From positions 1-35,307 of IMG/VR virus record IMGVR_UViG_3300033145_001818: a DNA stretch of 35,307 bases. One strand, written 5' to 3'. The position numbers and the translations under genes are program-made. The DNA comes from a virus. Taxonomy: Duplodnaviria > Caudoviricetes. The stretch's first letter is position 1. Each line of letters opens with the position of its first letter. The notes below the pieces were generated by a model. That model was not told the origin of the DNA. It made no database searches and saw only the letters and a program-made list of their open reading frames with translations. This document shows, in pieces, positions 1 through 35,307 of the stretch.

Positions 1-222
1 TTCTTTGGCTACCTGGCCGCTGTTTACGCGAACCTGGCGGCCCTGTTCGTCCCTGACGGTTTGGGGTAGGGATTGGAATACAGTTACCTCGTGGCCGTCG
101 GATTGGAGAAGGTGACAGAGATTTACGAGATAAGTTTCAGCCCCGCCATATATGATTCTGTCATATCCATGAACCTCCTTAACTTGATGCCAGAAATAAC
201 TGGTAAGTATTGCTATTTTCAT
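1..222 (-). CDS. Glycosyltransferase family 4 (GT-B) N-terminus, runs off the left edge; not in ORF track
   Basis: ATG at 222 overlaps the HNH stop (ATGA), GGAGG upstream. Hand translation MKIAILTSYFWHQVKEVHGYDRIIYGGAETYLVNLCHLLQSDGHEVTVFQ matches the GT4 pattern MKI..GGAE..L..L..GHEVTV. Confidence 0.8.
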   Translation of the reverse strand, partial: MKIAILTSYFWHQVKEVHGYDRIIYGGAETYLVNLCHLLQSDGHEVTVFQSLPQTVRDEQGRQVRVNSGQVAKE

Positions 223-791
223 AATATCACGCCTCCGGTTTTATTTTTTTCGTAAGCATCTAAAGAATATGGCATCGCTAATGCTCTTGCTTCTTTTATT
301 GCAATTTCTGCTTCTTTAGCAGTGGCAAAAACGCCAACATGATACCACTTGCCATTTCGTCTATATCTGGCTAACCATTTTCCGCTTTTTGTTTGCCTAA
401 CGCCACGTATTCCACTTTTGCTTGTAGTTCTTGCCCTGTGATAATTTTGCTGATTAGCCCCTCTTGGTACTATCCTTAAATTGCATCTCCTGTTATCTAG
501 CGTGTCATGGTTGATATGATCTACCTCATAACCATTAGGTGGTTGCATAATCCAACGATGAAGCGAAAAATATTCCCGTTTATAATGACCATTGCTATTT
601 CTTCCGTTATAAGTTTTACCTTCAGCGTAAAAACTTTTAGTATGCCTATCCCAATGAGGGTTCCACTTATAAGGGAACTCCATCACCCTCGGCAAATCTG
701 CCGTATCAATCAAACACTCCAGCCTTGTTCCGTCTTTACGGTCAAGAAAAATAACCGTCATATCCCCGCGAATCTCATAATTATTCTTCAT
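219..791 (-). CDS. HNH homing endonuclease with C-terminal AP2 DNA-binding domain
   Basis: LHRWIM..VDHINHDTLDNRRCNLR (HNH), then SGIRGV..KWLAR..HVGVFATAKEA (AP2); GGGAGG RBS. Confidence 0.9.
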   Translation of the reverse strand: MKNNYEIRGDMTVIFLDRKDGTRLECLIDTADLPRVMEFPYKWNPHWDRHTKSFYAEGKTYNGRNSNGHYKREYFSLHRWIMQPPNGYEVDHINHDTLDNRRCNLRIVPRGANQQNYHRARTTSKSGIRGVRQTKSGKWLARYRRNGKWYHVGVFATAKEAEIAIKEARALAMPYSLDAYEKNKTGGVIL

Positions 792-830
792 CTACCATTC
801 CTCCCTAAAATGGTATCTCCCAAAAATAAA

Positions 831-890
831 ACCCGCTCAAGCAGGAGTGGGAGTTCCCTTTTCGCCGCGTCCGGCTAGCTTGAGCAGGGT
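831..890 (-). ncRNA. Putative three-way-junction RNA leader, copy 1
   Basis: Minus strand gctcaagc-TAG-ccg(gacg)cgg-CGAAAA-hairpin-gcttgagc, upstream of the HNH gene; same layout as 1973-2029. Confidence 0.5.
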
Positions 891-908
891 ATTTTCGGTT
901 TTTCAAAG

Positions 909-934
909 CAAAACCCACTCGTTTGAGTGGGTTA
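909..934. repeat. Palindromic repeat, copy 1 (caaaacccactcgtttgagtgggtta)
   Basis: Hairpin aacccactc-gttt-gagtgggtt; near-identical copy at 1405-1430. Confidence 0.8.
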
Positions 935-963
935 TTTTACCGCGTATTAGTTTGACACGATTA

Positions 964-1365
964 TTAAGCAAGACCATAGATCCGTTTTATATCGTTCTCG
1001 TTTAATCTCAAGTAATGACTTGATTTGGTGGGATTGGGATCATATATAACAAATCCAACCTTTTTGCATTGTTCAAGTAATTTTTTAGGATTATTACCAA
1101 GTGTTTTATCAAAACTCTTCCGTCTTTGCACTTTAAACCAACTACATTTCTTCTCTTCCTGTATGCGCAATTTGTATTGATACGATAAAGATGGTTTAAC
1201 AATCTCAGCATCATCTGTAAATATTTCCCTATCAGATAAGTCAATACCAAATATACCATTATGAAATGCTTTAATTGTTTTTCTTCCCAATGGTATTGTT
1301 GAGTATAGATCGTCGTAGTAATCTTTAACAAAAACCAACTCCGAACCGCAAACTCTACACTTCAT
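964..1365 (-). CDS. Hypothetical protein, AT-rich, N-terminal CxxC
   Basis: 133-aa ORF, AAGGAGG RBS, flanked by the two palindromic repeats. Confidence 0.7.
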   Translation of the reverse strand: MKCRVCGSELVFVKDYYDDLYSTIPLGRKTIKAFHNGIFGIDLSDREIFTDDAEIVKPSLSYQYKLRIQEEKKCSWFKVQRRKSFDKTLGNNPKKLLEQCKKVGFVIYDPNPTKSSHYLRLNENDIKRIYGLA

Positions 1366-1404
1366 CTCTCACGCCTCCTTAAAGTTTGCCTCCTGTTTTC
1401 ACAA

Positions 1405-1430
1405 CAAAACCCACTTGTTTAAGTGGGTTA
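1405..1430. repeat. Palindromic repeat, copy 2 (caaaacccacttgtttaagtgggtta)
   Basis: Differs from copy 1 by a compensatory c-g to t-a pair. Confidence 0.8.
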
Positions 1431-1438
1431 CCTCAAAG

Positions 1439-1582
1439 TTACTTTAAAGCATCAAGTTTAACCATCAATAACATAAATTTAGCAAATGCCGTTTCTGTTG
1501 CCTTTTCGTCCTTGCTTTCCATCGCCTTAACCATTTCATCACACACATCCCGCAACTTCCTGAATACATCAATTGGCCCCAT
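1439..1582 (-). CDS. Possible 47-aa helical protein; not in ORF track
   Basis: Hand translation MGPIDVFRKLRDVCDEMVKAMESKDEKATETAFAKFMLLMVKLDALK; no clear RBS. Confidence 0.45.
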   Translation of the reverse strand: MGPIDVFRKLRDVCDEMVKAMESKDEKATETAFAKFMLLMVKLDALK

Positions 1583-1605
1583 TTTATATTGAGCAGGTGA
1601 TAGGC

Positions 1606-1935
1606 TTACTCCCAAATATTCCTCTTCACTCCCAAATAATCATCAGTAATATAACCGTTGCAATTAACGATTTGATCTTGACCATAGCCACGAAGCCGGT
1701 ATTCATCGGATGGACGCGAAACAGATATAAAGTGAATAACCTTGTTGTTATATCGCCAACGATTGTTAACCGCCTCCAAAGGCTTGCCCAAGATTTCTCC
1801 TACCATCTGCTTTGCCCAATAAATAAAGTTGCTATTAGGGCAAACTATCACAATTGCACCAGATTTGCTGATTAACGATTCCTTAAACTGCTGGAATGGT
1901 GAAAATATTGTTTCTTTTTGTGCGGTTGCCTTCAT
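1606..1935 (-). CDS. Hypothetical protein
   Basis: 109-aa ORF with AAGGAGG RBS, co-oriented with terL. Confidence 0.7.
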   Translation of the reverse strand: MKATAQKETIFSPFQQFKESLISKSGAIVIVCPNSNFIYWAKQMVGEILGKPLEAVNNRWRYNNKVIHFISVSRPSDEYRLRGYGQDQIVNCNGYITDDYLGVKRNIWE

Positions 1936-1972
1936 AAAAAATCCTCCTTTTTTTTGCCCCCGTTAAATTTAA

Positions 1973-2029
1973 TTGCGCGGCAACCCCCGGAGGCAAGGGG
2001 TTTTCGGCTCTAGAAGCCTAGCCGCGCAA
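1973..2029 (-). ncRNA. Putative three-way-junction RNA leader, copy 2
   Basis: Minus strand ttgcgcggc-TAG-gct(tctag)agc-CGAAAA-cccc(ttgcctcc)gggg-gtt-gccgcgcaa. Confidence 0.5.
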
Positions 2030-2032
2030 AAA

Positions 2033-3964
2033 TCATACAACTTTTTTCTTGATGCCGGCAATCATTCCCATCCACGGCAGCATAACCGCTCCCGCGTTAA
2101 AATCATGGTAAAGCATCATCAGCATACTCACATGGTCGTCGTGCTGGCCGGTAGGAGCAGAATACCTTACGTGGCCCGACTTCGTTATCTGGTACGTGTA
2201 GCTTTTCAATTCTTCCTTTTGCATCTCGTCATCAAGCAGGACAATCGCTTCCTGCTCCATCAACACGCACAGATGAGACACCATTTCCTGCTTGATATTA
2301 CCGCCGCCAGACCAGTAAATGCCGTTCGCCTGTAAACCCCTTTTTTGTGCCTCGCGGGGCAACGTCTCGCCGCCGCTGGTCATGTCTATATCAATCGGGG
2401 CATTGTTGTATCGTTTACACTGGACTTCGATAATATCAAGCTGGTGTTCGTAAAGCATCCCAGTAAATACCCGCTTGTAAACCTGCCTGCCATATTGGTC
2501 TCTGATGCCGAATACGCTCAGGTCCACCCGCTGGGAAGGGTCCCATGCGGCCTTGTACACCTTATCCGGCATCGGTTCTTCAATTTCTCCAATACTAAGC
2601 TTATCAACATTAGCGAATACTTCGCCGCTGTCGCTTAAAAACTCGGCAAGCCAGTTCTGGCGGAATAACCGCTCGGGCAACATTCGCTTGGCGATTTCTA
2701 TGTCCTCTTTCTTGATATAGGGGCTTGAATAACAGTCGAAGTGCCAGCTCTCCCATTCCGGCATCGTTGGATCTTGTCCCCACTGGTACATCGTATGGAA
2801 GAACCCTCTGCCCAACGGCGTTGAGTTGAATATGCCCACTCCGCCCTTTCCTCCCAGCCCCCTGCCGTTGGAAGAAAGACGTGCGAAAAGGTTGGCCCAT
2901 ATATCCTGTAGACTTTTCGCCCTGGCAACCTCCGTCATCAGGACTATATCAAGACCGACGGCGACAAGACTCTCCGGATCATCTGCCGATTTTACTTCAA
3001 TCAGCCCATCGTAAATAGTTTCAAGTTGCTTCTCGGCCTCGTTTTTACTGACAACCCACTGCTCCGGAAAGAAATGCTTCAATTCGCGCCAGTTCTGCCT
3101 TGCCAGCTTATACGTCGGTGCCACTATCCACCCCATCACGCGGGGGACAAGGGTCGTCGGCCTGTTTTCAGAAAGCATTTTAACAAACAAACGAATAAAA
3201 TCGTTAATTGAAGCTCGGTCTTTCCCCCAGCGGTTGGCACAACAGAGCACGCGAAAACGCGCCTTGCTGTTGTGAAATAAAACCTGCCCGGGGTGGGGAG
3301 TGTAATCAACCTCAACTTCCTGGATGGGCTTCTCTTCGATCGGCACAGGCTCGTATTTCTTGCCGGCCTTCTTCTTAGCCGCCTCATCCCGACAGGCATT
3401 GGAACAGTATTTCCGGCCTTTGCGGTACTTCTCCCAGGTTGTTTCAAAAATACGCTGGCAGTGTTGGCAGCGCATCTTGACTTTTTTGTGATTGTCCGAC
3501 TTTGGTTCGGTAAAGCCTTCTTTACGCAGTTTGTATTTATCCTTCCGGCACTCAGGGCAATATTTGGCGTTTTGCGTGTTTTCCGCCATAAAAATAGTAC
3601 CGCAGGCAACACATTTCACTTCGCCTGATTTGTCTTTATGCTCCCGTTTCCGGTGGCCGCGGCAATCCGGACAATATTTCATCCTTGGCGAGTACGGCGT
3701 AAAGCCCTTGCCGCAAACTTCGCATTCCTTGAACGACACATACTTCGGCATACAGTCCATGCAGTATTTCTGTGTTATGTTTACAGGCACGAATTTCCTG
3801 CGGCAATCCTTGCAGACATATAAGCGTTCTTTTTTGGCTGCCTTGCCCTGGTTTTCTTCCGGTGCAGCCTCTTGCTTTTCTTCACCAGAAACAGAAGAAG
3901 CTGCCAGTTTCGGGCGGCTCCGTATTTTCGCGGCTAGTTCTTTTAGGTTGTCGTCTATGGGCAT
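2033..3964 (-). CDS. terL: Terminase large subunit with N-terminal Cys-rich zinc-finger repeats
   Basis: PHPGQ adenine motif, Walker A-like NRWGKD, WIVAPTY, KSADDPESL, coupling motif STPLG, FRQNWLAEF, nuclease acidic residues (WDPS, HDDHV). Confidence 0.9.
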   Translation of the reverse strand: MPIDDNLKELAAKIRSRPKLAASSVSGEEKQEAAPEENQGKAAKKERLYVCKDCRRKFVPVNITQKYCMDCMPKYVSFKECEVCGKGFTPYSPRMKYCPDCRGHRKREHKDKSGEVKCVACGTIFMAENTQNAKYCPECRKDKYKLRKEGFTEPKSDNHKKVKMRCQHCQRIFETTWEKYRKGRKYCSNACRDEAAKKKAGKKYEPVPIEEKPIQEVEVDYTPHPGQVLFHNSKARFRVLCCANRWGKDRASINDFIRLFVKMLSENRPTTLVPRVMGWIVAPTYKLARQNWRELKHFFPEQWVVSKNEAEKQLETIYDGLIEVKSADDPESLVAVGLDIVLMTEVARAKSLQDIWANLFARLSSNGRGLGGKGGVGIFNSTPLGRGFFHTMYQWGQDPTMPEWESWHFDCYSSPYIKKEDIEIAKRMLPERLFRQNWLAEFLSDSGEVFANVDKLSIGEIEEPMPDKVYKAAWDPSQRVDLSVFGIRDQYGRQVYKRVFTGMLYEHQLDIIEVQCKRYNNAPIDIDMTSGGETLPREAQKRGLQANGIYWSGGGNIKQEMVSHLCVLMEQEAIVLLDDEMQKEELKSYTYQITKSGHVRYSAPTGQHDDHVSMLMMLYHDFNAGAVMLPWMGMIAGIKKKVV

Positions 3965-4008
3965 GGTATCACGTCCGAAATATTAATTTTCAGATTCATT
4001 AAACATTA

Positions 4009-4066
4009 GCGATGCGGAAACCCCTAGCTTTAGAAATCCCCTGCCTTTAGGCATGGGGAAGTTTAA
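4009..4066 (+). mobile_element. Internally deleted IS200/IS605-family remnant
   Basis: gcgatgcggaaacccctagctttag joined to aatcccctgcctttaggcatggggaag; both resemble IS605-family subterminal hairpins; no transposase. Confidence 0.55.
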
Positions 4067-4764
4067 ATAGTTCTCCTTGTTTTTGTTTTATTACGGGATT
4101 CCTGCTTCTTCTTCATCCAGGTGTCCCGTCTGTAAAGCCTGCCATATTTACAGCCTTTTTCAAGCCATAGCTTCCAGGGAAGTTTTATGCCCCCTTTTTC
4201 CAAATGGTCAGCATTTATAACCAAACGGCAAAGCGTAGCATTCACCCTGTTTCTATCTCCGCAAAAAATAATTTCCGGGTTTAAAAAAAGTGGCCTCTCC
4301 TGAACAACACGGCCATACTTCCTGATTGTCAATGTGTCAACGTATTCGTAAATGACGCTTTTATTGATGAGCGAGTTTACCAGCCTCCTGGCCTGCCTTT
4401 CGGAATAATTGAATAGCCTGGCAATATCGGTCACTTTTAGATACTGGCCATGTTTATTATCGTCATAAGAAACTATTGCGTTGCTGTGCATTTCAACATA
4501 CCCCGAAATAGAAAAAAGAAAGGCCATTTCAGAAGTTGCCAGATAATTGCGCTTGATAAGATAGCGCATATTCGGGGCAATAACTTGGGCGAATTGCGCA
4601 CGGTTTTTGTCTTGAAACTCAACCAGTTTGTATCCGTGCTCCCTTACTTTGTTTAATTCTCGCTGGAGGGTTCCCACGTCGATCTGGTTTTTTATATCAC
4701 GTGCACGAGCATTTTTGTCGGCTTCCAAAATCCTGTCTTTAAAGGCTGAATCCATTGGTATCAC
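4063..4764 (-). CDS. Winged-HTH protein, MarR-like or Firmicute RepL-like
   Basis: HTH LKVTDIARLFNYSERQARRLVNSLINKSVI followed by LFLNPEIIFCG. Confidence 0.65.
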   Translation of the reverse strand: MIPMDSAFKDRILEADKNARARDIKNQIDVGTLQRELNKVREHGYKLVEFQDKNRAQFAQVIAPNMRYLIKRNYLATSEMAFLFSISGYVEMHSNAIVSYDDNKHGQYLKVTDIARLFNYSERQARRLVNSLINKSVIYEYVDTLTIRKYGRVVQERPLFLNPEIIFCGDRNRVNATLCRLVINADHLEKGGIKLPWKLWLEKGCKYGRLYRRDTWMKKKQESRNKTKTRRTI

Positions 4765-4786
4765 CGCCTTTCAGCGACATTAAGCA

Positions 4787-4830
4787 TGTAGGACAAAAAT
4801 GTCCTACATGTAGGACAAAAATGTCCTACC
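4787..4830. promoter_or_regulatory. Tandem pair of 22-bp palindromes, candidate operator or origin
   Basis: tgtaggaca-aaaa-tgtcctaca twice, directly upstream of 4063..4764. Confidence 0.7.
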
Positions 4831-5326
4831 TAAAAATAGCCTCAAACCGTTGATATATAAGGCTTGGAAGGATTTTAGGTACACCATTTTCTTCTCACTC
4901 TCTTATATATATAGAATCCGAGTGGTTCAACCAAGCAATCTTATCCTTCAACGTTTCAGAAGTATCCGGAAGGCGTAGTATTACGCTTTACCCTACAGGT
5001 GTTCCATTGTCATCAAAGAATAACCCTTGCTATAAACAGATGAATAACCTCGAAAAATATCGTGATGCATGGCACCTGCTTTTGTAGGTGCCCTTCCTAT
5101 TCCGCCACTGCTCAGGGCCATTTGTTTTGCCAAGGTGTGAGGGGTGACTCTCGGGCCCGAAAAATCACACCCCCCCCAGGGGGGGCGGAGCTCCAGGGAA
5201 CCAGCCTGGCTGATAAAATGTCCGTGCCAGGAGCACAGTCACTAGTGCAAGCCTCCTCGGTCCGCTGGAGCCCTACTGCCACGCGGCGTGCGGGGATATG
5301 TACCGAAAATGGGGATTCGCGGCAGT

Positions 5327-5860
5327 CTAGTCCCCGGCCTCCAGCTCAACCGCGCCCTCCCCGGATTTCCAGGCGATTCGGAGCCGGGAGAAGCTAGCTC
5401 CCCTGGCAGGGCCGGCCAACTCCCTCCGGTGATCAAGGGCAATACCGGCAGCTATGAGCAGATCCTTGACACCAGCTTTTTCCAGTTTGGAATTATTTAC
5501 CGCCAGGACAAACTCTTTGGCCTTCCGCGTGAGCAAATCCGCCAAACCTACGTTCTCAAGCTCAACCTGTACCTTCCGCTCTTCCTTCAGCTCAGCCAGC
5601 CAAGCAAACAGCGTGTTTCTATCTATCCCCATTTCCCGCGCCACTAGCGCGACATGTTCACCGTTTTCGAGGACCCGGCGAAGTAGTTCCGCGCGTGTTT
5701 CTTCGGCCGTGGCATTCCAGGGCGGCCGGCCTTCGTACGGACGAGCCACCGGCGCTACCACTTCAGCGTCCACTATCGGGTCCACTGTCGGGCCGGCATC
5801 GGCGGCATCGGCGGCATCGGGCTGCACATCCACCTGTCTCTTTTTTTTCGTCACATCCAT
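5327..5860 (-). CDS. Putative terminase small subunit (HTH)
   Basis: ATG at 5860 with GGAGG; HTH VALVAREMGIDRNTLFAW; helical region; upstream of and co-oriented with terL. Confidence 0.65.
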   Translation of the reverse strand: MDVTKKKRQVDVQPDAADAADAGPTVDPIVDAEVVAPVARPYEGRPPWNATAEETRAELLRRVLENGEHVALVAREMGIDRNTLFAWLAELKEERKVQVELENVGLADLLTRKAKEFVLAVNNSKLEKAGVKDLLIAAGIALDHRRELAGPARGASFSRLRIAWKSGEGAVELEAGD

Positions 5861-5977
5861 CAGCCTCCCAAAAAAAACAAAGGCCCGGAACCCGGGCCGG
5901 CAAAACTGATCAATCTCCTGCGTACAGGATAGCATGCTCACATGCTGTATGATCTGTATACAGACCATGTGTACACG

Positions 5978-6007
5978 TTGCGCCACCTGGCCGGCCGGTG
6001 GTATACT
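5978..6007 (+). promoter_or_regulatory. Putative sigma-A promoter
   Basis: ttgcgc-N18-tatact with extended TG. Confidence 0.45.
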
Positions 6008-6028
6008 GATGTGTCAGGAGGTGGGATC

Positions 6029-6232
6029 GTGAGTGAGGACAGAGCGGAATATACCTGGGGAGGTCGGCGGCCGGGGGCGGGCCGGAAACCACCACCGGGC
6101 GGGCGGCGGCGGAGTCGCGGAATCAATCTCAATGACGCAGAGTGGCAGGATCTCCAGCGCCTAGCTGCGCGGGCTGGCTGCGGGTCAGTGTCGGAGTATA
6201 TCCGTCGCATGCTACTGGGGAGTCCGGATTGA
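6029..6232 (+). CDS. Small DNA-binding protein, AT-hook-like arm plus ribbon-helix-helix
   Basis: GTG with AGGAGGTG RBS; GGRRPGAGRKP then INLNDAEWQDLQRLA..SVSEYIRRML. Confidence 0.75.
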   Translation: MSEDRAEYTWGGRRPGAGRKPPPGGRRRSRGINLNDAEWQDLQRLAARAGCGSVSEYIRRMLLGSPD

Positions 6233-6251
6233 CCGGGCTTTTTCTTTTTTT
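6221..6251 (+). terminator. Rho-independent terminator
   Basis: agtccgg-attga-ccgggct followed by a T-run. Confidence 0.7.
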
Positions 6252-6254
6252 CTG

Positions 6255-6315
6255 AAAAAAAATACCGAAAAAAAATAAAAAAAGTATTGACACTGAGCCT
6301 TGAATCTGGTAGAAT
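6255..6315 (+). promoter_or_regulatory. Strong sigma-A promoter with UP element
   Basis: TTGACA (6287-6292), 17-bp spacer, extended TG, TAGAAT (6310-6315), upstream A-tracts. Confidence 0.85.
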
Positions 6316-6359
6316 GGAATCAAGAAAACAACATAAGAACAACACAAGGAGGCGGAAAA

Positions 6360-6518
6360 ATGAAAGCAGTGCTAATCACCAAAGAGGGCGGAAGAAGAGA
6401 GTTTAATCCCGGCAGTTTTTCACTCGAGCAACTCACAGAGGTAATGTTGGCAGGCGAGAGACTGATCTGGACTGACGGCAAAGAATACGGACCAGCTTGC
6501 TTGATTTGCTTGATTTAA
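6360..6518 (+). CDS. Hypothetical protein, array gene 1
   Basis: AAGGAGG RBS; MKAVLITKEGG, 52 aa. Confidence 0.75.
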   Translation: MKAVLITKEGGRREFNPGSFSLEQLTEVMLAGERLIWTDGKEYGPACLICLI

Positions 6519-6546
6519 TCCCTGCCAGATGCCGCCACCAAACCAC

Positions 6547-6573
6547 GGCCTGCCGGGGGCCTAATCCCGGCAG
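6547..6573. repeat. Intergenic hairpin A, copy 1
   Basis: ggcctgccgggggcctaatcccggcag; related copies at 7595-7622 and 8475-8500. Confidence 0.85.
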
Positions 6574-6576
6574 AAA

Positions 6577-6637
6577 CAAAAATCCGCGCCGGCCGGCGTA
6601 AAGGGGCGCGTGAGAAATACCGCCAGCTAAAAAGGAG
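6577..6637 (+). repeat. Leader element B, copy 1 (putative pseudoknot next to RBS)
   Basis: About 60-bp direct repeat of 6935-6995. Confidence 0.8.
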
Positions 6638-6643
6638 AAAATA

Positions 6644-6889
6644 ATGAAAATCGTTAGCTACGATGAATTTCTCGAATACCTTCTGGACGTGGGTGTCTCA
6701 CCCGTTCCGGAGGAAATGGAAGACTTCTTCGGGTTCCCGGTGAATCTCGAAGGAGTGAAGAGGTGGTTCTCCTGCGCTGGAAACCATCTCGAGGAAGTCG
6801 AGGGTTCCCTCTCGTACTATGAGAGAGACACCCAGATTCCCGGTCCTCCCGACCTGTGGAGGACCGCGGCAGAGCACCAGCCGGAATAA
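6644..6889 (+). CDS. Acidic hypothetical protein, array gene 2
   Basis: AAGGAG RBS; 81 aa, D/E-rich. Confidence 0.75.
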   Translation: MKIVSYDEFLEYLLDVGVSPVPEEMEDFFGFPVNLEGVKRWFSCAGNHLEEVEGSLSYYERDTQIPGPPDLWRTAAEHQPE

Positions 6890-6934
6890 AAACCCCCCGG
6901 CCTGGGGCCGTTCCGGGAAACCAACCGGCCCCGC

Positions 6935-6995
6935 CAAAAATCCGCGCCAGCCGGCGTAAAGAGGCGTGTGAGAAATATCAGCCGGCTAAAGGAGG
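6935..6995 (+). repeat. Leader element B, copy 2
   Basis: caaaaatccgcgccagccggcgtaaagaggcgtgtgagaaatatcagccggctaaaggagg. Confidence 0.8.
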
Positions 6996-6999
6996 ATAT

Positions 7000-7236
7000 A
7001 TGAGGTGTACACGATGTGAGATGTACGGCGAGATAAGCAAGGGGATATATCCCTATCCGGGCAAGAGCCTGGATGAACCGGGACCACGGTATTGTTTGGG
7101 ATGCATTGAAAAAATCACCCGTTGGTGTGCCCGGCGGGAAGCGATGCAAGAACATTGGTTGGCTAATACCATCCCAGTGGGATGGTGTGGCGGAACTATA
7201 AAGAGAATACCGTTTTTTAGGAAGGAGGAGGATTGA
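7000..7236 (+). CDS. Small zinc-binding protein, array gene 3
   Basis: AAGGAGG RBS; CTRC and CLGC pairs. Confidence 0.75.
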   Translation: MRCTRCEMYGEISKGIYPYPGKSLDEPGPRYCLGCIEKITRWCARREAMQEHWLANTIPVGWCGGTIKRIPFFRKEED

Positions 7237-7240
7237 GACT

Positions 7241-7591
7241 GTGAAAATAATGAATGTCACCCCACACGCGATTCGCTTCCAGGATCGTGCTGGGGAAGTC
7301 TATGAAGTCCCGCCCTGCGGGACGGTTATTTCCGCCCGGCCGGTAGAAGAGCCTGCTGGAGCTCATCCTAGTGGCGCTCAGCTGGTAAGGACCAGCTTCG
7401 TGGCCTCGCCTGAAGCAGAGGAAGCCCTTGCGAAGCTCGAAGTGGAAATCCCGGGAGCGGTTGTTGTGGGTAGTATCATCGCTGCCCAAGCTTTCCCTGG
7501 TCGGGTGCTAGCACTCGTACCGGTACCTGGGTTTGAAAGAGTCTCTCCTGCTGAGAAGCGAATGAGGGACGACAAGTTTACCGTTTTCTAG
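7241..7591 (+). CDS. Hypothetical protein, array gene 4
   Basis: GGAGG RBS; 116 aa beginning MKIMNVTPHAI. Confidence 0.8.
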   Translation: MKIMNVTPHAIRFQDRAGEVYEVPPCGTVISARPVEEPAGAHPSGAQLVRTSFVASPEAEEALAKLEVEIPGAVVVGSIIAAQAFPGRVLALVPVPGFERVSPAEKRMRDDKFTVF

Positions 7592-7594
7592 CCA

Positions 7595-7622
7595 GGCCTG
7601 CCGGGAGCCGTTAATCCCGGCA
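7595..7622. repeat. Intergenic hairpin A, copy 2
   Basis: ggcctgccgggagccgttaatcccggca, 3 nt after the stop codon. Confidence 0.85.
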
Positions 7623-7710
7623 ACACTAAAAACCGCCTGCCCCTTGGTTGTCGGGCGGACATAAAAATACGGCAGTGCCCCAAAAGTGGGGTGGGGCAAA
7701 AGGAGGCACT

Positions 7711-8475
7711 ATGTCCACTTACAGAGTCTTCACCATCAAATCCGGCACCATTACGGAAGGCACTACTGTCGAGAAATTCACCCTCAAGGGTGCGGGAGCT
7801 ACCATCCCCGCCGTTCTGATTGGCGAAGAAGGGCGCGGGCGAGAGCTTGGTGTTTTGCCAGCCCAGCTTCTCCCTGCCCAACAGAAGGTCTGGGAGGAAA
7901 AAGGCAGCGTCACTATTACTGCTGCCGAAGTTGGACAGACCCGGGCGGGCAGGCCGAAGCTGATAGCCAATCAGGAAGCGGATACGGATGAGAAAATTAT
8001 TACCGTGCTCCGCACTAAAATTGGTTTTCGTGGAGGTAATTTCCATACAGGGGACCGTGCCGCGAAGTGGTGGGGGCTTCATAGGTACTGCTATGCTGAT
8101 GCGGAAAAGGCGGGGATACCGATCCAAAATCGGTACACCGCTGAAGAAGTGCGGGAATATTCCCCCCGTATTATGGAAGCTAGATACCCAGGAAGTGACC
8201 CCACTGGAGGGAGGTGGGATGCAGGGTTTGAAAGAAAGTTGGAGTTTACTCCCTTTCCTGGTGAAATCCTTGTAGAGGGGCACATCGCCCAGGGTGCCGC
8301 CGGGGGAATGGGAAGCGGCAGCCAACTCATTGCTGTCATGTCGAAAGACATCGTGTTCCGCACCAGTTACAGCGGGCGGTTGTACGGTGCTCCTGCTGCC
8401 CACTATTACGTTTGGACGGGAGAAAAACTCCTGTCCGCAACGTGGGAGGAAAGGCAGTTGGCAGATCTGTTCTAG
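7711..8475 (+). CDS. Hypothetical protein, array gene 5
   Basis: AAGGAGG RBS before MSTYRVF; 254 aa. Confidence 0.8.
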   Translation: MSTYRVFTIKSGTITEGTTVEKFTLKGAGATIPAVLIGEEGRGRELGVLPAQLLPAQQKVWEEKGSVTITAAEVGQTRAGRPKLIANQEADTDEKIITVLRTKIGFRGGNFHTGDRAAKWWGLHRYCYADAEKAGIPIQNRYTAEEVREYSPRIMEARYPGSDPTGGRWDAGFERKLEFTPFPGEILVEGHIAQGAAGGMGSGSQLIAVMSKDIVFRTSYSGRLYGAPAAHYYVWTGEKLLSATWEERQLADLF

Positions 8476-8500
8476 GCCCCGCCGGGAGCTTATCCCGGCA
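8475..8500. repeat. Intergenic hairpin A, copy 3
   Basis: ggccccgccgggagcttatcccggca directly at the stop codon. Confidence 0.8.
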
Positions 8501-8593
8501 GAAAGGAGGAACAAAATTCGCCAGAAGCCGACACTCCCCACTAAAGTGGGAAGTTAGCTGTGGGGAGCAGTCACTACTTTCTAGGATTCATAC

Positions 8594-8629
8594 AAAAAAA
8601 CCTGGTGGGCATGTTCCACCAGGAAAAAA
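8594..8629 (-). terminator. Hairpin flanked by A-tracts; reads as a terminator only on the minus strand
   Basis: aaaaaaa-cctggtgg-gcatgtt-ccaccagg-aaaaaa. Confidence 0.5.
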
Positions 8630-8660
8630 GAAAAAAGCGGGAGAACAAGGGGTTGGTTAT

Positions 8661-8870
8661 ATGCGGGGAATCAATTCGGCATTGAAAGCCTTGAAAAAAT
8701 GTTTTCAGTGCCAGCATAGCTCCAAGATACCAGGTGAATTATTTCCCCGGTGTCATGCACCCAAAAAAGTGCAGGAAGAGTGCATCCTGCACGAAGAGTG
8801 CATGAGGGAAGCTTATCTGCTTGAATGGGAAAAGGAGGAAAGGAAATGCGCGGAAAGCTACCTAAAATAA
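8661..8870 (+). CDS. Small Cys-rich protein overlapping the recombinase start
   Basis: MRGINSALKALKKCFQC..RCH..EC..EC; weak RBS. Confidence 0.55.
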   Translation: MRGINSALKALKKCFQCQHSSKIPGELFPRCHAPKKVQEECILHEECMREAYLLEWEKEERKCAESYLK

Positions 8871-9442
8871 CCTCGCGCCAGGAAGCAGCGCGAGTAATAA
8901 ACACCCCAGACGCGGGAACATTCTGCGGTCTGCGGGATAAAATGGCTATGTTGCTCATGTACCGGGCAGGCCTACGGGTGTCGGAGGTTTGCGCTTTAGG
9001 CGTGAACGATTTTGACTTGGACGGAGGGTTTATTTATATTCAATCCGGGAAGGGAAACAAAGACCGGGTTGTACCGGCCGCCCCGGAGATCATAGAATTA
9101 GGCCGGCAGTGGGTGCAAGCCCGGGAGGAGGTCGGCGAGGTTGAGTACTTTATTTGCACCAAAAACGGAACACCGGTTCTGCCGCGGTATTTGCGACATG
9201 TAGTCGCTAAATATTCACGCCGGGCTGGAGTTTATATCCAGGATGGCAAGAAAAAGAAGGCCATTCACCCGCACACGTTGCGGCACTGTTTCGGCACTGA
9301 GTTGGTGGAGGATGGCTTTTCGCTGCCCGAAGTGCAAGAGTTGCTCGGGCATGAAGACATTAAAACCACCGCCATTTATACACACGTGCGCCCAGAAGCC
9401 TTAGCCCGGAAAATGCGGGAGCGCAGAGGGATAGGGGCATGA
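8846..9442 (+). CDS. Tyrosine recombinase, catalytic domain only (198 aa, FimB/FimE-sized)
   Basis: GLRVSE, GKGNKDR, HPHTLRH, LGH, IYTH give R-K-H-R-H-Y; no N-terminal arm/core-binding domain. Confidence 0.93.
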   Translation: MRGKLPKITSRQEAARVINTPDAGTFCGLRDKMAMLLMYRAGLRVSEVCALGVNDFDLDGGFIYIQSGKGNKDRVVPAAPEIIELGRQWVQAREEVGEVEYFICTKNGTPVLPRYLRHVVAKYSRRAGVYIQDGKKKKAIHPHTLRHCFGTELVEDGFSLPEVQELLGHEDIKTTAIYTHVRPEALARKMRERRGIGA

Positions 9443-9552
9443 AAAAAGCGGTGTTATTCGGATGCGTGGCTTTTATAGCCACCTGCCCGAAGGCTTTTTT
9501 GGGTATTTTGGGGTTGGTTCTTGTCGTGGTTGTGGCCACGATATATAATTGA
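9439..9552 (+). CDS. 37-aa hydrophobic membrane peptide; not in ORF track
   Basis: ATGA overlap with recombinase stop; MKKAVLFGCVAFIATCPKAFLGILGLVLVVVVATIYN. Confidence 0.6.
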   Translation: MKKAVLFGCVAFIATCPKAFLGILGLVLVVVVATIYN

Positions 9553-9555
9553 CGG

Positions 9556-9588
9556 GCAAAATGCCCCTCTGAAAATTGAGGGGCATTT
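9556..9588 (+). repeat. 33-bp inverted repeat, left copy (11-8-11 palindrome)
   Basis: gcaaaatgcccctc-tgaaaatt-gaggggcattt; 32/33 identical to the reverse complement of 13051-13083. Confidence 0.9.
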
Positions 9589-9599
9589 GTTGTCGATTA

Positions 9600-9628
9600 T
9601 TGCGAAAGGGAAGGTTTCCCTGTATAAT
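9600..9628 (+). promoter_or_regulatory. Sigma-A promoter, followed by a leader hairpin at 9638-9672
   Basis: ttgcga-N17-tataat; gaaccgtc...gacggttc stem downstream. Confidence 0.7.
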
Positions 9629-9773
9629 AAACGGAAAGAACCGTCTCAGCTTTAGCGGGTGCCGGACGGTTCATCGTGGGGTATTTATATTTTTTTTGTG
9701 TTTATTTATTATACGGAATCCGCACAAAAAAGTCAATGCCCCTGCCGGTAAATATTATACGGGGGTGTTAGCT

Positions 9774-10298
9774 TTGCCACAGGATTTTTTGACCGTTGAG
9801 GAAAGTATTTATTCCGCCGGCTATGGCATGTTGTCCAAAAAGGTAATGCGCGATCGGACCCTGCCCGTGGGCGCTAAGGCATTATACGCCTATATCTGCA
9901 CGTTCGCAGGATCAGGAACCACTGCATGGCCGGGGCGCAAACTTATCACCAATGACCTCAACATCAACAAGGATACTTACACAAAATACCTAAAGGTGCT
10001 GAAAGACAAAGATTATATCCGGGTTATCCCCCGCCTGAACAAGCAGGGCCGCTTTGCCGGGAATAATTTTGTTATCGTTTTCAAGCCGTGTCCGAAAAAT
10101 CCGGACACGGATATGCCACCGTGTCCGAAAAAACCGGATACGGAAATTTCGGACACTAATATAAACAGATCTTTAATAGACCATAATAATTGCAAAAACC
10201 TTGCCAAAAACTTATCCATAAGGAAAAAAAATTACGCCGAATATCAGGAAAGGGTGAAAACATGCACTACCTCACAACCAAAGAAGCTGCGCAAATAA
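9774..10298 (+). CDS. HTH protein, replication-initiator N-terminal-like
   Basis: Likely TTG start; GYG..KKVMRDRTL..GAKALYAYICTFAG..AWPG pattern; iteron-like repeats after the HTH. Confidence 0.75.
   Translation: MPQDFLTVEESIYSAGYGMLSKKVMRDRTLPVGAKALYAYICTFAGSGTTAWPGRKLITNDLNINKDTYTKYLKVLKDKDYIRVIPRLNKQGRFAGNNFVIVFKPCPKNPDTDMPPCPKKPDTEISDTNINRSLIDHNNCKNLAKNLSIRKKNYAEYQERVKTCTTSQPKKLRK
10086..10156. repeat. Iteron-like palindromic repeats, candidate origin
   Basis: ccgtgtccgaaaaatccggacacgg, ccgtgtccgaaaaaaccggatacgg and a partial third copy. Confidence 0.7.
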
Positions 10299-10720
10299 TC
10301 GGTTGCGGCACAAAAAACATAACGCTTCTTTGCAAAGCGGGTAAATTCCCCGGTGCCAAAAAAATGCCGGGCAAAAAGACCGCGGAATGGCGCATTCCCG
10401 CCAAAGACGTTGCCAATTACCAGGCGCAGAAAGACTCCCCGGTTGAAGTAATGCCGCCAGAAGCCCTGGAACTGGTCACGAAACAATCATTCATGGATTT
10501 TATCACGGAAATACAAAGAAGGAACGAGGAAGAAATCGCGGAAATACGCAGAAGTATCGAAGAAATAGAGCGAAGAAAGGACGAAAAAGTCGCGGAAGTA
10601 CGGTCGCAACTGTCGCGGAAGGAGGAAGAAATCGCAGAAATAAAAGCCAGACTCGCGGAAGTCGAAGAAAAGACGAAGAAAAAACCCGGCATACTTGCCA
10701 GGCTTTTTAATCGTATTTAG
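10262..10720 (+). CDS. Excisionase/MerR-like HTH, coiled coil, amphipathic C-terminus
   Basis: YLTTKEAAQIIG..GKFPGAKK..WRIP; EEIAEI heptads; KKPGILARLF. Confidence 0.8.
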   Translation: MHYLTTKEAAQIIGCGTKNITLLCKAGKFPGAKKMPGKKTAEWRIPAKDVANYQAQKDSPVEVMPPEALELVTKQSFMDFITEIQRRNEEEIAEIRRSIEEIERRKDEKVAEVRSQLSRKEEEIAEIKARLAEVEEKTKKKPGILARLFNRI

Positions 10721-10911
10721 CGCCATGTTTCTTCCGGGTAAACTCCGAAGGCTTTTTTATACGCTTCCCGGCGTTTCTTTGTTTCCGTTTTTTCCTTCTT
10801 CATTCTTTCTTCCTTGACCGCCATATCGGTCATATTCTGCCTGCGTTCCCAATCACAGAGACCACGAGCTATTTCCCGACCCAATCCGCGCCCGAACTGT
10901 CTAAAACCCAC
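10717..10911 (-). CDS. Small basic hypothetical protein
   Basis: Overlaps the Replic_Relax stop; GGAGGG upstream. Confidence 0.55.
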   Translation of the reverse strand: MGFRQFGRGLGREIARGLCDWERRQNMTDMAVKEERMKKEKTETKKRREAYKKAFGVYPEETWR

Positions 10912-11551
10912 CGCCGGCCAACCCTCCTTTCAATTCGTCCAAGGTTTTCACCACGAACTTTAATCCAATCTTATTATCCCGATCAATAATATCCCGTATC
11001 CGTTCCGCGTCCTTCGGCGTTTCCGTGGCCACCAAAATCCGGGCAAATAATCCGGGTAAAGGCCATTGTGGGCCGTCCCATTCACCCGATTCGAAGTAAG
11101 CCGCGTATTTATTTACTTTATCAAATTTGCGCTGGTTTACTTCCCGATGCATTTCCAGGAACCAGGGTTTGCCATCGTGCACAAAGTATGCATCAGCTAT
11201 CAAAACATCCCCACAATTAACTTCACGCTGAAAGTGCTCAAGCTTCCCGCTCAGCTTTAAGCAAACCCAAACCCAATTGACCTGGATTAAATGATCCGCA
11301 TTGTCCGGCATCCTGCGCCGGTAATAAACGTAATCAGCGGTTACGGCGCAACGTCCGCGTCGCACTTTCTTTTCATCGTAAAGTTTTTTTAACTCCACTC
11401 GCGATTTCCACTTAGCATAATCAGAACTACCAAAACATACTAATTGGATCTGCTCTCGGCTCAACAAACCACAATCCGACACATAAGAAAAAACATTCAA
11501 TTTACGCAACAATCCATACTTGCGTGAATTTAAAACACTCAAAAAAACCAC
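10901..11551 (-). CDS. Replication-relaxation (Replic_Relax)-like protein
   Basis: wHTH N-terminus (LSREQIQ..F), H..VNWV, ADAYF..WFLEM..FDKV.KY nuclease-like core; adjacent to FtsK. Confidence 0.7.
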   Translation of the reverse strand: MVFLSVLNSRKYGLLRKLNVFSYVSDCGLLSREQIQLVCFGSSDYAKWKSRVELKKLYDEKKVRRGRCAVTADYVYYRRRMPDNADHLIQVNWVWVCLKLSGKLEHFQREVNCGDVLIADAYFVHDGKPWFLEMHREVNQRKFDKVNKYAAYFESGEWDGPQWPLPGLFARILVATETPKDAERIRDIIDRDNKIGLKFVVKTLDELKGGLAGGGF

Positions 11552-11627
11552 ATCCTACCTAAACTTCAACAATCCACAAAAACAAAAGCCTCTTATATAA
11601 AACTTTGCGCAAATATTAGACCCAAAC

Positions 11628-12833
11628 TTACCAGGACACCGCTCTTTTCACTTCAGGTTTCACGGCCTGCGGGTAACGCTTCCTAACGATTTCCGCGGCC
11701 TCTTTGGGCGGCAAGTGCATTACTTGTACCTGCCGGAGACGGTGCGTCAAGAGTATTGCCCTGCCTTTCCCCCGGACATAAGCCGCGTGGGGCATCCCTT
11801 CACCCAATATCATTTTGCTGTTTAATTCATTTCGGGTCTTGAAACACAACGTAACCGGCATCAGAGCTTTTGTATCGCCCGGTAAGACGCTGTAAGAAGG
11901 CCGCTGGGTGCAAACTACCGGGTGTACCCCCGCAAAGCGTCCCATGCGGCACAGGCGCGTTACAAGGGCCTTTTCATCACTCCCTAAATCCGCATACTCA
12001 TCCACTACTGCCAGGATATGCGCCAGCTTATGGTTACGGCCATGGTTGTATTCGCGGGTATTCGTCACTCGCGCCTTGCGCATCAGCCCCGCGCGCCGGT
12101 TTAATTCAGCGTTTGCTGCTTTCAAGATCCGGTTTACGCCTGCCAGCTCTCCGGCCCAATCTAACAAATGCGGCACGGCTTGGAATTTCTCGAATTCAAC
12201 ACCGTTTTTCAGGTCGCAAAGGTATAATTGTACTTGGTCCGGACGGTAGTTCATTACCGCCGCCGTAATAGCCTGCGTTAAGAATTGCGACTTACCAAAC
12301 CCAGGCATACCGCCGATCAGCAGTGCGAAGTTTTCGTCCCGACTCATATCCAGCATGACGTACCCCTGCCGGGCAATCCCGATCGGAATGGCACAATCGT
12401 ATTTCTTTATCTCAGCGGCCAGATCCGGACGGTAAGCGTAATACTGCGGTATGTGTCGGGTGTAGACTTTCAAATGCGCCCACCCCGAATTGTCCACCCA
12501 AGCATCTGTTTCGGCGTTCAAAGCGGCTTCCAACTCCACCCGGTTAATCTTTTGCAGGCACAGGCCGGGATATAGTTTTAAAATAATGTGGTAGCCATAG
12601 TCGGTCTTAATAAACCTGCCGATTTGCGGTTTCCGTTTAATTTCACCGTTTTCTCGAACCACAAAACCCTTATTGATAAAGAATTCCTCCAGGTTGCTTC
12701 TCAGCGTTGCACCTTTAAAATGCGGCTGCAGGTATTTCCGGTAAAATACCCCCCCAGCGTCAACCACAGCCTTTGCGGAGCCGTTCAGAGCGTCATACGC
12801 TACCTCGGCGGTTTTATTGGCAGCGTTTGTCAT
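11628..12833 (-). CDS. FtsK/SpoIIIE-family ATPase
   Basis: Walker A GMPGFGKS, DLKNGVEF, Walker B VVDEYA, GRFAGVH..TQRPS. Confidence 0.9.
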   Translation of the reverse strand: MTNAANKTAEVAYDALNGSAKAVVDAGGVFYRKYLQPHFKGATLRSNLEEFFINKGFVVRENGEIKRKPQIGRFIKTDYGYHIILKLYPGLCLQKINRVELEAALNAETDAWVDNSGWAHLKVYTRHIPQYYAYRPDLAAEIKKYDCAIPIGIARQGYVMLDMSRDENFALLIGGMPGFGKSQFLTQAITAAVMNYRPDQVQLYLCDLKNGVEFEKFQAVPHLLDWAGELAGVNRILKAANAELNRRAGLMRKARVTNTREYNHGRNHKLAHILAVVDEYADLGSDEKALVTRLCRMGRFAGVHPVVCTQRPSYSVLPGDTKALMPVTLCFKTRNELNSKMILGEGMPHAAYVRGKGRAILLTHRLRQVQVMHLPPKEAAEIVRKRYPQAVKPEVKRAVSW

Positions 12834-12979
12834 ACTTCTTCCACCTTCACAGTCGGAATGTCGTCTTGTTGCTTCCAGGTTCCTTGTGCGGTTTTCGGCG
12901 CGTCAAGAATTAAGTATTCAATCAATCTGGTTGCGGCGCAGGTTACGAGGATGGTCCCGAGCAATAACGAAACAGACAA
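12830..12979 (-). CDS. 49-aa membrane protein coupled to FtsK; not in ORF track
   Basis: AAGGAGGTG RBS, TTG start, MSVSLLLGTILVTCAATRLIEYLIL; ATGA overlap with FtsK start. Confidence 0.65.
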   Translation of the reverse strand: MSVSLLLGTILVTCAATRLIEYLILDAPKTAQGTWKQQDDIPTVKVEEV

Positions 12980-13050
12980 ATTCACCACCTCCTTTGGGTA
13001 TAAGTTTATGCGCCAGATGGTTTGTCCGGTTCAAGGTATTTTATGCAAAA

Positions 13051-13083
13051 AAATGCCCCTCAATTTTTAGAGGGGCATTTTGC
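13051..13083 (-). repeat. 33-bp inverted repeat, right copy; also terminator-like on the minus strand
   Basis: Reverse complement gcaaaatgcccctc-taaaaatt-gaggggcattt followed by T-run. Confidence 0.9.
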
Positions 13084-13324
13084 TTTTAGCGATTTTTTTT
13101 ATACGCCGCAAATCGGTGAAACCCATCAAGTAATCGGGGGATTCGTTAAATAGTTTACATAATTTTACTAAATTCTTAAACCCTGGTGATTTTAACTGCC
13201 TTTCATAGTACGATATCAGGCTGATCGGGCAATCAATAAACTCTGCTAATTTCTCTTGCGAAAACCCTCTCTCTTCACGCAGTTGTTTGAGTCTTTTGGC
13301 GAATAATTTTAAATTGCTGCTCAA
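13067..13324 (-). CDS. XRE-family HTH regulator
   Basis: RLKQLREERGFSQEKLAE..ISYYER..LVKLCKLFNESPDYLMG. Confidence 0.9.
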   Translation of the reverse strand: MSSNLKLFAKRLKQLREERGFSQEKLAEFIDCPISLISYYERQLKSPGFKNLVKLCKLFNESPDYLMGFTDLRRIKKIAKSKMPL

Positions 13325-13489
13325 TGCTCTTTTCTCCTTTGTTTGTTTTTTATTTTCTCCTGACTTAATTATACACTATAGTTATATTGCAAATAAAATC
13401 TTGTTTTCCGGTAGCATCCCGTCCTACATAGGTCGAAGCTTGATACGTTACTTGCCCTTTTTTGTTTACACGTTTTTTTATGCTGGCCA

Positions 13490-14131
13490 TTATCTCACCT
13501 CACTTTTGAACATAATAGCTTTTCCAATTATCTTAATATCCCGCGTTTCTTTTTTATTAAAAACTAAATCTTGATATGCAGGGTTCTCCGAACGTAAAAT
13601 TATTGAACCGTTAATTTTATAAACTCGTTTAAGCGTTGCTTCTTCATTATCTATCAGTACGGCAGCAATTTCACCATTTTCTACATCCGGTTGTTGGCGA
13701 ATATAAACAAGATCTCCATCGAGAATTCGAGCCCCAATCATGCTATCACCTTTTACTCGGAGGCAAAAATCTATATGACTAGTTTCAGGTACTTCTTCAT
13801 AACCAAATAAATCTTCTGAAGCCAGAATAGGAACTCCAGCAGCTATAGTCCCGTATATTGGAACCGATTTTGTATTTACTTTTGTACGTATAAAATATTT
13901 TGTTACCGATTCATAACCCATAAGCCATGAAGGATTGATATTGTATTTTTTAGAAATAGCTCCAATTAAACTACGAGGCATGTTTCCAATCTCGCCAGAT
14001 TCATATCGATTGTATGTCGTAGGATTGACCCCAAACATTTCAGCAAATTGTTTTTGGTTTAAACCGGTAGATTCTCTTATTTCTTTCAGGCGCTCTGTGC
14101 CCCGTTTCAATAAACTGTTTATATCTTCCAT
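13490..14131 (-). CDS. CI/LexA-like repressor with S24 autopeptidase
   Basis: N-terminal HTH, IAAGVP cleavage site, GDSM Ser, TLKR Lys. Confidence 0.93.
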   Translation of the reverse strand: MEDINSLLKRGTERLKEIRESTGLNQKQFAEMFGVNPTTYNRYESGEIGNMPRSLIGAISKKYNINPSWLMGYESVTKYFIRTKVNTKSVPIYGTIAAGVPILASEDLFGYEEVPETSHIDFCLRVKGDSMIGARILDGDLVYIRQQPDVENGEIAAVLIDNEEATLKRVYKINGSIILRSENPAYQDLVFNKKETRDIKIIGKAIMFKSEVR

Positions 14132-14230
14132 CTATTATTACCCCCTCGTTGTTATATTTTATTATAGCTTATAATTGTTTATAATTCAATTATTATTTAA
14201 TTTATTGCCCAAAGTATTTCATTTTATGCA

Positions 14231-14259
14231 TTGACATTTTAGGTATTCTGAATTATCCT
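14231..14259 (+). promoter_or_regulatory. Rightward promoter of the CI/Cro switch
   Basis: TTGACA-N17-tatcct in the AT-rich divergent intergenic region. Confidence 0.65.
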
Positions 14260-14313
14260 TTATATATGCGATTGTAATTAATGCAATATCTTAGCGAAGG
14301 GGGGGACGGTGCC

Positions 14314-14559
14314 GTGGCGAAACAAGAAAAATTATTTCTTAAATTGAGAGGAGAAATTGTAGCAAAAGGCTATACTTTGAAATCAGTAGCTCAAGAAATA
14401 GGGTTAACCCAACAAGGGTTAAATGAAAAATTGCAGGGTCGCTCTGATTTTACTTTGCGAGAAATGATAGAAATTTGTAACTTATTAAATTCAAAAATCG
14501 ATATTTTTTTTGAACCCAAATTGCATAATTTGCAATTCACAAAAAACAACATAGCTTAA
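14314..14559 (+). CDS. Cro-like HTH protein
   Basis: Divergent from repressor; KLRGEIVAKGYT..VAQEIG..LNEKLQGRSDFT..IFF. Confidence 0.85.
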   Translation: MAKQEKLFLKLRGEIVAKGYTLKSVAQEIGLTQQGLNEKLQGRSDFTLREMIEICNLLNSKIDIFFEPKLHNLQFTKNNIA

Positions 14560-14582
14560 AATTGTACAATCGGAGGCTAAAC

Positions 14583-14954
14583 ATGAAGGGAATCGTCAAA
14601 ATTAAGAAAATTCACGTCGGCGACCGCATCAATGGCAAAAAGATCGTCGAAGTGGTTCACCGGCTGCACTGCGGCTACGTCCGGGTAGTGCTGGAAGGCG
14701 GTCGGGTATCGTGGATGGTTACAAGGGCAAGATGGTGGAGGTGGAAAGGAGGGAGGTTGGTGAAGCTAAACAGCGCGGCCATACGCGCGGTGATGCGCGG
14801 TAAAAAAACATGGAACTGGCGTAAATGCGTGCCGCTGGTGGCCTTGGCAACAGGGTTTGTGGTACTGGTCCTGGCAACGATACTACAAAGCTGGTTTTTA
14901 AGCCAGACACCGGTGGAAGTGTGGGAGAGTATATTTTGTATCCCAAAATTCTAG
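14583..14954 (+). CDS. Hypothetical ORF, probably two genes (second from GTG 14760, membrane protein)
   Basis: GGAGG RBSs before 14583 and 14760; C-terminal TM segment. Confidence 0.55.
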   Translation: MKGIVKIKKIHVGDRINGKKIVEVVHRLHCGYVRVVLEGGRVSWMVTRARWWRWKGGRLVKLNSAAIRAVMRGKKTWNWRKCVPLVALATGFVVLVLATILQSWFLSQTPVEVWESIFCIPKF

Positions 14955-15028
14955 AAGCACGCAGATAAAAACAGCCGCATAAGCGGCTAGAAAAAACTTC
15001 AAGAAAACTATACCACAGAAAGGAGAGT

Positions 15029-15370
15029 ATGGCAATGCCCAAAAGGGCCGAACTAATTTCCCGCGCTAATAAGACAACCGATGCGATAAATCACGCTTGG
15101 GATACGGTCAATGGAATAATCCGACCGCTGAGTATAAACATGGACGCGGCGCATGGGTTTACCGTGCACTTGCGCAATTGCCGGGATTTAAAAGATATAC
15201 CCGGTGAGGAGGTATCAGTATCACTAATAAACGATCCCGATTACCCGATGCTGAAGGCAAAATTATTGAAACAATACCAGGGTGTTGCGTTTATATGTTT
15301 CGCGGATGAGCACGAACTCAAAAACTTTATACGAGAAAGGAGGCAATTAGGCAATGGAATTGTTAATTAA
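15029..15370 (+). CDS. Hypothetical protein
   Basis: AAGGAG RBS; overlaps the next gene. Confidence 0.75.
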   Translation: MAMPKRAELISRANKTTDAINHAWDTVNGIIRPLSINMDAAHGFTVHLRNCRDLKDIPGEEVSVSLINDPDYPMLKAKLLKQYQGVAFICFADEHELKNFIRERRQLGNGIVN

Positions 15371-17339
15371 ACAAATTACCTATCAAAATTTTAAAGGATT
15401 GCGCAACTATATTTTTAAACCCGAAGGTAAAAGTATTAATGTTTTCGCTGATAATGGCTGTTTTAAAAGTACATTGTATGATGGATTCCTTTGGTTGCTT
15501 TTTAATCGTGATAGCCAAGGAAGAACAAATTTTGAAGTGAAAACATTAAACCCTGACGGAACCCCAATACATGGGCTTGAGCACAGCGTAGAAGCAGTTT
15601 TAAATTTCGGAGGACGGGATATTGCACTAAAAAAGGTTTTTAAGGAAAAGTGGGTAAAGCGACGCGGAAATGCAAAAGCTGAATTTACTGGCCACGAAAC
15701 AAGCTATTGGGTTAATGATGTCCCGGTTAAAAAGTCGGAGTACGAGGTCCGCATTTCTGAATTGGTAGACGAAAATATATTCCGCCTATTAACAGACCCT
15801 CGCTATTTTAATAATCTCCATTGGACCGAGCGCAGGAAGTTATTGTTAAACGTCTGCGGAAACATGTCTGATAAAGAGGTTATCCAATCCGATAAATCAC
15901 TCTCTAAGCTATCGGAAATCCTGCAAGGCCACAGCATGGAAGACCATCGCAAAATTATCACAGCTAGACGGAGCGAGATTAATAAGGAGCTGGATAAGAT
16001 ACCCGTCCGGATTGATGAGGTTGAATTATCCTTGCTAGATGTTTTTAGTGAGCATCCTGAAAGCTTGTTTGATGACATTCAAAACCTTAAAGCAGCCTTG
16101 CAGGAGAAGCAGCAGGAGCTTGCTCGTGTAGAATCAGGCGGCGAAATTGCGGAAAAGACAAAAAAACTTCGGAAGCTTGAAGCGGAATTGATCGATCTGA
16201 AAAATCAGCACCGCAATAAATACGAAGCAGAAATTCAGGAAAAACAAAAGCTGTTAAACGAGGTAAAAGAAAAGTGTTCAGATCTGCTCACCGCTATAAG
16301 AGGCATGGAGAAATCGACAGAGTTGTGTCACGAAAAGCAGGCGTCCATCGGCAATAAACTAACGACATTACGGGCTAAATGGCACGAAATCAATGACCAG
16401 CAGTTAGAGTTGGAACTGGATGAAGTCTGTCCCACCTGCGGTCAACCATTACCGGCTGAAAAGCTGGCCGAGGCGCGGGAAAAGGCGTTGGCCCAATTCA
16501 ATAGAGAGAAGGCTGAAAAACTAGAGCAAATTACCGCTGAAGGCAAGCGGTTGATAGCCCAGGGTGATAAGTTAGCTGCTGAAATTTTTGGCCTAGAAAA
16601 GAAAATCAAAGAGGCTAGGGCCGAAATTGAGGCCGAAGAGAAGGCAGTAGAGCAGCTTCAAAGCGAAATCGATGCGCTACGTAAAAAAATGGAATTTGCT
16701 ACAGCTAATGATAGAACGTACAACGCTAAATACCTTGAAAAACTTGACATCGAAAAAGCAATTTCCTCGCTTAAGGAAAACAACGCTGAAGCTGTCGCAA
16801 AAATCAAGGAAGAAATCAAAGAAATAGAACTGGACATAGCGACGCTGGAGCAGGAAACGGCAAAAGTGGAACGGCGTAAGCAAGGGCAGAAGCGCATTGA
16901 AGAACTCAAGGAGCAAGAGCGCAAGCTGGCTGCTGAATATGAAAAGCTAGAAGAAGAGCTATACCTCACCGAACAATTTATCCGCACAAAAGTTAATCTC
17001 CTGGAAGAAAAAATCAACAGCAAATTTAAGATGGCAAGATTCAAGTTGTTTGATGTTCAGGTCAATGGCGCAGTAGTCGAGTGTTGTGAGACCACCTACC
17101 AGGGCGTGCCCTATTCCAGCCTAAATAACGGGGCCAGGATCAATATCGGGCTGGATATCATCAACACTCTGTCGGAGCATTACGGTTTTGACGTCCCTAT
17201 TTTTATTGATAACGCTGAGGCCGTTACTCAACTGACAGAGACCAGGGGACAGCAGATTAAGCTATTTGTAAGTGAGGCGGACAAAAAACTCCGCGTTGAA
17301 CACGTGGATAAGAAAGAAAAAATTAAGGAGGCTGTATAA
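15354..17339 (+). CDS. SbcC/Rad50-like coiled-coil ATPase
   Basis: NFKG, Walker A-like DNGCFKST, CPTCGQ zinc hook, LNNG signature, IFIDNAE. Confidence 0.9.
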   Translation: MELLIKQITYQNFKGLRNYIFKPEGKSINVFADNGCFKSTLYDGFLWLLFNRDSQGRTNFEVKTLNPDGTPIHGLEHSVEAVLNFGGRDIALKKVFKEKWVKRRGNAKAEFTGHETSYWVNDVPVKKSEYEVRISELVDENIFRLLTDPRYFNNLHWTERRKLLLNVCGNMSDKEVIQSDKSLSKLSEILQGHSMEDHRKIITARRSEINKELDKIPVRIDEVELSLLDVFSEHPESLFDDIQNLKAALQEKQQELARVESGGEIAEKTKKLRKLEAELIDLKNQHRNKYEAEIQEKQKLLNEVKEKCSDLLTAIRGMEKSTELCHEKQASIGNKLTTLRAKWHEINDQQLELELDEVCPTCGQPLPAEKLAEAREKALAQFNREKAEKLEQITAEGKRLIAQGDKLAAEIFGLEKKIKEARAEIEAEEKAVEQLQSEIDALRKKMEFATANDRTYNAKYLEKLDIEKAISSLKENNAEAVAKIKEEIKEIELDIATLEQETAKVERRKQGQKRIEELKEQERKLAAEYEKLEEELYLTEQFIRTKVNLLEEKINSKFKMARFKLFDVQVNGAVVECCETTYQGVPYSSLNNGARINIGLDIINTLSEHYGFDVPIFIDNAEAVTQLTETRGQQIKLFVSEADKKLRVEHVDKKEKIKEAV

Positions 17340-17340
17340 A

Positions 17341-18393
17341 ATGTCTGAAAAGCAAAATCAAGCATTGAAAAAGCCGGAAGAGTCTATGTCTGTTAGGTTT
17401 ATGAATAAAGTCGTGTCAGAATTTAACTCCAGCGTTGGCGAAATAGCTCTCACAAACTTTCAAAAGCGTTTGGTTCAAAACTATTTTATGGCTGTTGACT
17501 ATGCATTAAAAGTAGCAGAAGAAAAACGGAAAAAGAAGAATGAAAAATACCGGGACCATTTGCCGGTAGTCTGGGCTAACGTTAACATAGAACAACTCGC
17601 CCGGGACGTTATAGCAGCTGCTCGAGTCGGTCTTGATCCCGCGCAACCTAACCATATCAGCGTGATTCCCTATAAAAACAATTCATTAAACAAGTATGAT
17701 ATAGGCTTTATCGAGGGTTATCGTGGTATAGAGCTTAAGTCGGAAAAATACGGTCTGGACGTGCCGGATGACGTAACGGTGGAGCTGGTTTACTCGAACG
17801 ACCACTTTAAACCGATTAAAAAAGACCGTAACAACCCGATCGAGACATACGAATTTGAAATAAAAGATCCTTTTGGCAGGGGAGAAATCGTGGGCGGCTT
17901 TTATTACCACTCTTTTAAAGACAATCCCGCGAAAAATAAGCTGGTAGTTTTTACTATTAAGGACATTGAGAAGCGCAAACCACCTTATGCCAGCGTAGAG
18001 TTTTGGGGCGGAGAAAAGGATATCTGGGAAAACGGCAAAAAGGTCGGAAAACAGAAGGTTGAGGGCTGGTATGAAAAGATGTGCTACAAGACGATTTACC
18101 GGGCAGCTTATAAAGATATTACTATCGACAGCCAAAAGATCGATGATGATTACCTGCGCTTGAAGCAGATGGAGGAGTCCTCTGCAGAATCTGAGGTTGC
18201 TAGGGAAATCGCTGAAAACGCCAACTCTGAGGTGATAGATGTTGAATATGATGTAGCCCAAGATGAAGCACCGCAAGGGGAGCAGGAAGAAGAAAAAAAT
18301 AAAACCCTCAAACAGGAGCAAAAAGTAAAACCGGAAAGAGAACTTGTATCAGCTGGAGACGGACAGCAGATCTTGGAAGAGCCGGGATTTTGA
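17341..18393 (+). CDS. recT: RecT-family single-strand annealing protein
   Basis: ARVGLDP, IPY, EGYRG, ELVYSNDHF, MCYKT..R; acidic tail; position in recombination module. Confidence 0.8.
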   Translation: MSEKQNQALKKPEESMSVRFMNKVVSEFNSSVGEIALTNFQKRLVQNYFMAVDYALKVAEEKRKKKNEKYRDHLPVVWANVNIEQLARDVIAAARVGLDPAQPNHISVIPYKNNSLNKYDIGFIEGYRGIELKSEKYGLDVPDDVTVELVYSNDHFKPIKKDRNNPIETYEFEIKDPFGRGEIVGGFYYHSFKDNPAKNKLVVFTIKDIEKRKPPYASVEFWGGEKDIWENGKKVGKQKVEGWYEKMCYKTIYRAAYKDITIDSQKIDDDYLRLKQMEESSAESEVAREIAENANSEVIDVEYDVAQDEAPQGEQEEEKNKTLKQEQKVKPERELVSAGDGQQILEEPGF

Positions 18394-18454
18394 TTTACTT
18401 AATTAGGCTGGGGTGGGCGCGTGCTTGCCCCGGTCGATAAGGGTAGGTGGTTTT

Positions 18455-19102
18455 ATGGGAAAGCGGTTAAACATTCAACCTGGTGAAAGATATGGAAAGC
18501 TAACTATTATCCGAGAGGTCAGAAAAACAAGTGTTAAACGCCGCTTTTTATGTCGCTGTGATTGTGGGCGCCTTACTCAAGTTAACTTAAATTCGCTCAG
18601 AGCTGGAGCTATAAAGAGTTGCGGATGCCTACTTAAGGAAAACGGAAAAAGAAACAAAATACATGGTTACTGGCAACATCGGCTTTATGGTATCTGGGCA
18701 GGTATAAAGCAACGTTGCTTTAATCCTAAAAGCAACAATTACAAGTATTATGGAGCCCGAGGAATTACTATTTGCCCGGAATGGATAAATTTCAACTCAT
18801 TTTTAAAGTGGGCATTGTCATCTGGATATAAAGATGGACTTACGATTGAAAGAATTGATGTTAATGGAAATTACGAGCCAAGTAATTGCAAATGGATACC
18901 TCTAAAAGAACAGCCAGGAAATACGCGCCAAAGCCGCTGGGTTACTTGGAAAGGTAAAACAAAAAATATATCCCAATGGGCCAAACACACTGGGTTATGT
19001 GCAGAAACAATCAGGCGCAGATTAGCCTATGGATGGACTATTGAAAGAGCACTTACTGAACCACCACATAAAGTTGGGGCGGCGGTGCGTCATGGAAATT
19101 AA
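18455..19102 (+). CDS. HNH-type homing endonuclease
   Basis: CRCDCG, SCGC, WAGIKQRC, YGARGITIC, TIERIDVNGNYEPSNCKW. Confidence 0.85.
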   Translation: MGKRLNIQPGERYGKLTIIREVRKTSVKRRFLCRCDCGRLTQVNLNSLRAGAIKSCGCLLKENGKRNKIHGYWQHRLYGIWAGIKQRCFNPKSNNYKYYGARGITICPEWINFNSFLKWALSSGYKDGLTIERIDVNGNYEPSNCKWIPLKEQPGNTRQSRWVTWKGKTKNISQWAKHTGLCAETIRRRLAYGWTIERALTEPPHKVGAAVRHGN

Positions 19103-19802
19103 AGTTCTTACGTCATCCAGCGCAGGCAATTGTGCGGTTATTGATGATGGGCACACAAAAATTATGTTAGATTGTGGGATTCCGTGGAAGAAAATCCGCC
19201 AGAAGTTAAGTTTTAAAACCTCAGAAATAGCGGCCTTGTGTTTGACACATCAGCACAATGACCATTCAATGGCCATTCATGATGTAGCAAGGTTCGGCAT
19301 TGATTGTTGGCTTTCATCTGAAACTAAAGCGGTTTTAGGGTTAGATGGCCATAGATTTCATGAGTTTATATCATTGAAGCAATTCTCGATTGGCACATGG
19401 TTTATAAAAGCTTTTCCTTTGGTGCACGATGTATCAAATTATGGTTTTCTAATGGCCAGCATAAAAGGTGAAAAATTAGCATATATCACCGACACGGCCT
19501 ACTGTAAATACCGGTTTATAGGGCTAACTCATGTGTTGGTAGAAGCAAACTACAGCCTGGATATTTTAGATGAACATATAAAATCGGGGGTCTTGCCGAT
19601 AGAGATGAAAAAGCGACTACTGAAAACACATATGAGCCTGGAAACTTGCAAGGGGTTCTTGCGGGCCAATAACCTGAGCAAAGTCCAGGCAATCTGGCTA
19701 CTGCATCTATCAGACCAAAATTCTTGTGGTGAACGATTTAAAAAAGAAGTTCAGGAGATTACTGGCAAACCAACATATATAGCGGGAGGGGAACCAATGT
19801 GA
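19092..19802 (+). CDS. Metallo-beta-lactamase-fold hydrolase (YycJ-like nuclease)
   Basis: SSSAGN, LDCG, THQHNDH, HD, TDT, EANY, HMS, LHLS. Confidence 0.9.
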   Translation: MEIKVLTSSSAGNCAVIDDGHTKIMLDCGIPWKKIRQKLSFKTSEIAALCLTHQHNDHSMAIHDVARFGIDCWLSSETKAVLGLDGHRFHEFISLKQFSIGTWFIKAFPLVHDVSNYGFLMASIKGEKLAYITDTAYCKYRFIGLTHVLVEANYSLDILDEHIKSGVLPIEMKKRLLKTHMSLETCKGFLRANNLSKVQAIWLLHLSDQNSCGERFKKEVQEITGKPTYIAGGEPM

Positions 19803-19954
19803 ATGTCTTTAAGCTGAATCTACAGTGTCAAATAGCAAAAAAGAGATTGGCTCAAACAGCATGGAAGTACGGCTTAAATAATCCAAAAACGATTAAACAA
19901 AGCCAAATGGTGGACAAGTTAGTCAGTCAGTTGCAAAGGAGGATTGCGCGTTGA
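19799..19954 (+). CDS. Spo0E-like aspartyl-phosphate phosphatase; not in ORF track
   Basis: GTG with GGAGG RBS, coupled at both ends; MNVFKLNLQCQIAKKRLAQTAWKYGLNNPKTIKQSQMVDKLVSQLQRRIAR resembles the GL..SQELD.L signature. Confidence 0.65.
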   Translation: MNVFKLNLQCQIAKKRLAQTAWKYGLNNPKTIKQSQMVDKLVSQLQRRIAR

Positions 19955-22215
19955 GTGCGATTAGATATGCAGAATTTCTTGACAGCAAGCGTATTGTCGC
20001 GCCATCTCACGGGTTAGATATCGCCCTCAAGGATATTAACCCGGCGTTATTCCCTTTCCAGCGCGATATAGTGCGGTGGGCGCTTCGCAAGGGGCGGGCG
20101 GCTATTTTCGCCGATACCGGATTAGGGAAGACGATTATGCAAATCGAATGGGCGCGGCATATTCCTGGCGATGTATTGATATTAGCACCGTTAGCCGTTT
20201 CTAATCAAACCATCAGAGAGGGCGCGAAATTTAATATTGCAGTTAATATTTGCCGTTGTCAGGCCGATGCAAAGCCCGGTATTAACATAACTAATTACGA
20301 AATGCTAAATCATTTTAACCCAGGCGCATTTGCTGGGGTGGTCCTTGATGAATCCAGTATTTTGAAAGCCTACAATGGCAAAACCCGAACTGCGATAATT
20401 AAGGCATTCCAGAATACTCCTTTCAGGTTGGCTTGCACAGCGACCCCTTCCCCGAATGACTACATGGAACTAGGCAATCATTCTGAATTCCTGGGGTTGA
20501 TGTCGCGGAGCGAAATGCTGGCAATGTTCTTTATCCATGATGGTGGGAATACCAGTAAATGGCGTCTCAAAGGCCACGCTCAGGATAAATTTTGGGGATG
20601 GTTGGCTTCTTGGGCATCGGTAATCCGCAAGCCATCTGATTTGGGGTACTCCGATGAAGGGTTTGTATTGCCACCATTGCACGTACATCAACACACAGTA
20701 GAAGTGGATAAGCCGACTGAAGGGCATTTGTTTGCTATAGAGGCGCTCACACTCCGAGAAAGACAGAAGGCGCGACGAGATACAATGGAGCAGCGTGCTA
20801 AATGTGCGGCAAATATTATAGCGGAGCATCCGAATGAACCTTGGTTGATTTGGTGCGGTCTGAATAAGGAAAGTGAAATATTAGCGAGGGAGATCCCCGG
20901 AGCGGTCGAGGTCCGAGGTTCCGATGATAGAGAATATAAAGAAAAAACACTTTTAGGGTTTGCTTTTGGGAATATCCAAAAATTGATTACCAAACCCACT
21001 ATTGCAGGATTTGGTATGAATTGGCAACATTGCGCCAAAATGATTTTTGTTGGGCTCTCGGATTCGTTTGAACAGTATTATCAGGCAGTCCGCCGGTGCT
21101 ATCGGTTCGGGCAGGATCGCCCTGTTGATGTCCACATCGTAACCGCTGAAACTGAAGGGGCTGTGATGACCAATATTAAACGAAAGGAGCAGGCCGCAAC
21201 CCTGATGGCTGAAACGATGGTTAATTACACCAAGGAGTATGTCAGGCAAGATCTGCGGAGTACCGAGCGCCGGGTGAGCCGATACGAACAGAAGTCAGTT
21301 AGTGGCGACGGATGGGAATTGCGACTTGGCGATTGTGTAGAAGAAATTCGGAATATCCCGGATAACAGTATTCATTACTCTATTTTCAGCCCACCGTTTT
21401 CCAGCCTATACACTTATACGAATAGTGAGCGGGATATGGGTAATTGCAAAACTGATGAAGAGTTTTTAGAGCATTTTAGATACTTAGTCGAGGAACTGTA
21501 TCGAGTTATTATACCTGGCAGATTGGTGAGTTTTCATTGTATGGATATCCCAGCGATGAAAGAGAGGGATGGATACATTGGATTAAAAGATTTTCCAGGG
21601 GATTTGATCAGGGTATTTCAAGATATAGGGTTTATTTATCATTCTAGGGTTGTGATATGGAAAGACCCGCTGATTGAAGCAACAAGAACTAAGGCATTAG
21701 GGTTGATGCACAAGCAATTAGTAAAAGATTCTGCAATGTGTCGGCAGGGGCTGCCAGATTATCTTATTACAATGCGAAAGCCGGGTAACAACCCGAACAG
21801 AATCGCACACCCTAATGGATTAACGAGTTATATTGGACAAGATGAGCCTTCACTGGCAAGAACCGACCTTGTATATTCTCACCATGTATGGCGAAGATAT
21901 GCTTCTCCTGTATGGATGGACATAAACCAAAGCAATACACTTCAAAAAGAAATGGCCAAAGGAAGCAAAGATGAGCGCCATATATGCCCGCTACAATTAG
22001 ATGTAATAGAAAGAGCATTAGAATTATGGAGTAATCCCGGAGATACAATTTTAAGCCCATTTGCCGGTATTGGCTCTGAGGGATATGTCTCTTTGAAAAC
22101 AGGGCGCCGTTTTAGGGGTATCGAGCTAAAGCGGAGCTACTGGCAGGTTGCGGCGAATAACCTTCAACGTGTAGCTGATATAAAACAGCAGACTATTTTA
22201 GATTTTGGAGGCTAG
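19951..22215 (+). CDS. SNF2-like helicase fused to an amino (N4-C/N6-A) DNA methyltransferase
   Basis: DTGLGKT, LDESS, TATP, GFGMNWQ, QAVRRCYRFGQ; then GDC, FSPPF, HICPLQ, SPFAGIGS. Confidence 0.9.
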   Translation: MSAIRYAEFLDSKRIVAPSHGLDIALKDINPALFPFQRDIVRWALRKGRAAIFADTGLGKTIMQIEWARHIPGDVLILAPLAVSNQTIREGAKFNIAVNICRCQADAKPGINITNYEMLNHFNPGAFAGVVLDESSILKAYNGKTRTAIIKAFQNTPFRLACTATPSPNDYMELGNHSEFLGLMSRSEMLAMFFIHDGGNTSKWRLKGHAQDKFWGWLASWASVIRKPSDLGYSDEGFVLPPLHVHQHTVEVDKPTEGHLFAIEALTLRERQKARRDTMEQRAKCAANIIAEHPNEPWLIWCGLNKESEILAREIPGAVEVRGSDDREYKEKTLLGFAFGNIQKLITKPTIAGFGMNWQHCAKMIFVGLSDSFEQYYQAVRRCYRFGQDRPVDVHIVTAETEGAVMTNIKRKEQAATLMAETMVNYTKEYVRQDLRSTERRVSRYEQKSVSGDGWELRLGDCVEEIRNIPDNSIHYSIFSPPFSSLYTYTNSERDMGNCKTDEEFLEHFRYLVEELYRVIIPGRLVSFHCMDIPAMKERDGYIGLKDFPGDLIRVFQDIGFIYHSRVVIWKDPLIEATRTKALGLMHKQLVKDSAMCRQGLPDYLITMRKPGNNPNRIAHPNGLTSYIGQDEPSLARTDLVYSHHVWRRYASPVWMDINQSNTLQKEMAKGSKDERHICPLQLDVIERALELWSNPGDTILSPFAGIGSEGYVSLKTGRRFRGIELKRSYWQVAANNLQRVADIKQQTILDFGG

Positions 22216-22219
22216 CGCA

Positions 22220-22274
22220 GTCATAGACCCCACGGCTAAAGCCGGGGGCATCCACGCGGCAGAAAGGTTGGTGA
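22220..22274 (+). mobile_element. 55-bp IS200/IS605 (IscB-type) end-hairpin footprint, copy 1
   Basis: gtcatagaccccacggctaaagccgggggcatccacgcggcagaaaggttggtga; 54/55 identical to 28540-28594. Confidence 0.65.
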
Positions 22275-22340
22275 AAGGGCGCTTGAACCAGACAAACTGA
22301 CTGATCACGTGGATAATGTGTAAGAGGGGTTGGATATCAA

Positions 22341-23144
22341 GTGTCAAGGCCAAGGAAGCAGACTGTAAATTATTTCCCGCATATGTGCAACCACGGAAAA
22401 ACAATATTTATTCTGGAACAAAAATATGGCAACGATGGCTATGCCTTCTGGTTCAAGTTGCTTGAGATGCTTGGAAGCACCGAAGGGCATTATTTAAAAT
22501 TAGAAAACTCTGCCGATTGGGAGTTTCTACAGGCGAAAACCCGGTTGGACGGGGATAAGTGCGAAGAAATCCTTGGCCTTTTGGCTAAATTGGGAGCGAT
22601 TGATGCGGAGTTGTGGGAGGAGCAGAAAATCGTCTGGTCGGACAACTTCGTGGCCAATATAGCCGATGCTTACCGGAATCGTACGTCAGAAATACCAACT
22701 AAGCCGAGTTTCTTACGTCAGAAACCCCGTGACACCGACCAACCCAGCGTAAGAAATCCGCAAACTAAAGTAAATAAAACTAAAGTAAATAAAACTAAAG
22801 TAAATAAAAACAATACGCGCGCGTGCACGCGCGAGGAGTATACTCCAGACTTTGAGGAATTCTGGTCATCTTACCCACGCAAAACCGAAAAATACGCCGC
22901 CTTCAAAGCCTGGAAAACCCGCCGGAAAGAAGGGGTCCCGGCCGCCGATCTGACAGCGGCGTCAAAGCACTATGCCGATTACTGCGCCGCCAAGGGCACG
23001 GAAACGCAGTATATCAAGCACGCTAAGACCTTTTTAGGCCCGATGCACCCATACAGAGAATGGATAAGGGCACCGGACCCGGCGGAAACCATGGACGCGC
23101 CTAAAGCATGGCACACGCTAAAGCCCTATCTTGAGGAGGGATAA
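22341..23144 (+). CDS. Phage replication initiator (DUF4373/Lin1244-like N-terminus)
   Basis: MSRPRKQTVNYFPH..KYGNDGYAFWFKLLE; C-terminal FEEFWSSYPRK..YIKHAKTFL. Confidence 0.85.
   Translation: MSRPRKQTVNYFPHMCNHGKTIFILEQKYGNDGYAFWFKLLEMLGSTEGHYLKLENSADWEFLQAKTRLDGDKCEEILGLLAKLGAIDAELWEEQKIVWSDNFVANIADAYRNRTSEIPTKPSFLRQKPRDTDQPSVRNPQTKVNKTKVNKTKVNKNNTRACTREEYTPDFEEFWSSYPRKTEKYAAFKAWKTRRKEGVPAADLTAASKHYADYCAAKGTETQYIKHAKTFLGPMHPYREWIRAPDPAETMDAPKAWHTLKPYLEEG
22670..22810. repeat. Candidate origin within the initiator gene
   Basis: tacgtcagaaa twice, then aaactaaagtaaata three times in tandem (22762-22806). Confidence 0.65.
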
Positions 23145-23149
23145 TCCCA

Positions 23150-23662
23150 TTGAACAAGTCTGAAGTGGCAAAGCTACTAGCTTTCGTGACCGCACTATAC
23201 CCAAACATTGACGTTAAACGGGGTACGGTAGAAGCCTGGCATGAAATGGTCGGAGATCTGCCGTATAACGTAGTAAAAAACGCTATGAAAAAAGTCTTGG
23301 CAGAGCAGCACATACCCTGCTTGCCGGCAGCTGGGAAGATCCGTGAAGCTGCCGCTCAAATAACACACCCGCGAGTACTGTCCTCCGCGGAAGCATGGGG
23401 GCAGGTTATGGCTGCCGTGCAAAAATACGGGTATTATCAGGCTGTTGAAGGAATGCAAGCACTTAATCCGGTGGTAAGGCAAACGGTAAAAGCCTTCGGC
23501 GGCTTTACGGAGATATGTTTAACGGAGAATATTGACGCGACCAGGGCGCATTTTCTCAAAATGTATGAGCAATACGCGATGCGTAAGATAGCAACGGCAG
23601 TCATGCCGGATTCGGTCAGGCAACTAACCAACCGCACAGCAGGGCGCCTGACGGGCGCCTGA
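23150..23662 (+). CDS. Replicative helicase loader/inhibitor (G39P-like)
   Basis: EVAKLLAFV..YP..WHEM..DLPY, AEAWGQV..KYGYY, RAHFLKMY; follows the initiator. Confidence 0.8.
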   Translation: MNKSEVAKLLAFVTALYPNIDVKRGTVEAWHEMVGDLPYNVVKNAMKKVLAEQHIPCLPAAGKIREAAAQITHPRVLSSAEAWGQVMAAVQKYGYYQAVEGMQALNPVVRQTVKAFGGFTEICLTENIDATRAHFLKMYEQYAMRKIATAVMPDSVRQLTNRTAGRLTGA

Positions 23663-23681
23663 CGGGGGGAGTGGATGATAA

Positions 23682-23900
23682 ATGGCGTGTAGACAACCGG
23701 AACGATTTATAATCCTTGAAGATATTGACTTTTTATGGTCGGAACCCCAGGCCGCAACGGTTTGCGAAATGTGGGCAAAGGGAGAGACTGTCCCCAAAAT
23801 GGCGCAAGCGGTCAAAAGGCCGCAAGACGAAGTATTGCTTCTGCTCATTCACGAGGCACGAAAAGGGCGGATAAAGGCGAGAACAAAGGGGTTGATTTAA
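23682..23900 (+). CDS. Small HTH protein
   Basis: LEDIDFLW..MWAKG..MA..KRPQDEVLLL. Confidence 0.75.
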   Translation: MACRQPERFIILEDIDFLWSEPQAATVCEMWAKGETVPKMAQAVKRPQDEVLLLLIHEARKGRIKARTKGLI

Positions 23901-24256
23901 TGCAATTACTGGAAGAAAAAGCAAAAGACGGCTTAGCGCAGACAAAATGCTCTAGCTGTGCCAAGGCAATCCCGCAATTGTGTGCGTTTATGGCGGCAGA
24001 ATCTGAAAACGCAGAGGAAATCTTAAACACTATCGGCGCGGAAGTCGTGAAGCACTGCAGCAAAAATTTTAACCGCAAAGGTGGATACACCTGGTATTGG
24101 TACTACAAAGTTACTCATTGTCCAAATTTCGAGGAAGGCGCGTTGCCGGAGATAGCAAGAGCGGTTCACAAAATAACAGTGCCTTTAGTCCGGTCACGCG
24201 GTGGTTTCAGCGATGGTGATACTGCAAAGGGCGGTATAGGTTTTAGTTATAAGTAG
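23900..24256 (+). CDS. Cys-containing hypothetical protein; 3' end probably IS-derived
   Basis: CSSCAKA..C..YKVTHCPNF; tail overlaps the tnpB remnant. Confidence 0.65.
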   Translation: MQLLEEKAKDGLAQTKCSSCAKAIPQLCAFMAAESENAEEILNTIGAEVVKHCSKNFNRKGGYTWYWYYKVTHCPNFEEGALPEIARAVHKITVPLVRSRGGFSDGDTAKGGIGFSYK

Positions 24257-24361
24257 GGCTGGAAGCACCCAAACTCACGCCTGCGGAGATTGCGTAAGAC
24301 CCTTGCGGTTGCGGTCGATGAACCAGGAAGCTCCCGCCTCTATAGGCGGGAGAGGCTTCAC
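24213..24361 (+). mobile_element. Non-autonomous IS605-family remnant: tnpB start fragment plus right end/omegaRNA scaffold
   Basis: atggtgatactgcaaagggcg(g)tataggttt reads MVILQRA-YRF; acgcctgcggaga..gtcgatgaaccaggaagctcccgcctctataggcgggag..ttcac. Confidence 0.7.
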
Positions 24362-24416
24362 CGGCTCTGGTGCTCAAAGAACGGTTTACAAAACACAAAA
24401 AAGGTGAGATCGAACC

Positions 24417-25142
24417 ATGGCCGGCAATAGCGGTCACAATTTAAGTATATCAAAACACAGGCGCGGCTGCCGGCTGCCTCACGAATGTTCCGGTGTGGGG
24501 GATAATTATGCAAAATCGGGGGAAGTCAAAATCTACCGGCTTACTCCAGAGGAAATAGCTGCCAGGTACGGCCCGCCGGTACAAATGGAGAAACCAAACC
24601 GAAAACTTAAAATCAACCGGGAATATCTGGAGAAGTACCTGCAGCATTTGACTGTCGCGGAAGTGGCCGTCCGGCTGCAGGTACCAAAAAAGATTGTGTT
24701 TGAACTGGCAGAGAAATACGGTTTGGAACTAGACGAGAAAAACCGCCTGAAAAAGGAGTGTGAAAACATGGATAAATTACCAAACGAACCTGAAACCGTG
24801 TCCTGGATAACACCCTACAAGCCGACAAAAAAATACCCGATAATCCGGTTTTACGAGAGGGGTATATCGTTAAACCTTGCCGCCATCCGGGATATGGACG
24901 GTGTGCGGCATCTAAAAGTTGGCGTGGTTAGTAAAACCATCATCCTCGCGCCGACCGAAGAAAGCGCAAAGTGTTACAAATTGGGCAAAGCGAGTAAGAA
25001 TAATACCACGATCAAAATCGGCGGGGGCATGCTAGCAAAGCAGCTAACGGCGCGCGATATCAAGTACGGCCGGTATCGGCTGACCAAAAACGAGGCAAAA
25101 GGGTGGTGGGAAGCCCAAACAGCGGAAGGAGGGCGCAGCTAA
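24417..25142 (+). CDS. Hypothetical protein with central HTH-like segment
   Basis: LTVAEVAVRLQVPKKIVFELAEKYGL; AAGGTG upstream. Confidence 0.7.
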   Translation: MAGNSGHNLSISKHRRGCRLPHECSGVGDNYAKSGEVKIYRLTPEEIAARYGPPVQMEKPNRKLKINREYLEKYLQHLTVAEVAVRLQVPKKIVFELAEKYGLELDEKNRLKKECENMDKLPNEPETVSWITPYKPTKKYPIIRFYERGISLNLAAIRDMDGVRHLKVGVVSKTIILAPTEESAKCYKLGKASKNNTTIKIGGGMLAKQLTARDIKYGRYRLTKNEAKGWWEAQTAEGGRS

Positions 25143-25615
25143 TGGGAATCAGTTTCACCGCTTACGGCCAGCCCATCCCGAAGGCCCGTGCCCGGACGGT
25201 ACGCCTGCCAAACGGCATAGTGCGGTCATACACGCCGAAAAAAACGGCCAGCTGGGAAGAAAGCATCCGGACACAAGCGTTGGATTACAGGCCGGAGAAG
25301 CTGTTGGACGGACCGCTTGAGCTGGAAGCGACATTCTATTTGTTGAAACCTAAGTCGAGGCCGAAGAAGCATATATACCCAGCCACCAAACCGGACCTGG
25401 ACAACCTTTGCAAAAGCGTAACTGACGCTCTAGAAGGGTTGATATATACCAACGACAGTCGTTTTGTAGACAAAATCATCCGCAAGCGCTACGGAGATCC
25501 GCCCAGGGTGGAGGTCGAGATTCGGGAGGCGGGACATCGAGAAAAACCGGCGCCGTGGTTATTATCCCCCGCTTCAACAATAACGAAAGAAGAGAGAGAG
25601 GAGGAGGAGGAATGA
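25142..25615 (+). CDS. rusA: RusA-like Holliday junction resolvase
   Basis: GQPIPKARAR, YTP, KPDLDNLCKSVTDALEG..DS. Confidence 0.92.
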   Translation: MGISFTAYGQPIPKARARTVRLPNGIVRSYTPKKTASWEESIRTQALDYRPEKLLDGPLELEATFYLLKPKSRPKKHIYPATKPDLDNLCKSVTDALEGLIYTNDSRFVDKIIRKRYGDPPRVEVEIREAGHREKPAPWLLSPASTITKEEREEEEE

Positions 25616-26955
25616 AAGTATTATCTTTATGTTCGGGTATAGGCGGATTTGAAATCGCTTGCGAATGGGCAGGCATGGGAATAGTTGGACAAGTTGAGAT
25701 AGACCCCTTTTGCTTGAGGGTTTTAGAAAAACATTGGCCTAAAGTAAGGCGCATTCCAGATGTGAAAGATGTTAGGGGTGATGAGTTTGGAACAGTTGAC
25801 ATTATTGTCGCAGGAATCCCTTGCCAACCTTACAGTGTGGCCGGGAAGCGAAAAGGCAATAAAGATGACCGCGCAATCTGGCCAGAAGTGTCTAGAATTA
25901 TACAAAAAGCAAGGCCCGCTTGGTGTGTTATTGAAAATGTTACTGGTTTTGTATCCTTGGCACTCGACGATGCGCTATCTGACTTGGAAAGTGAAGGCTA
26001 CGAAACAGCAGCGTTTGTTATTCCGGCTTGTGCCGTCGGCGCCCCGCACAGAAGGGACAGGGTCTGGATTTTGGCGCATTCCGCAGGCACACAACGCAAC
26101 GCAGGGGCCGAAGAGCAAAGAGTTTTACGAAGAATGCCTGCGGACGGGCAAGAGTGCAATAACGCTGACGGATCAAGCGAGGCACAGCCCGGGAAGAATG
26201 TTGTGGGCTACGCCAAACGCGAGGGATTACAAAGGTATGACGACTTTCAAAAATCAGCCCTGTTTACCAAACCAGATAAAGATGTGGCCGACACCCCATG
26301 CCAACTGCCATACGGGAGCGGGGATGCAAGGGCGCGAAGGTGGGATAAATCTTCAGACAGCAACTGGTGGGAGCCTCAATCCGGATTGGGTGAATCTGTT
26401 GCAAGGATTTCCACCACACTGGACGGAGGTGGAATAGTTGGCTTATCCGCTTATCCGAATAGACGGGAACCCTGCCAACAACAATCCCTCGAACCTGATG
26501 ACGTTATGCGGCTCTTGTCACACCCGATGGCACTGGCAGAATGGGAAAAAGCAATTAAAGAAGCAATCGGTCTGCAAAATTTGCGGAGAGCCTGCAAGGA
26601 AATTGGGTATGTGTGGGAAACATTACCAGCGTTTCAAGAAATATGGCAGCCCCTACCTTACAAAGATAAGATGTGGATCGCATTCCGTGTTAGTGGACGA
26701 ACGCCTTGGCCCGCTCCCTTCGGATGCGAGCAGTACGGCTGGGAACCGCCGCGCTTAGTGAGCGGCAAGGTGCCGTACCGCAGACAGAAGTTACAGGCTT
26801 TGGGCAACGCAGTTGTACCGCAGGTGGCATATGTATTCTTTACAGCTATCCTGGTAGCGGAACAACAATCGGCAGAAAAGGAACAGTACCCCCCCCTAAC
26901 CCGCAACATTATTAGGGCGAAAAAGGTAGTAGTTATTGGAGGTGGATGTGATTAG
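25612..26955 (+). CDS. C5 cytosine methyltransferase, alpha chain (motifs I-VIII and X)
   Basis: LCSGIGG, EID, GIPCQPYS, ENV, GAPHRRDRVWI, LGNAVVP; motif IX not seen in this frame. Confidence 0.92.
   Translation: MKVLSLCSGIGGFEIACEWAGMGIVGQVEIDPFCLRVLEKHWPKVRRIPDVKDVRGDEFGTVDIIVAGIPCQPYSVAGKRKGNKDDRAIWPEVSRIIQKARPAWCVIENVTGFVSLALDDALSDLESEGYETAAFVIPACAVGAPHRRDRVWILAHSAGTQRNAGAEEQRVLRRMPADGQECNNADGSSEAQPGKNVVGYAKREGLQRYDDFQKSALFTKPDKDVADTPCQLPYGSGDARARRWDKSSDSNWWEPQSGLGESVARISTTLDGGGIVGLSAYPNRREPCQQQSLEPDDVMRLLSHPMALAEWEKAIKEAIGLQNLRRACKEIGYVWETLPAFQEIWQPLPYKDKMWIAFRVSGRTPWPAPFGCEQYGWEPPRLVSGKVPYRRQKLQALGNAVVPQVAYVFFTAILVAEQQSAEKEQYPPLTRNIIRAKKVVVIGGGCD
25781..26437 (+). CDS. C5 methyltransferase beta chain in overlapping +1 frame (motif IX)
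   Basis: AGGGGTG upstream of ATG; LWATPNARDYKG, WPTP, LNPDWVNLLQGFP. Confidence 0.8.
   Translation: MSLEQLTLLSQESLANLTVWPGSEKAIKMTAQSGQKCLELYKKQGPLGVLLKMLLVLYPWHSTMRYLTWKVKATKQQRLLFRLVPSAPRTEGTGSGFWRIPQAHNATQGPKSKEFYEECLRTGKSAITLTDQARHSPGRMLWATPNARDYKGMTTFKNQPCLPNQIKMWPTPHANCHTGAGMQGREGGINLQTATGGSLNPDWVNLLQGFPPHWTEVE
26438..26758 (+). pseudogene. HNH endonuclease fragment nested in the MTase gene
   Basis: IDGNPANNNPSNLMTLCGSCH and CKIC..CGKHYQR; GGAGG upstream; first HNH His absent. Confidence 0.6.
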
Positions 26956-27375
26956 ATGACTTGTCCAACGGTTTACCTCGCCGGTAGTATAAACTGCCAC
27001 CGCGATTGGAAGTTTGTCGCCGGGTGGCGGGCGCACGCGGCAGAGGTGTTGGGAGCGGCTGGTTACCGCGTGCTTAACCCGCTCCGGGGCCGGAAGCCCA
27101 CGGACACGAATACAGCAGCCATTGTAGAACGGGATTTCCGCGACATTAGCCAATCAGACATCGTGCTTGTGGAGATGGATTACGCGGATAAGGCATACAT
27201 CGGGACGGCTATGGAAATCCGGTATGCCTGGGAGCGCGGGAAGGAGATAACCCTGTGGGGACGTGTTAACCGGGAAAGCCACTGGCTTAAATATCACGCA
27301 ACCTGGTGGTTTGACACCTTGGACCAGGCATTGAATCATCTCAACAAATCACGTAGAAGACAGAAAGGGGAGTAA
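26956..27375 (+). CDS. Nucleoside 2-deoxyribosyltransferase-like protein
   Basis: VYLAG, LNP, IVERD..DI..SDIVLV, GTAMEIRYA. Confidence 0.85.
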   Translation: MTCPTVYLAGSINCHRDWKFVAGWRAHAAEVLGAAGYRVLNPLRGRKPTDTNTAAIVERDFRDISQSDIVLVEMDYADKAYIGTAMEIRYAWERGKEITLWGRVNRESHWLKYHATWWFDTLDQALNHLNKSRRRQKGE

Positions 27376-27378
27376 CAT

Positions 27379-27882
27379 TTGAGAGATATTTTAAAAATTT
27401 TAAAAAAACATGCTAAATGGTTGAGAGGAGAAGAAGGTGGGGAAAGAGCAGATCTTCGGGGGACAGACCTGCGGAAGGCAGACCTGCGGAAGGCAGACCT
27501 GCGGAAGGCAGACCTGCGGGAGGCAGACCTTTGGTGGGCAGACCTGCGGAGGGCAGACCTTCGGTGGGCAGACCTTCGGGGGGCAGACCTGCGGGAGGCA
27601 GACCTTCGGTGGGCAGACCTTCGGTGGGCAGACCTTTGGGGGGCAAATCTGAAAGGGGCAGACCTTCGGGGGGCGAACCTCGATTTCAGCTGTTTCCCGC
27701 TGTGGTGTGGTAGTTTCGGCATGATAGTTGACGAAAAACTTGTTTACCAACTGCTATATCACATAGCTAGACTTGATGTCAGGACGGAGGATGCGGAATT
27801 GAAAGAATTCCTGGCGAGTGACACATTTAAGAAACTGGCGAATAAATTTCACCGGGTGAAGGAGTGTGGTGAGATTAGCTAA
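27379..27882 (+). CDS. Pentapeptide repeat protein
   Basis: Tandem ADLRx units encoded by 15-bp repeats; [15 protein letters not shown] start. Confidence 0.92.
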
Positions 27883-27912
27883 TCAGAAATCCAGGGGGGG
27901 GGATAACGGCAG

Positions 27913-28101
27913 ATGCGAGAAACAATTGATTTGAACACCGAACTACTGGAAGTTCTAAAAGAAGTCAGCGATTACTTTGCTTACAAATGTAGGAGCGACT
28001 GCCCTTTTTCACTGTGCGAGGGGCGAAGGTGTGATATATACCCTGTCAAAAGGAAGGTGCGAGTTTTATTGGAGGGAGGAGTAAAAAATGGACGTAATTA
28101 G
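27913..28101 (+). CDS. Small Cys-containing hypothetical protein
   Basis: 62-aa co-oriented ORF. Confidence 0.6.
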   Translation: MRETIDLNTELLEVLKEVSDYFAYKCRSDCPFSLCEGRRCDIYPVKRKVRVLLEGGVKNGRN

Positions 28102-28189
28102 GCTTTATTAGCAAGAAAGCCGGTCGCCTGCTGGACGGGCGAGAGTGGAACGAGATGCCGAGATAAGAGAAAAGGGAGGAAACGAGCTA

Positions 28190-28546
28190 ATGGTTTTGTG
28201 GAAGTGCCCAAAATGCGGAAAGGCATATTACAGTGCATGGGAAAGGCCAGTCCAAAAGACGGTTGAATGCCCAGATTGTAGGACGGACGTGGGAAATCCG
28301 TATTATCGGGGGCAGCGAGTTAAAAAACTTGAAGATGTAGCTGATGCGGCAAAAAATGTCTTTCAAACTTATTTCAATCGTTGTTTGTATTTTTCTTCTA
28401 GAGATAAGCGCAATAGTTTTTCGTGTTACGACTTTGCCGCCGGCTATTGTAGAGATTGTGAAGAAAAGATGAATAATGCATGGGACAAGCTGGAAGAGGC
28501 CTTAACTGCACTTGCGGGAGAGCGGGAGAAAGGAAATCCGTCATAG
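28190..28546 (+). CDS. Zinc-ribbon protein
   Basis: GGGAGG RBS; CPKC..CPDC..NPY. Confidence 0.7.
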   Translation: MVLWKCPKCGKAYYSAWERPVQKTVECPDCRTDVGNPYYRGQRVKKLEDVADAAKNVFQTYFNRCLYFSSRDKRNSFSCYDFAAGYCRDCEEKMNNAWDKLEEALTALAGEREKGNPS

Positions 28547-28594
28547 ACCCCACGGCTAAAACCGGGGGCATCCACGCGGCAGAAAGGTTGGTGA
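28540..28594 (+). mobile_element. 55-bp IS200/IS605 (IscB-type) end-hairpin footprint, copy 2
   Basis: Direct repeat of 22220-22274 with one mismatch. Confidence 0.65.
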
Positions 28595-28607
28595 GGAGGC
28601 AAATGTC

Positions 28608-28781
28608 ATGCTAGATTGGGATGAGGCTGAGCGGCATTTAAAAGCTTGCGAGGCCATGTATGCGGCAATAGGCAGTGCAGGGTTACTCACCCTGATGTGC
28701 GTTATTATCCCCTTGAGGGATCGCTTTAATTCGGGCGAACGAACCAAAGAGTTACATGAGGCGGTCATGAATATTGCATAA
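28608..28781 (+). CDS. 57-aa hypothetical protein; not in ORF track
   Basis: GAGGAGG RBS; MLDWDEAERHLKACE..RFNSGERTKELHEAVMNIA. Confidence 0.7.
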   Translation: MLDWDEAERHLKACEAMYAAIGSAGLLTLMCVIIPLRDRFNSGERTKELHEAVMNIA

Positions 28782-28817
28782 TATTGCATTGTGATATAGA
28801 GGAACGGAGGTGTGGAA

Positions 28818-29006
28818 ATGAGCAGAACACGAGATAAAAAGCGGAGTGACTACTACGGTGATGTTGTTTATGAGGTATGGCGGCACGGCGGGGATCCCGA
28901 CATGGTTGACTATGACAGATTGGATGACTACCGCTATGAGGGTTTATATCCTGATGAAGCGACTTCCCGCGAATTGCGTAGACAGTCACATTGGGACAGT
29001 GAATAG
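28818..29006 (+). CDS. Small acidic hypothetical protein
   Basis: GGAGGTG RBS; DVVYEVWRHGGDPDMVDYDR. Confidence 0.7.
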   Translation: MSRTRDKKRSDYYGDVVYEVWRHGGDPDMVDYDRLDDYRYEGLYPDEATSRELRRQSHWDSE

Positions 29007-29009
29007 TGG

Positions 29010-29207
29010 ATGGAGGCAAGAATATTGGGACGTTATATCCTATACGTTTTACGCTGGATGGTGCTGGCCATTCCTGGCGCGTGGTTTTTGGTGCAGGTGC
29101 AAGGTGTTATTGAAGATGTATACATTGCGATGATAGTCAGCCAGGGCGTTTTAGGAGCAGTAGTGTATTTCATAGACCGGTGGATATTCCTTAGAGGAGC
29201 CAGATAG
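29010..29207 (+). CDS. Small two-TM membrane protein, GtrA-like
   Basis: RYILYVLRW and GAVVYFIDRWIF with two hydrophobic helices. Confidence 0.65.
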   Translation: MEARILGRYILYVLRWMVLAIPGAWFLVQVQGVIEDVYIAMIVSQGVLGAVVYFIDRWIFLRGAR

Positions 29208-29564
29208 AAGGTGGGAAAATGTAGTTTCAATTCCTCATAGGTAGGCTGAAAACAATGAAATGCTGGGAGAAGCCTTAACTGTACTTACGGAAAGATAAAG
29301 CGCAGTTTGTTTAAACTGTGCAGAAAGAAAGGATGGTAAGAATTGAATGATTGTATTTGGTCTTGGATTATGATATGCGAATGCAAAAACGGCAAATGCG
29401 ATAAGTATTTATCAATTAATAGCCAAGAAGGTAATGAGATTGAAAAACAGTACAGCAAAGATGTTCAGGCAGCACTTGTACAGGTAAGAGAAAAGTACAG
29501 AGAAAAATTCCTTTAATACGCATAATAAAGATGAAGTACTATGTTTAAATGCATAGTAAGGCGG

Positions 29565-30440
29565 GTGGTTAAAATACAGATTTGCCTGGTAGATGTTGAT
29601 AGCAAAATACCAAACTTGGCATTGATGAAAATTAGTGCCTGGCATAAAGCGCGGGGGGATAAGGTTAAATTTTACGATCCCCTATTTGATAAGCCAGATC
29701 TTATATATGCAGCTAAAGTTTTTGATTACACATCAGATTATCTATACTTCCCGCAGGGTATCTCAGTCATAAAGGGCGGTACTGGCTATGATATAAGAAT
29801 TAAACTGCCCCCTGAAATTGAAGTAGTATACCCGGATTACGAGCTTTATCAATGCAAATACGCTCTAGGATTTACCAGCCGGGGTTGTATACGAAAATGC
29901 TCTTTTTGCATAGTGCCAGAAAAGGAGGGTTATATTCGGGCCGTAGGAGACTTATATAGCTTCTGGCGAGGGCAGGAAACGGTTAAATTGCTTGATAATA
30001 ATCTGACGGCTTTGCCAGAGTATTTTGAAACTGTAGTTAAGCAATTAATTAAAGAAAAAGTCAAGGTAGATTTTAATCAAGGACTGGATATACGCCTAAT
30101 AACTCCGGAAATGGCGCAATTGTTGGCAAAGGTGAATTTATGGAAACAAATTCATTTTGCCTGGGATGATATTAGAATTGAAAAGGCAGTAAGACGGGGG
30201 ATTAACATATTAGTACAAAATGGGGTAGCGAAACATAAGATTATGTTCTATGTGTTGATCGGTTTTAACAGTACACCGGAGGAAGATTTATACAGGGTAG
30301 AAACGTTGCGAGGGTTGGGAGTTGACCCGTTTATAATGCCGTACAACCGCAACGATAAATACCAACGTAGGTTCGCTAGATGGGTTAATCACAAAGCTAT
30401 ATTTAAGAGCGTTAAATGGCAGGATTATAAAGCTAATTAA
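29565..30440 (+). CDS. Radical SAM protein
   Basis: TSRGCIRKCSFCIVP (CxxxCxxC), PNLALMK, LLDNN, DFNQGLD. Confidence 0.9.
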   Translation: MVKIQICLVDVDSKIPNLALMKISAWHKARGDKVKFYDPLFDKPDLIYAAKVFDYTSDYLYFPQGISVIKGGTGYDIRIKLPPEIEVVYPDYELYQCKYALGFTSRGCIRKCSFCIVPEKEGYIRAVGDLYSFWRGQETVKLLDNNLTALPEYFETVVKQLIKEKVKVDFNQGLDIRLITPEMAQLLAKVNLWKQIHFAWDDIRIEKAVRRGINILVQNGVAKHKIMFYVLIGFNSTPEEDLYRVETLRGLGVDPFIMPYNRNDKYQRRFARWVNHKAIFKSVKWQDYKAN

Positions 30441-30534
30441 AATACAGGAAAATTTTATGAAGGAGGGAGGCAAGAATGGCTAAATATCGCAAAAAGCCTG
30501 TGAGTGGGCTACCTAGGAGAAAATAAAAGGGAGG

Positions 30535-30747
30535 GTGTTTAAATTGCAGAGCATACTATTTTTTGCAGCAGCAGCAGTGCTGATAGTGTGTTGTTATTAC
30601 ACCGTCCGCATAAATCGTAGGCCGAAACATACTATACCCGACGGCGTTAAACTGTTCTGTGCCCGGTGCGGCTACCAGGTGACCGGTCCGACGGAAACCC
30701 TTATCTGCCCGCGGTGCGGGGAGTATTTAGACGTTCGTGTGCTTTGA
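30535..30747 (+). CDS. Membrane-anchored zinc-ribbon protein
   Basis: N-terminal TM; CARC..CPRC; GGGAGG RBS. Confidence 0.7.
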   Translation: MFKLQSILFFAAAAVLIVCCYYTVRINRRPKHTIPDGVKLFCARCGYQVTGPTETLICPRCGEYLDVRVL

Positions 30748-30941
30748 AAGCGTGTGTGCTTTGAAAGCGCGTGGGCGATTTTAAGGGGGTGATATATGAC
30801 AATTAACTGAGTGCCCAACACCCTTGTTCCGGGGAGTCGCCCGGATTGACATTATCCGGTGCCTGGGACTAGCGGCGAGTAACTATCATTATCTAACAGT
30901 GGTTTACAATAGTAGTGTGATAGTAGTGCGAAATGTATTAA

Positions 30942-30982
30942 TCCCCGCCCCATGGGGGCGTCGGGGCGGGGAAGTTTTTTTT
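30942..30982 (+). terminator. GC-rich hairpin with T-run
   Basis: ccccgcccc...ggggcgggg-aag-tttttttt. Confidence 0.55.
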
Positions 30983-31001
30983 AAAGGGAGGGAAGGCAAA
31001 A

Positions 31002-31259
31002 ATGGAGCAAAAACCAAAAAACGGGTTGTTGTTTAAAGGGTCAAAAGAGCTTGCCCCTTTCGTTGCTTTTGGTTACTACACAGCAGCGATTCGTGGCGAG
31101 ATCCCTCCGGTTTTGAGCCGGAAGCACGTCCGGAAATGGCTCGAATCCAGGGGTTGGGTACAAGAAAGGCGCACTAGGGCGAGTGACGTTAGACATATTG
31201 AGCAATATCGAACTTGGATCAAAAACATGACCAGGGAGGTAGTGGATTTTCTTCAATAG
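31002..31259 (+). CDS. Hypothetical protein
   Basis: GGGAGG RBS; 85 aa. Confidence 0.65.
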   Translation: MEQKPKNGLLFKGSKELAPFVAFGYYTAAIRGEIPPVLSRKHVRKWLESRGWVQERRTRASDVRHIEQYRTWIKNMTREVVDFLQ

Positions 31260-31447
31260 ACACTGCGGGAATGTACAGGTGGGACCCCTCTGGGCGAGTT
31301 ACAATAGATATATTCACAACCCTGGGTTAGTATAGGTCAACACAAATGCCACATTCGCCCCACATTCGCCTGTTAACCACTTGATAGGTTAAACCCATTT
31401 GGAAGGTGATTTTCGTCCAACACAGAGGGAATACGGAGGAATTAATA

Positions 31448-31720
31448 ATGAGGTTTACGCCTTCCCCAAAAATAAAAGACCTGCTCCTGGCTATGGCTAT
31501 TGTATTACTGATTGCGCAACTGTTCACCTGGATAACTAGCGAAATTCTGCTAAAACCCGCCGAAGATCCAAAACCACAAGCCAAACCTCAATACGAGCAA
31601 AAAATCCAAGAACTAGAACAGGAATTGGCAGAATTGAAAAAATCCCACGCTATGGCAATTAAAATTAACCAAGATCTGGACGAGCGTCTGAGCGTGGTCG
31701 AGGGGAGGAACACGCGTTGA
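31448..31720 (+). CDS. Single-TM coiled-coil protein
   Basis: GGAGG RBS; LLLAMAIVLLIAQLF, then heptads. Confidence 0.7.
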   Translation: MRFTPSPKIKDLLLAMAIVLLIAQLFTWITSEILLKPAEDPKPQAKPQYEQKIQELEQELAELKKSHAMAIKINQDLDERLSVVEGRNTR

Positions 31721-31896
31721 AAGTAGGATGCAGGTGGTTCCAGCCGATTAACCCGATCGCTTACTGCCGGCATCATCGTCTCTTTATGAGCAATCGGCAG
31801 ATAAGAATCAAAGACTGTCTTAACCGCAAAAAGAAAAACCGCCGCCGGGCCAAAGGCCGCCGGTGCAGGCACTTGAAGATATTTGACGACACTTAA
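31717..31896 (+). CDS. 59-aa basic Cys/His protein; not in ORF track
   Basis: TTG overlapping the previous stop, GGAGG RBS; MKVGCRWFQPINPIAYCRHH..CRHLKIFDDT. Confidence 0.55.
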   Translation: MKVGCRWFQPINPIAYCRHHRLFMSNRQIRIKDCLNRKKKNRRRAKGRRCRHLKIFDDT

Positions 31897-32056
31897 ACTT
31901 CCCCTGGCTCCCGGCGGCAATTCATAAAGAACTAAAAATAATAACATGGCCGAATATATAGGCTGGAAACAGTCGGAATTATTGAAACGATTACCCGACA
32001 AGCGCATAAAACCCGCAGGCCACAGATAACCGATATGCTACTGATTTCGCGAGGGG

Positions 32057-32560
32057 GTGGACAGGCTGGCAGAGATACCGTTAGATGAAGAAAAGGTAAG
32101 GGACAATCAGATAATAACCGAGTGGATTCTCCATTACCACGAGCGAAAAAGAAAATACAACCAGCGCCGAGAGGAGATCCTCGAAAGCTCGAGAGGATCG
32201 CAAATATCCGAAGTGCCGGGTCGGACAAAGTATAAAACTTCTGACACGACCGGCAACAAGGGTCAGAAACTGGCGGATTTATCAAAAACTGAACGCTGGC
32301 TTGCTTTTATCGAGGAACTAGAGCGCCGTCTGCCTTGGAAAATGCAGATCATTATGCGCTTGAGGCAGGAAAGCAGGTATTCGCGTACGTGGGGAGGGTA
32401 CTGGATCATATATGTCCAAAGACGCTATGCAGAAGAATTGGCAGCACTTTTCAGAAAAAGGGTGCAAGACGTTTGGGTGAGCGAGGAATCGATAAGAGCC
32501 TACTGGCGCATGATTCTTGAATACGCCGGGAGACTGGCGGCGAAAAAGGGGCTCCTATAA
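32057..32560 (+). CDS. Putative late transcriptional activator (RinA/ArpU-like)
   Basis: SDTTGNKG..LA..ERWL..IE pattern; last gene of the plus-strand block. Confidence 0.6.
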   Translation: MDRLAEIPLDEEKVRDNQIITEWILHYHERKRKYNQRREEILESSRGSQISEVPGRTKYKTSDTTGNKGQKLADLSKTERWLAFIEELERRLPWKMQIIMRLRQESRYSRTWGGYWIIYVQRRYAEELAALFRKRVQDVWVSEESIRAYWRMILEYAGRLAAKKGLL

Positions 32561-32565
32561 TTGCA

Positions 32566-32618
32566 AAAAAATATTAAGCCCGCTGTTCGCACGGCAGGTC
32601 AACTGCTGGAACAGCGGG
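32566..32618. terminator. Hairpin between convergent genes
   Basis: cccgctgttc...gaacagcggg with an A-tract to the left. Confidence 0.5.
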
Positions 32619-32628
32619 GAGTTGTATA

Positions 32629-32817
32629 CTATTTCCCCTTTCCCCCTCCGAATGTCTGCGGCATTTTTTTCCCAATGAAAAATGTCAGAATGGCGAAGAA
32701 CCAGGACTTCATGTCCATGTCAAGCTCCATGCCCATGAAATACGCCGCAATAATTGCGCCCAAAATAATCAACCCAAACCCCACGGCAACAATATCAACA
32801 AAATCATAATCACCCAC
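32629..32817 (-). CDS. Holin-like two-TM protein
   Basis: Two hydrophobic helices, FFIGKK basic tail, lysis-module context. Confidence 0.65.
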   Translation of the reverse strand: MGDYDFVDIVAVGFGLIILGAIIAAYFMGMELDMDMKSWFFAILTFFIGKKMPQTFGGGKGK

Positions 32818-32830
32818 TGCGTACCCCTCC

Positions 32831-33892
32831 TTAGTTTGGTTTAGTCAGCATTGCTTTTGTTCCGTCCCATTCCACCTGGTATCCCATATTCCCCGCCATG
32901 GCCCGCACCGGCAGCATGAGACGGTTGTTTCCAGTAATCAAAGCCGGCTGGTCCAGCGTCACGGCTTGCTCGTCAACCAGCATGTAATCTTTGCCGGGTG
33001 TGATTTCGATACGCTTTGCCGGTTGCGGCATCACCATATCAACACTCGTCCACGCCTCAAAGACATACCACCCGCCGTCATAAGCTGCTGTCAGCCATTC
33101 GTAAGGCAGGTAAGCGTAACCGTCTTTCCCCCACCCCGTCCCCCAGGTGTTCCGAAGGATCAAGCACTGCATTTTCGGCAAATTGCCAACGATTGCCACG
33201 GCATGGCCGCCGCGGATAAAACCCCTGGGTAAAGGCAATATGCCGTCCGCATCCGGCTTAAAGTTACTGCACACAAGAAGGGCCATAACAAACGGCCCTT
33301 CTTTTTTCAAGGCCCGGCGAATGTTATATAATAATTTACCCCGGTTCCTATCTCCTGGGGCGCACAACCTGGCGTAACTTTTGATTCGGTATCGTTTGGC
33401 ACTTTCCAGGCAGCTATCCGGGATTTCCGGAACCTTCGGTTTCGGCAGAGCCAATAATGTACCGTATGGCAATTCTCCCTCCGGGCATATACCATACTTT
33501 TGCAGTACCTTCTGCGCCGCCCGCAGGTAAGTCCCTTCTTGCTCCGGTATACCGTCCAACTCTTTGCATTTGGCATAAAGGAAGGCGGCCGACAGGCCAC
33601 CTTTGGGATAATCCCCTTGGCTCATCTCTTGATACGCCCGCGGTGTCCATGCAGCCGCACACGCAACGCAACTTCCCCGCTTCCCTTGATCAAAAACCGG
33701 CGGCAGGTTCGGCCGGTAATCAATAATTTCAGCAGGCCCGGCAACATCGCCTTGCATCGGCATGAGTTTTGCATATTCGTAATCACGCGGGTCGTGCGGA
33801 CTTGGAATGCACTTCAATAAATTGCCCTCAAGGGTTCCTACTGTAGGCTCCAGCAAACGCCTTAATCTGTATACGTTTTCCGGCATATGCAA
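32831..33892 (-). CDS. Papain-like (C1) cysteine peptidase with C-terminal copper-amine-oxidase N-terminal-like domain
   Basis: DQGKRGSCVA, GGHAV, RNTWGTGWGKDGY; LDQPA..NRLMLPVR..MGYQVEWD. Confidence 0.9.
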   Translation of the reverse strand: MHMPENVYRLRRLLEPTVGTLEGNLLKCIPSPHDPRDYEYAKLMPMQGDVAGPAEIIDYRPNLPPVFDQGKRGSCVACAAAWTPRAYQEMSQGDYPKGGLSAAFLYAKCKELDGIPEQEGTYLRAAQKVLQKYGICPEGELPYGTLLALPKPKVPEIPDSCLESAKRYRIKSYARLCAPGDRNRGKLLYNIRRALKKEGPFVMALLVCSNFKPDADGILPLPRGFIRGGHAVAIVGNLPKMQCLILRNTWGTGWGKDGYAYLPYEWLTAAYDGGWYVFEAWTSVDMVMPQPAKRIEITPGKDYMLVDEQAVTLDQPALITGNNRLMLPVRAMAGNMGYQVEWDGTKAMLTKPN

Positions 33893-34605
33893 CTCTCCCT
33901 TCTCAGTCGGTTAATCACTGTAGCAAACTCCCCCCAGGTAACGGGGTCTCTAGGTTTGTGTTCTCCAGTTATGACTCCCCTTTCCCGCAGTTTCGCTATC
34001 TCTTTCTCCGGGTCCCATTCCTCCGGTAGCTTTATGCCCAGGTATTCTGCTATGCCTTCCGCTATGGCGTGCGCCGCCCTTTTCTGGAATCCAGCGTCTT
34101 TAAGCAGCATTTCTTCTTTCGGGTTGGAGATGAACGGCAGTTCCACCAGCACCGCGGGCATTTTAGTTGCCATTAACACAATAAACCGTGCTTCCTTGTC
34201 CACGTCCCCGTCAGTCATGTCCTCCCTCACCGCCAGGTCTGGGAATTCCTTGTGCAATGCGTCCATGACGCACGTTGCCAGCTTATCCGCGCCGGTATCC
34301 CCCGGCGAAGTCCATACTTCAATGCCGTGCGCGTGTGGGTCCGGCGAAGCGTTGCAGTGTATGCTGACAAACACATCCGCATTGCACTGGTTGGCTGTTT
34401 TGGCCCGCGCGTAACAATCTGACACAACAGTAACTCCGAGAGCAACATCTTTAATGCGAGTCAATTTCACTTCAGCCGCGTCCCCGAACAATCCGCGGAA
34501 TCGTAAGCAGATCGGCAAGGTCACGTCTTTCTCTTGCAAGCCAGAGCAACCGATTGCGCCGCTGTCGAAACCCCCGTGTCCTGGATCGAAAACAATAAAC
34601 GGCAT
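33862..34605 (-). CDS. N-acetylmuramoyl-L-alanine amidase (Amidase_3) endolysin
   Basis: DPGHGG, EKD, SIHCNA, PAVLVELPFISN; SLH-like tail. Confidence 0.93.
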   Translation of the reverse strand: MPFIVFDPGHGGFDSGAIGCSGLQEKDVTLPICLRFRGLFGDAAEVKLTRIKDVALGVTVVSDCYARAKTANQCNADVFVSIHCNASPDPHAHGIEVWTSPGDTGADKLATCVMDALHKEFPDLAVREDMTDGDVDKEARFIVLMATKMPAVLVELPFISNPKEEMLLKDAGFQKRAAHAIAEGIAEYLGIKLPEEWDPEKEIAKLRERGVITGEHKPRDPVTWGEFATVINRLRRESCICRKTYTD

Positions 34606-34719
34606 CTAACCTTACCTCCCCAAGCCCATATTCACCAACTACCAAATCTTTTGCGTATCGTCGAACCATCAGGGAATCCGTTTTTAATTGTTGGCAAATA
34701 ATGATTAACACCTCCCCAT

Positions 34720-34761
34720 TTTTACCTGACAAAATACAACTTTTACCTGACAAAATACAAC
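34720..34761. repeat. 21-bp tandem duplication
   Basis: ttttacctgacaaaatacaac twice at the 3' end of the XhlA-like gene. Confidence 0.85.
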
Positions 34762-34958
34762 TGAAATATTAAAAGTAATAATGAGCAGACTACACCGCCT
34801 AAAAGCCCCACAAGCCACTGCTGGATACGGTCCATCTTTGCTTCCAGCCGTTGCAAACTCCCGTTTTGCTTCTGCTGGTACTCTTCCACATCAGTTACCC
34901 TTTCCTCCACCCTTGCCTGCGCCACCTCCAGGGTGGCAATGCGTTCAGCCATGTCCAT
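34743..34958 (-). CDS. XhlA-like hemolysin/holin
   Basis: Coiled coil ERIATLE..QNGSLQRLEAKMD, then C-terminal TM; GGAGG RBS. Confidence 0.8.
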   Translation of the reverse strand: MDMAERIATLEVAQARVEERVTDVEEYQQKQNGSLQRLEAKMDRIQQWLVGLLGGVVCSLLLLIFQLYFVR

Positions 34959-35088
34959 TTCCCTCCCCCTCTCAAGCAAAACTAAAGCCGCCTCGTGGCG
35001 GCAAATTTCCAATATTGCAATTTTTATCTTGCCATCCTTCCTATTTCTGATAAAATAAAAGTGAAGTAAAAGAAAGGAGGTGTGTCTT

Positions 35089-35307
35089 ATGAGAAAGTTG
35101 TTTGTATTATTGATTGCGATGGTAGCATTATTGGCGTGGTGCGGTACAGCAAATGGTTCAACCCGTTACGAAAGAACACGGTATCTTTATGACAAGGTTG
35201 ATCAGTTTAGCGTTACCGGAGTCTATAGTGATAACGAAGTCTATTCCTTATGGGTTGATCTAACCCAAATTTCCAACTCCGGTTCCGTAACAACCAGCAC
35301 CTATAAA
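35089..35307 (+). CDS. Secreted protein, runs off the right edge
   Basis: AAGGAGGTG RBS; signal peptide MRKLFVLLIAMVALLAWCGTANG; frame open to the window end. Confidence 0.75.
   Translation, partial: MRKLFVLLIAMVALLAWCGTANGSTRYERTRYLYDKVDQFSVTGVYSDNEVYSLWVDLTQISNSGSVTTSTYK

What the first reader, a model, noticed from the sequence alone, without database searches (positions are those of the whole stretch)
8846..13083. Candidate 3.5-kb invertible maintenance module bounded by recombinase-like sites next to a minimal tyrosine recombinase
Seen: 33-bp sites at 9556-9588 and 13051-13083 are 32/33 identical and inverted. Each has 11-bp palindromic arms (aaatgcccctc/gaggggcattt) around an asymmetric 8-bp spacer. 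They enclose two convergent operons: HTH initiator-like plus HTH/coiled-coil, and membrane peptide-FtsK-Replic_Relax-small ORF. A 198-aa tyrosine recombinase ends about 110 bp from the left site. Known: loxP, FRT and dif have this arm-spacer-arm layout, inverted sites yield inversion, and FimB/FimE invertases are about 200 aa. Inference: flipping would change which operon follows the strong early array and which follows the repressor operon, a possible lifestyle switch. Caveats: the one mismatch is in the spacer, and both sites could simply be terminators.
Basis: partly seen in the sequence, partly recalled or inferred. Interest (0 to 1): 0.8.

Follow-up and report, generated by a model that had tools for sequence, protein, structure and literature searches.

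The report
Plasmid replicon cassette between twin terminators
This bacterial virus keeps only a stub of its usual integration gene and carries a small DNA-copying cassette that likely lets it persist as a plasmid; the two near-identical hairpins around the cassette are likely transcription stop signals rather than the ends of an enzyme-driven flip switch.

Summary
The two inverted 33-bp sites are real (32/33 identical) and far beyond chance. The switch reading is mostly unsupported. The left operon, with its hairpin, sense and antisense promoters, short initiator, DnaA box and HTH/coiled-coil gene, recurs in two complete circular phages that encode no tyrosine or serine recombinase. One of them has hairpins with the same arm core at both ends of the cassette, with 4-nt loops and T-runs like ordinary terminators. 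The 198-aa recombinase is a catalytic-domain-only enzyme of a phage clade that ends its own operon; 0 of 47 other clade loci have a matching second copy of the hairpin behind it. Internal promoters point inward, and both junctions stay terminators after a simulated flip, so flipping would not rewire expression. A 30-codon integrase stub after the repressor suggests that a plasmid replicon replaced integration. No reads were available. Verdict: likely phage-plasmid cassette; active recombinase-driven inversion about 20%.

The parts
8846..9442 (+). Tyrosine recombinase, catalytic domain only (198 aa), last large gene of the early array operon
   Evidence: PF00589; catalytic residues invariant; model pLDDT 90, best fold match XerA catalytic domain
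9439..9552 (+). 37-aa membrane peptide overlapping the recombinase stop; part of the recombinase operon
   Evidence: similar hydrophobic peptide after the recombinase in 8 clear cases among 47 clade loci
9556..9588 (+). Left hairpin: likely intrinsic terminator for the recombinase operon and insulator in front of the rep promoter
   Evidence: same position as variable terminators behind the recombinase in relatives and as the hairpin before the rep promoter in L404 and L407
9600..9628 (+). Sigma-70-type promoter for the rep operon
   Evidence: TTGCGA-17-TATAAT; matching promoter in L404 and L407
9638..9672 (.). Leader hairpin, predicted target and terminator of a short antisense RNA
   Evidence: fold z -4.6 on the minus strand; conserved in L407; no Rfam family
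9708..9736 (-). Antisense promoter facing back through the rep leader (likely copy-control RNA)
   Evidence: TTGACT-17-TATAAT, 11 of 12; present in L404 and L407
9774..10298 (+). Short HTH_36 replication initiator (174 aa)
   Evidence: PF13730; PHROG initiator families; 161-aa counterpart with the same C-terminus in L407
10086..10162 (.). Three short direct repeats inside rep, candidate iterons
   Evidence: family D5; role inferred
10212..10220 (+). DnaA-box-like 9-mer just before the HTH_17 gene
   Evidence: one mismatch here, perfect box 27-48 nt before the homologous gene in 4 of 4 other contigs
10262..10720 (+). HTH_17 plus coiled-coil protein, the marker gene of the cassette
   Evidence: 52-53% homologs in L404-L407; distant homolog beside a plasmid-type rep in L403
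10717..10911 (-). 64-aa ORF ending the FtsK operon
   Evidence: 59% homolog after FtsK and Replic_Relax in L289
10901..11551 (-). Replic_Relax (MOBC-like) protein
   Evidence: PF13814
11628..12833 (-). FtsK/SpoIIIE ATPase
   Evidence: PF01580; close homologs 45-61%
12830..12988 (-). 52-aa ORF with a hydrophobic N-terminus, first gene of the FtsK operon
13051..13083 (-). Right hairpin: likely intrinsic terminator for the repressor-side operon; its loop holds the HTH_3 stop codon
   Evidence: same place as the far-end hairpin of the cassette in G676 and G678
13067..13324 (-). HTH_3 regulator ending inside the right hairpin
13365..13490 (-). Integrase stub: about 30 codons of an arm-binding N-terminus, then unrelated sequence and a stop
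   Evidence: 55% over 31 aa to the start of a full integrase in L291, phmmer E 7.7e-5 among 1078 long ORFs; no Pfam, PHROG or NCBIfam hit
13490..14131 (-). CI-like repressor with S24 domain
22341..23662 (+). Separate lytic initiator and G39P-type helicase loader (context: the phage has two initiators)

Best explanation
The block holds a short initiator gene with conserved promoters and a DnaA box plus an FtsK/relaxase pair, and it likely works as the plasmid-state replicon of a temperate phage that keeps only a stub of its integrase, while the two hairpins likely act as inbound transcription terminators that insulate it. Shown: the leader (hairpin, sense promoter, inner hairpin, antisense promoter), initiator, DnaA box and HTH/coiled-coil gene recur in complete phages without any recombinase, in the slot between repressor and lysis genes. 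Inferred: the antisense RNA limits initiator expression and so copy number; the initiator and host DnaA fire an origin at the end of rep; the FtsK/relaxase pair is passenger cargo for segregation or mobilisation. The near-identity and inverted loops of the two hairpins most likely come from a one-off event (duplication or gene conversion when the cassette was inserted or reversed), possibly helped by the phage RecT-like protein. The adjacent recombinase belongs to a different, conserved operon and is probably a neighbour, not the operator.
For: Cassette homologs: 4 viral contigs carry the HTH_17 gene at 52-53%; in the 2 with upstream sequence it follows hairpin, promoter, antisense promoter and a short initiator. 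The 3 records rated complete have 0 matches to PF00589, PF00239, PF07508 and PF01580; G679 has terminase, portal, capsid, repressor pair and a separate lytic initiator. The arm core CCCCTC/GAGGGG occurs twice in G676 (one at each end of the cassette, loops ACGT and CGAA, the latter UUCG on the transcribed strand with a T-run), once in G679, once in the part of G678 read, and only 6 times in 4.7 Mb of other loci (other hexamer arms 2-10). DnaA box before the HTH gene in 5 of 5. Recombinase clade: a GC hairpin with T-run but different sequence follows the gene or its peptide in the closest relatives; best second copy 35/40 in the window against at most 70% (one 18-nt case 83%) in 47 other loci, 30 of them with at least 3.5 kb downstream; no repeat of 24 bp at 88% or more at the recombinase hairpin or bracketing the FtsK genes in 6 long relatives; 0 of 18 FtsK loci bracketed. 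Flip simulation leaves both junctions as terminators (-20.0 and -22.4 kcal/mol, 6-7 T of 9). Integrase stub and no other recombinase in the contig.
Against: The two hairpins share 7 of 8 loop bases, have longer arms and an 8-nt A/T loop, whereas the pair in G676 share only the arm core; plain terminators do not need this. The block is reversed relative to the repressor compared with G676 and G679, and its FtsK operon is reversed relative to the recombinase compared with L134 and L196 (L050 matches the window). The loop core also appears once, 33 bp behind the clade recombinase in L192, and nowhere else in 4.7 Mb (pattern chosen after seeing it), which could mark a recombinase site as well as a terminator shared by descent. 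The contig is about 45% complete, so an integrase elsewhere is not excluded. No partition genes were found. The initiator family is normally the lytic initiator: 0 of 80 viral loci found with it had the HTH_17 or FtsK gene nearby. Plasmid maintenance and termination were not measured.
Confidence: 0.65

Rival explanations
1. The 198-aa recombinase actively inverts the 3.5-kb block at the two sites. Since flipping would not rewire transcription, the likely purpose would be to reverse a replication fork or resolve multimers, as Flp does in the yeast 2-micron plasmid.
For: Arm-spacer-arm layout with 8-bp asymmetric spacer; 32/33 identity could reflect repeated exchange; intact catalytic residues; block reversed relative to relatives; candidate origin about 0.5 kb from one site and 2.9 kb from the other; loop core also behind the L192 recombinase. 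The mismatch leaves a stop codon for HTH_3 with either spacer. One screen found that loxP spacers tolerate mismatches at all variable positions in vitro (PMC1479339, passages).
Against: No paired sites in 47 other clade loci, including closer enzymes at 52-62% identity; hairpin family present without any recombinase; no core-binding domain; mismatch at spacer position 2, which earlier work cited in PMC1479339 found important for strand exchange; single copy of the core in the L192 genome.
Confidence: 0.18
2. The block flips now and then by short-homology recombination between the 33-bp repeats (phage RecT-like protein or host RecA), without a dedicated enzyme and without a regulatory role; this keeps the repeats alike.
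For: RecT-family hit at 17272-18393 (E 1.6e-4, below cut-off); either orientation is predicted to be neutral for transcription; block reversed relative to relatives.
Against: 33 bp with a mismatch is short for frequent exchange (own knowledge); a single past event explains the same data; no reads.
Confidence: 0.09
3. The block is an independent passenger element (small mobilisable plasmid or satellite) that integrated at the terminator and can leave again; the sites are its attachment scars.
For: Replicon plus coupling-protein-like ATPase and MOBC-like domain (PMC5357655 passages); palindromic arms can pair in either orientation, so a crossover within an arm could give inverted loops; close FtsK homologs were not found in viral contigs.
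Against: The replicon half sits as a resident part of complete phages in the integrase slot; FtsK plus Replic_Relax is a common resident module next to lysis or integrase genes in related prophages; the initiator had no small-plasmid matches among the 20 listed of 108 plasmid records.
Confidence: 0.08

Closest known systems
Phage-plasmids (plasmid prophages), e.g. Bacillus plasmid prophages with an FtsK/SpoIIIE - replication-relaxation operon (PMC11526630, passages) and the general class in PMC10879196 (passages)
   Same: Temperate phage with repressor switch, a second plasmid-state initiator, FtsK plus Replic_Relax operon and no full integrase in the contig.
   Different: No ParA/ParM system seen; the replicon is a 1.2-kb cassette with a phage-type HTH_36 initiator, predicted antisense control and a DnaA box; an integrase stub suggests conversion from integrating phage to phage-plasmid, the reverse of the P1 conversions in the passages read.
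Intrinsic (Rho-independent) terminators bracketing phage cassettes (recalled class)
   Same: GC-rich stem, T-run on the inbound strand, position at or just after a stop codon; duplicated terminator pairs also occur at 900-934/1396-1430 and in other phage loci.
   Different: Those duplicated pairs are direct; this pair is inverted and nearly identical through an 8-nt loop.
Cre/loxP, Flp/FRT and Xer/dif
   Same: Palindromic arms around an asymmetric 8-bp spacer; inverted pair near an origin as in the 2-micron plasmid (PMC6594588, passages); recombinase fold closest to XerA catalytic domain.
   Different: Enzyme lacks the core-binding domain that simple tyrosine recombinases carry (PMC8138268, passages); spacers differ at position 2; sites do not travel with the enzyme.
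FimB/FimE invertases
   Same: About 200 aa, catalytic domain only (FimB/FimE architecture recalled; model lengths 200 and 198).
   Different: Scores 64 and 61 bits against cut-offs of 221 and 222, well below its Xer scores of 133-151; no outward-facing promoter whose target gene would change.

Membership tests
loxP/FRT/dif-type two-site inversion system | Two palindromic arms around a 6-8 bp asymmetric spacer, in inverted orientation | tested here: met
loxP/FRT/dif-type two-site inversion system | Identical overlap (spacer) sequence at both sites | tested here: not met
   mismatch at position 2; effect uncertain, PMC1479339 passages report both sensitivity and tolerance
loxP/FRT/dif-type two-site inversion system | Cognate recombinase with core-binding and catalytic domains | tested here: not met
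   catalytic domain only
loxP/FRT/dif-type two-site inversion system | Sites conserved with the recombinase in relatives | tested here: not met
   0 of 47 clade loci with a paired copy; only a 14-nt core in 1 locus, single copy
loxP/FRT/dif-type two-site inversion system | Both orientations present in one population; recombination by the enzyme | not testable with these tools
   no sequencing run was listed
FimB/FimE invertases | Family HMM above cut-off | tested here: not met
   64.2 and 60.6 bits against 221 and 222
FimB/FimE invertases | Invertible segment carries an outward promoter that switches a flanking gene | tested here: not met
   both operons point inward; the only outward promoter found runs into its own hairpin and faces gene 3' ends
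Intrinsic terminator | GC-rich stem followed by a T-run, directly after a gene end | tested here: met
   both sites listed by the terminator scan on the inbound strand; fold z -7.6 and -5.7
Intrinsic terminator | Transcript 3' ends at the T-run | not testable with these tools
   no RNA data
Phage-plasmid | Phage packaging and lysis genes together with a replicon separate from the lytic one | tested here: met
   terminase, amidase, two initiators; replicon function inferred from conserved features
Phage-plasmid | No functional integrase | tested here: inconclusive
   stub only in this contig, contig 45% complete; none in 3 complete cassette relatives
Phage-plasmid | Maintained outside the chromosome in lysogens | not testable with these tools
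   no host genome or reads
MOBC/TcpA-like mobilisation module | PF13814 protein beside an FtsK-domain ATPase | tested here: met
   family assignment from PMC5357655 passages
MOBC/TcpA-like mobilisation module | Origin of transfer and mobilisation | not tested
   no oriT model available here

The most novel reading that the evidence does not exclude
A phage that swapped its integrase for a plasmid replicon has recruited a catalytic-domain-only tyrosine recombinase to flip that replicon between two terminator-derived sites, reversing one replication fork to amplify the plasmid prophage as Flp does for the yeast 2-micron circle.
Probability: 0.08. Interest if true: 0.85.

Novelty: new variant of a known kind. 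Interest (0 to 1): 0.38.

Why it matters
The cassette gives a marker (HTH_17/coiled-coil gene with a DnaA box and an antisense-controlled leader) for a likely group of small phage-plasmids of anaerobic Firmicutes that lack integrase, partition and resolvase genes and would be missed by usual replicon screens. This contig seems to catch the change from integrating phage to plasmid prophage, with the integrase stub still in place. It also shows that loxP-looking pairs beside a recombinase can be terminators. If the recombinase did flip the origin, it would be a bacterial counterpart of Flp amplification.

Tried and rejected
Reads: no public run was listed for 8400-14200, so orientation mixing is untested. 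Exact site pattern: 0 matches in viral contigs and 0 of 162 genomes of a related class at up to 2 mismatches, so it is not a host dif-like or repeated element there. Close FtsK homologs (45-61%) had no retrievable DNA: only distant ones came back from viral contigs and from 162, 125 and 16 genomes. HTH_3 relatives that might show an empty site: none. HTH_17 alignment: 0 of 401 genomes of the phylum. Idea that the initiator is truncated: rejected, L407 has a 161-aa counterpart with the same end. Idea that the recombinase flips the whole 23-kb early module, which points either way in relatives: no matching repeat near the far junction in the window or in 6 long relatives. L158 has 123-bp inverted terminal repeats around a distant recombinase; a different kind of element, not used. 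Type I toxin-antitoxin reading of the 37-aa peptide: dropped, because the peptide is coupled to the recombinase in relatives that lack the cassette and the antisense promoter travels with rep. The extended G-U stem around the left site (-28.7 against -21.4 kcal/mol by strand) may be chance and is given no weight. Rfam: no match near a gathering score. Earlier scan notes: nothing on this contig or protein; three loosely related notes were not used.
Full report
Setting. The window is a whole 35,307-bp virus record, rated about 45% complete and linear. It holds terminase, a repressor/cro pair, a replication and recombination module and an amidase, but no head or tail genes. The closest recombinase relatives in named genomes are from Peptococcaceae, Desulfotomaculum and other Firmicutes.

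Observation. The two sites are as described: inverted, 32/33 identical, 11-bp arms, 8-bp spacers that differ at position 2. They score 57.2 bits; the best inverted match in 100 dinucleotide shuffles reached 34.6. Both are listed as terminator-like on the strand that runs into the block and fold with z of -7.6 and -5.7 on those strands. The left site starts 4 bp after the stop of a 37-aa membrane peptide that overlaps the recombinase stop. The right site contains the last codons and the stop of an HTH_3 gene.

The recombinase. It has the full catalytic set and folds as a Xer-like catalytic domain with no core-binding domain. Simple tyrosine recombinases normally have both domains (PMC8138268, passages). 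It heads a clade of about 200-aa proteins at 45-62% identity. It scores 133-151 bits on Xer models and only 64 and 61 bits on the two invertase models, whose cut-offs are 221 and 222. In relatives it sits at the end of a small-gene array near the terminase genes, whatever lies downstream. A similar membrane peptide follows it in 8 clear cases among 47 other loci (two more calls were doubtful), and the closest enzymes are followed by GC hairpins with T-runs of unrelated sequence. The best second copy of the downstream hairpin was 35/40 in the window and at most 70% in the others, apart from one 18-nt hairpin at 15/18; 30 of the 47 had at least 3.5 kb downstream (the script did not always pick the terminator hairpin). 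An all-against-all hairpin search of 82 recombinase loci found pairs in 2 only, a direct pair and a terminal repeat. Six long relatives had no repeat of 24 bp at 88% or more at the recombinase hairpin or around their FtsK genes. Against this, a 14-nt core like the window's loop lies 33 bp behind the recombinase in L192, once in that genome, and nowhere else in 4.7 Mb of loci. I chose that pattern after seeing it. It fits a terminator shared by descent, but a recombinase site is not excluded.

The cassette. Searching with the HTH_17/coiled-coil gene gave four viral contigs at 52-53%. In L404 and L407, from complete circular phages of 47.9 and 42.3 kb, the order is cro, repressor, accessory genes, hairpin, promoter, leader, initiator, HTH_17 gene, then lysis genes coming the other way. 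The leader aligns with the window from the hairpin to the rep start. A sense promoter and an antisense promoter are present in 3 of 3, and a DnaA box lies 27-50 nt before the HTH_17 start in 5 of 5, perfect in four and with one mismatch in the window (the window has 7 such one-mismatch boxes in all). L407 has a 161-aa initiator with the same C-terminus as the window's 174-aa one. The three records rated complete have no match to PF00589, PF00239, PF07508 or PF01580, and G679 has a second, lytic initiator with loader, as the window does. So the cassette fills the integrase slot in phages with no recombinase. I infer a plasmid-state replicon with antisense copy control; this is not shown. The initiator family alone is not a marker: 0 of 80 viral loci found with it had the HTH_17 or FtsK gene nearby.

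The hairpin family. The arm core CCCCTC/GAGGGG with a 3-9 nt loop occurs twice in G676, at both ends of the cassette and each facing inbound transcription, once in G679, once in the 40 kb of G678 that I read, twice in the window, and 6 times in 4.7 Mb of other loci. The loops in those phages are 4 nt, one a UUCG loop with a T-run, too short for a tyrosine recombinase spacer (own knowledge). Both window sites thus have positional counterparts in a phage that has no recombinase.

The integrase stub. Right after the repressor, 13365-13490 begins with about 30 codons that match the start of a full integrase in L291 (55% over 31 aa, E 7.7e-5 among 1078 long ORFs) and then stops; no other recombinase was found in the six frames. 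The match is short and had no family hit. Relatives such as L050, L126 and L134 have a full integrase at this place. The missing half of the genome could still hold one.

FtsK and Replic_Relax. This pair is a common resident module beside lysis or integrase genes in related prophages and in a putative Bacillus plasmid prophage (PMC11526630, passages). PF13814 corresponds to MobC relaxases and PF01580 to TcpA-type coupling proteins (PMC5357655, passages). Of 18 FtsK loci none was bracketed by paired hairpins; one had a weak pair elsewhere.

Would a flip matter? Both operons point inward, the rep operon has its own promoter, and both flanking operons end at the hairpins. After a simulated exchange both junctions keep a stem of -20 to -22 kcal/mol and 6-7 T in 9 nt. 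So a flip would not change which promoter drives which gene, unless read-through is large or the FtsK operon, for which the scan found no sigma-70 promoter, depends on it.

In G676 and G679 the rep operon follows the repressor; here it follows the recombinase operon, and the FtsK operon follows the repressor. The FtsK operon runs with the recombinase in L134 and L196 and against it in L050 and the window; these are distant (22-32% FtsK identity). The window's two hairpins share 7 of 8 loop bases while the G676 pair do not. A past inversion or inverted duplication is therefore likely. Whether it still happens is open: no run was listed. The spacer mismatch is at a position that earlier loxP work found important, but the same paper saw mismatches tolerated in vitro (PMC1479339, passages).

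Comparison and novelty. It works most like a phage-plasmid replicon insulated by terminators. It resembles lox/FRT only in layout. Phage-plasmids and conversions between element types are known (PMC10879196, passages). If active, the inversion would resemble Flp amplification (PMC6594588, passages). Four searches listed no paper whose title or opening lines describe this cassette or such a flip in a phage; I saw only listings for most hits, read no supplements, and the library lacks most subscription journals.

Verdict. Observation confirmed; interpretation partly supported. Replicon cassette with twin terminators and a one-off rearrangement 0.65; recombinase-driven inversion 0.18; occasional homology-driven flipping 0.09; independent passenger element 0.08. 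New variant of a known kind, interest 0.38.

Noticed in passing
window 6287-8510: Early small-gene array behind a strong promoter, with related GC-rich hairpin elements after most stop codons (6547, 6577/6935, 7592, 8475); L191 and L192 have similar repeats, and relatives carry LPD29, DUF3560, RadC or STIV B116-like genes in the same array. These repeats are another candidate target for the recombinase.
   Followed up: partly
window 8846-9552 and clade loci L043-L205: A conserved pair of catalytic-domain-only tyrosine recombinase and a 35-45 aa membrane peptide ends the early array in many Firmicutes phages, several of which also have a full integrase; function not established.
   Followed up: partly
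window 13490-32800 against L047, L123, L124, L128, L190-L192, L200: The whole repressor-replication module points the other way in one group of relatives and the same way in another (L050, L053, L126, L134, L193, L197), with one breakpoint just after the recombinase operon; no repeat explains it.
   Followed up: partly
L404 and L407 (G676, G679): Complete 42-48 kb tailed-phage records with repressor pair and replicon cassette but no tyrosine or serine recombinase and no FtsK: candidate minimal phage-plasmids.
   Followed up: partly
window 900-934 and 1396-1430: A second duplicated hairpin pair, direct, 31/35 identical, flanking one ORF (964-1365).
   Followed up: no
window 22220-22274 and 28540-28594: Two 55-bp copies, 98% identical, with a hairpin resembling an IS200/IS605-type end (resemblance recalled).
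   Followed up: no
L158 1-123 and 8713-8835: 8.8-kb viral contig with perfect 123-bp inverted terminal repeats that contain a hairpin, and a 230-aa tyrosine recombinase inside.
   Followed up: partly
G307 ends (L390 1-258, L393 end): Tandem 27-bp repeats across the ends of a complete 70-kb phage that carries the clade recombinase.
   Followed up: no
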